Counted from the first letter of the stretch, positions 1-53,615 are shown. The stretch: DNA of 53,615 nt from Thermoplasmata archaeon (GCA_035625085.1 DASPQG010000041.1:1-53615); one strand, 5' to 3'. The notes: a model not told the origin generated them from the sequence alone. A program made the numbers and translations.

Positions 1-404
1 CGAACCTCCTCGCGACTCGGGAACTCCGGGATCACCCACCGCTCGGTCACTAGAAGATCGAGCCGGGTCTTAGCAGGACCCAGCGCCGTCAGCCGGTAGT
101 CAATTACCTCGCGGTCGTGCTCATCAATCTGGTCCGTATGCCATGCCGCGGGCGGATCGAGTCGGACGACGTCCACTGCTACCGCTGGGTCGTCCTTTCC
201 GGAAGGCGTAACGCGGATCCGCAGGACACGGCGCGGCGAGAGCTTCACGACCCGAAATCGCGGTTTCGGGTTCGACCTCGATAGCTTTCGGTCGTCCGAG
301 CGATAGTCGGTGCACCACTGGTAGACGTAGTTCAAGGGCGCTTCAATCACCTTGGAGACCCGAAGAACCTGGGTGGCGTACACCCGATGCCCCACGCCCG
401 GCAC
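1..404 (-). CDS. SRPBCC/START-like (helix-grip) protein, partial (3' end runs off the left edge)
   Basis: Minus-strand frame with no stop in the window, so it is absent from the ORF track. My translation reads ...VYATQVLRVSKVIEAPLNYVYQWCTDYRSDDRKLS...VVKLSPRRVLRIRVTPSG...VIDYRLTALGPAKTRLDLLVTERW. GTG at 404 lies 29 nt after the first T of a GCTTATC box (435-429). TTG 428 and GTG 383 are alternative starts. Confidence 0.5.
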   Translation of the reverse strand, partial: MPGVGHRVYATQVLRVSKVIEAPLNYVYQWCTDYRSDDRKLSRSNPKPRFRVVKLSPRRVLRIRVTPSGKDDPAVAVDVVRLDPPAAWHTDQIDEHDREVIDYRLTALGPAKTRLDLLVTERWVIPEFPSREEV

Positions 405-564
405 GGGGTCGACGGAAGCGCGTTGCAAGATAAGCCCCCGGCCGCGGTAGTATCGATCGACGGCGTTCCGGGTCCCCTTCGGAATCCCGTAAGTCTCGTT
501 CCCGGGGTGGATTTCCGGATTCTACGATGTCGAGGTTAATGTACCTCTGCCCGGTGGGATACCC

Positions 565-1005
565 ATGGCTCGAATCGACGACCAGGAAGGAAGCAAGTTC
601 GACGCACCGCTCGACGTTCTCTGGAAGTACCTCCAGGACCCCACGGCGCACGGAGGGGCTCACAAGAATTCCCGGAATCGGGGGATGAAGCCGGAGACGC
701 CCACCTCGTTCGTGGTCTCGTGGGAGCAAAACATGAACGGCAACTGGGTCAAGATCGCGAACCGGATCACGGTGTTCCCGCCGCTCGGCATGGCGGTCGA
801 AGCGATCGAGGGACCGATGGCCGGCTCGAAGATGTTCAACGTCTACACGTCCCACGGCAACAAGACCGAGGTCGCGATCTTCGGGGACATGCAGGCCTCG
901 GGGATGCCGCCCGCGCAGCTCGAGCCGATAGTGCGGGGCGCGTGGGAGATGGCGTTCAACGAGGACAGCGCGGGCATCCGCGAGTTCACGAAGCACCAGA
1001 AGTAG
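565..1005 (+). CDS. hypothetical protein, START/SRPBCC-like pattern (tentative)
   Basis: 146-aa ORF with an N-terminal ...FDAPLDVLWKYLQDP... motif typical of helix-grip proteins. ATG lies 29 nt after the GGTTAATGTA box (534-543). Divergent from the partial SRPBCC gene. Confidence 0.55.
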   Translation: MARIDDQEGSKFDAPLDVLWKYLQDPTAHGGAHKNSRNRGMKPETPTSFVVSWEQNMNGNWVKIANRITVFPPLGMAVEAIEGPMAGSKMFNVYTSHGNKTEVAIFGDMQASGMPPAQLEPIVRGAWEMAFNEDSAGIREFTKHQK

Positions 1006-1079
1006 GCCCCGCTTCGGCGGGCGGCCCCCGGGTTCCCGGCGCGTCAACCCCTTAACGAACCCCTTCCCTCCCCTTCCCG

Positions 1080-1646
1080 ATGGTTTTGGCCGACTCGCGC
1101 GCCGGGTCCGACCTCGTTACCTCCCCCTCGCAGATCGAGAAGGACGCCTACCGGCAGATCCACTTCCTCGAAGGCGAGCATGTCCAGCGGGTCTGGAAGA
1201 CCGCCCGTGGGTTCCTCGTCATGACCAATCTCCGGTGCATCGAGGTCTGGCGAAAGCCGCAGGTCTTCGCGGCGAGCGACTGGGTGGCCAGCCCGAGCTT
1301 CTTCTTCTACAACCTCGCTTCGCCCAAGGTGGAGTTCCATACCTTCCTGCGGCTCGCGGAGGAACGGGACGAGCGGGCCATCGTCATGCGACTCTTCCTC
1401 CACGATCCGTACGAGGTCGCGCAGGAGATCCAGGAGGCCCGTCTCGCCGGCCAGAACGAGTGGCTCCGACGGCGCGCCCTCGCAGAAGGCGCCCTCCGGC
1501 GTTCGAGGGAGATGTGGGAGGCGAGCCGCCCGTTCGAAGTCGGCGAGGGCGTGAAGCGGATGATGAAGGTGCGCTGCGGGTTCTGCGGGAACCTGATGGG
1601 GATCGCCGCGACGCGCTGCCCTTTTTGCGGGGCCCCTCAGCAGTAG
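1080..1646 (+). CDS. hypothetical protein with C-terminal zinc ribbon (CGFCG...CPFCG)
   Basis: 188-aa ORF. The C-terminal CxxC-x13-CxxC forms the zinc ribbon. ATG lies 28 nt after the CCCTTAACGAA box (1048-1058). Confidence 0.55.
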   Translation: MVLADSRAGSDLVTSPSQIEKDAYRQIHFLEGEHVQRVWKTARGFLVMTNLRCIEVWRKPQVFAASDWVASPSFFFYNLASPKVEFHTFLRLAEERDERAIVMRLFLHDPYEVAQEIQEARLAGQNEWLRRRALAEGALRRSREMWEASRPFEVGEGVKRMMKVRCGFCGNLMGIAATRCPFCGAPQQ

Positions 1647-1781
1647 CCACCGTCCATCCAGCGGCGGGTTTCACCCTCGTTCCGTGGCCGCCTTTCCTCA
1701 CCGAGGAGGTCGGAACTCGCGTGGAGGGGTGTCCGTCTCCATGGTCAAGATAAAGGGCGAGCGCGCCCTCGCCTCCTTCCG

Positions 1782-2657
1782 ATGATGCCGACTGCGACGG
1801 CCCCTCCGGAGGGGGCTACCAATCCTCCACTCCCAAGCCCTCCGCCTCCCACTTTCCCCGGGGCGGCTCCACCGCCCTCCCCCCTAACCCCTCCTCGCCG
1901 GAGCTGGATCTGGATCGCCGTCGTCGTCGCTGCGGTCGTGATCGTCGTGTTGGCAGTTCTGTTCGTCGCCGGCGTGTTCAGCTCGAACGCGGGCACCTCC
2001 TCCGTCCCTGACGGGACCCCCGTACCGTACAGCAAGGCGGTCGCCGTCGCTATCTCCGAGGGCCAGGTCGCTGTGGGCGGGCCATGGACCGTTGTGGTCG
2101 GGCTCGGAATCGGCGTCTCGAGCGGGCTCTCCGAGCCGCTCGGCCCCGCGCTCACGGGGAACGGATGCGCCTACGCCAATCCCCCCGGGGCTCCCTCCAG
2201 CGTTGTGATCCCCGGCACTCCCAGCAACGCCACCCCGGGGGAGGTCGCCTCGTGGGTGTTCCTTGCGAAGAACGTCTCCGGGACGGTGATTCTCATGATG
2301 TTCGTGAGCGACGGCACCGCCTCCCCCGTCAGCTATGTGACCGGCTGCTCGGGGGTCGCATCGTTCAGCGCGGAGAGCGCGATCAACGCCACCAACGTCG
2401 TGGACTCCACGACGATCGCCGCTTCCCTCGACGCGAGCGGAGGCTCCGCCTTCCTCGCGAACCACACGTCGGCGACCAAGATGTTCGTCATCCTTGGCGC
2501 CGGTTCGGCGTTCGGTGGGTCGGCCTTCTGGGAGGCCTCGTACTCCACCTGCGGGTTCGGAGCGGTGGGCGGTAGCGGTGCCGCGTTCGTGGCGTACTAT
2601 TATGCGAGCTCGGGGTCGATCTTCAACGGGCCCACATCGTCGCAGATCACCTGCTGA
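1782..2657 (+). CDS. N-terminally anchored extracellular protein (Pro-rich head, one TM, Ser/Gly/Ala-rich ectodomain with 4 Cys)
   Basis: 291-aa ORF with TM segment WIWIAVVVAAVVIVVLAVLFVAGVF and several N-x-S/T sequons. AAGATAAAGG box at 1747-1756. Confidence 0.5.
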   Translation: MMPTATAPPEGATNPPLPSPPPPTFPGAAPPPSPLTPPRRSWIWIAVVVAAVVIVVLAVLFVAGVFSSNAGTSSVPDGTPVPYSKAVAVAISEGQVAVGGPWTVVVGLGIGVSSGLSEPLGPALTGNGCAYANPPGAPSSVVIPGTPSNATPGEVASWVFLAKNVSGTVILMMFVSDGTASPVSYVTGCSGVASFSAESAINATNVVDSTTIAASLDASGGSAFLANHTSATKMFVILGAGSAFGGSAFWEASYSTCGFGAVGGSGAAFVAYYYASSGSIFNGPTSSQITC

Positions 2658-2805
2658 ACGCTCCGCTCCTTACCGGGTCGGGACGCATCTCTAGAGAGAC
2701 GCGGGCCAACTCGGGCTCGAGTCCCTACCTCCCCTATCTCGTCGCGCCTGTTTTGGTCCCGACCCTTTACATAGGGGAGGACGCTCTCCCGGACCCGCGG
2801 CGGCC

Positions 2806-3336
2806 ATGATGGCAGCTCCTTCGCAGACAATCCCGGACCCGGTGGTCGTTTCCCAACGCCCCGTCCAAGGTTCCGGGGGAACCCTGGGGGCGATGGTGAT
2901 GACCCTCGTCGGGGCCGCCCTGATCTTTCTCCAGTCGGTGGAGCTGCTCCTCGTGGGAAGCTTCTACAAGGTCCCCCTCTGGGGCTCTCTCGACCTCACG
3001 GCGACGGACTTGGGGGGGTTCGGCCTCTTCGTGGCGTTCGCCCTGATCCTGCTCGCGATCCTCCTCTTCTTCGTTCCCGGGCGCCACCTCGTGCTCGGCG
3101 TCGGGATGCTGACGTTCTCTCTCCTCAGCCTGTACAGCGGCGGCGGAGCGATTCTCGGCTTCCTTCTCTGCTACGTCGCGAGCCTGATCGCGATCTTCGC
3201 GCGGCCGCGGCTGGTGGCGCGGGCGGTGCCCCGGGTGCGGTCGGCCGAAGCGGCGGAGGACCCTGTCGTCGAGGCGGACCTGCTGGACTCGGGATTCGCT
3301 CCGACGACCGCTCCGGCCGAGTCCCGGACCCCGTAG
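2806..3336 (+). CDS. small integral membrane protein (about 4 TM)
   Basis: 176-aa ORF with successive hydrophobic helices. No recognisable family. Confidence 0.45.
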   Translation: MMAAPSQTIPDPVVVSQRPVQGSGGTLGAMVMTLVGAALIFLQSVELLLVGSFYKVPLWGSLDLTATDLGGFGLFVAFALILLAILLFFVPGRHLVLGVGMLTFSLLSLYSGGGAILGFLLCYVASLIAIFARPRLVARAVPRVRSAEAAEDPVVEADLLDSGFAPTTAPAESRTP

Positions 3337-3378
3337 CGCCGACCGGGATCTCGAACTCGCGTGGTTCGCTCGGGTCTA

Positions 3379-4341
3379 CTATCGCGAGTGGGAAGACGGG
3401 ACCGGGACCCGAGCCCGGGTAGGTAGGGATTCGGCCCACTTTCGGTCCACGTACTTTCGGAGCGAGCCGACCTGGTCGATGTGCTCCTCGACGATCTCGA
3501 CGCGGGACATGCCCACGCCCGGGATTCGAGCGACGTCCTCGGCGATCTGGCTCGCCATCGAGACCTTCGGCAGGACCAAACTGTAGAGGCCGATGTCGGT
3601 CCAGACGCCCGCGAAGATCATCCGATCCCGCACGAGCGCGAGGATCCGTCGCTCCGCCTCATGGCGAGCCGCCGGAGAGGAGAAGGCGACGATCAGGTCC
3701 GTCGGGACGCATCCGGAGAGGGCCCGGTAGTCCAACGTGGCCACGCACAGAACCGCGTGGCTGCGGACCAGCTTCGATACTCTTCGTTTGATCGTACGGA
3801 CGGAGACGCCGAGCTCCCGGGCGAGGTCCGCGTATCGCGCGAAGCTCCCCTGAACGAGACGGGAGACGAGCTTCCATTCCGGTGGAGAAAGGGTCTCGTG
3901 GCAGGGAGGATACGGAACGACCGAAAAGAAGCCGCCCGAGGCGCCGGTGATTCCTAGGATGGACTCCAGCGTCTGCTCCCGGGCGACGGTATCGGGATAG
4001 ACGAACGCGACCCCGACGAGGGTCCCGCGGAAGTTCTGAATGAAGTAGACGCCCTCGAGCGCCCGCAACCGGTTGATCACGTCGCGTTTCCGGTGGCTAT
4101 GCGAAACCTCGACCGCGTACGCACCGGCCTCGAGTCCCAGCACGCTCGGGTTCGCGTAGACCGACGAGCCGGTGAGAACTCCAGACGCGTACAGCCGGTT
4201 GATCCGATTCCGCGCCGTCCCCGGCGACACCGAGACGGCCCGGGCGATCTCTCGGTACGAGGCGCGGAAGCCCGGCCGCCCGGGGAGCACACCGCTCGCC
4301 TGGTTCAGCTCCCGTAGGATTTGGACGTCGAGGTCGTCCAT
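3379..4341 (-). CDS. Lrp/AsnC-family transcriptional regulator, tandem HTH type
   Basis: N terminus MDDLDVQILRELNQ... matches the AsnC-type HTH. A second HTH lies near residue 160 (FARYADLARELGVSVRTIKRRV). Confidence 0.7.
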   Translation of the reverse strand: MDDLDVQILRELNQASGVLPGRPGFRASYREIARAVSVSPGTARNRINRLYASGVLTGSSVYANPSVLGLEAGAYAVEVSHSHRKRDVINRLRALEGVYFIQNFRGTLVGVAFVYPDTVAREQTLESILGITGASGGFFSVVPYPPCHETLSPPEWKLVSRLVQGSFARYADLARELGVSVRTIKRRVSKLVRSHAVLCVATLDYRALSGCVPTDLIVAFSSPAARHEAERRILALVRDRMIFAGVWTDIGLYSLVLPKVSMASQIAEDVARIPGVGMSRVEIVEEHIDQVGSLRKYVDRKWAESLPTRARVPVPSSHSR

Positions 4342-4441
4342 GCGCGGGTTCCCAGAGCACTACCAGTACGGTGGGACGAGGCTTGGCCCTTTTGGTCAGT
4401 TTCGTTGAGCGCAGTTCTAACTAGGGGACTTCGGTGGGGGC

Positions 4442-7400
4442 TTGAGGTCGTCGTCCGCGCCGTCTCTGATGCTCCGAACTACTGCTCTCGCCTACCGGAC
4501 CCCGACCCTCCCCGACTCCACTGCGTCGGCCCGCCCGACCCCGGGTGGGTTCCGAGGACACGGGACGCGCACGCGCTGGGCGGTGGTGCTCGCGGTCTCG
4601 ATCGTGGTGCTGCTGCTCGCCGAGGGCTTCCAGGATGTCGCGACGCTGCCGCGGCCCACATCCCCAACGAGCCCGGCCTCCTCAGCGGCTCAGCCTGCGG
4701 CGAGCCCAACGAGCGCGCCGACACCGACCGCGGCCGCGAGCCCGGTGCCCGCCCCATCCTCGCCCGGATACGCGTCGCTCTGTTTCCTCAACGTTCTCCC
4801 TCAATGCGCGGCACGCGCCGGTGAGCCCGTCGCGAATCCAGTACCTCTCAACTCGGACCCGCCGCCGTCCTGGACGAACATCACCCCTCCGAAGGGCCAG
4901 CCGAACCCGAACGGCCGATTCCTCCCTTCGATGGCGTACGACCCCGCGACGCACAATGTCCTACTGTTCGGAGGCTACGGGGAGCTCGGCCTCGGACCGT
5001 GGGTGTTCTTCCAGGACACCTGGGCGTTCTCCGCGGGCCACTGGAAGGAACTGATTGCAAACACGAGCTGCACGCCCACCACGTGCCCTTCGCCGCGGGC
5101 CGGGGCGATGCTCGCGTACGACGCCGCCGAGAACGGGGTGATCCTGTACGGCGGCTACGTTTACACGCCGTCGATCGAGGTCGTCTCCTTCAGCGACACC
5201 TGGCTTTTCTCCGGCGGGCATTGGACGAACCTCACGGCCTCGGCCGGAACTCCGCCCTCGCCCCGCTCTGTCGGCAGCATGGTCTGGGACTCGTACGACA
5301 ACTACGTCCTCCTCTTTGGCGGGGAGCTCTCCGGGTTCGTCTCCGCCAAGGACACCTGGAAGTTCGACGGCACGTGGACGAACATCTCGGGGACGGTCGG
5401 GACGGCGCCCGGGGCCCGCGACGGAGCGGCAATCGCCGACTCTCCCTCCGGGTACATCCTGCTGTTCGGGGGCGAGCATGGCGGTGTCCTCTACTCGGAC
5501 GTCGGGGGCTGCGGCGACTCGGCCGTGGCGTGGTGGTTCTTCGCCGGCAAGTGGATCGAGATGCAGATCACCCCGCCGTGCATCAACTCCCCCGAAGGGC
5601 CGGTCGGGGACGCCTCGATTGTCGGGAGCTTCCCACCCTGCGGTCGGATCGAGGCCGGCCTCGGATGGAGCCCGCCGAACAACCGGTTCGTGCTGTTCGG
5701 TGGCCAAGGGTACCCGGTCGAGACTCCGTCGGCCTGCACGGGGTTCCAGTACACCTTCCTCAACGACTCGTGGACCTACCAGAATCCCCCGGGCAGCGGC
5801 TACTTCTGGAAGAACGCGACCGACCCCGGGTTCGTCGGCGACCCTCCGGCTCGGTACGAGATGGGGTACGCCGCGGACTTTACGGACAAGTACTTCGCGA
5901 TCTTCGGCGGCTACCCTGGGCTCGGCTCGCTCAACGACACTTGGCGGTTCAACGAGGTCGTCCACGCCCAGCTCACGGGCCCGTCGTCGATCGACACGAA
6001 CTCGAGCCACTTCACCTTCAAGGTCCCGTTCACCGTCACCGGCTACGGCGGGAGCGGATTCCTCAACTACCGATTCTCGATCACCGGCCTCAAGACCGGT
6101 AACGCCCTCACTGGCTCCGGCTGCGCGCCGCTCACCAACAAGGTCGGGAACTACTCACTCCCATACGACGGGGTCGAGAACGTCGCCTGCACGCCGAGCT
6201 CGGCGAGCTACAACGTCTATCGGTTGACGGTCACCGTCTTCGACCTCCACAACAATAGTCCGGGCGCCCGAGCGACCGCCAACTGGACGTTCAGCGTGCT
6301 CCCGCCCGAGACGGCGTCGATCTACTCCGAGTTCAAGGGGTACTTCTACACCGGCATCAACCTCGACGACAACTTCAGCGCCCTCCTCAAGGTCGCGAAC
6401 CGCGGGCCGGCCACGGTCTCGGCGACCCTCGGCGGTGCCCCGCTCACCTTCACGCCGCGTACCGGTGCGGGCTCGGTCTGGTGGGACGCGGGCCCCGTCA
6501 ACATGGGCAACCTCGCCCCCGGGGCGACACTCGATCTCACGGCCTCGTTCAAGAACTGGACCCTGAACGCGACGTACTCCGTCCAGATCATCAATACCCC
6601 GTTCTGGCTGCTCGCCTTGGTCGAGCTGCCCGGGACGAGCCATATCGTCACCCCGCACGGCTCGGGTCGGTTCAACAAGACCTGGTCGATCACCGACGTC
6701 TACGACTGGAACATTGGACAGGCGTTCGGGTTCAACCTCCCGATCCCGCTCGCGGGCGGCAACTACTCGCTGATCCCCGGGTTCACGATCACCTCGGGGA
6801 TCGACTCGGGCGGCAACGTGAGCCTCACCGGGTCGTTCAAGTTCAACAGCTCGAAGATCGACCTCGGTCCGGCGAGCATCGAGATCACGGCGAAGATCAG
6901 CCTCACCGGCACGTTCGCGCTCGTGACGGAAGGCCCGGACGTCAGCGGGATCAACTGGGTCAGCGCGACGGCGAAGGTCTCGGTCACGGGAGACTTCTCC
7001 GCGAGCGTACCAATCTACGGATTCAACATTCTCGGGATCGACATCGGGTTCACACTCGACATCGAGCTCGATCCGTCGATCGCCCTCTCGCTCATCCTCG
7101 TTCCGACGACCGACACCTCTTCGGAGATCATCCCCGGACTCCAAGTCGCGCTCTCGGCACTCCTCGGCAGCTTCGAGCTTCCGCTCTCCGTCTCGGTCTC
7201 GTTCGGCATCGGCATCGCCTCGGTGGCGATCGGCGGCACGCTCTCGGTCGCGCTCACCTTCACGCTCCTGCCGAGCCTCGGGATCTCCGCCGGCTGGGTG
7301 AACGGCTCGCTCTTCGTGTCGGCCTCGGCGCTGTTCTGGTCCGACCAGTGGACGCTCCTCGGTCCGGCGGTGATCTATAGCTGGGGCGCCGCGGCGCCCC

Positions 7401-8794
7401 TAGTTCCGGCCCGGATGGCGGGCCGGGAGCCGGCATACAACAACGGCACCGGCACCACCTGGAAGCTCGACTCGCGCTACTACTCCGTCAACGGCTACGA
7501 CCAGAACGTCTGGAACCCGGCGGCGACCGGTGGGCCGGCGGTCTCGGACATCTACCCGTACACCACCGTCTCCGCGGCCCCGGGGTACGACGGTGGCTAC
7601 CTCTACTACACCGACGACAACCCGGGTGTCCCGGTCAACCAGGGCCTCGGAGTCTCCGCCCTCAAGCTGAACGCTTCGACGAACGCCCTCGCCTCCGTCG
7701 CCCCTCCCAGCGATCCCGGCTACCTCCTCGAGGGTCCGCAGGCTGCGACGCTCGCGAGCGGGAGCCAGTTCGTGGCGTGGGCGGCCCTTCCGGTGGCCGA
7801 GGAGACGATGGCGAACCCGACCGACCTCTCGTCGCTCGGTCTCCACGGGGCCATCTACTCTCCGGCCAACCGCTCCTGGGGTCCGGTACGCGCGTTCGCG
7901 AACTGGGGGATTGCGGAGTCGTACCGCGTCGATCCCCTCGGTGGCGGCGGCGTGCTGCTCGCGCTGATCTCCCCGACGTTCCTCGTCGGGACCTCGACCC
8001 CTGAGCGGCTCGTCGCCTTCAACCTCACGACCGGCGCCGAGCTCTCGAACGTCAGCGTCACGGGCGTCTCCTCGCTGCTCTCGCTCCGCGCGAACCTTGG
8101 GGATGCGGTGGCGCGCAGCGTCTCGGGAAACGACTCGGTCATCGAGTACGCCGCCGGCGCGCTCGTGCCCGTCTCGGTGACCGTCCCGACGAACACCTCG
8201 GTGCTCACGGAGAGCTTCGTCGCGGGCTCGAGTTCGACCCTGCTGATCCTGTACCGGGAGCCAACGGCGACCGAGCTCGTGCTCTACGACCTTGCGACGA
8301 ACTCCGTGATCGTGTCGAAGCCGCTCGATCAGAGCATGGTCGCGGGGACGGGCTTCTTCGGGACGGGAACGTACTACCTCTTCGCCCGATCCAACTCGGC
8401 GATCTTCGGTTGGACCGAGGTCGGCGGGACGTTCCAGAACCTTTCGACGTTCGCGGTTGCCCACATCGAGAGCTTCGGTGTCGTGCAGACCGGTCCCGCG
8501 CTCCTTGTCTACGCCCTCTCCACGAACGGCAACACGACGGCACCCCTCGTCACCCTCTCCCTCGAAGAGGTCGGCGCGGCCCTACCGGAGACCCCCGGAC
8601 GTCCCGCCCCGCCGCCCTCTCAGACCCCGCCCCCCTCGACCGTCGTGAAGACCGTCACCACCCCGAACACCACGCTCTACCTCGAGTACCTCGCGATCGC
8701 GGGCGTTGCGGTCGTGGTGCTACTCGCGGTCATCGCGATCGCGACCCGGAAGCGGTCCAAGGCACCGCCGAGCCCTCCGGAGGGCCACCCCTAG
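4442..8794 (+). CDS. giant Kelch-repeat beta-propeller surface protein, N-terminal signal anchor and C-terminal TM anchor
   Basis: 1450-aa ORF. Repeated blades follow hhhFGG...DTW.F..G.WTN[IL][ST]. Also has Pro/Thr-rich linkers, many sequons and C-terminal LAIAGVAVVVLLAVIAIATRKRSK. TTG 4442 lies 27 nt after a TTCTAACTA box. ATG 4469 is an alternative start. Confidence 0.75.
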   Translation: MRSSSAPSLMLRTTALAYRTPTLPDSTASARPTPGGFRGHGTRTRWAVVLAVSIVVLLLAEGFQDVATLPRPTSPTSPASSAAQPAASPTSAPTPTAAASPVPAPSSPGYASLCFLNVLPQCAARAGEPVANPVPLNSDPPPSWTNITPPKGQPNPNGRFLPSMAYDPATHNVLLFGGYGELGLGPWVFFQDTWAFSAGHWKELIANTSCTPTTCPSPRAGAMLAYDAAENGVILYGGYVYTPSIEVVSFSDTWLFSGGHWTNLTASAGTPPSPRSVGSMVWDSYDNYVLLFGGELSGFVSAKDTWKFDGTWTNISGTVGTAPGARDGAAIADSPSGYILLFGGEHGGVLYSDVGGCGDSAVAWWFFAGKWIEMQITPPCINSPEGPVGDASIVGSFPPCGRIEAGLGWSPPNNRFVLFGGQGYPVETPSACTGFQYTFLNDSWTYQNPPGSGYFWKNATDPGFVGDPPARYEMGYAADFTDKYFAIFGGYPGLGSLNDTWRFNEVVHAQLTGPSSIDTNSSHFTFKVPFTVTGYGGSGFLNYRFSITGLKTGNALTGSGCAPLTNKVGNYSLPYDGVENVACTPSSASYNVYRLTVTVFDLHNNSPGARATANWTFSVLPPETASIYSEFKGYFYTGINLDDNFSALLKVANRGPATVSATLGGAPLTFTPRTGAGSVWWDAGPVNMGNLAPGATLDLTASFKNWTLNATYSVQIINTPFWLLALVELPGTSHIVTPHGSGRFNKTWSITDVYDWNIGQAFGFNLPIPLAGGNYSLIPGFTITSGIDSGGNVSLTGSFKFNSSKIDLGPASIEITAKISLTGTFALVTEGPDVSGINWVSATAKVSVTGDFSASVPIYGFNILGIDIGFTLDIELDPSIALSLILVPTTDTSSEIIPGLQVALSALLGSFELPLSVSVSFGIGIASVAIGGTLSVALTFTLLPSLGISAGWVNGSLFVSASALFWSDQWTLLGPAVIYSWGAAAPLVPARMAGREPAYNNGTGTTWKLDSRYYSVNGYDQNVWNPAATGGPAVSDIYPYTTVSAAPGYDGGYLYYTDDNPGVPVNQGLGVSALKLNASTNALASVAPPSDPGYLLEGPQAATLASGSQFVAWAALPVAEETMANPTDLSSLGLHGAIYSPANRSWGPVRAFANWGIAESYRVDPLGGGGVLLALISPTFLVGTSTPERLVAFNLTTGAELSNVSVTGVSSLLSLRANLGDAVARSVSGNDSVIEYAAGALVPVSVTVPTNTSVLTESFVAGSSSTLLILYREPTATELVLYDLATNSVIVSKPLDQSMVAGTGFFGTGTYYLFARSNSAIFGWTEVGGTFQNLSTFAVAHIESFGVVQTGPALLVYALSTNGNTTAPLVTLSLEEVGAALPETPGRPAPPPSQTPPPSTVVKTVTTPNTTLYLEYLAIAGVAVVVLLAVIAIATRKRSKAPPSPPEGHP

Positions 8795-8804
8795 GGAGGG
8801 CAAC

Positions 8805-10835
8805 GTGAGGATCCGTGGTGGCGCTCGGTGGTACGCGTTCTTGGCGGTCGCGGTAGGGCTTGGCCTCCTGGTCTCCCTCGCGCCTGTCGTCCCAACGCCC
8901 ACGGGAGCTTCCTCCCGAGCCGCCTCGGCCCCGGGAATGCCTTCGGTCGCGGAGTCGAATGGACCTCGTTCGAATGGGGTCCTCGCGAACGAGGGCCTGC
9001 CCGCACTGGCCGTGCCCTCCTGGGTCAATGTCACCCCGACTCCGCCCGAGGCGTCCCCTCCGGGGGTCCTCTGGGGGTCTCTTTCGTACGATCCGGCCGA
9101 TCGGGAGGTCGTGGCGTTCGGCGGGTGTGATAGGGCCGTCTGCCCGCAGAACTACACGTGGGTCTTCTCGGACGGGTTCTGGACGAACATCACGAATCCG
9201 CACGACGCGCCTCCGGCCCGCTTCGGGGCGATGATGACCTACGACGCCAATATGGACGGCGTCCTGTTGTTCGGAGGCGTCGGAGCCTCGAGCTACCTCA
9301 ATGACACCTGGCTTTTCAGCGCCGGCAGCTGGACGAACCTCTCCTGGGTCGGTCCCGCCCCGATGGCTCGCGCGTTCGCGAGCCTGGCGTTCGACCCGGA
9401 CCCGGAGGTGAACGGCTCGGTCCTGTGGGGAGGGTTCAACCCCGGACCCGGGGACCTCAACGACACCTGGGCCTGGGAGTCCTGGGCCGGCTGGGTCCAA
9501 TTGAACCCCTCGACCGCCCCGCCCCCGTCCTCGGAGACGTCCATGGCCTACGACCCGGTGGAGTCGGCCCTGATCCTGTACGGGGCCAACGCCACGAGCT
9601 CCACCTGGGAGTTTCAGGGCGGGCAGTGGTGGCAGGTGAACACGCCCGGGCCGCCGTTCCGGACCGGGGCCGGGATGGTGTACGTCCCCGGGGCGGCGGC
9701 CGTCTTCCTCTTCGGGGGCGCCAACAACACGGCGTACCTCAACGACTCCTGGTCGTTCGCCAACGGGACCTGGTCCAACGACACCTCGGGGCTCGGGCCC
9801 GCGCCGCCCCCCCGGTATTACTTCGGGCTCACGCTCGACCCGTCCGGCTCGGTACCCCTCGTGTTCGGAGGCACGGGCGCGGTGGGATACATGAACGACA
9901 CCTGGGCGATCGCGATCCCGATCTCGAGCTCGCTCGGTGCGAGCTCCGCCTCCACGGAGGTGTCCACGAACGTCTCGTTCACGGCCACCGTGAGCAACGG
10001 GATCCCGCCGTACCTCGCCACCTTCCACTTCGGCGACAACGTGACCGCCCAGGTGTCGGGGAGCGGCCCGACGCTCGTCGCGACCCACGCGTTCGTCAAC
10101 CCGGGCCACTACACCGCCTGGGTGAACGTCACCGACTCGATCGGCCTTCACGCGAGCGCGCTCGCGAGCGCGGTCTCGGTAGCGGCGGGCCCGGCGATCT
10201 CCGCCTCCGCGACCCCCTCGAGCGTCGACGTCGGGCAGAGCGTCTCGTTCTCCGCCACAGCGATCTCGCCGGGAGTCCCCCCCATCACCTACCAGTGGAC
10301 GTTCGGTGACGGCGAGGGTGCGAGCGGGTCGTCCCCGAGCCACGCCTACGCCGCGGCCGGAATGTACTCGGTCGCGGTCGTCGGGACGGACGCGGACGGC
10401 GTGAGGGCGAACGCGAACCTCTCCGTGGTGGTCGTCGCGCTCCCGACCCTCAGCGTCGGGGACAACCGATCGAGCGCGACGGTCGACAACCCGATCGCGT
10501 TCTACGCCAACCTCTCGGGCGGGACCGCCCCGTTCGAGTTCAGCTGGAGCTTCGGGGACGGGAACAAGAGCAGCTTCCCGACGCCGTTCCACGTCTTCTC
10601 GACCGCCGGGAACTTCACCGTCCAGGTCTGGACGAACGACTCGTTCTCCGTGATGGACCACGAGTCGCTCACCGTCTCGATCCACGCGGCGAGCGGCCCG
10701 CCACCCCCGACCACCATCACCCAGACGAAGACCGGTGGGATGCCGAACTGGTTCTATCCGGCCCTCGGAGGTCTCGCCGCGGTCGGACTGGTCGGTAGCG
10801 TACTGCTCGTCTGGCGGGGCCGTCGGTCCGCGTGA
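8805..10835 (+). CDS. Kelch-repeat plus 3x PKD-domain surface protein with C-terminal TM anchor
   Basis: Kelch blades (LLFGG...NDTWLFSAGSWTNLS). Three PKD signatures: HFGDN..., YQWTFGDGEG and FSWSFGDGNK. C-terminal TM followed by WRGRRSA. GTG 8805 follows a GGGAGGG SD (8794-8800). The 8706 start in the track would overlap the previous gene by 89 nt. Confidence 0.75.
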   Translation: MRIRGGARWYAFLAVAVGLGLLVSLAPVVPTPTGASSRAASAPGMPSVAESNGPRSNGVLANEGLPALAVPSWVNVTPTPPEASPPGVLWGSLSYDPADREVVAFGGCDRAVCPQNYTWVFSDGFWTNITNPHDAPPARFGAMMTYDANMDGVLLFGGVGASSYLNDTWLFSAGSWTNLSWVGPAPMARAFASLAFDPDPEVNGSVLWGGFNPGPGDLNDTWAWESWAGWVQLNPSTAPPPSSETSMAYDPVESALILYGANATSSTWEFQGGQWWQVNTPGPPFRTGAGMVYVPGAAAVFLFGGANNTAYLNDSWSFANGTWSNDTSGLGPAPPPRYYFGLTLDPSGSVPLVFGGTGAVGYMNDTWAIAIPISSSLGASSASTEVSTNVSFTATVSNGIPPYLATFHFGDNVTAQVSGSGPTLVATHAFVNPGHYTAWVNVTDSIGLHASALASAVSVAAGPAISASATPSSVDVGQSVSFSATAISPGVPPITYQWTFGDGEGASGSSPSHAYAAAGMYSVAVVGTDADGVRANANLSVVVVALPTLSVGDNRSSATVDNPIAFYANLSGGTAPFEFSWSFGDGNKSSFPTPFHVFSTAGNFTVQVWTNDSFSVMDHESLTVSIHAASGPPPPTTITQTKTGGMPNWFYPALGGLAAVGLVGSVLLVWRGRRSA

Positions 10836-10869
10836 GCGATTGGTTCGGGGCGGATGTGACCTCGCCCCG

Positions 10870-12411
10870 CTAGAGGGCAGCGAACTGCTCCCGGAACGCG
10901 GCGATCCCGAACGGTCGGCCGGTGACCTCCTTGAGGTGGGGCACCCAGTCGATGGTCGACCCGGGGGCGAACCAGTTCCGCGAGAGCCAGGGACCGACCC
11001 GGCGGTTCGGCCAGAGGGGGTCGCCGTAGAGCTCCCGCAACGTCCGAGTCAGGTGGCTCGCGAACAGGTTGGCGAGAAGGTAGTTCGAACCGTAGATCGG
11101 AGATTCCACGAAGAACGGGTCCACGAAGGAGAGCGGACGAGAGCTCTCGTAGCCGAACACGCGACGCTGCAACCGCTCGACCTCGGGCATCGGGTCGCGC
11201 TCGGGGCGCGCGTAGAGGAGCTCCTCGGACCGGACCCACACGGCGTTCCAGGCGGACCAGAGCAGGTCGCTGTCGCGGGCGAGCCGGGCGAACTCCTCGA
11301 CCCGGGCGCGATCGACGCCCGGCTGGGCCGTGAGCCACTCCACGGAGTTCGGGATCGCTTCGAAGAAGGCCCCGATCCCTTCGTGGAACGCGCCGAACCC
11401 CGGTACGTTCTCGGACCAGCGCAGAAGGTGCGGAGGCGCGCGGATCAGGGAGGAGTGGACCGCGTGGCCCACCTCGTGGAACATGATCATGTACGGGTTC
11501 CACCCGCCCTCGGGGTGGACGAGGATCCGCACGTCCCGCGGCGGGTCGGGGGCGAGGGTTAGACCACCGAACGGCGTGTCGTGGAAGACGACCCGGAAAT
11601 GCATCCGGTCGGATCGAAACCCCCACTGCGCGACCGCCGCCAGGATCCGGGGCAGCATCTCGTCGCGCGGGAACCACCGGTCGGGAAGCGGCGCTTGCCG
11701 TCGGCGGGCGTACAGAAAGTCCCACGGATGCCACCCGGAACCACCGGTAGCCTCCTCGAAACTCTCTCGCAACGCGCGAAGTCGACCTCTCGCGAGCTCG
11801 GCCGCGCTGTCGGCGAACTCGATCACGCGCGCGGTGGAGAGCCCGTCGAAGCCGTGGCGCATCTCGGACATCGACCGGTACCCCAGCGACCGGGCCCGCT
11901 CGTTGCGGAGCTCGACCAGCTCTCGCAACCGGCTCTCGAGCGGCCGGTGGAGGGGCTCGAGGGCATAGTACGCCTTTCGTCGGTCGGACTCGCTCGGGCT
12001 CTCCCGAAGAACCTTCATGCGCACGGCCCGGCCCACCCTCCGACCCTTCCACCGGGGCCGGAACGCGACGATCTGCTTCTGGAGACGACTGCGCAGCCGG
12101 ACGATGTCCGGATGCTGCTCCACCTGGGTGTCGAGGAGCACCCGCTCGAGGAGTTCGAGGCGGCGCTGGAGCAGGAACGGCCAGCTTCGACGGAGAGCGG
12201 CCCGAACCCAGCGAAGGAGCCGCTCATCGGAAAGGAGCTTCGCGCGCTTCAGTTGCCACGGCTCGGTCCCCTGCGTCGAGCGACCCGTCTGTTGGGCCCA
12301 GTCGGCCTCCAGGATCGCCCGGTCGAGGCGCTCGAGCCGACGGTCGAGCTCGCGAACGAACCTCACGACGTCCCGCGGGCGCGCGGGACTCGGCACGACG
12401 AGGACCGCCAC
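10870..12411 (-). CDS. M3-like zinc metallopeptidase (oligoendopeptidase F-like)
   Basis: HExxH motif MFHEVGHAVH in a mostly helical ~510-aa protein. GTG 12411 lies 28 nt after the first T of GGTAATATCC (12441-12432). The longer 12672 start adds an Arg/Pro-rich tail that crosses the divergent gene. Confidence 0.6.
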   Translation of the reverse strand: MAVLVVPSPARPRDVVRFVRELDRRLERLDRAILEADWAQQTGRSTQGTEPWQLKRAKLLSDERLLRWVRAALRRSWPFLLQRRLELLERVLLDTQVEQHPDIVRLRSRLQKQIVAFRPRWKGRRVGRAVRMKVLRESPSESDRRKAYYALEPLHRPLESRLRELVELRNERARSLGYRSMSEMRHGFDGLSTARVIEFADSAAELARGRLRALRESFEEATGGSGWHPWDFLYARRRQAPLPDRWFPRDEMLPRILAAVAQWGFRSDRMHFRVVFHDTPFGGLTLAPDPPRDVRILVHPEGGWNPYMIMFHEVGHAVHSSLIRAPPHLLRWSENVPGFGAFHEGIGAFFEAIPNSVEWLTAQPGVDRARVEEFARLARDSDLLWSAWNAVWVRSEELLYARPERDPMPEVERLQRRVFGYESSRPLSFVDPFFVESPIYGSNYLLANLFASHLTRTLRELYGDPLWPNRRVGPWLSRNWFAPGSTIDWVPHLKEVTGRPFGIAAFREQFAAL

Positions 12412-12431
12412 ACGGCGTGCAACGTGACCGC

Positions 12432-12441
12432 GGATATTACC
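12432..12441 (-). promoter_or_regulatory. TATA box GGTAATATCC for the M3-like peptidase gene (possibly bidirectional)
   Basis: First T lies 28 nt upstream of GTG 12411. Confidence 0.45.
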
Positions 12442-12491
12442 TTCCCGAGATTCCCGGCGCGGCCGTTCCTTCCGATTGCCACGAAACGAAT

Positions 12492-13256
12492 ATGGGATAC
12501 GGGAGAGCTTCGCCGACCGTGGCCCGTGTTCGACGCCCTGCGGGAAAACCGGAGCCGAAGACCTCGGCCCCAGCGGCGGAACCCCCCGAGGACGTTCGCG
12601 TCTGTCGACTCCGTGTCCGGCTTCCTCCGTCGGCGTGGTTGAAGACGTTCTCGGAGAGGCACCCGGAGGCAATCATCGAGATTCTGAGCCGGCACGACCT
12701 CGATGGCCTCCGCAGCCTCTCGGAGGTTCGGCTCCACCTCCGGGATGCGGGATCGCTCCTCGAGGACGTCGGGCGCCTTCCCCTCGTCGAGGAAGTGGAG
12801 CCACTAACGGTCGGTCCCGAGGTGATTCACTTTCGGGCCGTGCATCGGACCTCGCCGGTGGTGCGGGTCTTCCGGGAGCTGCATCTGGAGCGACGCTTCC
12901 CGTTCGTGATCCGAGACGGAGAGGCGACCTGGGTGGTGGTCGCTTCGAGGGCGAGGATCCGTACGCTGCTCGAGCGCCTCCGCGCCGTGGCGCCGGACGT
13001 TGTGCTGGAGGCGGTCCACCATTCCGAACTTCACCAGCCACTCGGCCCGCTGACGGTGCACCAGTCGGATCTCCTGCACCGCGCGATCGCCGCGGGGTAC
13101 TTCGAGATTCCTCGGAAGGTCAGCCTGACCGAGCTCGCCCAGCGACTCGAGGTGGCGACCTCGACCCTGTCGGAGAGCCTGGCGATCATCGAGAAGAAGC
13201 TCGTCGAGCAATGGCCCGAGGTCGGGTCCACCGCTGGGGCATCCTCGGGAACCTGA
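12492..13256 (+). CDS. HTH_10 (bacterio-opsin activator-type) DNA-binding protein
   Basis: C-terminal LTVHQSDLLHRAIAAGYFEIPRKVSLTELAQRLEVATSTLSESLAIIEKKLV is the typical HTH_10 motif. Start is uncertain; ATG 12492 is the first ATG outside the divergent peptidase gene. Confidence 0.65.
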   Translation: MGYGRASPTVARVRRPAGKPEPKTSAPAAEPPEDVRVCRLRVRLPPSAWLKTFSERHPEAIIEILSRHDLDGLRSLSEVRLHLRDAGSLLEDVGRLPLVEEVEPLTVGPEVIHFRAVHRTSPVVRVFRELHLERRFPFVIRDGEATWVVVASRARIRTLLERLRAVAPDVVLEAVHHSELHQPLGPLTVHQSDLLHRAIAAGYFEIPRKVSLTELAQRLEVATSTLSESLAIIEKKLVEQWPEVGSTAGASSGT

Positions 13257-13321
13257 CCGCGCGACTCGAGCGCCGGGGCGACACGCCCGGGACATGGTTT
13301 TCTCTCGACGCTTCACCCCAA

Positions 13322-13335
13322 CCGAAACGTTTCGG
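13322..13335. promoter_or_regulatory. 14-bp perfect palindrome CCGAAACGTTTCGG between the HTH_10 regulator gene and nirK
   Basis: Read directly from the sequence. Lies 68 nt upstream of ATG 13403. Confidence 0.4.
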
Positions 13336-13402
13336 TGCCGGCGTTACGGGGTTCCCGGCGGATTCCTAGTTGCCCCGACGTGCCGGGCCAGGAAGGAACC
13401 CT

Positions 13403-15004
13403 ATGGAATCCGCCACTCACGAGCATCCCGCCGCCCCGAGTTCGAGCAAGCTCTCGCGCCAAGCGCGTTCCCCGGGCTTCTGGTCCGGGGATTTCCAACC
13501 GACCCGGTCGTTCTTCCTGCTCTATCTCGCGGTCGGCCTTCTGATGGCCGAGGCGCTGATCGGACTGGTTCTGGTAACGGGAGGGGCCTCCTTGCTTCGG
13601 TCCGGCTCTTCGAGTGGTCCCCCCTCCACCTCCGTCCCGAACGGTCCGGATGTGACGTTCGAGCTCAAGGCGTTCATGACCGGCTACGTCGGCGTGAACG
13701 GCTCGATCAATGGGGTGCGGGACCCCACGCTCGTCACCAGCTGGGGGTCTCACGTTACGATCGTGCTGATCGACGGAGAGAACGCGCAGCACGATCTCCA
13801 CGTCGACGGGTACAATGTCCAGACGAACTGGGTGACGGGCGCAGAGCAACAGACGTCGATCAGCTTCCAGGCGACCCTCGAGGGGTCGTTCGATTACTAC
13901 TGTACCTTCCCGGGTCACCGGGAAGGCGGGATGCAGGGGGTATTCACGGTCGGGACGGCGACCAACCCGATCGGGCCCGAGGCGAATCTCACCACCCCGT
14001 TTATCGCGCACAGTCCCACCGCCATCCCGCCCCTGATCACGCGCAACTACTCCACGACCGTGAACCTCTACCTGCACGCGGTCGAGGAAACGGCCGAGAT
14101 TGAGAAGGGCGTCTCCTACACTTACTGGACCTACAACGGGACCGTGCCCGGACCGTTCTTCCGGGTCCGGGTGAACGACACCGTCGTGGTGCACCTGTAC
14201 AACGACCCGACGAGCATGATGAACCACTCCGTCGACTTCCACGCGGTGACGGGGCCCGGGGGTGGAGCCGCGAAGAGCCAGACGCCACCCGGTCACTGGT
14301 CGAACTTCACGTTCCTTGCGATGGTGCCCGGCCTCTTCGTGTATCACTGCGGTACGCCGAACATCCCGACCCACATCGCGAACGGCATGTTCGGGATGAT
14401 CCTGGTGCAGCCCGCCCAGGGGATGCCCCCCGTCGACCATGAGTTCTATCTGATGGAGAGCGAACTCTACCTCACCTGGCCGATCCACACCCTCGGCAAC
14501 CAGGAGTTCAACGGCACGGCGCTCCTCAACAGCGACCCGACGTACGTTGTATTCGGTGGGCGCTACGACGCCTATACGGGGGCGCACCAGCTGAATGTGT
14601 CGGTGAACGACACGGTCCGGATCTTCTTCGGGGAGGCCGGCCCGAACGACTTCTCGGCGTTCCACATGATCGGGTCGATGTTCGACCAGACCTGGCTCTA
14701 CGGGGATCTCACCGACCCACCGCTTGAGAACCTCCAGACCGTGCCGGTCCCGCCGGGCAGCACGGCGATGATGGAGTTCCAAGCGATGTACCCTGGTAAC
14801 TACCCGCTCGTCGACCACCAGATCGCGAACGCCATCGACAAGGGCGCCTTCGCGATCCTCAACGTAACGGGCTGGGCCAACACCACCATCTTCCACGCCG
14901 GTGTCTCCACGATCAGCCCCCTATCCGCCTCCGCCTTCTTCGAGGGAGATGTGCACGGGGCTTTGGCGGTCGCTCCCACCGTGGCGGCGCGACCCATCGA
15001 GTAA
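13403..15004 (+). CDS. nirK: copper-containing nitrite reductase, three-domain form with N-terminal TM anchor and extra cupredoxin domain
   Basis: NirK ligand motifs are present: HSVDFHAVTGPGGG (T1 His, catalytic Asp, T2 His), YHCGTPNIPTHIANGM (T2 His, then T1 Cys/His/Met), FHMIGSMFD and VDHQIANAIDKGA. The N-terminal domain carries the type-1 copper motif YYCTFPGHREGGM. TTG 13370 is an alternative start. Confidence 0.8.
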   Translation: MESATHEHPAAPSSSKLSRQARSPGFWSGDFQPTRSFFLLYLAVGLLMAEALIGLVLVTGGASLLRSGSSSGPPSTSVPNGPDVTFELKAFMTGYVGVNGSINGVRDPTLVTSWGSHVTIVLIDGENAQHDLHVDGYNVQTNWVTGAEQQTSISFQATLEGSFDYYCTFPGHREGGMQGVFTVGTATNPIGPEANLTTPFIAHSPTAIPPLITRNYSTTVNLYLHAVEETAEIEKGVSYTYWTYNGTVPGPFFRVRVNDTVVVHLYNDPTSMMNHSVDFHAVTGPGGGAAKSQTPPGHWSNFTFLAMVPGLFVYHCGTPNIPTHIANGMFGMILVQPAQGMPPVDHEFYLMESELYLTWPIHTLGNQEFNGTALLNSDPTYVVFGGRYDAYTGAHQLNVSVNDTVRIFFGEAGPNDFSAFHMIGSMFDQTWLYGDLTDPPLENLQTVPVPPGSTAMMEFQAMYPGNYPLVDHQIANAIDKGAFAILNVTGWANTTIFHAGVSTISPLSASAFFEGDVHGALAVAPTVAARPIE

Positions 15005-15084
15005 GCACGTCGGGGTGATTCCCCCGCGGAGGTGGGCGAACAAACCATAATCGAGTCGGACACGCTCCGCTGGCCGTCGTCGCG

Positions 15085-15699
15085 ATGACTGCCGGATCCG
15101 TCTCCCGCCCAGGGAACGATCAGGGCCTTTCCCTACCCTCCGGGGCGCTCCCACCTCCGGTGGAGCCGCGTCCAGCCTGGAGCTGGAGGAGGTGGTGGCG
15201 CGTGAACGGGGTGGTTGTCGTGGTAGGATCCTGCTTCCTGGCGGTCTTGCTAACCCTGTGGGCCCTCACGTCGATTCCGGTCCTCCTCACGACCCATCAC
15301 TTTGCCCTTACCGTTGTTTCCAACGACGCCTTTGTTCCTCTGCCCGTGAACCAAGGCTCCGGAGTGCGCCCCGAGCTCGCGCTCGCGCACTGGAGTTGCG
15401 GGATCAATGGTGCCGGGTTGAACTTCACGCCCGACTACATGGGGTTGGATTTCGTAGCGATGCCCCGCGGAGGTTCCGTCTCCGGCTCCTTTTCGGCACC
15501 GGCCGGCGCCCCGGTGTTGTTTGAATGGTGGATGACGTACGGGTCCGAGGGAATCTGCAGCACCAACGAAACGTCGGGGAGCTTCTCCGGATCGGTTTCC
15601 ACCAACCTGCCCGTCCTCGCGGAGTTCAGCGTCCTGTCTCCCTACCCACTGACGGTGTACGTCAACGGAACCGATTCGTACCTGGAACCCCTGCTGTAG
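15085..15699 (+). CDS. hypothetical N-terminally anchored extracellular protein
   Basis: 204-aa ORF with one TM (VVVVGSCFLAVLLTLWALTSIPVLL) followed by a Ser/Gly-rich ectodomain. Lies directly downstream of nirK. Confidence 0.45.
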   Translation: MTAGSVSRPGNDQGLSLPSGALPPPVEPRPAWSWRRWWRVNGVVVVVGSCFLAVLLTLWALTSIPVLLTTHHFALTVVSNDAFVPLPVNQGSGVRPELALAHWSCGINGAGLNFTPDYMGLDFVAMPRGGSVSGSFSAPAGAPVLFEWWMTYGSEGICSTNETSGSFSGSVSTNLPVLAEFSVLSPYPLTVYVNGTDSYLEPLL

Positions 15700-15715
15700 T
15701 GGACCCTGCCGAGCG

Positions 15716-16246
15716 CTACAGCCAGAGCGCCATCACGACCTCGTCGACCGGCCGGCCCGAGAGGATGACCTGTCCTCGGAGACGCGCCTCCTCCGTGAAC
15801 CCCAGCTGCCGGTACAGGGCGAGGGCACTTTCGTTGGTCGCGAAGACGCTGAGGGTCACCTTTCGGACCCTCTCTTCCTTCGCCCACCGAAGGAGCTCTT
15901 CCATCATCGCCCTCCCGAGGCCCTGTCCCCGGACGGTCTTGCGGAGTGAGATGCCGAGGCTCGCGGTGTGGGCGTTCTTCGATTGCCGCCCTCGTTCGAT
16001 GTCCGCGCTCCCCACGAGCTTGCGATCGACGATCGCGACGAGGAAGAGGGTCCGCTGCGGGTCGAGCTTGCGGAGCATGTCCGCTTCCTCGGCCACCGTA
16101 TAGCGAATCCGCTCGGTCATGATGTAGATCTGCTCGGCGCCGACCTCGTTCACCGCGTCGAGGAGCGCTTCGGCGTCCGTCGGCTCCGCCCGGCGGATCA
16201 GCGCCGCGCGGCCGTCCTTCAAGGTCACGTAGCGGGGGTGGAACAT
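15716..16246 (-). CDS. GNAT-family N-acetyltransferase
   Basis: 176 aa with acetyl-CoA motif RKTVRGQGLGRAMMEELLRWA. ATG lies 27 nt after the first T of CCTATAGTC (16275-16267). Confidence 0.75.
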   Translation of the reverse strand: MFHPRYVTLKDGRAALIRRAEPTDAEALLDAVNEVGAEQIYIMTERIRYTVAEEADMLRKLDPQRTLFLVAIVDRKLVGSADIERGRQSKNAHTASLGISLRKTVRGQGLGRAMMEELLRWAKEERVRKVTLSVFATNESALALYRQLGFTEEARLRGQVILSGRPVDEVVMALWL

Positions 16247-16379
16247 TCCCGGTGGTCCCGGGGCGAGACTATAGGGGAGGGCTTAAAGCCGGGGCCGAGA
16301 ACGCCCCTTCCGACGTCGGAGCCGTCGGGCCGGTCGTCCCCTCTCCAAGCCCCGTCGGGGGGAGCACTCAGGCGGGGCT

Positions 16380-17126
16380 CTAGGCCGCCCGCGACCGGGC
16401 CGCCGGGCTGTTGGGAACTGCCCTGGTGAGCGGCAATTGCTCCGACGGGTGATCCGCGGTGGCGAAGAGCTGGAGGTACGGGATGAGGGCGGTAACGACC
16501 CGGTTCTCCGCCTTGCGAAGGTGCTCCTCGAACGTGGTCCGGCTCACCCCCACACTCGTCGCGATCTCCTCCGTCGTAATCGACCGGGGGCTCGTGTAGT
16601 AGCCGAACCGGAAGGCGGTGAGCAGGGCGTTCGACTGCTTCTGGGTGAGATCGCCGAACAGCGCGTTCGCGTAGACGCTCGTCGGCAGCACCGCGAGATC
16701 GAGGCTCCGCTTGCTGACGAGCTCGGTGGGACCCCACTTGCGGAACGCCGCCACGAGCCGCCGGGGGTTGTCTTCCTCGAACGACATGACGCGCATGTTG
16801 GCCCACCCGTCCTGGTACAGGATCGGCGGAGCGTCCCAGCACTCGTGGCTCGAAATCAGGTTCCAGGGGCTGTCGTAGCGGCCGCACGTGCATTTGAGGA
16901 GGAAGACGCGGGACGAGTTCGCGTCGATCCATTCATCGACGAGATGCCCCGTCTTCCGGATGGCGGTCTCGGTCCGTCGGATCACTTCCGGGTCGCGCGA
17001 CGGAACTTGGAGCAGCTCGCGGTTCCAGACACACCACATCGCGATCGGAGTCTGGGGTACGTCCCTAGATAGCTCGATGAACGGGTACTCCCAGCTCGCC
17101 CTCAGGGCCACTTCGAGGATGCCCAT
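16380..17126 (-). CDS. HTH_10 (Bat-type) transcriptional regulator
   Basis: C-terminal DLTQKQSNALLTAFRFGYYTSPRSITTEEIATSVGVSRTTFEEHLRKAENRVV. ATG 17126 lies exactly 27 nt after the first T of CCCCTATATGC, so the 17150 ATG would sit inside the TATA box. Confidence 0.7.
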   Translation of the reverse strand: MGILEVALRASWEYPFIELSRDVPQTPIAMWCVWNRELLQVPSRDPEVIRRTETAIRKTGHLVDEWIDANSSRVFLLKCTCGRYDSPWNLISSHECWDAPPILYQDGWANMRVMSFEEDNPRRLVAAFRKWGPTELVSKRSLDLAVLPTSVYANALFGDLTQKQSNALLTAFRFGYYTSPRSITTEEIATSVGVSRTTFEEHLRKAENRVVTALIPYLQLFATADHPSEQLPLTRAVPNSPAARSRAA

Positions 17127-17146
17127 GTCCCTCCCAGCTCTCCCGG

Positions 17147-17156
17147 GCATATAGGG
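17147..17156 (-). promoter_or_regulatory. TATA box (CCTATATGC) for the leaderless HTH_10 regulator mRNA
   Basis: First T lies 27 nt upstream of ATG 17126. Confidence 0.5.
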
Positions 17157-17162
17157 GTTGGA

Positions 17163-17176
17163 CCGTCGTACGACGG
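17163..17176. promoter_or_regulatory. 14-bp perfect palindrome CCGTCGTACGACGG just upstream of the TATA box of the second HTH_10 regulator
   Basis: Read directly from the sequence. Same CCG-N8-CGG architecture as 13322-13335. Confidence 0.4.
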
Positions 17177-17581
17177 CCGCCTATGGCGGGTTCAACGAGT
17201 TGGTTCCCGGCGGTGTTCGGGGGTCGGTGACCACGATGTCCGAAGCGGATTGGGAGATGGAACGGCGCCGACTGATGGGGGCTCGAGGGCGAGCGATCGA
17301 GGGGTACGTGGCCCTCGAGTATCCGCGAGAGTCCGTGACCGCGGTGCTCCGCATGATGGAGACACCGCCTCCGCCCCGCGGAGGGGGGCCTCGGGGGGCG
17401 AGACCGGTTCGCCGCCTTTGGCGGACCGGGACCACCTCGTCCCGTGCCACGGCCCCGCAGGAGCCCGCCGGCTCGGATTAGTCCAGAACCCTTTCGAACC
17501 GTTTTCTGGCCGGCTCCGCGCTCATGCCGGCCCGGGCCACGAGATTCATCGGCTGGTGAGTCGCTCGAAAGCCCGGGTCCC

Positions 17582-18382
17582 ATGACGCCCGCCTCGGCTT
17601 CCGTCCGAGCCCGCCGGAGACGGGCCCGGCACGAGAACCTCGTCGAAGCGTTCTCCGCCATCGCCCGCGCGGTGCCGACCGGCCACGTCGAGACCGAGGG
17701 CGGCGTGACGATCGTCCAGAGCGGGCTCGACACGTCGGGGTTCAACATCGTCTATGCGCTCGACCGACCGCTATCGACCAATCGCCTCGAGCGCCGGATC
17801 GAGGAGACGTTCACGCGTCGGGGAATCCCCTGGCATCTCACGACCACGCCGGCAATCTCCCCAGCGCTTCGAGGATTGATCCGTCGGTTTCACCTGACCC
17901 AGCACCTCGTGCACCCGGCGTTCGTCTGGACTCGTCTTCCCGACACCGTTCCTCCCGTGCCCGATGGTCTTGACATCCGCCCTGTTCGGACCGCCGAACA
18001 GGTCCGGTCGTTCGCCTCTACGGCCGCCGAAGGGTTCGGAGAACCGTCCGGCACCCTCGACCCCTGGGCCGAGGGAGCGATCGCCGCCTCGCAGACGGGT
18101 TCCTCCCTTTCCGGCCTCTACCTCGGGTACGCCGGAGGCCGGCCCGCCGGCACCGTCTCCCGGGTCATCACCCGGGATATCGCGGGGATCTATGCGGTCG
18201 TCACGCTCCCGGAGTTCCGCCATCGCGGATTCGCGACCGCGCTCACGTACCGAGCGGCCGTCGACGGACGTGCGGAGGGGTGCCGCGAGAGCTACCTCCA
18301 GGCGACCGAGCTCGGCCGTCCGATCTACGAGAGGATGGGATACCGCCTCGTGGAGGAGTACGACGAATGGTACCCCGAATGA
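17582..18382 (+). CDS. GNAT-family acetyltransferase
   Basis: C-terminal half reads IYAVVTLPEFRHRGFATALTYRAAVDGRAEGCRESYLQATELGRPIYERMGY. First ATG after a non-protein-like Pro/Arg-rich extension. Confidence 0.65.
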   Translation: MTPASASVRARRRRARHENLVEAFSAIARAVPTGHVETEGGVTIVQSGLDTSGFNIVYALDRPLSTNRLERRIEETFTRRGIPWHLTTTPAISPALRGLIRRFHLTQHLVHPAFVWTRLPDTVPPVPDGLDIRPVRTAEQVRSFASTAAEGFGEPSGTLDPWAEGAIAASQTGSSLSGLYLGYAGGRPAGTVSRVITRDIAGIYAVVTLPEFRHRGFATALTYRAAVDGRAEGCRESYLQATELGRPIYERMGYRLVEEYDEWYPE

Positions 18383-18491
18383 GCCATCTCGGTCGTGACC
18401 CGAGGTAGAAGACCGGTACGGCGAAGCCTCGCAATCCCGCGGGCTCACGGCCGCGAGGGGTTCCAACTCGAGGTCCGGAGGAGAAAGAGCG

Positions 18492-19412
18492 ATGTCCTCG
18501 GCCTGGTCTCGGCGGCGAGCAGGAGGTAGAGGGGTGAGCCGCCCCACGTTGCAGTTCCACCGGATCGATCCGTCCCGGGAGCTGGAACCGCTGCGGGCGT
18601 TTCTCGAGGACTCGGACCCGGACGACTACCTCCTGGAAGAAATCTCCGAATGGATCCACGATGGTCGCCTGTGGGTCGGGAAAGAGAGCGGACGCTGGCT
18701 CGCCTTCGGGCGGCTCCACGACCTCGGCGATGGCGAGGGCTGGGTGAGCGGGCTCAGGGTCCACTCGGGTCGACGCCGAGAGGGTCTGGGCCGGCAGCTC
18801 GTGGGGCAACTGCTTTCGGATGCCCGATCGATCGGGGTCACGGACCTCCGCGCGGTCATCGAGAACGAGAACGTCGCCTCGCGGCGCCTGTTCGAGGGTC
18901 TTGGATTCTCCTCGGCGACCGAGATGACGCTACGGCGCGGTCTCGCTCGGTCCGCTCCATCGCTCGCTCTGCGAAGGTTGGAGGCGGGAGGCCGCCTATC
19001 GGGGCCGGTCGGGTGGCTCCCCAGCCTCACCGGCCGGGTCGACCTGCTTCCCGGCGCGGACGGGGGACGGTTCGGGCGTTGGAGAACGTCCCTCGTGGAC
19101 CGGTGGGTCGAGGAGAGGAAGCTCTACGTCGGGCCGCGCATCGCGGCGGCCGTGCAGGAGGACTGGTGGAAGGAGCCACGGACCCTCTGGGTGAATCCCC
19201 TCCAGGGTGAGCCATCGTCGCTCTTCCCCGCGCTCGCCGCGTTGACCCGAGCCCTCGACCACGAAGAGTGGCAGGCGTTTCTCCCGTCGGGCGAAGAGTG
19301 GCGACGCGCGTACGATCTCCTCGGTACGGTCCGACATCCTTACTGGGGCGATCGGGTCCAGCTCTACGAGGGATCGATCGGCGCACCGAAATCCCCGGAG
19401 AAGGCCGGCTGA
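18492..19412 (+). CDS. GNAT-domain protein with C-terminal extension
   Basis: GWVSGLRVHSGRRREGLGRQLVGQLLSDARSIGVTDLRAVIENENVASRRLFEGLGF. GGAGGAG SD lies 8 nt upstream. GTG 18534 is an alternative start. Confidence 0.6.
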   Translation: MSSAWSRRRAGGRGVSRPTLQFHRIDPSRELEPLRAFLEDSDPDDYLLEEISEWIHDGRLWVGKESGRWLAFGRLHDLGDGEGWVSGLRVHSGRRREGLGRQLVGQLLSDARSIGVTDLRAVIENENVASRRLFEGLGFSSATEMTLRRGLARSAPSLALRRLEAGGRLSGPVGWLPSLTGRVDLLPGADGGRFGRWRTSLVDRWVEERKLYVGPRIAAAVQEDWWKEPRTLWVNPLQGEPSSLFPALAALTRALDHEEWQAFLPSGEEWRRAYDLLGTVRHPYWGDRVQLYEGSIGAPKSPEKAG

Positions 19413-19465
19413 TCCGTCCCGGCGGGCAGGGTCGGATATAACCGTCGGTGCCCTCGCGCCCGAGG

Positions 19466-19852
19466 ATGGCGGCGTCCTCCTCGGCCCCCGAGGCCCGGCT
19501 CTTCTACGATCCGGGCTGCGGCCCGTGCACCCTATTCGCCCGTCTCAGCGAGTGGGCGAGCCGCTCCCATGTTCGAGCCCTGCCGTACGACGGAAGCCAG
19601 GCGACCCGGGAACTCGGGGACCTGACCGAAGAGGTTCGGTTCGGGTACGCGCATCTTGTCGACGCACGAGGACGGAGAACCGGGGCGGCGATCATGCCTC
19701 CGCTGGTCGGTCTTACGCTGGGTCCGACGGGTGAGCGGGTCGTGAATCGGGTCCCTCCCCTCGACCGGGGGCTGCGATGGATCTACGATCGCTTCTGGGA
19801 ATACCGGAGGACCCGCGGGTGCGCCGCCCCGAACCGTCAGATGCCCTCCTGA
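19466..19852 (+). CDS. DCC-family thiol-disulfide oxidoreductase (DUF393-like)
   Basis: N-terminal LFYDPGCGPCTLFARL CxxC motif. ATG 19466 lies 29 nt after the first T of GGATATAACC (19434-19443). Confidence 0.6.
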   Translation: MAASSSAPEARLFYDPGCGPCTLFARLSEWASRSHVRALPYDGSQATRELGDLTEEVRFGYAHLVDARGRRTGAAIMPPLVGLTLGPTGERVVNRVPPLDRGLRWIYDRFWEYRRTRGCAAPNRQMPS

Positions 19853-20325
19853 TGAAGGTCGCGCGGGGGCTCCTCCTCGGCGCCGCGGGTGGCCTCGTCG
19901 CGACCGGGGTTATGTATGCCCTCGCGGCGGTCGAGCTGGCCGTCACGGGAGTGGCACCCGAGGCGTGGGGGCCGGCGATCGAGACCGGCTTCGGCGGCAA
20001 CGTCGGCTCGGTGCTCGGCCTGTCGGGATGGGCCCTTCACGTCGTCCACGGCCTCGCGATCGGCGCCCTCTTCGAGATCGCGCTGGCCGCGATCCAACCC
20101 CGTGCGCGGACGGCAACCATGATCGGTGTCGGGCTCGGCCTCGGGGTGTTGCTCTGGGCCGGCGTGCTAGCACTCTCTCCCGCGACACGGGCGGTGCAGG
20201 GAGCGGGGCCGCCGATCCTCCTCTCGGCCCTGATGCACCTCGCCTTCGGCGGGACCGTGGCCGCGACCGTCCTCGCGGGAGCCCGGTGGTGGCGTCGCGT
20301 CGCTCGAGAACCGGACGATAAGTAG
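19852..20325 (+). CDS. integral membrane protein (4 TM), unknown function
   Basis: The ATG overlaps the previous stop (TGATG). Product is hydrophobic, Gly/Ala-rich helices. Confidence 0.45.
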   Translation: MKVARGLLLGAAGGLVATGVMYALAAVELAVTGVAPEAWGPAIETGFGGNVGSVLGLSGWALHVVHGLAIGALFEIALAAIQPRARTATMIGVGLGLGVLLWAGVLALSPATRAVQGAGPPILLSALMHLAFGGTVAATVLAGARWWRRVAREPDDK

Positions 20326-20365
20326 GCAGGAAAGGGTTGGTCTCGGCCCGGATCCAGGGCCGCGC

Positions 20366-22822
20366 TTAGGTCGCGCCCGCCGGAGGCTGCGCGGGAGGCG
20401 GCAGCGGCGGTGGGGATTCCGAGCTCGAAGGCTCCGGGGCGGGGGTCTCGGGCGAGGGCGCTGCGGGGGTGGGTCCCTTCCACTCGGTCGGTGGCGACGT
20501 GGTCGCCCCGCTCGGCGCGGAGGACGGCTTCATGCGGCGGCCGCGTCCGCGGATCACGAAGAACAGGACGACCGCAATCACCACGATGAGGATGAGCAGG
20601 ATCAGCCAGCCGACCGTGAGTCCGCTGCCCGCCCCGAGCTCGAGGTTCAGGACGGACGGGTTCGGGTTCACGTTGAGCGAGGTGACCGCGGCGCAGCCGT
20701 TGCCCCCGAGGCAGGGGCCATTCCCGAGATTGCTTGTGACGTAGAGCTCGAGGAAGAGGGCCCCCTGCGGCGCGTTCGACGGAATCGTGAACGAGATCGA
20801 GCCGCTCGTGCCGACGTCCTGGATGTGCTGGACGTACGGGTATCCATCCGCGAACAGCTCGAACGAGACCCGCTGGGGTAGGGCCGCGCCCCCGACGGAG
20901 ACCACCTGATAGTTCAGCGTCACCGTCTGCCCGGGCTGGAAGCTGCCGTCCGAGTAGCTCGAGGTCGTGCCGACGCTGAGCAGGACGGAGTACCCCTGCT
21001 CCAGGATCATCTCGGTCGATTGGCTCGCGACCACCTGGTCCCCGACCATGGCCCACGCGTCGACGTAAATCTCGAGCGGCGCCACCGATCCGATCGAGAC
21101 CGGGATGTTGCTGTTGTTGGCGACCGTTCCGTTCAGGATCTGCGCGCTTGAGTACTGCCAGTAGGCCCAGACCTGGAACTGGATCGTGGCGCCCGCCGCC
21201 CCGCCGACGAGCACGGCCGTCACGGGGTCCGAGGAGCTCGGAGTGTAGTAGAAGTTCGACGGCGTGAGCAGGAGGGCCGGCGCCAGCACGTCCGCTTGCT
21301 GGACTCCCCAGAAGATGGTCGTGGCGTTCACGACCCCGACCTGCACGGAAATCCGATGCGAGACCATCGACTCGAGGATCGGGAACGTGAAGCTCCCGCT
21401 CGCTCCGGTGGAGTTCAGGGTCCCCTGCTCGTATCGGATGCCAGTGCCCACCCCGACGATCTGCCACCGTACCGCCGTCAGCGGGCCGGTCTGAGCGAAG
21501 TTCGTCGAGTTGACCGCCCACGTGGCGGTGCCGGTATCCCCGACGTAATAGGTGCTGTGATCGAGCGAGAGCTGGACGATCCCCGTACCCATCGCGGGCG
21601 GGTACAGCTCGAAGCTATCGTTGGACCAGGCGGTCCAGTGATAGAACTTGCTCGCCCCGGTGACGTTGACGGTGAAGTTGAGCGCATTGAGGCCGACCCC
21701 GGTGAAGTAGTTGATGAACGGCGGGATGTTCGCGAGGAAGGTGAACCCCGCCTCGCCCGTTGCGTTCGTCGTCAGGGCGGTGGGGGCCCCCACCGGCGAA
21801 ACGTGGTGGGTGCCGTTCCAGTACTGCACCATCACTGCGAGGCCGGGGATGGGAGTGAAGGCGCCGCCGTAGTTCGAGCCCGCCTGAATGCAGGCCGCGA
21901 TGTCCGTGCCGGCGGTGAAGTACAGGTCGTTCACGAGCGTGCAGGTGGGCGGCAGACCCGTGATTCCGACCCCTTCGATGTAGACCGCACCCACCCGGAC
22001 GGTGATGTTCGAGCTCTCGTTCTCGGCGATCCCGCCGCTCACGTTAGTGATGGCGGAGACCTCGATGTGGATCAGCGTGTTCGGGCCTGCGTTCGAGGGC
22101 ACGGTGCCGCTCCACTGACCGAAGCCGGCGCCGGGCGTGGAGAGGGCGATCCCTTTGGCCGGCGTGAGGCTCTGGGTGGTCCCGTTGCCCGTGTAGCTAC
22201 CGTAGAGGATCACGTTCGTGGCATGCGTGTACGGTGCGTTGTTGACGTCGAGGTTCGTCTGCCAGAAGACGCTGAACGGCTGCCCCGGGAGGGTCGAGCC
22301 GCTACCGACCGACGTGAAGAGGGAGGTGGAGTAGATGAGAAGAGTCAGATTCTCGTCCACGGTCCCGCCCGCGGTCGCCGAGAAGTTCACCTTCCAGTGT
22401 CCTCCGTACACCACGGACGGGAACTTGTACGAGGAACCCGACGGGCCGGACGGGTACGACGTGAAGCTGTGGGTGGTGGCGTTCAGCGTGGCCACGTAAT
22501 GGAACGCGGGCGAAGAGACGCCGTCACGAGTGGCGTTCGGGTCCGTGATCGTGACGTTGACCGCGCGGTCGAGAGGGTCCGTGACCGCGAAGTAGAATGT
22601 GCCCCAGCCGGGATACCCGGGATAGAAGTACGTCGTGTCGTACCCCAGGCCGTTTATGACGGTGGGCACGATCGCGGCGGCCGGTTGACTGGACACGTGC
22701 AGTCCGGGGCTCGCCGCCGTACGGGCGGGTGGGGCGGAATGAGCCAGCGCGGGGGCGAAGGCGATCAGCGTCGAGGCGATCAGCAGTACGACCAGGCCTA
22801 CGGCAAGGCTGCGGTGCGACAT
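20366..22822 (-). CDS. S-layer-like surface glycoprotein (signal peptide, large beta-rich ectodomain, C-terminal TM, Pro-rich cytoplasmic tail)
   Basis: Signal peptide MSHRSLAVGLVVLLIASTLIAFAPALA. At least 18 N-x-S/T sequons by eye. TM segment LTVGWLILLILIVVIAVVLFFVIRGRGRR. ATG 22822 lies 29 nt after the first T of CTTATAGAA (22852-22844). Confidence 0.65.
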   Translation of the reverse strand: MSHRSLAVGLVVLLIASTLIAFAPALAHSAPPARTAASPGLHVSSQPAAAIVPTVINGLGYDTTYFYPGYPGWGTFYFAVTDPLDRAVNVTITDPNATRDGVSSPAFHYVATLNATTHSFTSYPSGPSGSSYKFPSVVYGGHWKVNFSATAGGTVDENLTLLIYSTSLFTSVGSGSTLPGQPFSVFWQTNLDVNNAPYTHATNVILYGSYTGNGTTQSLTPAKGIALSTPGAGFGQWSGTVPSNAGPNTLIHIEVSAITNVSGGIAENESSNITVRVGAVYIEGVGITGLPPTCTLVNDLYFTAGTDIAACIQAGSNYGGAFTPIPGLAVMVQYWNGTHHVSPVGAPTALTTNATGEAGFTFLANIPPFINYFTGVGLNALNFTVNVTGASKFYHWTAWSNDSFELYPPAMGTGIVQLSLDHSTYYVGDTGTATWAVNSTNFAQTGPLTAVRWQIVGVGTGIRYEQGTLNSTGASGSFTFPILESMVSHRISVQVGVVNATTIFWGVQQADVLAPALLLTPSNFYYTPSSSDPVTAVLVGGAAGATIQFQVWAYWQYSSAQILNGTVANNSNIPVSIGSVAPLEIYVDAWAMVGDQVVASQSTEMILEQGYSVLLSVGTTSSYSDGSFQPGQTVTLNYQVVSVGGAALPQRVSFELFADGYPYVQHIQDVGTSGSISFTIPSNAPQGALFLELYVTSNLGNGPCLGGNGCAAVTSLNVNPNPSVLNLELGAGSGLTVGWLILLILIVVIAVVLFFVIRGRGRRMKPSSAPSGATTSPPTEWKGPTPAAPSPETPAPEPSSSESPPPLPPPAQPPAGAT

Positions 22823-22843
22823 TGCGAATATTGGGGTAGGACG

Positions 22844-22852
22844 TTCTATAAG
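22844..22852 (-). promoter_or_regulatory. TATA box CTTATAGAA for the S-layer-like gene
   Basis: First T lies 29 nt upstream of ATG 22822. Confidence 0.5.
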
Positions 22853-22876
22853 AACCCCTGTGCCGAGTGCAGCTCT

Positions 22877-22915
22877 GCCGTCCCGTGGGCTTAGCACCAG
22901 CGGGCGGCGATTTTT
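22877..22915 (+). terminator. orphan terminator-like hairpin plus T5 in the divergent intergenic region
   Basis: GCCGTCC(C)G...CGGGCGGC stem (one G-U pair, one bulge) followed by GATTTTTG. No upstream plus-strand gene. Confidence 0.3.
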
Positions 22916-23029
22916 GCTGTATCTCCTCGTAGCTCGTTTCGCGACAACGTCGTGTGAGGGAAGCGGTCAAGGGGCACTCGGAAAGCCCGGCGGGATTCCT
23001 TAATCAACCCCGGCGGTGGGGATTCCCAG

Positions 23030-23599
23030 ATGCCCGCGTACGTCGGACTGCTCCGCGCCGTGAACCTCGGGGAGGGCACCCTGGTGAGGATGGAGGAGCT
23101 CCGGTCGCTCCTCGAGAAGGAAGGGTTGGACCAGGTTCGAACCCTGCTGAACTCGGGCAACATCGTGTTTCGAAGTTCGTCGAGGAGCGGAGCCACCCTC
23201 GAGCGCTCCCTCTCCGATAAGATCGCCCGGTCGTTTCACGTGAAGACCGAGCTGTTCCTCCGGTCGGCCCATGAGTGGGAGACGATCGTGGCCCACAATC
23301 CGTTCTTGACCGAAGCGCGGGTCGGCCCGGGCCACCTCCTCGTGCTGGTGCTGCGCGATTCGCCATCGCCGGACCGATGGCGAGCGCTGCAGGGGGCCAT
23401 CCGTGGTCGCGAGCGCTTCCAGGAAGCGGGGCGCCACGCCTACGTGGTCTACCCCGACGGCGTGGGGCGTTCGAAATTCACCTCCGCCTTGATCGAGTCG
23501 AAGCTAGAGACCGCGGGCACTCTACGCAATTGGAACACGGTGACGAAGCTTGGCGCCCTCGTGGGTGGCCTAGAGGGCGCACGGGCGAACTCCCGCTAG
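23030..23599 (+). CDS. DUF1697-family protein
   Basis: N terminus MPAYVGLLRAVNLGEGTLVRMEELRSLL is characteristic of DUF1697. ATG lies 30 nt after the TTCCTTAATCA box (22996-23006). Confidence 0.65.
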   Translation: MPAYVGLLRAVNLGEGTLVRMEELRSLLEKEGLDQVRTLLNSGNIVFRSSSRSGATLERSLSDKIARSFHVKTELFLRSAHEWETIVAHNPFLTEARVGPGHLLVLVLRDSPSPDRWRALQGAIRGRERFQEAGRHAYVVYPDGVGRSKFTSALIESKLETAGTLRNWNTVTKLGALVGGLEGARANSR

Positions 23600-23694
23600 G
23601 AGCAGCCCCGGTTGGGCCGGGTCCCCGCCGCGGTGGAATCGGCTTTACGATGCGTTCTTGACCGTCGGCTCGCCGTTTTGCCCGGCCGTTCCGA

Positions 23695-24372
23695 ATGTCC
23701 TACGCCACGGCGATCGCCGCCTCGCTCATTGCCCTCAGCGTGGCCGCCCTCCTGCTCGCGGTCCTGGTGGTGATGCGCTATCGTTCGGAGCGACGGCCCT
23801 GCCACCTGTACTGGGGCCTCGGCCTGTTCCTCTTCTTCGTGACCCTTGTCGAGGAAGCCGTGCTCGATCTCGGGGTCTGGTCCCAGGCCCTGATCCAGAG
23901 CTACCTCATCCTGGTCGCGGTGCTCGTCGGGATCCTCTCGATGGGCTCTGCCGAGCTCTCGCTCGCGCGACGGTGGCGGCTTCCCTACTACGGGTACCTT
24001 GGGGTCATCAGCGTGGCGCTGCTCGTCGTGGGGCTCCTCGTCCCGATCCCGCACAGCATCATCTCCGATGGGGTCGTCTCGGGGGTGCCTCCCCTCTCGA
24101 TCACGGTCCTCTCGACCCTCCTCACGGTGCCGGCGGCGCTGCTCCTCATCCTGAGCTCCCTCTACGGGGCGTTCCGACAGCGACGCTACCACCTCCTCTA
24201 CATCGCGTTCGGCACCGCGGTGATCTCCGCAGCGGGAGCCCTGTACCTGGTCTCGTTCCCCGTCAGCCTGTACTACGCGGAGTTCGCCGGGATCGTCCTC
24301 CTGTTCCTCGGGTTCGTCAAGATCCCCCGCCTCGGCGGGACCGGGACGCAACAGCCTCGCCCGGCGGCGTAG
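23695..24372 (+). CDS. polytopic membrane protein (about 7 TM), unknown function
   Basis: 225-aa hydrophobic ORF with no recognisable motif. Confidence 0.45.
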   Translation: MSYATAIAASLIALSVAALLLAVLVVMRYRSERRPCHLYWGLGLFLFFVTLVEEAVLDLGVWSQALIQSYLILVAVLVGILSMGSAELSLARRWRLPYYGYLGVISVALLVVGLLVPIPHSIISDGVVSGVPPLSITVLSTLLTVPAALLLILSSLYGAFRQRRYHLLYIAFGTAVISAAGALYLVSFPVSLYYAEFAGIVLLFLGFVKIPRLGGTGTQQPRPAA

Positions 24373-24453
24373 TGGGGCTCCCTCACCCCACCGAGAGTCC
24401 GGGGACGGACTCGCAGGATCCGTTCGAACCGGCGGCTCGGAACTCCCGCCGCC

Positions 24454-25455
24454 TCAGGGGTTGTGGACGGCCGGGCCGGTCGGAACGCCGGGGGACGGGG
24501 GCATGGGAAGCCGCGCTGCCCGCCAGACCGTGAGCATGTAGAGCACCATCAGGAGTCCCACCACGAAGGCTCCGATCAAGGTCAGGAGGTAGAACGCCCC
24601 GACCATCGGTCCGCTGGTGGTCACCGCGTCGACCGAGAGGCCGCCGTTCAGCTTGAACGCCGTCGGATAGACGAGGTAGCTCTGGGCGAAGACGATGATC
24701 GCTCCGAGGAACGCGAAGACGAACTTCTGGGAGGCGATCGGGGCCGTCGCCTTGACGTTGTAGAGGAGCGCCGCCGCGATCGTGAGTACGCCCGGGATGA
24801 GGAAGTAGCCCGTCAGGAGGCTGCTCGAGTAGAGGTACAGGGCGGCCGCCTCGATCACGACCCCGAGCGTGGTGAACGGAACGGTGATCCGTCGGAGCGC
24901 CTCGATGTTGTAGAACACCGGCGCAAGGCCGATGGCGATGAACAGCACCCCGACGATGTACGGGAGGCTACCCGCGTTCGTCACCCAGCCCCAGAGGGAG
25001 AACTTCGGGCTGGTCAGGCTCAGCGTGACCCCCGCCCCACTCACGATCGCGGACAGGATGATCAGCACCACGAGGCCGATGCCGAGGGTCGCCACGCCGT
25101 ACAGCTTGTAGAGGCGGCGCTCGTTGAGCCAGCCCCGACGCATGATCAGCTCGGCGAACGAGATCGACGAGTTGCGGAGCACGATCAGGATCAGGAAGAC
25201 GAGAATCGGGGCGGCGAGCATTGTGGCCACGGGCCAGAGCATCACGGGGTAGGCGAAGTCGGCCGTCACGACCCAGAACGCGGCAAACGTACCCGTCACC
25301 TCCCAGATCGGGACGATGTACGGGAGCACCTTCGATTTCGTCGCGTCGTAGGCGATGAGCAGGAGCACCCCACCCATCAGCTCCGTCACGAAGAGGATCA
25401 GGAAGATCGCGAAGATCGCGAAATTGATCTCGAAGAGCCAGTTAATAGTTGACAT
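24454..25455 (-). CDS. cydB: cytochrome bd-type quinol oxidase subunit II
   Basis: 333-aa polytopic protein immediately downstream of subunit I, with a 14-nt overlap. Confidence 0.7.
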   Translation of the reverse strand: MSTINWLFEINFAIFAIFLILFVTELMGGVLLLIAYDATKSKVLPYIVPIWEVTGTFAAFWVVTADFAYPVMLWPVATMLAAPILVFLILIVLRNSSISFAELIMRRGWLNERRLYKLYGVATLGIGLVVLIILSAIVSGAGVTLSLTSPKFSLWGWVTNAGSLPYIVGVLFIAIGLAPVFYNIEALRRITVPFTTLGVVIEAAALYLYSSSLLTGYFLIPGVLTIAAALLYNVKATAPIASQKFVFAFLGAIIVFAQSYLVYPTAFKLNGGLSVDAVTTSGPMVGAFYLLTLIGAFVVGLLMVLYMLTVWRAARLPMPPSPGVPTGPAVHNP

Positions 25456-26815
25456 CGTGACCTCCCGCGGCGGGGCCCTCGAGGTCTACTGCGATCGGCT
25501 TACCCCGGAAGACGCGGTCCATGAACCAGAGCGTGAACGGCACGAGCGCGGCGTAGAACAGGATGATCACGATCCCGGGCGCGACGATGTCCGAGCTCGG
25601 ATTCGCGGCGTTCGCCACGGTGAGGACGTTGTAGACGATCCACGGCTGACGGCCGATCTCGTCGGTCGCCCATCCGAGCTCCATCACAATCGCCGTCAGC
25701 GCAGAGAACCCGAGGAACGCGTACGCCAGAATCGGGTGATCGAACGGCTTCCGCTGCATCACCCAGAGCGCGGCGTACGCGAACACGAAGAGGCCGAGCA
25801 GCACGGCCCCGATGATCATCACGTCGAACGTCTCGTGGATGATGAGCGGTGGCCACTCGGACTGCGGGTACTGGGAGAGCCCGGGCAGGTTCGCACCGTG
25901 CTCGAGCCAGCCCTGAAGCCCGGGGATCTGGACGGCGCCGACGACGGACGTGCCGGAAACGGTCCCGAAGATGGTGATCGGGAGGTTCGTCCCGGGCTGG
26001 GGATTCAGCTCGATCGCGGCATACTTGAGCGGCTGGTACTTGTAGAGGTCGTCGATCTCGAGCACCCCCGCGAGGATCGAGAGGACGACGAGCACGAAGC
26101 TCACGACGACCGCGATCCGGAGTCCCCGGAGGAAGAGGGTCTTCTCTTCAGGGGTCGCGCTGCGGATGTACCGGTAGGCGAAGAATCCACCGAGGATCAT
26201 GATCCCGGTGAGCGGGACCGACGTGATCACGTGGAACACCTCGTAGCCGGTCGAGACCGTGAGGAACGGGGCCCAGGGATTCACTCCCGACACGGTGTAG
26301 CTCGAACCGCTCGCCACGTAGGCGCCCATGTCGAAGCCGTTCGGCGTGTTCATCCAGGCGTTCACCATGACGATCAGGACCGCCGAGAGCATCGTCCCGA
26401 TCACGATGGGAAGTGTGAGGACCCAGCGGGTGTACTTCCCCTTGAACGTGCTTCCGTAGTAGACGTATACGACGAGGAAGATCGTCTCGATGAAGAACGC
26501 GAAGATCTCCACGTAGAAGATCGCGATCACCCCGGTCTCGGAGACCAAGGTCATGAACCGCGGGAACAGGTTCACGAGCTCGACGGCCATCACGATCCCG
26601 CTCGCGGTGCCGATCCCGAACGAGACCACGAACGGGCGGATGAGGCGCCGGACAAGGGCGCCGTAGTACTTGTCCTTCGTCCGGGCGAACAGGAACTCGA
26701 AGATGCAGATCAGGATCGCCATCCCGATGCTGAGCGAGACCAGCAGGATGTGGGAGCCTATGGTGAACGCGAACAGGAATCGGTCGAAATCCACTATCGA
26801 GACCGTGGTCAGCAC
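25442..26815 (-). CDS. cydA: cytochrome bd-type quinol oxidase subunit I
   Basis: 457 aa. N terminus ...FDRFLFAFTIGSHILLVSLSIG... carries the conserved His in TM1, and the overall CydA helix pattern is present. GTG start. GACTTAACGGAA box at 26852-26841. Confidence 0.75.
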   Translation of the reverse strand: MLTTVSIVDFDRFLFAFTIGSHILLVSLSIGMAILICIFEFLFARTKDKYYGALVRRLIRPFVVSFGIGTASGIVMAVELVNLFPRFMTLVSETGVIAIFYVEIFAFFIETIFLVVYVYYGSTFKGKYTRWVLTLPIVIGTMLSAVLIVMVNAWMNTPNGFDMGAYVASGSSYTVSGVNPWAPFLTVSTGYEVFHVITSVPLTGIMILGGFFAYRYIRSATPEEKTLFLRGLRIAVVVSFVLVVLSILAGVLEIDDLYKYQPLKYAAIELNPQPGTNLPITIFGTVSGTSVVGAVQIPGLQGWLEHGANLPGLSQYPQSEWPPLIIHETFDVMIIGAVLLGLFVFAYAALWVMQRKPFDHPILAYAFLGFSALTAIVMELGWATDEIGRQPWIVYNVLTVANAANPSSDIVAPGIVIILFYAALVPFTLWFMDRVFRGKPIAVDLEGPAAGGHDVNY

Positions 26816-27015
26816 CCCTCGGCGTTCCGGCTCCGCTGAATTCCGTTAAGTCTTCGGTCAACCCAAGTTCACTCCTCGGAAAACCGCAGATCGGGTGCTG
26901 CATGGACTCCCTATCCGCGCCGGCGAACCGGGAGCCGTACGGGGCCTGGGAAGGGCGGGACACTCCCCGGTCGGGGTCGAGTCGTATAACGGCCGCCTAC
27001 AGATGGCCGAGGATA

Positions 27016-27048
27016 CGTTTAAATACGCATTGATGCGCATTTTATTCC
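27016..27048 (+). promoter_or_regulatory. AT-rich control region: two TATA-like boxes (CGTTTAAATAC, CATTTTATTCC) flanking the CGCAT-TG-ATGCG inverted repeat and CGCAT direct repeat
   Basis: One of the most AT-rich stretches I saw in the window. Sits between divergent cydAB and the four-Cys protein operon. Confidence 0.5.
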
Positions 27049-27064
27049 TGCCCAAGGTGAGCCG

Positions 27065-27685
27065 ATGGCACCGATGAAACGAAAGTATCGAACGATCTAC
27101 CTTGTGACGGCGGCGCTGATGGTCGCCATGATCGGTGGCTACGCGCTGGCTGCGACCTCGCTGACTCCGGGCCCCAACCAAGGAACGAACGTGATCACCT
27201 CCCCGACATCGGGGTTCGGCCTCGTTTCGATCTCCTCGGAGCAACTGGTCATTCTGACCACGCCGATGTCGACTGCCACCGTTGCGGGTAACCAGACCGG
27301 TACGGTCGCGCTCTACGGAACCACCTGGCGGCTCGCCATCTGCGCCGCGGCCCCCTGTGTGCCGCAGAACTTCCGACCGGTGAGTCCCGCCACGCCGGTC
27401 GTCGGTGACTACGCCGAGCAGTTCGTCCTCTCCGTCACGCAGCCGACCCCCGCGAGCGGCCAGGCCGCTGGATTCGACTTCTCGATCACCATTGTCTACG
27501 AACTGAACGGCGTGCCCCCGACCAGCACCGCAGTGTTCCAGGGCTACCTCGCGACGGGGGCCAGCGCTGCCGCCCCGACGATCCCGGTGTTCCTGTTCAT
27601 GGACCTCGGGACGACCACGCCGTTGACCATCACCACGATCTCGACAATCATCAACCAGTGCTCGAGCACCACCAACTGCCCTTAG
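27065..27685 (+). CDS. secreted protein, paralog A of an uncharacterised four-Cys family (ends ...INQCSSTTNCP)
   Basis: Signal peptide ...AALMVAMIGGYALA/ATS. Homologous to the next gene in blocks GDYAEQFVLSVTQP..GFDFSITIV and FMDLGTTTP...NQCSSTTNCP. AAGGTGA SD lies 4 nt upstream. Confidence 0.6.
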   Translation: MAPMKRKYRTIYLVTAALMVAMIGGYALAATSLTPGPNQGTNVITSPTSGFGLVSISSEQLVILTTPMSTATVAGNQTGTVALYGTTWRLAICAAAPCVPQNFRPVSPATPVVGDYAEQFVLSVTQPTPASGQAAGFDFSITIVYELNGVPPTSTAVFQGYLATGASAAAPTIPVFLFMDLGTTTPLTITTISTIINQCSSTTNCP

Positions 27686-27747
27686 CTAAGGAGCAATCAC
27701 TGCGTCATTCGGATCGCGAAAACCAGTCTCGGAACCATTTCCCCGGT

Positions 27748-27776
27748 TTCACGGGGCGGAACCACCGCCCCGTGAA
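27748..27776 (+). terminator. perfect 12-bp stem / 5-nt loop hairpin (TTCACGGGGCGG-AACCA-CCGCCCCGTGAA) between paralog A and paralog B
   Basis: Read directly from the sequence. No downstream T run, so it may be an attenuator or stability element rather than a full terminator. Confidence 0.35.
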
Positions 27777-27843
27777 GACCTTCCGGATCGACCCGGGGTA
27801 GGCACGCCGCCTCGGTCGAACGGACGCGAAAGGAAACTCGCCC

Positions 27844-28434
27844 ATGCGGAGGCCCTGCGGGCTGCGGCATTGGTTCGGCCTGGCACTGCTCTGCCTGCTC
27901 TTCCTGCTCCCTTCGACGGCTTGCGCCGCCACTACGATTCACGTGTTCCCGGCCGAACCCTACTACCTCGTGCGGCTCACTCCTCTGCCCGCCCCGCCCG
28001 TGACGATCGGGGCTCATGCCCTGGTGCACTTCGGTGCCGCTCCCGGGTACCCCGCGGGCGGTGTCCAGGGACTGTCCGTGGGGCTCCAGGGGACGACGGT
28101 TGTCCTGCCCGGCTGCATCCGGGCGTGCACGGACCGATACCGCCCCGCCTCGTCGGTCGCGATCGCGGCCGGTCACTACGCGGAGCGAGTGATCTTCACG
28201 GTCACCCAGCCGGGCCACGCGGGTCCGGCGGTCGGATTTGATCTCGAAATCGCCGTCCATCTGACGACGGGGTGGGTGTTCGGAAAGGGGTACTTCTCGA
28301 CCGGTGTCGCGACGTTTCCCGCTGCGTCGACCGTCACACTCCGGATGTACGTCGACCTGGGCACCGCAGCGCCGACGGTGAGCGCCGTAGAGGTGGTGGT
28401 CAACCGGTGCCTCTCGACGACGGGGTGCCCATGA
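27844..28434 (+). CDS. secreted protein, paralog B of the same four-Cys family (ends ...VNRCLSTTGCP)
   Basis: Signal peptide ...LLCLLFLLPSTACA/ATT. Shared blocks GHYAERVIFTVTQP..GFDLEIAV and YVDLGTAAP...NRCLSTTGCP. Confidence 0.6.
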   Translation: MRRPCGLRHWFGLALLCLLFLLPSTACAATTIHVFPAEPYYLVRLTPLPAPPVTIGAHALVHFGAAPGYPAGGVQGLSVGLQGTTVVLPGCIRACTDRYRPASSVAIAAGHYAERVIFTVTQPGHAGPAVGFDLEIAVHLTTGWVFGKGYFSTGVATFPAASTVTLRMYVDLGTAAPTVSAVEVVVNRCLSTTGCP

Positions 28435-28465
28435 ACTTGGGCGGTCCGCCGCTCTCGGAGGTCTC

Positions 28466-29047
28466 TTGACCGCCAGCACCCGTATGGTAACGGCATCCGA
28501 GATGGCGGACCATTGGCGACGTGCTTCGAACCCGCCGGTCGATGAGACTCAGGGGTCCGCCCCCGGCACCGAGACCGAGACCTGGGCCGAGCGGGTCTAC
28601 GGTGCGCTTCCCCTTTTCATCGTGGGTGGGATATGCCTGGTCGTTGCGATCGATCTCTACTACTCGGGCGTCACCACCCAGCTGAACGGCAACACGGTCC
28701 GACTCTCTCCGTGGGTCCTATTCCTTGCGCTCGCGGTGACCGGTATCGCCGCGGGCGTGTTCTCCCTGTTCCTAGAAGAAGCGGCCCTGGCCCCGGCCGA
28801 AGCGGAGGTCGCCGCGAAACCCACCGCGACCCCGGCCCCCGTCTGGGACGAATCGACCGTCGCGCCCACGAAGCCCGCGTACGTCCGTCCCCGAACCTGG
28901 GAGCGGTATCCCGAGTTCCCCGAAGGCGTGGGGTGGTCACCCGCGGAGCCGAGGGTCGAGCGGGTACCGCCGGACGTCGTGCTGATTCAGATCGACGAGA
29001 TCGCCGCTTCGCTCCGGAAGAAGACGCCCCCGCCCAGCTCGCCCTGA
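28466..29047 (+). CDS. two-TM membrane protein with Pro/Ala-rich C-terminal tail
   Basis: 193 aa. TTG start lies 3 nt after a GGAGGT SD (28457-28462). TM segments LPLFIVGGICLVVAIDLYY and WVLFLALAVTGIAAGVFSLFL. Confidence 0.5.
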   Translation: MTASTRMVTASEMADHWRRASNPPVDETQGSAPGTETETWAERVYGALPLFIVGGICLVVAIDLYYSGVTTQLNGNTVRLSPWVLFLALAVTGIAAGVFSLFLEEAALAPAEAEVAAKPTATPAPVWDESTVAPTKPAYVRPRTWERYPEFPEGVGWSPAEPRVERVPPDVVLIQIDEIAASLRKKTPPPSSP

Positions 29048-29103
29048 CGGATCGTTCGAACCTCGGGTCCTGGCCTCCGTGCGGCGACCTTCCGCCGTCG
29101 GCC

Positions 29104-29114
29104 GGATTATATCG
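29104..29114 (+). promoter_or_regulatory. TATA box GGATTATATCG upstream of the uORF/PiT unit
   Basis: First T lies 32 nt upstream of ATG 29139. Confidence 0.45.
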
Positions 29115-29138
29115 TTCGGCTGGCCTCGGGAGCCCCCG

Positions 29139-29222
29139 ATGCTCGCCCGGATTCGCCCATCGTCCCCGGCGGGTTCCGACGCGGTCGGCCGACGGAGGCC
29201 GGTGCCCGGGGAGGACTCCTGA
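29139..29222 (+). CDS. candidate 27-codon leaderless upstream ORF preceding the PiT gene
   Basis: ATG 29139 lies 32 nt after the first T of the GGATTATATCG box (29104-29114). Product is MLARIRPSSPAGSDAVGRRRPVPGEDS. Its TGA (29220-29222) overlaps CTG 29219 of the PiT frame. Confidence 0.3.
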   Translation: MLARIRPSSPAGSDAVGRRRPVPGEDS

Positions 29223-30184
29223 CGCTCACCGCCGACCTGCTGGTCGCGGCCGCGTTTGGGTTCGCCGTCAGCATCGGGGCTCACTATACCGGCGCGTGCA
29301 TGGGCATGCCGTACGCCGCGGGTGCGATCCGCCCCTGGCACGCCTTGCTGCTGATGGCCCCTCTCGCACTCGTCGGGGCGGCGTTCGCGAGCGGAGCGGT
29401 CGAAACGACCGTCGGCCACGGCATCCTCGGTGGGGGAACCGTAGCGCTGGGAGTGGCCCTCGCGATTGTCGTGAGTGCTCTCGCCCTCACGAGCGCCTAC
29501 AACTTCCTGACGATTCCGACCTCCACGATCCAGATCCTGGTCTTCTCCGCGGTCGGCGTAGGCCTCGCGGCCGGACTCGCGGTCCATTGGACGACAATCG
29601 TCTCTCTCGTGGTGCTCTGGGCGAGCGCCCCGTTCGCGGCGTTCGCGCTGGGGTTCCTCTTCGTCCGGGCGGCCGACCGCCATCGTCCCCCGAAGGCGAC
29701 GGGGAATCGTCTCACCCGTACCGCGATCTTCGGGCTCGTCGGGGTCGGCGCCGCCGCGTCGTTCGCGATGGGGGCGAACGACGTCTCGAACGCGTCGGGC
29801 GCCCTCGTCATGACGGGGCTGTTCGGCCTCTTCCTCGCCGGCCTGGTGGGAGGCGCCGGGCTCGCCCTCGGGGTCCTGACGTGGGGCCGCCCGCTTCTCC
29901 AGCGGGTCGCCTTCGACCTGGTCGAGCTCGATCCGAGGATGGCGACCGCCTCGCAACTCGCGCAGTCGACCGTGATCCTCGTTTCCGTGGCGTTCGGTCT
30001 CTTCACCTCGATGAACCAAGCTCTGGTGGGGGCGATGATCGGCGCGGGGCTCGCCCGCAAGCGGTCCACCGTCCTCTGGAAGCCGATCCGCAGCATCCTG
30101 CTTGGCTGGAGCGTGGGCCCGGTCTCGGGCTTCTCGCTAGGCTTCGCCTTGGCCTGGGGGCTAGCGCAGCTCCACTGGTTGTGA
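29219..30184 (+). CDS. PiT/PHO4-family inorganic phosphate (or sulfate) transporter
   Basis: Signature FAMGANDVSNASGA in the second half and a degenerate first repeat, SIGAHYTGACMG. The first ATG/GTG/TTG in frame is 29300, inside that repeat and after TM1. I therefore place the N terminus at CTG 29219, 4 nt after GGAGG (29210-29214). A conservative call is 29300-30184. Confidence 0.65.
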   Translation: MTLTADLLVAAAFGFAVSIGAHYTGACMGMPYAAGAIRPWHALLLMAPLALVGAAFASGAVETTVGHGILGGGTVALGVALAIVVSALALTSAYNFLTIPTSTIQILVFSAVGVGLAAGLAVHWTTIVSLVVLWASAPFAAFALGFLFVRAADRHRPPKATGNRLTRTAIFGLVGVGAAASFAMGANDVSNASGALVMTGLFGLFLAGLVGGAGLALGVLTWGRPLLQRVAFDLVELDPRMATASQLAQSTVILVSVAFGLFTSMNQALVGAMIGAGLARKRSTVLWKPIRSILLGWSVGPVSGFSLGFALAWGLAQLHWL

Positions 30185-30274
30185 TCCCACGGCGAGTCCG
30201 CGACCGGGAAGTTACCTGCCCGTTCCCTCCCCTTTAAGTAACCAAAGGTAATTGAATAGTCCGAGGTAACGTTG

Positions 30275-31150
30275 ATGACCGACCCCGTACGTTCCATTGC
30301 ACACCGCTTCCCGGGCGTCCCTACGATAGAGGGCGCGGGCGTGTGGCTCCGCCGATCGTTTTCGAACAATGAAGTGCCGCTCTTCGACCCGTTCCTCCTG
30401 CTCGACCGGTTCGGCTCGTCGAACCCCGAGGACTACCTGGCCGGATTCCCCTGGCACCCCCACCGGGGCATCGAGACCGTGACGTACGTGCTCGATGGCC
30501 GGGTGGAGCATGGGGACACGCTCGGCAACGCCGGGGTGATCGGTCCGGGTGACGTCCAGTGGATGAACTCGGGGAGCGGCATCGTCCACCAGGAGATGCC
30601 GAAGCGAACCGAAGGGACGATGTCCGGCTTCCAGCTCTGGGTGAACCTTCCGGCCAAGGAGAAGATGTCGACCCCCGCCTACCGGGGCCTCACCCGCGCG
30701 GACTTCCCGGAAGTGACCACTGATAACGGCACCCGCGTGAGGGTGGTCGCGGGCTCGTTCGGCGGTAGCGAAGGGCCGGTGACAGGGATTCCCGTCGACC
30801 CCACGTACCTCGACGTGACGGTTCCCGCCGGTGCCCCGTTCGAGCTCACTCCCCCGAACGGCCACACGGCGTTCGCTCACGCGATCAGCGGGACCGTTCG
30901 GTTTGACGGCCACGACCGGGAACCGGTCTCGGCCGGGGAGACCGCCCTGTTCGGCCCCGGGGGAGCCGTTCGGGCGGAGGCGCTCGAGTCGGACGCTCGG
31001 TTCCTCCTGGTGAGCGGCCGCCCGCTTAACGAACCGGTGGCCTGGTACGGCCCGATCGTGATGAACACTCAGGCCCAGCTGCTCGAGGCCGTCCGCGAGC
31101 TCCGCGGCGGGGATTTCATCAAGCACCGACGCCCGATCGTCGAGGAGTGA
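30275..31150 (+). CDS. pirin-family protein
   Basis: GFPWHPHRGIETVTYVLDGRVEHGD is the pirin cupin motif. TTG 30272 is an alternative start. Confidence 0.8.
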   Translation: MTDPVRSIAHRFPGVPTIEGAGVWLRRSFSNNEVPLFDPFLLLDRFGSSNPEDYLAGFPWHPHRGIETVTYVLDGRVEHGDTLGNAGVIGPGDVQWMNSGSGIVHQEMPKRTEGTMSGFQLWVNLPAKEKMSTPAYRGLTRADFPEVTTDNGTRVRVVAGSFGGSEGPVTGIPVDPTYLDVTVPAGAPFELTPPNGHTAFAHAISGTVRFDGHDREPVSAGETALFGPGGAVRAEALESDARFLLVSGRPLNEPVAWYGPIVMNTQAQLLEAVRELRGGDFIKHRRPIVEE

Positions 31151-31158
31151 TCGGTCCA

Positions 31159-31196
31159 GGCGCCCGTTCCGGGGCGCCGGGCCGGTGCCACTTTTT
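31159..31196 (+). terminator. hairpin GGCGCCC-gttccg-GGGCGCC followed by T5, downstream of the pirin gene
   Basis: 7-bp GC stem at 31159-31178 and TTTTT at 31192-31196. Confidence 0.5.
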
Positions 31197-31212
31197 GAAA
31201 AGACGACATAAC

Positions 31213-31221
31213 GGTTAAATC
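31213..31221 (+). promoter_or_regulatory. TATA box GGTTAAATC for the NiCoT-nikR operon
   Basis: First T lies 29 nt upstream of ATG 31244. Confidence 0.5.
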
Positions 31222-31243
31222 TCGACCGCTCCTCGGTCGTCGG

Positions 31244-32353
31244 ATGGGGGCGACCCTCGTCCCGGAATCGCCGGCCGGTGACCTCCGCCTGCGCCCGGTC
31301 GAGATCCTGAAGATGGGGGCGATCTACGGCGCGCTCGCCCTCGCGACCGTCCTTGCGTTCGCCGGCGCCTTCGCCTACCTCCCCCACCACTTCTCGGGAG
31401 AGATCACCGGCGGAGCGCTCCTCTTCACCGGACTCGCGATCACCGCCTACATCCTCGGGATCCGTCACGGGTTCGACGCCGACCACATCGCGGCGATCGA
31501 CAACACCACTCGGAAGCTCCTCAACGACGGAAAGCGCCCCCTCACGGTCGGCACATGGTTCTCGCTGGGTCACTCGACGATCGTCTGCGGCATGATCGTC
31601 GCCCTCGTGATCGCGACCGAGTTCATCACGCGCCAGTACAACGCCTTCGCTTCGGTCGGCGCGGTGCTCGGGACGCTGATCTCGGGGGTCTTCCTGTTCC
31701 TGATCGGCATCGTGAACGTGATCATCGTACTCGAGGTCTATCGGATGTTCCGGGGGGTCCGGGACGGGAAGCTCGACCAGAAGGCGCTCGACGAGCAGAT
31801 GCTGAAGCGCGGCTTCCTCAATCGGATCTTCGGTCGGTTCTTCAGGATCGTCCAGGAGCCCTGGCAGATCTACCCGATCGGTGTGCTGTTCGGCCTCGGG
31901 TTCGACACCGCGACCGAGGTGCTGATCATCGGCCTCACGGTCGTGGTGGCGACGGCCGGAGCGATCCCGATCTGGGCCGTTCTGTTCCTGCCGCTCCTCT
32001 TCACCTGCGGCATGGTGCTCTCCGACACCACCGACGGGTTCGCGATGCGCTACGCGTACGGCTGGGCGTTCAATCACCCGATCCGGAAGATCTTCTACAA
32101 CCTCACGCTCACGGTGATCTCGGTGCTCGTCGCCTTCGCCATCGGCGGTGTCGAGCTCCTCCAGGTCATCTCGACGGAGTTCGGTTGGGGCGGACCGTTC
32201 TGGAGCTGGCTCGACAACCTCAACTTCGAGGCGCTCGGGATCGGTATCGTCATCCTGTTCGTCGGGAGCTGGTGCATCGCGATGGCGATCTACCACGTCA
32301 AGGGATACGAGAAGGTCGGCTGGGGGCCGTCCGAACCTCCGGTGCGCGCCTGA
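31244..32353 (+). CDS. NiCoT-family nickel/cobalt permease (HoxN/NixA type)
   Basis: Signature RHGFDADHIAAIDNTTRKL in TM2. ATG lies 29 nt after the first T of GGTTAAATC (31213-31221). Confidence 0.8.
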   Translation: MGATLVPESPAGDLRLRPVEILKMGAIYGALALATVLAFAGAFAYLPHHFSGEITGGALLFTGLAITAYILGIRHGFDADHIAAIDNTTRKLLNDGKRPLTVGTWFSLGHSTIVCGMIVALVIATEFITRQYNAFASVGAVLGTLISGVFLFLIGIVNVIIVLEVYRMFRGVRDGKLDQKALDEQMLKRGFLNRIFGRFFRIVQEPWQIYPIGVLFGLGFDTATEVLIIGLTVVVATAGAIPIWAVLFLPLLFTCGMVLSDTTDGFAMRYAYGWAFNHPIRKIFYNLTLTVISVLVAFAIGGVELLQVISTEFGWGGPFWSWLDNLNFEALGIGIVILFVGSWCIAMAIYHVKGYEKVGWGPSEPPVRA

Positions 32354-32375
32354 CCGGTGAGGGGCCGGAGCGTCG

Positions 32376-32834
32376 ATGCCGCACAAGGTCGTCCGGACGG
32401 GAGTGTCCCTCGAACCCGAGCTGCTCGAGTTGCTCGACGGCTGGGTCGCGGAGCGGAACAGCGGGAGCCGTTCGGAGGCGATCCGGGCGCTGATCCGTAA
32501 GGAGCTCGCGCACCGGGAGCTCACCGACCCCGATTCGGACGCCCTGGGCGTGGTCGCGCTACTCTATCGGCACGACACCCCGAACGTGCTGCGTCGTCTC
32601 ACCGCCGCCGAGCATCGCTGGGGCGAGCACGTCCGCTCGACGACGCACGTGCACCTCGAGGGGGACGCCTGCGCCGAGGTGGTGCTGCTCACCGGCCGCC
32701 GGCGCGAGATCGAGCGCGCGGCGGAGGACCTACGGGGGGTCAAAGGCGTCCGGGACGGGGGCTGGCTCGTCACGGCTCCGGCCGTCGCGGGAGGCCGGAC
32801 CGGTCACCATCACCCGCACGGCGGTCGACGGTGA
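32376..32834 (+). CDS. nikR: nickel-responsive regulator NikR (ribbon-helix-helix plus metal-binding domain)
   Basis: N-terminal RHH VVRTGVSLEPELLELLDGWVAERNSGSRSEAIRALIRKEL. C-terminal HVHLEGDACAEVVLLTG resembles the NikR high-affinity Ni site. Confidence 0.75.
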   Translation: MPHKVVRTGVSLEPELLELLDGWVAERNSGSRSEAIRALIRKELAHRELTDPDSDALGVVALLYRHDTPNVLRRLTAAEHRWGEHVRSTTHVHLEGDACAEVVLLTGRRREIERAAEDLRGVKGVRDGGWLVTAPAVAGGRTGHHHPHGGRR

Positions 32835-33946
32835 AGCGCCGAAGGCGCCCCTCCGACGAGGACCGGCTCGCCCGGATGGTGCTCGGCCGGTGCCTCGGGG
32901 TCCGCCCCGGGGAGACGGTCACGATCGAGACCTGGAACCATGCTCTTCCCTGGGCGCGGGCGTTCGTCCTCGAAGCCCGTCGCCGCGGCTGCGAACCGAC
33001 GCTGGTGGTCGAGGATGAGGAGGCGTTCTTCCGTTCCGTCGCTTCGACGCGGGCGCGTTGGGTCCCGGGCGCCCCCGCGGCCTTGGCCGAAGTGAGCGAC
33101 GCGTACGTCTACTTCCCGGGCCCGGAGCAGTTCCCCCGTCTCCTCGGGCTCTCGAACGACGAGCTCGAGTCGTTGGTCGACCGACACGGTCCCGCCTGGT
33201 GGCGAGCCGCCCGGCGGTCCGGGCTGCGCGCCGCCCGCGTCACGGTTGCCTCCGCGACGTCGACCGCGGCGACCCGATTCGGCGTGGACCGGGACGCGTG
33301 GGAACGGGAGCTCCTGCGAGCGAGCCTCGTTCCGCCGGACCGACTCGCCCGGGCCGCCGCGCGGCTGGTCCATCGGCTCCGACGGGCCCGGGAGGTCCGC
33401 GTGCACCATCCGAACGGCAGCGACCTCACCGTCGAGCTCGCCAGATCCCCGCCGATCGTCGAGGACGGGCGGGTCGACCGGGCCGACCGGCGCGCCGGTC
33501 ACCTCTGGACCCAGATCCCGACGGGCGTCGTGGTGGTCCCGCTGGCCCTCGGGGGGGCCGAAGGCGAGTGGGAATCGAACCGGGAGACGTACGACCGGTT
33601 CTCCGATCCCCCGGTCATGGCCGGCGCCCGCTTCTCGTTCCGTCGTGGGCGGCTCACGGAGTATTCCTTCGACCGCGGCGGGGCGGCGTTCGCGCGGGCG
33701 TACGCCCGTGGCGGTCGCGGCCGAGAGCTCCCCGGAGCGCTCACCTTCGGGATCAATCCGGCGAATCCCCGCGCTCCCGAGGTCGACGAGGTCGCCGCCG
33801 GAACCGTGGGGCTCTTGCTCGGCGGGAACCGCTCGGTTGGCGGCCGGAATCGCTCGCGTCTCACCTATCTTTCCACGCTCGCGGAGGCGAGCGTGGAGCT
33901 GGATGGCGAGCCGTTCCTCGAATCCGGCACCCTCGTGTCGGGTTAG
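32831..33946 (+). CDS. M29-family (aminopeptidase T/PepS-like) aminopeptidase
   Basis: GTGA overlap with nikR. N-terminal LARMVLGRCLGVRPGETVTIET..ARAFVLEARRRGCEPTLVVED and ...HPNGSDLTVEL resemble thermophilic metalloprotease M29. Confidence 0.55.
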   Translation: MKRRRRPSDEDRLARMVLGRCLGVRPGETVTIETWNHALPWARAFVLEARRRGCEPTLVVEDEEAFFRSVASTRARWVPGAPAALAEVSDAYVYFPGPEQFPRLLGLSNDELESLVDRHGPAWWRAARRSGLRAARVTVASATSTAATRFGVDRDAWERELLRASLVPPDRLARAAARLVHRLRRAREVRVHHPNGSDLTVELARSPPIVEDGRVDRADRRAGHLWTQIPTGVVVVPLALGGAEGEWESNRETYDRFSDPPVMAGARFSFRRGRLTEYSFDRGGAAFARAYARGGRGRELPGALTFGINPANPRAPEVDEVAAGTVGLLLGGNRSVGGRNRSRLTYLSTLAEASVELDGEPFLESGTLVSG

Positions 33947-34872
33947 TTCGGGCGCGGTGCCCCGTCAATCCGTCGGGCGAACTCCTTGAGGAGGTTGCCG
34001 GCGACTTCGAGGTGCCGGGCCGAGATCTGCTCGACGTTGACGCCGATCGGCATGGAGAGGTTCTCGGCCCGCGCCATGCGCGTCACGTCCTCCCAGACGG
34101 AGACCGCGAGCTCGACACTTCGGCGAGCGGCGTCGGCCTCCTCCCCCTCCAGGAGGACCCGTTCCGCCGAGTCGGGGAGGTCCGCGCCGAGCCACCGGAC
34201 GAACTCGGCGTCCTCGTCGTCGGCGATCGGGGCGACGCTGAGGAGGACTGCCGCCGGGGGAAGGGACGCCTGGCGACAGAGCAGGTCGTAGCGGAGCAGG
34301 ACCTCGCGGGCAGCCTCCGCGTCGAACAGGAGCTGGGTCGTGAAGAATGCCGCTCCCGCACGGGTCTTCGCGAGCATCCGGTGGGCTTCTCCGGCGCGCT
34401 GGGGGATCGCGATGTTGCCGATCGATCCGCCGGCCGCGGCGAACGTCGCTCGGCAGAGGCGGTCGGCCTCGGCGACCGGGGGCCCGGGATACGGGATGTA
34501 CCGGCTGCTGCCGCCGACCAGCACGACGTGACGGACCCCCCGTTCGACCGTCTCCTGGGCCCACCGCTCGACCGCCGGGATGTCCGGGAGGTGGGCGACG
34601 ACCTTGTTGACGATCACTTCCCGACCCGTTCGGTCAGCAAGGGTCCGAGCGTACGTGCGCGGGTCCCCGGAGCGGTAGTGCGGCTGGCCCTCGTGATTCT
34701 CGTCCACGAGCTCGGGAACGACAATTGCATCGAGGCGAGGGACCGACTCGACGAGCCGAACGACGGCCTCTATCCGTTCGGCGACCCGATGGGCCGGCGT
34801 CCGGGCCGGCGGTGGCACCGACTCGAAGAAGAGCGGGGCCGCGCGGAGCGCTTCAGAGAGGGGACGGGCCAT
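33943..34872 (-). CDS. methylenetetrahydrofolate reductase-like protein
   Basis: LFFESVPPPARTP resembles the MetF FEFFPP motif, and the overall pattern is TIM-barrel-like. ATG 34872 fits the GATTTAACC box (34910-34901) better than GTG 34884. Confidence 0.45.
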   Translation of the reverse strand: MARPLSEALRAAPLFFESVPPPARTPAHRVAERIEAVVRLVESVPRLDAIVVPELVDENHEGQPHYRSGDPRTYARTLADRTGREVIVNKVVAHLPDIPAVERWAQETVERGVRHVVLVGGSSRYIPYPGPPVAEADRLCRATFAAAGGSIGNIAIPQRAGEAHRMLAKTRAGAAFFTTQLLFDAEAAREVLLRYDLLCRQASLPPAAVLLSVAPIADDEDAEFVRWLGADLPDSAERVLLEGEEADAARRSVELAVSVWEDVTRMARAENLSMPIGVNVEQISARHLEVAGNLLKEFARRIDGAPRPN

Positions 34873-35039
34873 GGTCGGCCGCACCGGGCGACGGGGGGTC
34901 GGTTAAATCGTTTCGTGACGCCCGAGACTTGCAGAAGGCGCAACCCGATGGCGCGTGGGACGACCACCAGCCACCTGGCGGGTGACTCCGGCCGATTCGG
35001 GGGAGAGCCTTCTTAACTGTCGGCCTTTCGACGGCCGCT

Positions 35040-35972
35040 ATGCCGGCCGCGATCGAGGTCGACAACCTCGTCAAGCGCTACGGCTCGCTCGCGGCCGTCG
35101 ATGGGATCCGGTTCTCGGTTCCCCCCGGGTCCGTCTTCTCGTTCCTGGGACCGAACGGGGCCGGCAAGACAACCACGACCGAGATTCTCGAGGGGCTCCG
35201 CAAGCGGACCGAGGGAGAGGTGCAGGTCCTCGGGCTCGACCCATGGACCGAGGGCGCAGCGCTCCACAAGCGCATCGGCGTGATCCCTCAAGACTTTCGG
35301 TTCTTCGAGAAGATCACGCCGAAGGAGGCGATCGAGTACTACCGGACGCTGTTCGGCACGAAGGCCGACCCCGGCGTCCTCCTCGAGAAGGTCGAGCTCG
35401 CCGACAAGGCGAACTCCCGCTTCGACACGCTCTCGGGGGGTCAGAAGCAGAAGCTCGGGCTCGCCCTCGCGCTGACGAACGACCCGGAGATCTGCTTCCT
35501 CGACGAACCGACGACCGGCCTCGATCCCCATGCGCGTAGGGCGATCTGGGCCGTCATCCGCTCGTTGAAGCAGGAGGGCCGGACGGTCTTCCTCACGACC
35601 CACTACCTCGAGGAGGCCGAGCTCCTCGCCGACCAGGTCGCGATCATTCATCACGGCAAGATCATCGCCGCTGGAAGCCCGGCCGAGATCATCCAAGCCC
35701 ACGGGAAGCCGGCGCGGATGACCGTCGAGGGGAGCCCGACGCTCGCGGCCTACCTCCAGATGAACCTTGGCGCGTCCGCGGTGATCGAGGATGGGAAGGT
35801 CTCCGTCACGCTCCGGGACAAGGGGGACGCGCTCAAGATCCTGACCGCGATCGAAGAGAGCGGCCTACCCTGGACGACCTTCACGACCACCAAGGACACT
35901 CTCGAGGACGTCTTCGTCCGGCTCGTCGGCCAGATGGACGAGGGCGCGCTCAAGACGGAGGGCGCTCCGTGA
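35040..35972 (+). CDS. ABC transporter ATP-binding protein (ABC-2 type)
   Basis: Walker A GPNGAGKTT, signature LSGGQKQKL and Walker B ICFLDEPTTGLD. ATG lies 27 nt after the TTCTTAAC box. Confidence 0.85.
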   Translation: MPAAIEVDNLVKRYGSLAAVDGIRFSVPPGSVFSFLGPNGAGKTTTTEILEGLRKRTEGEVQVLGLDPWTEGAALHKRIGVIPQDFRFFEKITPKEAIEYYRTLFGTKADPGVLLEKVELADKANSRFDTLSGGQKQKLGLALALTNDPEICFLDEPTTGLDPHARRAIWAVIRSLKQEGRTVFLTTHYLEEAELLADQVAIIHHGKIIAAGSPAEIIQAHGKPARMTVEGSPTLAAYLQMNLGASAVIEDGKVSVTLRDKGDALKILTAIEESGLPWTTFTTTKDTLEDVFVRLVGQMDEGALKTEGAP

Positions 35973-37099
35973 AGCTCAGCCACGTTGGCGCCGACTTCCG
36001 GATCGTCACGCGGACCTACTTCCGCAACCCGGTGGCGCTGTTCTTCACCCTCTTCTTCCCGATCATTCTCATCGGGATGTTCGGGCTGATCTTCTCCACG
36101 GTGGGCTCGGGTACGGTCACGGTCCAGGTCGTCAACGAGGACCACAACCCGAACGGCACCGGCTACACCCCCACGAGCGTCGCCTTCCTGAACGCTCTCA
36201 ACAAGACCTCGGTGGTGACCGTCCAGCTCGTCTCGGTGACGCCCCAGAATTTCTCGACCTACCTAGGGCAGAACGATGATACTGCGGGCCTCGTCATCCC
36301 CCGCGGGTTCGAGAACGACTACCTGCATCACACCCCGGTGAACCTGACGGTCTACACCAACCCGGAGGCGGCTGCGTCCGCCGGGACGGTGCTCGGCGCG
36401 ATCCAGGGGGTCGCGAACGGGTTCAACCTGAAGGCCGCGTGCAACGGCGGTGCGTGCGCGCCCGTCATCGGCTTCACGAGCCTGAACGTCGGCAGTCAGG
36501 TCTACAAGTACATCGATTACCTGATCCCCGGGCTGATCGGATTCGCGATCCTGACGAGCCCCATGTTCTCGATGGTCGATATCGCCTCTTCGTACCGAAA
36601 GGACGGGATCTTCCGCCAGCTGTCCCTGACGCCCATCACTCGGTCGGAGTGGCTGACGTCGCGCATCCTCTGGTACGTCGGGATGACGTTCGTCACCGCC
36701 GGGATCATGATCGGCACCGGCGTGTTCCTCTTCAATGCCCACGTCACGCTCACGCTCGGCCTCGTGCCGTACCTCGTGGTCGGGCCGTTCTTCTTCGTCT
36801 CGCTCGGAATGCTGGCGGGCTCGGTAGCCAAGACGCCGGAGAGCGCGGCCCTGATCGGGAACGTCATCACGTTCCCGATGATGTTCCTCTCCGGGACGTT
36901 CTTCCAAGTCTCGAGTATGCCCGCCGGGTTGCAGGTGTTCGCGCACATCCTCCCGCTCTACTACGTCATCGACGGGATGAATCAGGTGATGTTGTTCGCG
37001 AACACGTCGCGCGCGATTACCGACCTCCTCGTGGTGCTGATCGGCTCGATCGTCGTCTTCCTCCTCGCCGTGCGCCTGTTCAAGTGGCGGGACGAGTGA
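35969..37099 (+). CDS. ABC-2 family transporter permease
   Basis: GTGA overlap with the ATPase gene. One N-terminal TM, a large loop, then 5 TMs. Confidence 0.75.
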   Translation: MKLSHVGADFRIVTRTYFRNPVALFFTLFFPIILIGMFGLIFSTVGSGTVTVQVVNEDHNPNGTGYTPTSVAFLNALNKTSVVTVQLVSVTPQNFSTYLGQNDDTAGLVIPRGFENDYLHHTPVNLTVYTNPEAAASAGTVLGAIQGVANGFNLKAACNGGACAPVIGFTSLNVGSQVYKYIDYLIPGLIGFAILTSPMFSMVDIASSYRKDGIFRQLSLTPITRSEWLTSRILWYVGMTFVTAGIMIGTGVFLFNAHVTLTLGLVPYLVVGPFFFVSLGMLAGSVAKTPESAALIGNVITFPMMFLSGTFFQVSSMPAGLQVFAHILPLYYVIDGMNQVMLFANTSRAITDLLVVLIGSIVVFLLAVRLFKWRDE

Positions 37100-37102
37100 A
37101 CG

Positions 37103-37642
37103 ATGACCGAACCGCCGGCTCCGTCGCCGATCGACTCCGCCGAGTTCCGGGCCCTGATGGCCCACTGGCCGACGGGCGTCTCGGTGGTCACGGCACGGGA
37201 CGGGGCGGAGGACGCAGGGCTCACCGTGAACGCGTTCCTCTCGGTTTCCCTCCACCCGCCGTCGGTCCTCGTGAGCCTTACCCAGGACGCCGACACGACC
37301 CCGATCATCGAGCGGACGGGCCAGTTCGCCGTCAACTTCCTCGCGGCCGACCAGCGTCCCTTGAGCGAGCGGTTCGCGCGCTCGGTGCCCGCCGCGGAGA
37401 AGTTCGAGGGTACGGCCGTCCACCGGGGCCTAACGGGCGTGGCCCTGCTCGACGGGACGCTCGGCGCGGTCGAGTGCCGGCTCTCCTCGCGCGTCGCATC
37501 GTACGACCACGTCCTCTTCGTCGGGGAGGTGGTCCGCGTGGAGCGGGGCCGCGAGGCGCCCCCGCTCCTCTTCTTCCGGTCCGCGTACGCAGAGGCCGAG
37601 GGGTCCGACCGGCTTCACCTGGGAACCCGGGAGAAACGGTAG
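37103..37642 (+). CDS. flavin reductase-like (FMN-binding split barrel) protein
   Basis: FRALMAHWPTGVSVVTA...LTVNAFLSVSLHPP is typical of this family. Confidence 0.75.
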   Translation: MTEPPAPSPIDSAEFRALMAHWPTGVSVVTARDGAEDAGLTVNAFLSVSLHPPSVLVSLTQDADTTPIIERTGQFAVNFLAADQRPLSERFARSVPAAEKFEGTAVHRGLTGVALLDGTLGAVECRLSSRVASYDHVLFVGEVVRVERGREAPPLLFFRSAYAEAEGSDRLHLGTREKR

Positions 37643-37650
37643 GCGGTGCG

Positions 37651-37659
37651 CCTTTAACC
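37651..37659 (+). promoter_or_regulatory. TATA box CCTTTAACC for trxB
   Basis: First T lies 27 nt upstream of ATG 37680. Confidence 0.5.
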
Positions 37660-37679
37660 TCCCTCGGAAATCGTCGGTC

Positions 37680-38687
37680 ATGACGGGCCAACGTCGAACG
37701 GTTCGGGTCGCCATCCTAGGGAGCGGCCCCGCCGGCCTCACCGCCGCGCTCTACGCGGCTCGGGCGGAGCTGAAGCCGCTCGTGATCAGCGGCATTCCCG
37801 CGGGCGGTCAGCTCCTCATCACCACAGACGTCGAGAACTTCCCGGGATTTCCCGAAGGGATTCAGGGCCCGGAGCTGATCGACCGGATGCGTCGGCAGGC
37901 GCAGCGGTTCGGCGCCGAGTTCGTGGACGATAACGTCGTACGGGTCGACTTCACGCACCGCCCCTTCCATATCGAGACCGGGACCTCCGGGACGGTCGTC
38001 GCCGACGCGGTCATCATCGCGACCGGGGCGAACGCTCGGTGGCTCGATCTGCCCTCGGAGGAGCGCCTCAAGGGCCACGGTGTCTCCGCCTGCGCCACGT
38101 GCGATGGGTTCTTCTTCAAGGGGAAGGAGCTCGCCGTCGTCGGCGGCGGCGACTCCGCGATGGAGGAGGCGCTGTTCCTCACGAACTTCGCGACCCACGT
38201 CACGATCATCCACCGGCGTGAGCAATTCCGCGCGAGCCCGATCATGCTCGAGCGGGCCCGCGCCCATCCGAAGGTCTCCTTCCTGCTCAACTCGACGGTC
38301 GAGGAGGTCGTGGGCCGGGAGACCGTGGAGGGGCTCCGCCTGAAGAATGTCCGGACGGGGGCGGTCTCGCCCCTCAAGGTCGGGGGCCTCTTCGTCGCGA
38401 TCGGCCACGTTCCCGCGACCGAGGTGTTCCGGGGGGCGCTCGAGCTCGACTCCGAGGGGTACCTCAAGCTCCACCAGGAGACCCGAACGAGCGTCGAGGG
38501 CGTCTTCGCTGCCGGAGACGTGCACGACCGGCGCTACCGGCAGGCGGTCACCGCCGCGGGCGCCGGCTGCCGGGCGGCAATCGACGTCGAGCGGTGGCTC
38601 GCCGAGCAGGAACACCCGACGACCTCCGCGCTCGCGGCGTCGGCGCCGAAGGCCGTCTCGGCGGGGCCCCCTTCCGGGCCACGCTAG
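37680..38687 (+). CDS. trxB: thioredoxin-disulfide reductase
   Basis: GSGPAG FAD motif, redox-active CATCDG, GGGDSAMEEA NADPH motif and GVFAAGDV. ATG lies 27 nt after the first T of CCTTTAACC (37651-37659). Confidence 0.85.
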   Translation: MTGQRRTVRVAILGSGPAGLTAALYAARAELKPLVISGIPAGGQLLITTDVENFPGFPEGIQGPELIDRMRRQAQRFGAEFVDDNVVRVDFTHRPFHIETGTSGTVVADAVIIATGANARWLDLPSEERLKGHGVSACATCDGFFFKGKELAVVGGGDSAMEEALFLTNFATHVTIIHRREQFRASPIMLERARAHPKVSFLLNSTVEEVVGRETVEGLRLKNVRTGAVSPLKVGGLFVAIGHVPATEVFRGALELDSEGYLKLHQETRTSVEGVFAAGDVHDRRYRQAVTAAGAGCRAAIDVERWLAEQEHPTTSALAASAPKAVSAGPPSGPR

Positions 38688-38727
38688 CCTTTAATAGCGT
38701 CCCTCCCGGTGCTCGCGCGGTCGGCCG

Positions 38728-38919
38728 ATGCCCAGCAAGAAGCATCTGCACATCGAGTCGTCGGGCCAGCTCTGTATCTACTGCGGCGCCTGCGTGGGGA
38801 TCTGCCCCCTCAACTGTATCTACCTCGACGAGACCCGGATCACCTTCGACGAGAAGGTCTGCACGCGCTGTGAGGTCTGCGTGAAGGCCTGCCCGGTCGG
38901 AGCGATCGAGATCGGCTAG
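38728..38919 (+). CDS. 2x[4Fe-4S] ferredoxin
   Basis: 63 aa with CIYCGACVGICP and CTRCEVCVKACP cluster motifs. Confidence 0.8.
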   Translation: MPSKKHLHIESSGQLCIYCGACVGICPLNCIYLDETRITFDEKVCTRCEVCVKACPVGAIEIG

Positions 38920-38941
38920 TCCCACCGGAGGAACCGCGTCT

Positions 38942-40132
38942 ATGGTGTCGGACATGAAAACGGACGTCCTCGTCATCGGCGCCGGCCCCGCCGGCAGCAT
39001 GACGGCGAAGTGGGCGGCGAAAAGCGGCGCGAAGGTCCTGATGATCGAGAAGCGTCAGGAGATCGGCTCGCCCGTCCGCTGCGGCGAGGGGATGAGCAAG
39101 GCGTGGCTCAGCGACGTGGGGATTAAGCCGGGCCGCTGGATCAACCTCGAGGTCGAAGGCGCGCGTATCTACTCCCCCAGCGAGAAGGTCTTCGAGATCA
39201 ACGAGAAGCACGCGGGCAATGAGGTCGGCTACGTCGTTGAGCGCGACGAGTTCGACAAGCAGCTCGCGATCGACGCGGCGAACGCCGGCGTGGACGTCGT
39301 CCTCAAGACGGCCGCGACCAGCGTCCTCAAGGAGAACGGCAAGGTCGTCGGCGTGAAGGCCAAGCGGTTCGGCGAGTCGTTCGAGATCCGGGCCCCCGTG
39401 ACGATCGGGGCGGACGGGTTCGAGAGCCAGGTCGGGCGCTGGGCCGGAATCTCCACGAACATCTCGATGCGGGACATGGATACCTGCCTCCAGTACCGCA
39501 TGACGAGCGTCGACTGCGACGTCCGCTACTGCGACTTCTTCCTCGGCAAGGTCGCCCCCGGCGGCTACGTCTGGGTGTTCCCGAAGGGGGAGGGGCTCGC
39601 CAACGTCGGCATTGGCGTCCAGGTGAGCCAGGTGAAGGCGATGGCGGACGCCCGGAACTTCCTCGACCGGTGGATCGACCACCACCCCGGCTACGCGAAG
39701 GGGAAGAAGATCGACATGGTCGGGGGCGGGGTCTCGATCTCGGCGCCGCTCAAGCAAACGGTCGGGGACGGCATCATGCTCGTGGGCGACGCCGCGCGGA
39801 TGATCGACCCGCTCACGGGCGGCGGGATCGCGAACGGCTGCATCGCCGGGAAGATCTGTGGCCAGGTCGCCGCCGAGGCGGTCCACGCCGGGACGCCGAC
39901 CAAGGAGTTCTTCCAGAAGTACGAGAAGGGCTGGCGGGCGGTCCTCGAGGAAAAGCTGTACCGTAACTGGCTCGCGAAGGAGAAGCTGGTCCAGCTCAGC
40001 GACGAGACGTTCGACAAGGTGATCGACGCGCTCCAGGGCGTTAAGCTCGAGAAGCTGAGCGTCCACAACATCCTCAAGGCGGTCAACGAGAAGTACCCCG
40101 AGGTGACGAAGGAGTTCGAGGCGTTCCTCTAA
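38942..40132 (+). CDS. geranylgeranyl reductase (digeranylgeranylglycerophospholipid reductase family)
   Basis: VLVIGAGPAGS FAD motif, RCGEG, GFESQVGRWAG and LVGDAARMIDPLTGGGI. GGAGGA SD lies 9 nt upstream. Confidence 0.8.
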   Translation: MVSDMKTDVLVIGAGPAGSMTAKWAAKSGAKVLMIEKRQEIGSPVRCGEGMSKAWLSDVGIKPGRWINLEVEGARIYSPSEKVFEINEKHAGNEVGYVVERDEFDKQLAIDAANAGVDVVLKTAATSVLKENGKVVGVKAKRFGESFEIRAPVTIGADGFESQVGRWAGISTNISMRDMDTCLQYRMTSVDCDVRYCDFFLGKVAPGGYVWVFPKGEGLANVGIGVQVSQVKAMADARNFLDRWIDHHPGYAKGKKIDMVGGGVSISAPLKQTVGDGIMLVGDAARMIDPLTGGGIANGCIAGKICGQVAAEAVHAGTPTKEFFQKYEKGWRAVLEEKLYRNWLAKEKLVQLSDETFDKVIDALQGVKLEKLSVHNILKAVNEKYPEVTKEFEAFL

Positions 40133-40155
40133 GCCTCTTCCTTCGATCGCTTGAC

Positions 40156-40785
40156 ATGCCCGGCCGTCCGAACAAGCCGCCCGACATCGAACCGCCACCC
40201 CCATCCCTCACTCCGATCCCCGAGACGCCCGACAAGAAGGCCCTGCGCCGGCTGGTGCCGACGCACGTCACTCTCCTCCTCGACACGTGGAAGGGGGCGC
40301 CCAGCCCCGATCTCCTCGGGCCGTTCGGGAAGGCGGAATCGGCGTTCGCAAGCGGGGACTACGCGGCCACGCTCTCCTCGCTCGACGTCCTCTCGATCCG
40401 TTTCGCCGAGCCCCGCTGGCCGAGCCTCCCCGAGCCGTTCCGCTTGCTCCGCGTACCGATCCCGACCCCGGTCCCCCCGCACTGGGACCCGGACCATGCC
40501 CTCCCCGTCGCCGAGAAGGACGCGAAGAAGGCGCGAAGGTCTGCGGAGGAACAACTCGCGCTCGCGCGGGGATGTCTCGCGTGGGCCGCCGGACACGGCA
40601 TCGAGACCGGCGATCTCGCCCCGCGGCTCGACTCCGCGGCGGGCCGCCTCGGCGACCCCAACGGGCTCGCTCCGTTTTACGACGAGATCGATGCATTCTG
40701 GACCGGGCTCAACGGTCGCCTCCCGGCGCCGAAGGCCGGCAAGGCGCCGTCCGCTCCCCCGGCCGCCGAGGCCGAGGAAGCCTAG
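40156..40785 (+). CDS. hypothetical protein (Pro-rich N terminus, helical core)
   Basis: 209-aa ORF with no recognisable family. Confidence 0.4.
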   Translation: MPGRPNKPPDIEPPPPSLTPIPETPDKKALRRLVPTHVTLLLDTWKGAPSPDLLGPFGKAESAFASGDYAATLSSLDVLSIRFAEPRWPSLPEPFRLLRVPIPTPVPPHWDPDHALPVAEKDAKKARRSAEEQLALARGCLAWAAGHGIETGDLAPRLDSAAGRLGDPNGLAPFYDEIDAFWTGLNGRLPAPKAGKAPSAPPAAEAEEA

Positions 40786-40791
40786 GCTCGC

Positions 40792-41139
40792 GTGACCGAA
40801 GAGGAACCGGCGGCTCGACGGCGCATCCGCCGGGGCGAAGGCGAGGTCACCGAGTGGCCTCGAGGGCTGGTCGACTACGTGCCGACCGGGCCGTCGGACC
40901 GGTCGCCCTCTCCCGAAGAGGACCGCGACCTGAACCGCCTTCGGGTTGCCTCGCGTCTCCTCGGCTTCGCCCGCGCTCGGGGACAGAACGTGGACGCCCT
41001 CGTGCGCCGTCTCCGCGAGGCCGATCGGTCCTTGCGTAACGGCGATCGTGCGGCGGGACGTCGAATCGTCGACGAGGTCATCGCCGAGGCGGAGCGCCTT
41101 ACCGAGGGCGGTGCTCCCGCGGAGAAGCCCCCTTCATAA
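40792..41139 (+). CDS. hypothetical small helical protein
   Basis: 115-aa ORF with a GTG start. No recognisable family. Confidence 0.35.
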   Translation: MTEEEPAARRRIRRGEGEVTEWPRGLVDYVPTGPSDRSPSPEEDRDLNRLRVASRLLGFARARGQNVDALVRRLREADRSLRNGDRAAGRRIVDEVIAEAERLTEGGAPAEKPPS

Positions 41140-41165
41140 GGTCGGACGGACTGACCGCCGAATCG

Positions 41166-42167
41166 ATGACGCGGCCTCGATTCGGAACGTTCTCGATTGT
41201 CGCGTGCGAGCGCGAGACCGGCACCTGGGGCGTCGCGGTCCAGTCGAGGTTCATCTCGGTCGGAGCCGTCGTGCCGTACGCCGAAGCCGGAACGGGTGCG
41301 ATCGCGACCCAAGCCCTGTGCAACGTCGCCTACGGCCCTGAGGGGCTCGCGCTCCTCCGAAAAGGGCTGAGCGCTTCGGTGGTGGTGAAGCGGCTCACCG
41401 ACGCGGACCCGGGACGGGAGGAGCGGCAGCTGGGAATCGTCGACGCGAAGGGCGGCTCCGCCTCGTTCACCGGTACCAAGTGCATGGAGTGGGCGGGGCA
41501 CGAGACCGGCGATGGGTTCGCCTGCCAGGGGAACATCCTGTTCGGACCGGGCGTGGTCCGGGCGATGGCCCGCACGTACGAGTCGACCGGGGGGGACATC
41601 CTCGACCGGCTCCTGGCGGCCCTCGCCGCGGGCCAACGCGAGGGCGGTGACCGACGGGGGATGCAGGCGGCCGCGCTGTACGCCGTGCGCCAGGGCGGCG
41701 GGTACCAGGGAGGGAACGATCGCTGGGTGGACATCCGGGTCGACGATCACCCGTCCCCGATCGAGGAGCTGAAGCGGATCTTCAAGATCTACGACATGAC
41801 GAACCTGAGCCGCGAGGACCCCGCGACGCTCCTCGTCATCGAGGGGGACGTCGCGCGCGCCCTGCAGCACGACCTGTCGGTGCTCGGCTACTATTCCGGC
41901 CGTCTGACCGGTGGTTGGGATGCTCCGAGCCAGGCGGCGTTCTCCCGGTTCGTGAGCGAGCACAACTTCGAGAACAAGGAGCGCACCGACGGGAAGGTCT
42001 GGCCGTCGATCGTGAACTACCTCCGGCAGCGAGCCGAGGCGGAGACCGAGCGACGCACGCACACCGCGCCGATCGTCACCGGAGCGCTGAGCCGCGGGCC
42101 CGGCGCGGAGTCGTCAGGAGGGAGATCATCTCCGCCCCCGAGTCGGAAGGGACCGGAGTCGGGCTGA
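41166..42167 (+). CDS. DUF1028 (Ntn-hydrolase fold) protein with C-terminal peptidoglycan-binding-like domain
   Basis: N terminus GTFSIVACERETGTWGVAVQSRFISVGAVVPYAEAGTGAIATQA is typical of DUF1028. C-terminal LQHDLSVLGYYSGRLTGGWDAPSQAAFSRFVSEHNF resembles PG_binding_1. Confidence 0.65.
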   Translation: MTRPRFGTFSIVACERETGTWGVAVQSRFISVGAVVPYAEAGTGAIATQALCNVAYGPEGLALLRKGLSASVVVKRLTDADPGREERQLGIVDAKGGSASFTGTKCMEWAGHETGDGFACQGNILFGPGVVRAMARTYESTGGDILDRLLAALAAGQREGGDRRGMQAAALYAVRQGGGYQGGNDRWVDIRVDDHPSPIEELKRIFKIYDMTNLSREDPATLLVIEGDVARALQHDLSVLGYYSGRLTGGWDAPSQAAFSRFVSEHNFENKERTDGKVWPSIVNYLRQRAEAETERRTHTAPIVTGALSRGPGAESSGGRSSPPPSRKGPESG

Positions 42168-42403
42168 CGATCCGCCTCCGCGGCTCGTTCCCCGACACGA
42201 CGACGGCTCGTCGGGTCGTCGAGGCGGTCCGGGCGGACAACCCCGCGTTCGTGCAGGTGGAAGTGGTCGGAAGCGAGATCGAGGTACGGCTCACCGCGCT
42301 TTCCGCGGCGAGCGCCCGCGCCACCCTCGAGGACCTGCTCGCCTGTCTGCGGGCGGCCGAGCACACCGCGAGCGAAGGGGCGGTCGCGGCGAAGGACGGT
42401 TGA
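42164..42403 (+). CDS. pcc1: KEOPS subunit Pcc1-like protein (start codon unresolved)
   Basis: LTIRLRGSFPDTTTARRVVEAVRADNP..VEVVGSEIEVRLTALSAASARATLEDLLACLRAA fits the Pcc1/CTAG pattern. The only canonical in-frame start is TTG 41915, which overlaps the previous gene by 253 nt. CTG 42164 overlaps the upstream TGA. Confidence 0.5.
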   Translation: MTIRLRGSFPDTTTARRVVEAVRADNPAFVQVEVVGSEIEVRLTALSAASARATLEDLLACLRAAEHTASEGAVAAKDG

Positions 42404-43290
42404 CTGACCCCTATCGGAGCTCCGTCGCGCGAGAGGTTTTCGAAGCGATGAACACTCCGGGAGGGGGACCGAGTCCGAGTGGCCCGGCGTCGCTCACGCG
42501 CTACTTCCTTGGCGTGGCGATCACGGTGTTCGCCGTCTTCAGCCAGTACTTCGTGCCGCAAGAACTTCCGGGGACCCTGGTCCTGTACGGGAACCTTCCG
42601 GGCGACCTCTTGGTTGTGTACGGGATCCCGGTGATCGCGTTCTTCCTCCTCATCGGCGGCGGCTCGCTCCGGGATTGGAAGGAGCGGATGGGTACCGCCA
42701 CCTGGGAAGGCCTGCGGTTCTACGGGCTCCTCTCGCTGCTGACCCTGCTCGTCCTCTTCCTCATGATCATCGTCTACGAGATCGTCGACCCGGCGGCGCT
42801 GGGCCTCCTCAATCGGACGACACCGGTCCTGCAGGAGGCGCGGGGGAACCCCTGGTTCTTCGTCGGATTCTCCTTCGTCATCGGGGCGTTCGAGGAGACG
42901 ATCTTCCGCGGCTTCATGTTCGGGTACTGGCGGGACCGCGCCGGCGGTTGGCTGATGCCGGCGACGTGGACGAGCGCGCTCTTCGCCGCGGTCCACCTCT
43001 ACTACGGAACGACGTACGGCGTCGCCTTCCCGCTGTTCATCCCCGGCCTGTTCCTGTTCGGCTTCGCGATGGCGGCGACGTACCGTTACTCGGGCGGGAA
43101 CCTCGTCGTGCCGGCCGTCCTCCACGGCGCCCACGACGCGTTCGCCTTCCTGACGCTCATCTCCCCGATGCTCGGCGCGATCCTGAGCTATCTGCTGATC
43201 CTAATCGGTGGTCTGATCGGATTGATCCACTACCTCTCGCCCGAATCGGCCCCGGACGCCGGTACCGTCCCGCCGGGCGCCTCGTGGTGA
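42400..43290 (+). CDS. CPBP-family intramembrane glutamic endopeptidase (CAAX protease-like)
   Basis: Motifs FEETIFRGF, AVHLYYG and LHGAHDAF. TTGA overlap with the Pcc1-like gene. ATG 42448 is an alternative start. Confidence 0.75.
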   Translation: MTDPYRSSVAREVFEAMNTPGGGPSPSGPASLTRYFLGVAITVFAVFSQYFVPQELPGTLVLYGNLPGDLLVVYGIPVIAFFLLIGGGSLRDWKERMGTATWEGLRFYGLLSLLTLLVLFLMIIVYEIVDPAALGLLNRTTPVLQEARGNPWFFVGFSFVIGAFEETIFRGFMFGYWRDRAGGWLMPATWTSALFAAVHLYYGTTYGVAFPLFIPGLFLFGFAMAATYRYSGGNLVVPAVLHGAHDAFAFLTLISPMLGAILSYLLILIGGLIGLIHYLSPESAPDAGTVPPGASW

Positions 43291-43306
43291 GAGCGCACCG
43301 CGCGCG

Positions 43307-43693
43307 TTAGAGCATCTCCGTCGGAATCAGCTCGACCCAGACCCCGTCCGGACCCTCGAAGTAGGCGAGCGCCACCTCTCCCCCGGACCGGATCTCCGAG
43401 ACGAGACGCGCTCCCGCCTTCCGAAGCCGGCGGGACGCCGCGGCAAGGTTTAGGACGCGGACCCCGAGATGGTCGAGCCCTTCCCCCGCGGAGAACGGGG
43501 TCGCGTACTTCGATCCCTTCGGATACCAGTTGAGCTCGAGGTGCTGGTGCGACCACCGGTCCTCGAGCAACACCCAGACCCCTCCGTGGCCCATTCGGCC
43601 CCGACCTTTCTCGACGAGCCCGAGCCCCTTCGTGTAGAAGCGCACCGCCTTCGGGAGGTTGGTGACCCGGATCCCGGTGTAGTCGAGGAACAT
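43307..43693 (-). CDS. VOC/glyoxalase I-family protein
   Basis: 128 aa: GIRVTNLPKAVRFYTKGLGL...HLELNW...LDHLGVRV. Confidence 0.7.
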   Translation of the reverse strand: MFLDYTGIRVTNLPKAVRFYTKGLGLVEKGRGRMGHGGVWVLLEDRWSHQHLELNWYPKGSKYATPFSAGEGLDHLGVRVLNLAAASRRLRKAGARLVSEIRSGGEVALAYFEGPDGVWVELIPTEML

Positions 43694-43787
43694 GCTCTCG
43701 TCGACCTCCGCCGCGGCTTTACCGCTTTACCCTTCTATAGGGGGGTCCCCGTCAGCATCAAGAACGGGGCGCCTCTGCCGCCGCCGG

Positions 43788-44222
43788 ATGACGGTCACGG
43801 ACGCCGAACTTCGAGACGTCCTCGGTCGGGCTCGAACCATCGCGGTGGTCGGGCTCTCCGACAAAGCCGACCGAGACTCGAACCAAATCGCCAGGTACCT
43901 CCAATCGCAGGGGTACCGGGTCGTGCCGGTGAACCCGATGCTCACGGAAGTGCTGGGGGAGAAAGCCTATCCCTCCCTGTCGGCGATTCCTCCCGAGGTC
44001 CACGTGGACATCGTCGACGTGTTTCGCCGCAGTGACCAGATCCCTCCGATCGTCGACGAGGCGATCGCGCGGGGCGACAAGGTCGTCTGGATGCAGCTCG
44101 GGGTGGAGCACGCCCCGGCGGCCGCGAAAGCCCGGGCCGCCGGTCTCACCGTCTTCGAGAACCTCTGCATCATGGTCCAGCACCGACGGCTCAAGGGCTC
44201 GCTGCCGCCCCAGGGGGCCTAG
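43788..44222 (+). CDS. CoA-binding domain protein (YccU-like)
   Basis: RTIAVVGLSDKADRDSNQIARYLQSQGYRVVPVNP. Confidence 0.7.
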   Translation: MTVTDAELRDVLGRARTIAVVGLSDKADRDSNQIARYLQSQGYRVVPVNPMLTEVLGEKAYPSLSAIPPEVHVDIVDVFRRSDQIPPIVDEAIARGDKVVWMQLGVEHAPAAAKARAAGLTVFENLCIMVQHRRLKGSLPPQGA

Positions 44223-44233
44223 GGGGAGGCCCC

Positions 44234-45052
44234 GTGTCGGCTGCCGCCCCACCCCCCACGGCCGCCCCTCCGGCGAAACCCGCGCCCGCGGCACCGGGCG
44301 CCCCGCCCGCGCGACCGCGCCCTCGCCTGGGCGAGCTGCACGATTCCGGAACCGTCCGCCGGGACTCCGTCGACGCGGACCGCTGGGTCGCTACGGGCCT
44401 CGTCAAGGTGACGGGGGACGTGAATCTCGGAGACGGGAAGCTCGACGGGACGATCTCGGTCGGCGGGCGTCTCTCGTCCACGAACGTGCTGTATCGAGGT
44501 GTGCTGGACGTCGACGGTGCGGTGGAGACGGGCGGCGCCCTCGCCGGAGTCGGCTCGTTGCGGATCGGATCGACCGTCCACACCGTTACCGCCGACCTCA
44601 AGGGGACGGTTCGGTTGGTCGGGGCGCTCCGCGTCGACCGCGCGATCTCGCTGCGCGGAAGCCTTTCCACTCCGTCCGCCACGGTCGGTGAGCTCGACCT
44701 CGAGGGGGAGGCGCATATTCCCGGGGACCTCGTGGGTCTCCGGGTCCGCGCGTTCCTCAAGGAGGATTCCGAGTTCGGGACGGTGAAGGCCCGCTCGGTC
44801 TCGCTGCGGGGGAAGCCGCCGAACCTGGTCGAGAAGGTCTTCTTCCGGACCCTGACGGTTTCCGTCGACCGCGTCGAGGCGGACGAGGTCGAACTCGAGG
44901 GGGTCGATGTGGAGTTCGTCCGTGCCCCGAAGATCGTGCTGGGCCGGGCGGCCCACGTCACGGAGTACGAGGGGACGATCGTGGAGCGCCACCCGTCGAG
45001 CCGCGTCGGGTTCGAGTCGAAGAGCCGCCCACCGTACGGCCTGCGCCGGTAG
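44234..45052 (+). CDS. bactofilin-like beta-helix protein with Pro/Ala-rich N terminus (tentative)
   Basis: Repetitive G-x-h-x-h-x-G pattern (VTGDVNLGDGKLDGTISVGGRL..LDVDGAVETGG..VRLVGALRVDRAISLRGSL). GGGGGAGG SD precedes the GTG start. Confidence 0.45.
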   Translation: MSAAAPPPTAAPPAKPAPAAPGAPPARPRPRLGELHDSGTVRRDSVDADRWVATGLVKVTGDVNLGDGKLDGTISVGGRLSSTNVLYRGVLDVDGAVETGGALAGVGSLRIGSTVHTVTADLKGTVRLVGALRVDRAISLRGSLSTPSATVGELDLEGEAHIPGDLVGLRVRAFLKEDSEFGTVKARSVSLRGKPPNLVEKVFFRTLTVSVDRVEADEVELEGVDVEFVRAPKIVLGRAAHVTEYEGTIVERHPSSRVGFESKSRPPYGLRR

Positions 45053-45070
45053 GCGGGGCGGGGCCGCTCG

Positions 45071-45079
45071 CCTTTATCT
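45071..45079 (+). promoter_or_regulatory. TATA box CCTTTATCT for ileS
   Basis: First T lies 31 nt upstream of ATG 45104. Confidence 0.5.
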
Positions 45080-45103
45080 CTCCCGGCTTCGTCGCGCCCG
45101 CCC

Positions 45104-48067
45104 ATGCCGGCGGACGAGGAGACCACGGAAGCCCCGTCGCCGCTGATCGTCCAGTCCCGCGTGCTCTCGTACTGGGAGACCACGGGGATTCCCGCCGCCG
45201 TGCTAGAAGGGCGGCCCGACGGGCCCGTCTTCCGGTTCACGGAAGGGCCGCCGACCGCGAACGGCGCTCCGCACGTCGGGCATCTGGTGGCCCGAATCCT
45301 CAAGGACGTCGAGCTCCGCTACCGACGGATGCGGGGCCACCACCTCATCAGCCCGATGGCGGGGTGGGACTGCCAGGGCCTCCCGGTCGAGCTTGAGATC
45401 GAGAAGCGCCACGGCTTGAGGTCGAAGAAGGAGATCGAGGCGTACGGCGTCGAGCGGTTCTGCGAGGAGTGCCGGACGAGCGCGGTAGAGGTCGCTTCCG
45501 TCTGGCGCGAGATGAGCCGGCGGCTCGGCTACTGGCTCGATTACGACCGGGCGTACCGCACGATGGACCCGCCGTACATCGAGAGCGTCTGGTGGTCGCT
45601 CAAGACCCTCTACGACCGCGGGCTCCTCGAGAAGGGGCACTACGTGATCCCGTACTGCCCGCGCTGCGAGACGCCGCTCTCGTCCCACGAGGTGGCCCAG
45701 GGATACCGAGAGGTCACTGACCCCTCGATCTCCGTGACGTTTCCCCTCCATGACCCCCGGGGAGGGAAGCGCGAGCTCCTCGTCTGGACGACCACGCCCT
45801 GGACGCTCCCGGCGAACCTCCTGGTCGCCGTGCGCCACGACCTCGAGTATTCCGTCGTGCGGACCCCCGAAGGACGGGAACTGGTCCTCGCCTCGGCGGC
45901 CGTCCCCCGCTACTTTCCCCACGGCATCGAGATCGTCGAGCGACTGCCGGGGATGCTCCTCGAGGGGCTCACGTACGAACCGCCGTTCGACACCCCCGGG
46001 CCGGCGCCCGGCCGTCACCGGATCGTCGCCGCCGATTTCGTCACGACCGAGGAGGGGACGGGGCTCGTGCACATCGCCCCGAGCTTCGGGATCGACGACC
46101 AGAAGCTCGGCGCGCTCGAAGGGGTGGGGGTCTTCGACCCGCTCGACAGCCGCGGCGTCTTCACCGACGCCGTCCCGCTCGTCCAGGGGAAGTCGTTCAA
46201 GGCGGCCGACCCGATCCTCGTGAAGGACCTCGAGTCCCGAGGCCGCCTCTACGCGCACGGGACCGTCCGCCACACGTACCCGTTCTGCTGGCGGTGCGAC
46301 TCGCCCCTCATCTACCGCGCCGTGGACTCGTGGTTCGTCCGGACGTCCCGGGCGACGGACCGACTGATCCGCCACAACGCGACTGTCCAGTGGATCCCCG
46401 CCCACCTGAGGGAAGGGCGGTTCGGCAACTTCCTCACCGAGGCGAAGGACTGGGCGCTCTCGCGCAGCCGCTACTGGGGCACCCCGCTCCCGATCTGGAT
46501 CTGCCCGGACGGACACGTGACGTGCGTCGGGAGCTTCCAGGAGCTCGCCGAACGGGCCGGGGGCCCGCTCCCCACCCCATTCGACCCGCATCGCGTCACG
46601 GTCGACCGGCTCCGCGTCCGGTGCGCGACCTGCGGGAAGGACTCCCAGCGGGAGCCATACACGATCGATGCGTGGTACGACAGCGGCTCGGCTCCGTTCG
46701 CGCAGTTCCACTACCCGTTCGAGCCCGGCCCGTTCGACCCGAACGCGCCGCTCGACTTCATCGCCGAGGGGCTCGACCAGACCCGGGGATGGTTCTACTC
46801 GCTCCTCGTGATCGCCACGCTCCTGTTCGACCGGCCGGCGTACCGCGCCTGCGTCACGAACGGCCTCGTGCTCGACGAGGGCGGACGGAAGATGTCGAAG
46901 TCGAAGGGGAACACCCTCGAGCCGATGTCGATGCTCGAGCGGTTCGGTGCGGACGCGCTGCGCTGGACGTTCCTCTCGGTCGACTACACCGAGCCGATGC
47001 GGATCGGCGAGACGACGATCCGCAAGACCGCTGCCCGGACCCTCGGGACGCTCTCGAACGTCGTCGCGTTCCACCTCGGGAACGCCCGGGCGGACAGCCT
47101 CGCGCCGGTCGAGCGCCTGCCGATGCCGACCGCGCTCCTCGACCGGTGGCTGCTCTCGCGCCTCGAGTCGACCCGCACCGAGGTCGAGCGGGCGCTCGGA
47201 ACGTACGAGTTCGGCGCGGCCGCCCGGGCGGTCGGCGCGTTCGTCGACGACCTCTCCACGTGGTACCTGCGTCGCTCTCGGCCCCGGTTCTGGGCGGAGG
47301 CGCACGAGGCCGATCGCCAGGCGGCGCACGCCACGCTCTCCTATGTCCTCCTCGGGCTCGGGCGCGTCATCGCGCCGCTGCTCCCGTTCACCTCCGAATG
47401 GCTCCACCAGGAGGTCGGTGAGCGGGGCTACCGGGAGCGGGATGCCTCAGTGCACCGCACCGTCTGGCCGGGTCGGCTCGCGATGAGCAACCCAGCCCTC
47501 GAGGAGGCGATGGCGGAGCTTCGGGTCCTCGTAGAGGTCGGCCGGGAGCTTCGGCACCGCGCCGGGGTCAAATCGCGAATCCCGCTCGCGGAGCTCGTCC
47601 TGTTCGGAGAGGCGACACCGGCGCTCGCGCGCCTCGGACCGGAGGGAGAGGGATTGCTCGCGGACGAGCTGAATGTGAAGCGTCTCTGCCGGGTGTCGGT
47701 CACCGACCGGGGGAACTTCCCCGACGGCGACTGGGTCGTCCGGGAGGACGACGGAACGCCGGTCGCCGCCCTTCCGCGGGCGCCGACCCCGGAGCTTGCC
47801 GAGGAAGGTCTCGCGCGCGAGGTCGCTCGCCGCCTCCAGCAGACCCGGAAGGAGATGGGGCTTGAGTACACCGAGAAGGTCGGGATCACCGTCGCGGCCA
47901 CGGGAGCGCTCTACCGGGCGCTTTCCGCCCGGAAGGCCACGCTCGCGCACGACCTGCTGGCCGACCCGTTCGAGGTCACCGAAACGGCGCTCCCCGCGGA
48001 CGCGTCGGTCCGCGAGTGGGACCTCGACGGGGTCACTTTCTCCGCGCGCGTGGTGCGTCGGTCGTAG
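45104..48067 (+). CDS. ileS: isoleucine--tRNA ligase
   Basis: HIGH-type motif PHVGH, GWDCQGLPVE, editing and Zn motifs CWRCDSPL, and KMSKS. ATG lies 31 nt after the first T of CCTTTATCT (45071-45079). Confidence 0.85.
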   Translation: MPADEETTEAPSPLIVQSRVLSYWETTGIPAAVLEGRPDGPVFRFTEGPPTANGAPHVGHLVARILKDVELRYRRMRGHHLISPMAGWDCQGLPVELEIEKRHGLRSKKEIEAYGVERFCEECRTSAVEVASVWREMSRRLGYWLDYDRAYRTMDPPYIESVWWSLKTLYDRGLLEKGHYVIPYCPRCETPLSSHEVAQGYREVTDPSISVTFPLHDPRGGKRELLVWTTTPWTLPANLLVAVRHDLEYSVVRTPEGRELVLASAAVPRYFPHGIEIVERLPGMLLEGLTYEPPFDTPGPAPGRHRIVAADFVTTEEGTGLVHIAPSFGIDDQKLGALEGVGVFDPLDSRGVFTDAVPLVQGKSFKAADPILVKDLESRGRLYAHGTVRHTYPFCWRCDSPLIYRAVDSWFVRTSRATDRLIRHNATVQWIPAHLREGRFGNFLTEAKDWALSRSRYWGTPLPIWICPDGHVTCVGSFQELAERAGGPLPTPFDPHRVTVDRLRVRCATCGKDSQREPYTIDAWYDSGSAPFAQFHYPFEPGPFDPNAPLDFIAEGLDQTRGWFYSLLVIATLLFDRPAYRACVTNGLVLDEGGRKMSKSKGNTLEPMSMLERFGADALRWTFLSVDYTEPMRIGETTIRKTAARTLGTLSNVVAFHLGNARADSLAPVERLPMPTALLDRWLLSRLESTRTEVERALGTYEFGAAARAVGAFVDDLSTWYLRRSRPRFWAEAHEADRQAAHATLSYVLLGLGRVIAPLLPFTSEWLHQEVGERGYRERDASVHRTVWPGRLAMSNPALEEAMAELRVLVEVGRELRHRAGVKSRIPLAELVLFGEATPALARLGPEGEGLLADELNVKRLCRVSVTDRGNFPDGDWVVREDDGTPVAALPRAPTPELAEEGLAREVARRLQQTRKEMGLEYTEKVGITVAATGALYRALSARKATLAHDLLADPFEVTETALPADASVREWDLDGVTFSARVVRRS

Positions 48068-48689
48068 CCTCGGGGGAACCCTCTCGGACGACGTCTCCGC
48101 CGGGGGAAACCTCGTGGAAGATCTCCGCTTCGAACCGGCGGATCCGGACGCGGGGGTCCTGCCACGAGCGGGGCGGGAGTCCGGCCTTCTCGCACGTCCC
48201 GTCCAGGAGCTCCTCGGCGCTCCATCCCTCTTCGGGGGCGACCTGCGGAAGGAGAAGGCCGCTCGACCCGAGGCCATCGACGATCAGCCCGTCCCGGCCG
48301 ACCTTCACGGCGCGGATCGCCTCTTCCGGTGTCGAGAACTGGAGCGGCTCGGGGGGCGTCAGCACGGAGACCTCGATCGTGAGACGGGGGAGCTCCGAGG
48401 CCGGGACGGGGCGGAAGCGATAGTCCTCGACGGCGGCGGAGACGGTTGCCCGGACGAGCGCCGAACGGAGCGGCAGCACGGGGAGCGGGTAACCGATGCA
48501 GCCTCGGAGCATCCCCGAGGGGTGTCGCTTCAACGTCACGAAGACGCCCCGGGGCTCGTTGAACACCGCCGGAAGACGCTCCGCCTCAACCGAGCTCAGC
48601 GACTCCGGCGCGGAGGGGGCGTGCAGGGCGGCCTCCAGGGCTCGCCGCGCAAGGCGGACCGCGGCCACTCCCTCGTCGACCGACAGCAC
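48033..48689 (-). CDS. AMMECR1-domain protein
   Basis: GVFVTLKRHPSGMLRGCIGYPLP signature. GTG start. The 3' end overlaps ileS convergently by 35 nt. Confidence 0.8.
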   Translation of the reverse strand: MLSVDEGVAAVRLARRALEAALHAPSAPESLSSVEAERLPAVFNEPRGVFVTLKRHPSGMLRGCIGYPLPVLPLRSALVRATVSAAVEDYRFRPVPASELPRLTIEVSVLTPPEPLQFSTPEEAIRAVKVGRDGLIVDGLGSSGLLLPQVAPEEGWSAEELLDGTCEKAGLPPRSWQDPRVRIRRFEAEIFHEVSPGGDVVREGSPEATTDAPRARRK

Positions 48690-48744
48690 GGAAGCGGGAG
48701 CGGGGGACGGGCGGAAAGCCTCTTCGGGATGGGCGGGGGCGGAC

Positions 48745-48754
48745 GCTTTATAGC
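48745..48754 (+). promoter_or_regulatory. TATA box GCTTTATAGC for rpl40e
   Basis: First T lies 32 nt upstream of ATG 48779. Confidence 0.5.
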
Positions 48755-48778
48755 CCGGCTTGAGTGGGCGGCCCTCCC

Positions 48779-48931
48779 ATGCCGTTCCCCGAAGCGGTCG
48801 AGCGCCTGCTCAACAAGAAGATCTGCATGAACTGCTCGGCCCGGAATCCGCCGAAGGCCGTGCAGTGCCGCCGCTGCGGGTATCACGGTCTCCGCGTGAA
48901 GTCGCGGGAACGCTCGGGGAAGACCCAGTGA
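48779..48931 (+). CDS. rpl40e: 50S ribosomal protein L40e
   Basis: 50-aa ORF, below the ORF-track cutoff: [50 protein letters not shown], with the typical L40e C4 zinc ribbon. ATG lies 32 nt after the first T of GCTTTATAGC. Confidence 0.8.
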
Positions 48932-48953
48932 TTCTGCCGCGGGCCGACTGCGG

Positions 48954-49736
48954 CTAAAGCCGTTCTTCGGCGCCGGGCGTGAACGGAGCCGAGTTCCCGT
49001 TTCGGATCTCGCGAGCGAGCGCGAAGCGCTTCTCAGCAAGGAACACCAAGTTCCGGGTCCCATCCCTCCAGCTCGAGAGCTTGGGCGGTCCCCAGCGCTC
49101 TCGGTACTGGATCGGGACCTCAACGAATCGGACGCCCTGCACGATCGCTTCGATCTTCAGCTCCTCGCTGAACGCCATCCCGTCGGCGCTCGGTCGGATC
49201 TTTTCGAGGAGCTCGCGTCGGAACACCCAGAAGCCGCTCTGGCTGTCCTCGAGACCGTCCGGAAGGGCCTTGAGGAACCGGTGATAGAACACCCCGAGCA
49301 CCAGGTTCAGGATGCCGTTCCCGACCCGATGTTCGGTGGTCATCGCCTTCCGGTCGAGGTAGGCGAACCGGTTGCCCGTGAGGAAGTCGAGGTGATCGTC
49401 GAGCAGCTTCTTCACGAGCCCGGGAATCGTCTCGACCGGGTACGTCGCGTCGCCATCGGCGGTTGCGATGACGTCGCCCTTCGCCGCCGAGAAGCCGGTC
49501 TTGTACGCGCGCCCGTACCCCTTACGCCGCTCGACGAGGACCCGGGCGCCCTCCGCTTCCGCGATCGCCCCGGTGCCGTCCTCGGAAGCGCCGTCGACCA
49601 CGAGGACCTCCCAATCGAGGGGGGCCCCTCGGAAGATGGTGTCGTTCGCCTCGACCGCGGCGGTCCGGAACAGCCGCAGAACGTGGGCGATCGACGCCGC
49701 CTCGTTGAGGGTGGGGATCACGAGGGTCGCTCGCAT
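48954..49736 (-). CDS. family 2 glycosyltransferase (dolichyl-phosphate sugar synthase-like)
   Basis: MRATLVIPTLNEAASI...VLVVDGASEDGT...ATADGDATYP. The internal ATG 49736 is preferred because the upstream extension is not protein-like. ACTTTAAGCG box at 49772-49763. Confidence 0.75.
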   Translation of the reverse strand: MRATLVIPTLNEAASIAHVLRLFRTAAVEANDTIFRGAPLDWEVLVVDGASEDGTGAIAEAEGARVLVERRKGYGRAYKTGFSAAKGDVIATADGDATYPVETIPGLVKKLLDDHLDFLTGNRFAYLDRKAMTTEHRVGNGILNLVLGVFYHRFLKALPDGLEDSQSGFWVFRRELLEKIRPSADGMAFSEELKIEAIVQGVRFVEVPIQYRERWGPPKLSSWRDGTRNLVFLAEKRFALAREIRNGNSAPFTPGAEERL

Positions 49737-50241
49737 GGGGGAAAGGGAACCGAGCGGCCGGCCGCTTAAAGTCCCTTGGGGCGTCCTCAGGGCCACGAAC
49801 GCCCATCGAGTTTCCTCCTCTCGCGCCCGGAGGTGGGGGAGCTTCCCCACGACCGCCGACGTCGGGATCTGGGCGACCGGCGCCAACCCAGCGGCTCTCT
49901 TCGAGGCACTCGGGCTCGGCCTGTTCGCTCTAATGACCGACCTGAGGAAGGTCCGTCGCACGGAAGAACGGGCGGTGAGCGCGTCGGGCGCGGACCCGGC
50001 GGAGCTCGTCGTCGCCTTCCTGACCGAGCTCATCGTCCTTCAGCAGACCGACGGATTCCTGGCCCGGGACATCCGGGCCCGTCCGATCGGAAACCCGCCG
50101 ACGGCGCTCGTCGCGAGCGTCTCGGGCGAGCCGTTCGACCCGAAACGCCACTCGGCGCGCATCGAGGTGAAGGCGGTGACCCTGCACGGTCTCGTCTTCG
50201 ACGCGGCGCGGGGCCGGGCGCGCGTGATCGTCGATATCTAG
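49735..50241 (+). CDS. archease (RtcB tRNA-ligase activator)
   Basis: ...FPTTADVGIWATGANPAALFEALGLGLFALM...EVKAVTLHGLVFD... The only canonical in-frame start is ATG 49735, which gives a ~36-aa extension. The true start may lie nearer 49795-49830, where no ATG/GTG/TTG exists. Confidence 0.65.
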   Translation: MGEREPSGRPLKVPWGVLRATNAHRVSSSRARRWGSFPTTADVGIWATGANPAALFEALGLGLFALMTDLRKVRRTEERAVSASGADPAELVVAFLTELIVLQQTDGFLARDIRARPIGNPPTALVASVSGEPFDPKRHSARIEVKAVTLHGLVFDAARGRARVIVDI

Positions 50242-50277
50242 TCACGCCGCGCGCGCAGCGGGAGAGCGGAGAGCCGG

Positions 50278-51414
50278 TTACGGCATCCGGTCGACGACCG
50301 CGCGCAGCGCGAGTCCCGGGGACGGGAGCTTCCCGGCCTTCCCGAGAATCCGCTCGATCGCGGCGAAGGTGACGAGGAGGTCCGGCCAGTCGGCGATTCC
50401 CATGTGGCCGATCCGGAAGATCTTGCCGGCGAGCGCCGCCTGGCCTCCCTGGAGGAGGATGTTGTACTGGCGCTCGAGCACCTTGCGGAATTCGGGGTCG
50501 CCCATCCCCGGGGGATTCTTCACGGCGGTGACCGTGTCGGAGGCGAACCGCTTGTCCGGGAACAGCTCGAGGCCGAGCGCCGCGATGGCCGCCCGCGACG
50601 CCTCCGCAAGCTGGTGAGTCCGCTCGAGCCGGTGCTCGAGCCCCTCCTCTTTGAGGAGCAATAGCGCCTCACGCAACGCGAGGAAGAGCGGGACCGCCGG
50701 GGTCCACGGGGTATCGTTCTTCTCGAGCGATTTCAGATGCGCCGCGAGGTCAAGGTAGAACGTCCCCGGATGAAGGGCGGCGACCGCCCGGTCGGAGAGG
50801 TGGACCAGCGCGAGCCCGGCGGGAGCGGCGAGGCCCTTCTGACTCCCGGCGACGACCGCGTCGACGCCCCACTTCTCGATCGGGAGCGGGATTCCGGCCA
50901 CCGCGCTGATCCCGTCGACGAGGAAGAGCGCCCCTGAGTCGTGGATGGCGGGCGCGATCGCGCCGAGGTCGTTCGCGAGGCCGACGCTGGTCTCGTTGTG
51001 GACGAGGCAGACCGCCTTCACGTCGCCCTTCGCGAGCTCCGCCTTCACCGAATCCGCCGGGACGGCCTGGCCCCACGGCGCGGAGAGCGTCGTCACGTTG
51101 GAGGCGCACCGACGGACGATCGAGTTCGTCCGGTCCCCGAAGTTCCCGTTCGTGAGGACGAGCGTGCGCCCGTCCTTCGGGACCAGGGACGAGTACATCG
51201 CCTCGAGGCCGGCGGTTCCGCTGCCCGAGATGATCACCTGGTGCCCCTTCGCCCCGAACAGGACCGGCAGGAGCTCCCGGATCTCCGCGACGATCCCGTG
51301 GAAGTAGTCGCCCCGGTGGTTGAGCGACGGCATCGACATCGCGCGGAGGACGCGCGGGTGGATCCGCACGGGTCCGGCGATGAGGAACGTCGTGGTCTCC
51401 GGGTCGAACGTCAT
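50278..51414 (-). CDS. class V aminotransferase (serine-pyruvate / phosphoserine aminotransferase type)
   Basis: 378 aa with the PLP-lysine motif VVAGSQKGLAAPAG. ATGA overlap with the upstream dehydrogenase gene. Confidence 0.75.
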   Translation of the reverse strand: MTFDPETTTFLIAGPVRIHPRVLRAMSMPSLNHRGDYFHGIVAEIRELLPVLFGAKGHQVIISGSGTAGLEAMYSSLVPKDGRTLVLTNGNFGDRTNSIVRRCASNVTTLSAPWGQAVPADSVKAELAKGDVKAVCLVHNETSVGLANDLGAIAPAIHDSGALFLVDGISAVAGIPLPIEKWGVDAVVAGSQKGLAAPAGLALVHLSDRAVAALHPGTFYLDLAAHLKSLEKNDTPWTPAVPLFLALREALLLLKEEGLEHRLERTHQLAEASRAAIAALGLELFPDKRFASDTVTAVKNPPGMGDPEFRKVLERQYNILLQGGQAALAGKIFRIGHMGIADWPDLLVTFAAIERILGKAGKLPSPGLALRAVVDRMP

Positions 51415-52361
51415 CGCGCGCCTCCCGGAGCCGGCACGAGCGCGGTCAGCGGCTCCCCCCGGAGCGCCCGCAGCACCTCGTCCACGGTGTCGGTGCCGGC
51501 GCGCTGCTGCGCCTCGTGGGTCGAAGCGCCAAGGTGCGGGGTCGGGATCACGTTCGGGTGCGCGAGCAGTTCACGGTTCATGGGAGGTTCCACCTCATAG
51601 ACGTCCAGCGCGGCGCCGGCGAGCCGGCCCGACGAGAGGGCCGAGAGCAAGGCGGCCTCGTCGACGAGGGCGCCGCGTGCGACATTGACGAGGAAGGCCC
51701 CGGGCTTCATCCGCTCGAACGCCCGCGCGTCCATGAGGTGACGGTTCTCGGGGGTCGCGGCGGCATGGAGGCTCACGATGTCGGCCCGGGCGAGGAGGTC
51801 GTCGAGCGGGACCATCTCGGTCGCGTCGCCCGACTTCGGAACGAACGGATCGTAGGCGATCGCCCGCGCGTGGAACGGCTCGAGGCGCCGAGCGACCTCA
51901 CGGGCGATTCGACCGTAGCCCACGAACCCGACCGTCTTCCCCGCAAGCTCGCGGCCGTGCGTCCCTCGCTCCCACTTGCCGGCGCGCGTCGACGCGATGG
52001 ACGAGGAGAGACCACGGACGAGCAGGAGGTAGAAGGCGATCGTCAGCTCGGCGACGCTCTGGGTCGCCGCCGCGGGGGCGTTCACCACGCGGATCCCCCG
52101 CTTCGCGGTCGCCGCGAGATCGACGTTGTCGACCCCGACCCCGGCCCGGGCGACGAACTCGAGATGAGGGGCCTTCGCGAGCAGGTCGGCCGTGACCTTG
52201 GTTCGGCTCCGTACGATAAGCCCCCAGGCGTCCGCGAGGTGGCCCGGCAGCGACGCGGGGTCCGCGCTCGCATCGACGACCCGACACGGTCCGCTCTTCA
52301 ATCGGTCGAGCGCCTCCCGGTCAATCGGGTCGGCGATTACGACCACGCGCTCTGCGGGCAC
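51411..52361 (-). CDS. serA: D-3-phosphoglycerate dehydrogenase-like 2-hydroxyacid dehydrogenase (short form, no ACT domain)
   Basis: GKTVGFVGYGRIAREVA NAD motif and ...NVARGALVDE...HLGAST. GTG start lies 29 nt after the first T of GGTTTTCAAGG. Confidence 0.7.
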   Translation of the reverse strand: MPAERVVVIADPIDREALDRLKSGPCRVVDASADPASLPGHLADAWGLIVRSRTKVTADLLAKAPHLEFVARAGVGVDNVDLAATAKRGIRVVNAPAAATQSVAELTIAFYLLLVRGLSSSIASTRAGKWERGTHGRELAGKTVGFVGYGRIAREVARRLEPFHARAIAYDPFVPKSGDATEMVPLDDLLARADIVSLHAAATPENRHLMDARAFERMKPGAFLVNVARGALVDEAALLSALSSGRLAGAALDVYEVEPPMNRELLAHPNVIPTPHLGASTHEAQQRAGTDTVDEVLRALRGEPLTALVPAPGGAR

Positions 52362-52415
52362 GAGCAGGTCGACCCGGACCGCCTTGAAAACCGTTTCCGT
52401 TCGGGAAGGGCCAGG

Positions 52416-53366
52416 CTAGCGGAGCTTTGGCACGCTCGTCGCTTCGAGCGCGTTGCGCACGATGTCGGTCCCGCGGACGCCTCGGATCCACGGCTCCGGC
52501 TTTACGATAATCCGGTGCGCGAGCGCGGGAAGGGCGTACGCCTTGATGTCGTCCGGCAGCACGAAGTCGCGCCCGTCGAGGAGGGCGCGCGCCCGCGACA
52601 GCTTCTGGAGCGCGAGCGAGCCCCGGGGGGAGGCGCCCACCTCGCTCCGCGGGTCGCGTCGCGTGGCCCCCACGAGCTCGACGATGTAGTTGACGAGGCT
52701 CGGGTCGAGCGTGACCTCCTCGACGGACCGCTGCAGCCCCACGAACGTCGCCACGTCGGCGACCCGGGGGACCGTCGCGTTCTCCATCTTGCGTTCCCGC
52801 CGCCGGTCGAGGATCGCCCGTTCCTCTTCGGGAGTCGGGTACCCGATCTTGAGGCGGATCAGGAACCGGTCGACTTGGGCCTCGGGGAGCGGATACGTTC
52901 CTTCGAGCTCGAGCGGATTCTCGGTCGCGAGGACCAGGAACGGCCGTAGGAGCGGGTAGGTCGACCGTTCGCTCGTCACCTGGTACTCCTGCATCGCCTC
53001 GAGGAGCGCCGACTGCACCTTTGGGGGCGCCCGGTTGATCTCGTCCGCTAGGAGGACGTTCGTGAACACCGGACCTTTTCGGAACGCAAACCCGCCGCCG
53101 GCGGGGTCCAGGACCGCGCCGCCCGTGATGTCCTGCGGGAGCAGGTCCGCCGTGAACTGCACCCGCTGGAACTCGAGCCCGAGCGCCGCCGCGAACGACT
53201 TCGCGATCAGCGTCTTGCCGAGCCCGGGGAGGTCCTCGAGCAGGATGTGGCCGTCGGCGACCAGTGCGGTCAGCACCTGTTCGAGCGCGTCTTCCCGCCC
53301 GACAACGGCCGAGTGGACGGCGTCCCGGATCTGGCCCGCCAGCGCCCGACCGTCCATCGAGGTCAC
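52416..53366 (-). CDS. MoxR-family AAA+ ATPase
   Basis: HILLEDLPGLGKT Walker A, LLADEINRAPPKVQSALLEAM Walker B/sensor, and a GTYPLPEAQVDRF... block typical of MoxR-family ATPases. GTG start. Confidence 0.85.
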   Translation of the reverse strand: MTSMDGRALAGQIRDAVHSAVVGREDALEQVLTALVADGHILLEDLPGLGKTLIAKSFAAALGLEFQRVQFTADLLPQDITGGAVLDPAGGGFAFRKGPVFTNVLLADEINRAPPKVQSALLEAMQEYQVTSERSTYPLLRPFLVLATENPLELEGTYPLPEAQVDRFLIRLKIGYPTPEEERAILDRRRERKMENATVPRVADVATFVGLQRSVEEVTLDPSLVNYIVELVGATRRDPRSEVGASPRGSLALQKLSRARALLDGRDFVLPDDIKAYALPALAHRIIVKPEPWIRGVRGTDIVRNALEATSVPKLR

Positions 53367-53615
53367 CGTCGTCCCTCTCGCGCCGAACGGCGCATGACGT
53401 ATATGGGGAACCCCCCGAGACGGCGGTACGCGGGCGCTCCGGCCGGGAGGATTGTTCCCCAGCCGTAACGACCACCCTCACGGTAGGCGCACGCCCTCTC
53501 CGGGGTCTGACCCCGGCTGGGGGTATCGGACACCGGGGTTGTCCTCACGTCATCCTCGGCGGACGACCCGTCCGCGTAGAGTCGAGAGGGACCCTTCGTC
53601 GGTACCCGGGCGCAG

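Follow-up and report, generated by a model that had tools for sequence, protein, structure and literature searches.

Three adjacent genes, A, B and C, on the plus strand of the window (the whole 53.6-kb stretch of Thermoplasmata DNA that was analysed) form a conserved unit that matched no known protein family or solved fold, and this trio is confined to the Lutacidiplasmatales, an archaeal order of the Thermoplasmata (UBA184 in GTDB). The explanation that we favour, tentatively and with rather less than even confidence, is a cell-surface module of that order, i.e. a fibre or coat locked by disulfides, in which A is the major subunit.

Gene layout and distribution

Gene A (27065–27685, plus strand), the proposed major subunit, is an ORF of 206 aa with 119 homologs, all about 200 aa long. 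Gene B (27844–28434, plus strand), paralogous to A and thought of as the gene of a minor subunit, encodes 196 aa and has 82 homologs, nearly all of 195–197 aa. Gene C (28466–29047, plus strand) encodes a membrane hairpin protein of 193 aa with a TTG start and an alternative ATG start at 28484; its 33 homologs are all from Thermoplasmata. The start of cydA is at 26815 on the minus strand, and the intergenic region between cydA and A (26816–27064) has the length of 249 bp given in the preliminary description. BLASTP aligned A and B with an E value of 8e-20 and 39% identity over 135 aa, and the alignment contained all the shared blocks from which their homology had been deduced earlier. Their initial characterization as paralogous, exported four-cysteine proteins of an unplaced family was upheld, the profile searches giving no significant match.

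The related loci were searched for with alignment A1 as the query. The order A→B→C was identical in all 24 independent related loci with enough flanking sequence, so the trio does recur together, and C followed B in each of the 24 loci with room for it, as found by tblastn or ORF reading. All 24 loci came from Thermoplasmata MAGs of the UBA184/Lutacidiplasmatales lineage, and the sites behind these contigs include SPRUCE, MFD and JGI Ga0326727, with acidic peat or soil. In one locus (L030), a C-like protein is encoded directly 3' of a second A-like gene, B missing between them (A'-C'). The A/B family is tiny: an exhaustive HMM search among 1.84 billion representative proteins matched 48 clusters, consisting of one small family and one spurious repeat protein.

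The locus is stable, syntenic and single-copy, identity decays gradually from 72 to 46%, and housekeeping genes such as PHO4, Pirin, DUF1697 and eIF5A flank it. The inheritance of the locus appears vertical across the order, as judged from these features. No relatives were found in the viral contigs scanned.

Family and fold searches

Neither A nor B had a match in Pfam, NCBIfam, PADLOC or PHROGs, and C had only sub-threshold chance matches in these four. Pfam searches of 51 family members at E≤10 gave nothing, not even a recurrent weak match, and sequence-profile searches of the PDB with the A and the A+B alignments gave nothing significant. The AF2 models of A (pLDDT 86.4) and B (pLDDT 88.4) are both confident β-sandwiches. 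When they were compared by Foldseek with PDB entries to April 2026, the best E values were 0.013 and 0.037 with TM <0.3, and none reached E≤0.001; the top matches were assorted β-sandwiches, namely CBM11, PA14, RhoGDI and UNC119 (E≥0.013, TM<0.3). Also the comparison of the A model with viral structures (BFVD) gave no match at E≤0.001, and TM was low. The searches proposed earlier for both paralogs (profile HMM, AlphaFold and Foldseek) therefore led to no known family or PDB fold. The preliminary description had named three findings as counter-evidence, a known family, an unconserved Cys motif and a trio that never recurs, and the opposite was found in each case.

A cupredoxin (plastocyanin, azurin or sulfocyanin) was rejected for A and B, because A contains no His, whereas the type-1 copper ligands are two His, one Cys and one Met, and no Copper-bind match was obtained (A and B at E≤1, the 51 members at E≤10). 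The Pfam and NCBIfam scans gave no match to redox families, including cupredoxin, thioredoxin and DsbD. Neither the cluster nor the window has a dedicated signal peptidase, usher-like or adhesin gene, and S24/S26 peptidases and DUF5305 were absent from the Pfam annotations of the genes of seven related loci (L001–L007) and of 28 window ORFs.

The trio could also be read as a secreted two-protein antimicrobial with an immunity membrane protein, for which the paired sulfolobicins SulA and SulB of Sulfolobus offer an analogy: A and B are secreted paralogs of about 20 kDa and presumably rich in disulfides, the small C with its two TM helices comes next, and no homology to anything known was found. 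Toxin–immunity loci are typically patchy and fast-evolving, and this explanation is highly improbable for a single-copy, syntenic and apparently vertically inherited locus with gradually decaying identity between housekeeping flanks, with a promoter conserved across the order, and with no relatives in viral contigs and no PADLOC or PHROGs matches.

Export signals, N-terminal extensions and cysteines

On inspection, both A and B have the features of Sec/signal peptidase I substrates, namely the n-h-c layout with a helix breaker near -6 and, at -3 and -1, small residues, and the export motif is retained even in members below 30% identity. Both signal peptides are probably cleaved after the conserved G-G-aromatic-A-x-A motif. 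This motif recalls GGGTWAAF, the leader of the TasA/SipW type. The leader of A (residues 1–29) consists of the n-region KRKYR, the h-region IYLVTAALMVAMI and the predicted signal-peptidase site GGYALA↓ATT, and that of B of MRR.., WFGLALLCLLFLL and PSTACA↓ATT. The Sec signal peptides assigned to both proteins in the preliminary description stand as far as the n-h-c layout is concerned, but only that of B is an ordinary, fast-evolving one, variable among homologs and with 45% identity across the family in the signal region against 70% in the core. The N-terminal region is instead the best-conserved part of A, with 79% identity in the signal region, 65% in the extension and 57% in the core, and the N-terminal ~40 residues are the best-conserved part of the superfamily.

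The leader of A is followed by a conserved N-terminal extension of ~22 aa, in which P37, Q39, N42, T44 and F51 are near-invariant, and then by the β-sandwich. The first 20–25 mature residues have an AF2 score below ~55 despite their conservation, and the N-terminus persists also in members in which the globular part has diverged (P0243, P0246 and L034). The extension is polar and Thr-rich, and not clearly an amphipathic donor strand, which speaks against the fibre proposed below. In B, the extension (residues ~26–50) is likewise unstructured in the monomer model (score below ~55), yet T30, P51 and P52 are invariant and Y40 is nearly so. Mature A has 17% Thr, 9% Ser and 10% Pro, and neither Lys nor His; this composition fits what is expected for the surface protein of an acidophile.

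The hydrophobic helix of A carries a conserved small-xxx-small pattern (A17/A21/G25/A29). Such conservation of the helix also fits a permanently retained anchor, which would count against a fibre.

Several other classes and causes were considered for the N-termini and rejected. Tat export, with its twin-arginine consensus (S/T)-R-R-x-F-L-K ahead of the h-region, does not suit the K-Y-R-T or R-Q-R-T of most A homologs, nor B with no consistent motif; RR-T-V-Y is present only in some distant members. A type IV pilin or archaellin was rejected, as there is no class III signal peptide and no archaellin or pilin Pfam match: in the sequence of A, the basic n-region KRKYR runs straight into T-I-Y, a G/A-hydrophobic junction being absent, and the small-residue cleavage motif comes after the helix. 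B was rejected as a lipoprotein, since the Cys at -2 of the B in the window is not conserved and other B homologs carry ASA. Constraint at the RNA level was rejected as the cause of the conserved N-terminus of A, because synonymous differences are visible among the loci.

The β-sandwich of A includes C93-x4-C98 and its C-terminus is C199-x5-C205-P206-stop; the corresponding parts of B are C91-x3-C95 and C189-x5-C195-P196-stop. All four cysteines are invariant in each protein, and C-x5-C-P-stop terminates 118 of the 119 A homologs, so that essentially every homolog keeps the C-terminal Cys motif. The C-terminal endings of A and B, earlier called identical, share a near-identical pattern, but the sequences differ (NQCSSTTNCP and NRCLSTTGCP). 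The partners in either cysteine pair are close in sequence (C-x3/4-C and C-x5-C), a spacing that suits local disulfides, which would be formed within each protein. As to the alternative left open in the preliminary description, disulfides or metal, metal binding is the less likely of the two, though possible, because the leaders are of Sec rather than Tat type and A has no His; the Sec-type leaders also make export with a pre-bound cofactor unlikely.

Protein C and its possible contact with A

The description of C as a two-TM protein with a Pro/Ala-rich tail was borne out by hydrophobic helices at ~47–66 and ~83–103. An N-terminal cytoplasmic segment precedes TM1, which has the conserved pattern PL..G..C with a conserved Cys. 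An outer loop of ~16 aa leads to TM2 with LF.ALG...G.G, a G-xxx-G-like motif. The Pro/Ala-rich tail is disordered and is followed by a conserved amphipathic helix, VVLIQIDEIAASLRKK (residues 170–186, nt 28973–29023). The Pfam and NCBIfam scans found no signalling or enzymatic domain in C.

These properties bear on a non-filamentous alternative, which we regard as rather unlikely but worth weighing. The helix of A would be retained as an anchor on the helices of C and B would bind the ectodomain of A as a heterodimer, forming a membrane-tethered complex with a role as a receptor, adhesion or envelope-scaffold unit, in which the tail and terminal helix of C would couple to a cytoplasmic partner. 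The conservation of the helix region of A above its own core (79 and 57%) next to the ordinary leader of B (45%) agrees with such an arrangement, and so does the possible packing of the small-xxx-small pattern of A against the G-xxx-G-like motif in TM2 of C. A-type proteins and C always occur together, even when B is missing (L030), and the outer loop of C is too short to hold anything outside the membrane, so contact with the helix of A would be the simplest link; moreover, an archaeon that is wall-less or has only an S-layer would otherwise lose soluble exported proteins. However, the G-G helix breaker and A-x-A are found throughout the superfamily, also in B, and are the signature of a cleaved signal and not of an anchor. 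The hairpin 3' of A (see below) implies non-stoichiometric expression, a poor fit to a 1:1:1 complex, and the lack of a signalling or enzymatic domain in C speaks against the alternative as well.

Promoter, hairpin and the neighbouring cytochrome bd genes

Gene A is preceded by an archaeal TATA box, TTTAAATA (27018–27025, plus strand), 40–47 nt upstream of the ATG. In nearly all the related loci, a TATA box is present at the same distance as TTTAAATA, CTAAATA or TATATATA. Between the TATA box and the expected transcription start lies a palindromic element, ATACGCATTGATGCGCAT (27023–27040, plus strand; consensus ATACGYAT-NN-ATRCRYAT), of which the 53.6-kb window contains one site, with 0 expected by chance. 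The exact consensus was found in 19 of the 34 fetched loci, some of them without cydAB; no locus has a second site, and the position is always immediately upstream of A. In one locus (L015) the palindrome is perfect over 18 bp. It is a probable operator for a dimeric regulator. About 35 nt 5' of the TATA box is a further motif, GTCGTATAAC (26981–26990, plus strand), with the CGTAT half-site of the palindrome. Of 26 related loci, about 12 have a motif resembling it (CGTATAAC or GTATATC) at a comparable spacing, some of these loci lacking cydAB. Any function of this upstream motif is only inferred.

The 158-bp spacer between A and B includes a perfect 12-bp GC-rich hairpin, TTCACGGGGCGG-AACCA-CCGCCCCGTGAA (27748–27776, plus strand), and the MFE of the spacer has a z of -3.4. 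In 20 of 27 loci, A is followed by a hairpin of comparable stability (≤ -22 kcal/mol in 36 nt), compared with 3.7% of random 130-nt segments, and compensatory changes were seen in 7/13 and 5/10 pairs. The hairpin is proposed to be an mRNA 3'-end, stability or attenuation element that would set the expression of A above that of B and C. The DNA and RNA features together suggest that A is probably highly expressed.

The preliminary description placed the trio under a control region shared with the cytochrome bd operon and raised co-regulation with the bd oxidase. Neither suggestion was supported. The TATA box and the palindrome, ~40 nt upstream of A, form the promoter of A alone and not a shared control region, because the site is single and always at A, also in loci without cydAB. 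A shared cyd/A operator was rejected, the palindromic element being A-specific and not duplicated toward cydA. Genes for cydBA and a 225-aa membrane protein adjoin the trio in only 5/25 loci, i.e. in four related locus groups besides the window, and the divergent arrangement of the trio and cydAB was observed in the window and in L003-5, L008, L010 and L031. The remaining 20 loci have no adjacent cydBA, and several of them keep the synteny DUF1697 ... A-B-C-PHO4-Pirin, the trio and its promoter element being conserved without cydAB. Of the two co-occurrences considered earlier, that with the two-TM partner was kept in all 24 loci, but that with cydAB in only five of 25. [quoted passage not shown] 2022, PMC9287336).

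The trio is independent of cydAB and not functionally tied to the neighbouring oxidase; the adjacency is a lineage-specific insertion and not a functional link. A tempting but wrong connection to cytochrome bd is thereby corrected. The accessory subunits of cytochrome bd, CydX, CydS and CydH, are single-helix peptides of ~30–60 aa encoded within the cyd operon. The trio resembles them in adjoining cydAB in the window, but A, B and C are ~200 aa each, transcribed divergently from cydAB, with no consistent co-occurrence, and conserved in its absence.

The trio is very unlikely to be a thiol-redox or metal-binding module that works outside the cytoplasm for cytochrome bd or is regulated together with it, the bd link having been largely refuted. 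The four invariant cysteines of each exported protein, the conserved Cys in TM1 of C and the divergent arrangement in the loci listed above would suit such a module. They are outweighed by the low frequency of adjacent cydBA, the full conservation of the trio and promoter element in its absence, the lateral acquisition of cydAB by one subclade (PMC9287336) and the palindrome not being repeated toward cydA, as well as by the short-range cysteine pairs, the absence of His from A, the lack of redox-family matches and the Sec-type leaders.

Proposed assembly and significance

In the fibre or coat that we favour, A would be transcribed from its own strongly conserved promoter, and the hairpin after its stop codon would probably make it the abundant product, while B and C would be made by read-through past the hairpin and would presumably be less abundant. 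The layout, with the major-subunit gene, the hairpin and then the minor genes, matches this reading. A and B would be exported via Sec, probably cleaved after G-G-aromatic-A-x-A, and folded into acid-stable, Thr-rich, charge-poor β-sandwiches locked by two short-range disulfides. The N-terminal extension of ~20–25 residues would dock on the neighbouring subunit in a manner similar to strand donation, building a fibre or coat of A, in which B would have a minor part as adaptor or terminator. C may recognise the conserved N-terminal helix of A in the membrane and act as an assembly or anchoring platform, presumably through direct contact, and its conserved C-terminal helix may reach a cytoplasmic partner.

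A bolder claim, which we consider doubtful, is that the trio represents an unrecognised class of archaeal surface filament, with a disulfide-locked β-sandwich of a new fold, polymerisation by the N-terminal extension and a two-TM partner that recognises the signal helix. If true, such a membrane partner would be a principle undescribed for threads, bundling pili and Tafi, and the trio would give the uncultured, archaellum-less Lutacidiplasmatales their first proposed surface appendage. We know of nothing reported on the cell surface of this order. In acidic soils and peat its uncultured members (TMEG) are abundant; on average, ~65% of each genome is reportedly novel, and archaella are predicted to be absent (PMC9287336). 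The trio is a concrete surface-structure candidate because it is conserved across the available genomes, probably highly expressed, confidently modelled and with no detectable relatives; it could be the main surface structure of these archaea, serving adhesion, biofilm formation or envelope integrity.

Comparison with known filaments

The TasA superfamily includes TasA of B. subtilis, AbpA of Pyrobaculum and CanA and AbpX of Pyrodictium (PMC9245690; bioRxiv 10.64898/2026.01.04.697558). Like A and B, its members are proteins of 100–350 aa with a signal peptide and a β-sandwich or jelly-roll-like core, and AbpX carries a structural disulfide. The N-terminal extension of its monomers is unstructured in predictions (bioRxiv 10.64898/2026.01.04.697558), and the extension is of low confidence also in both AF2 monomer models of A and B. 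However, the trio gave no Peptidase_M73 or TasA profile match (E≤10) and no NCBIfam signal-class match, and TasA, AbpA and CanA were absent from the Foldseek matches listed for the A and B models, the top 50 in either case.

Tafi (Tat-fimbriae, or Tafi bundling pili) are known from Haloarcula and Natrinema, and their TafA and TafE are pilins of the DUF1102 type; Sec-dependent relatives occur in Thermococcales, Archaeoglobales and Sulfolobales (PMC11821415, PMC12337348). Shared with the trio are β-sandwich subunits of ~170–190 aa encoded as adjacent paralogs, major and minor, a two-TM protein in the cluster with its bulk in the cytoplasm (TafB in Tafi, C here), and Sec or Tat export followed by cleavage of the signal peptidase I type, which is predicted here. 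The N-terminal ~40 residues are best conserved in Tafi proteins and common to otherwise unrelated ones (PMC11821415), as also observed in A. The trio differs from Tafi in having no DUF1102 profile match (Pfam E≤10, 51 members) and no Foldseek match to the solved Tafi filament, and its cluster lacks a TafD-type peptidase, TafG (DUF5305), the TafC adhesin and the TafF anchor. It also lacks the twin-arginine consensus, most A homologs having YR or QR instead of RR, and Tafi pilins have not been reported with the invariant 2+2 cysteines or the C-terminal C-x5-C-P.

In the thread of Sulfolobus acidocaldarius, the gene of the Sec-exported major subunit Saci_0406 is followed by that of the co-transcribed Saci_0405, whose fold is similar and for which a role as cap or nucleator has been proposed, and the N-terminal tail mediates donor-strand complementation (PMC9715654). 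A and B share with it the order of an exported major subunit gene and a paralog-like partner gene, an acidophile host and a Thr/Ser-rich surface protein, which in the thread is glycosylated. In contrast to A and B, which have no sequence or structural match to Saci_0406 (Foldseek, PDB profiles), threads are stabilised by isopeptide bonds and not by disulfides, Saci_0405 has no Sec signal whereas that of B is normal, and no counterpart of C has been described for threads.

In our comparison, the trio resembles archaeal strand-donation filaments, but no sequence or structure match to the TasA/ABP, Tafi or thread subunits was found, which speaks against the fibre, as does the lack of a dedicated signal peptidase, usher-like or adhesin gene. 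There is precedent among these filaments for a major subunit accompanied by membrane partners and by a minor, paralog-like subunit that is co-transcribed with it, in Saci_0406/0405 (PMC9715654) and TafA/TafE/TafB/TafF (PMC11821415). If the strand-donation reading is true, the trio would add a new structural class and a membrane-partner principle to the chaperone-free archaeal filaments.

Gene content of the locus

The trio was found as three same-strand open reading frames at the positions reported in the preliminary description: A (27065-27685, +, 206 aa), B (27844-28434, +, 196 aa) and C (28466-29047, +, 193 aa, TTG start), the first two encoding secreted four-cysteine proteins and the third a two-TM membrane protein. 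Divergent from A, across a spacer of 249 bp, lie cydA (25442-26815, -; PF01654 match, 1.4e-91) and, downstream of it, a cydB-like gene (24454-25455, -). The latter has the size and position expected of cydB and scored only 10.9 bits (E=0.29) against Pfam Cyt_bd_oxida_II; this weak score is consistent with a divergent subunit II of the archaeal qOR3 type, which PMC9287336 mentions.

Downstream of PHO4 and Pirin, a NicO nickel/cobalt transporter gene (PF03824, 7e-91) directly followed by a NikR-type regulator (RHH and NikR_C) forms a compact nickel-homeostasis unit (31244-32834, +). The window also encodes a 544-aa protein with multicopper-oxidase and plastocyanin-like domains (13370-15004, +) and a 1450-aa Kelch/β-propeller protein (4442-8794, +), both unrelated to the trio and probably extracytoplasmic. 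An 843-aa protein (20366-22897, -), Thr/Asn-rich and with many N-x-S/T sequons, has a signal at its N-terminus, a TM helix at its C-terminus and a Pro-rich cytoplasmic tail. It found no match in the family search, is a conserved neighbour in four related loci of other Thermoplasmata MAGs (L003, L008, L010 and L031) and is probably a large surface glycoprotein.

Protein families and conserved cysteines

A and B are paralogs (BLASTP E=8e-20, 39% identity across 135 residues), as had been proposed from shared sequence blocks that fall within the aligned region. Pfam and NCBIfam had no match for either, even with the cutoff relaxed to E≤1, and searching PDB sequences with profiles yielded nothing, in agreement with the earlier failure to place them in any family; C gave only sub-threshold chance matches in Pfam and NCBIfam.

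The homolog search for A, covering 5.8 billion proteins, recovered 119 sequences, nearly all of about 190-215 aa. Those with a named source were all from "Thermoplasmata archaeon" MAGs, and none carried a functional annotation apart from one JGI entry with a stray "ATP synthase assembly protein I" label. B had 82 homologs, the full-length ones nearly all 195-197 aa long and 56-77% identical to the B of the window, and C had 33. A joint A+B profile, run exhaustively on 1.84 billion cluster representatives (E≤0.001), matched only 48 clusters, and no relatives were found in the viral contigs scanned. Even the most distant members retain the N-terminal motif (R/K)R-x-(V/I)-Y ... G-G-(Y/W/F)-A-x-A and usually also the C-terminal C-x5-C-P.

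The cysteines of A are nearly fixed: C93, C199, C205 and the terminal Pro do not vary among the 119 sequences, C98 reaches at least 90% conservation, and the Cys count is exactly four in 117. The C-terminal motif noticed earlier is conserved likewise, 118 of the 119 homologs ending in C-x5-C-P-stop. All four Cys of B are invariant in its family alignment.

Recurrence of the trio and its relation to cydAB

Scanning GTDB genomes, one for each species, yielded 27 loci, all from Thermoplasmata MAGs including UBA184 and UBA61. These were pooled with further related contigs, and ten window proteins were placed on all loci by tblastn; where C was missed, the ORFs were read directly. The gene trio did recur as a unit, every one of the 24 distinct loci with sufficient downstream sequence having A, B and C in the same order and orientation.

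The neighbourhood was less constant. The genes cydB and cydA adjoin the trio only in the window and in L003-5, L008, L010 (UBA184) and L031. They are always accompanied by a multi-TM membrane protein of 225 aa (23695-24372, + in the window), which is missing wherever cydBA is missing, the three being gained or lost as one block. This protein has no match in Pfam or NCBIfam; it may be an accessory component of this qOR3-type bd oxidase or a factor in its assembly. In L001, L009, L011, L014 and L032 the synteny DUF1697 ... A-B-C-PHO4-Pirin is kept and the cyd block is absent, while more distant loci have very different neighbours (eIF5A, an acetyltransferase, a diphthamide synthase). Lutacidiplasmatales is the TMEG group and includes the GTDB genome UBA184; Sheridan et al. 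2022 (PMC9287336) report that in this order only TMEG-bg1 and UBA184 carry cydAB, and conclude that these genes were probably acquired from Thermoplasmatales. This distribution, together with the patchy adjacency, shows that the bd oxidase is a lineage-specific insertion beside an older, order-wide locus. The suggested link of the trio with cydAB is thus not borne out, and a redox or metal role tied to the bd oxidase is very unlikely.

Two divergent arrangements were also seen. On the contig of L009 (DATEQS010000007.1), a second locus (L030, 8001-9520) has an A-like gene of 37% identity still ending in C-x5-C-P, directly followed by a C-like two-TM gene, with B absent; the genes on either side encode a 564-aa surface protein and a homolog of the 843-aa protein. 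L034 (2990-4222) has a tandem pair of A-like genes (193 and 180 aa) in which the conserved N-terminal leader and the P-x-Q-like extension are retained; their four-Cys cluster is a different one, and the C-terminal C-x5-C-P is missing.

Promoter of gene A and the hairpin following it

Conservation across the family extends to the DNA upstream of A, where a TATA box, TTTAAATA (27018-27025), is directly followed by a palindromic element, ATACGCATTGATGCGCAT (27023-40; consensus ATACGYAT-NN-ATRCRYAT), which is a perfect palindrome in L015. The window has one such site against 0 expected, and exact matches occur in 19 of the 34 fetched loci, at most one per locus. Since the element always lies about 40 nt upstream of A, whether or not cydAB is nearby, it and the TATA box are assigned as the putative promoter and operator of A, and not as the control region shared with cydAB that had been described. 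A second conserved motif, GTCGTATAAC (26981-26990, +), lies about 35 nt 5' of the TATA box and includes the CGTAT half-site of the palindrome. About 12 of 26 related loci have similar counterparts, and the motif may serve the same putative regulator as an auxiliary site. In most loci the 5' UTR of A has a short GC hairpin and a GGAG/GGTG Shine-Dalgarno sequence.

Downstream of the stop codon of A there is a perfect 12-bp GC hairpin (27748-27776). Comparably stable hairpins (≤ -22 kcal/mol in a 36-nt window) were present within 130 nt of the A stop in 20 of 27 loci, against 3.7% of random 130-nt segments of the same sequences, and compensatory changes affected 7/13 and 5/10 pairs in two sub-alignments. 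In one subclade (L021, L022, L028 and L029) the hairpin, GGGGGACGGC-loop-GCCGTCCCCC, about 23-55 nt past the stop, is followed by 5-7 A on the coding strand instead of T, and a bacterial-type intrinsic terminator was rejected for it in either orientation. No AT-rich promoter-like element for B was seen in the A-B spacer of the window. We infer that A is produced abundantly, with B and C depending on read-through, which is the usual arrangement of major/minor-subunit operons.

Predicted structures and proposed role

AlphaFold2 models built with the family alignments had a mean pLDDT of 86.4 for A (pTM 0.74) and 88.4 for B (pTM 0.73). Each has a leader helix (residues 4-28 in A, 7-25 in B), a low-confidence segment (29-50 and 26-50, respectively) and a β-sandwich of about 7-9 strands, mostly with pLDDT above 90. 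The low-confidence segments are nonetheless conserved in sequence: P37, Q39, N42, T44 and F51 in the extension of A are each at least 90% conserved, N42-x-T44 being an N-glycosylation sequon in most homologs, not in the A of the window, while every member of the B family has T30, P51 and P52, and at least 90% have Y40. Mature A contains 17% Thr, 9% Ser and 10% Pro, no Lys or His and only two Arg, a composition that would suit an acid-exposed surface protein.

The n-h-c organisation of the two leaders is that of a textbook signal peptide: a helix breaker (GG or P) is present, positions -3 and -1 are occupied by small residues, and the predicted cleavage motif (A ...GGYALA|ATT; B ...STACA|ATT) is retained in the most distant family members, so cleavage by signal peptidase I is likely. 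Despite this motif the leader of A is unusual in its conservation: mean pairwise identity is 79% in the leader (residues 5-29), 65% in the extension and 57% in the core, as against 45% in the leader and 70% in the core of B. Synonymous differences among the loci show that the constraint acts on the protein, not on the RNA. In C, the termini are predicted by the positive-inside rule to be cytoplasmic. P-L...G..C is conserved in its TM1, about 16 residues form the outer loop before TM2 (L-F-x-A-L-G...G-x-G), and a variable Pro-rich linker precedes a conserved C-terminal amphipathic helix, (V/I)(L/I)x(E/Q)(I/L)(D/E)x(I/L)xxxLR(K/R), and basic residues.

The trio is quite probably an extracytoplasmic surface module that is specific to one order, stabilised by disulfides and independent of cytochrome bd. 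On this basis we tentatively favour a fibre or coat, in which A would be the major subunit, assembly would proceed via the conserved N-terminal extensions, B would be a minor adaptor or terminator, and C would serve as a membrane platform engaging the signal helix of A. The strong conservation of that helix, its small-xxx-small pattern (A17/A21/G25/A29) and the strict co-occurrence of A and C favour the main rival, a non-filamentous complex with the helix of A retained as an anchor and packed against C. Against such a complex, which is judged somewhat less likely than the fibre or coat, speak the conservation of the cleavage motif and an operon design that is not stoichiometric. A two-protein antimicrobial with its immunity protein is highly improbable. 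The distribution of the trio is narrow, and its function as a surface module is what we infer; for an abundant soil lineage that is uncultured, it is a clearly defined candidate component of the cell surface that can be put to the test.

Comparison with known structures and filaments

Foldseek found nothing significant for A (best E 0.013) or B (best E 0.037) in the PDB (to April 2026), both with TM below 0.3, nor for A in BFVD (best E 0.004, low TM). The matches listed were assorted β-sandwiches (CBM11, PA14, jelly-roll capsids, RhoGDI, UNC119/PDE6δ), with no TasA, AbpA, CanA, Saci_0406 or Tafi subunits among them, and DUF1102 and Peptidase_M73 gave no signal in any of 51 members at E≤10. Together with the empty PDB profile searches, these results do not support membership of A and B in the TasA, thread or Tafi families. 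The profile and structure searches proposed earlier yielded confident β-sandwiches with no significant family or fold match, and the protein families are new in so far as nothing detectable links them to described families or solved folds.

In its organisation the trio nevertheless resembles archaeal strand-donation filaments. As proposed for A and B, the thread genes Saci_0406/0405 comprise a major subunit and a co-transcribed paralog-like minor subunit (PMC9715654). In Tafi the N-terminal ~40 residues are, as in A, conserved beyond the rest, and are common to otherwise unrelated proteins, and the cluster includes a two-TM, mostly cytoplasmic protein comparable to C (PMC11821415, PMC12337348). 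In TasA-type/AbpX filaments an extension unstructured in monomer predictions becomes the donor strand, the extensions of A and B being likewise of low confidence in monomers, and AbpX has a structural disulfide, a likeness to the Cys-bearing A and B (bioRxiv 10.64898/2026.01.04.697558). Exported β-sandwich paralogs that make a surface structure with a membrane partner are a kind of system already known in archaea.
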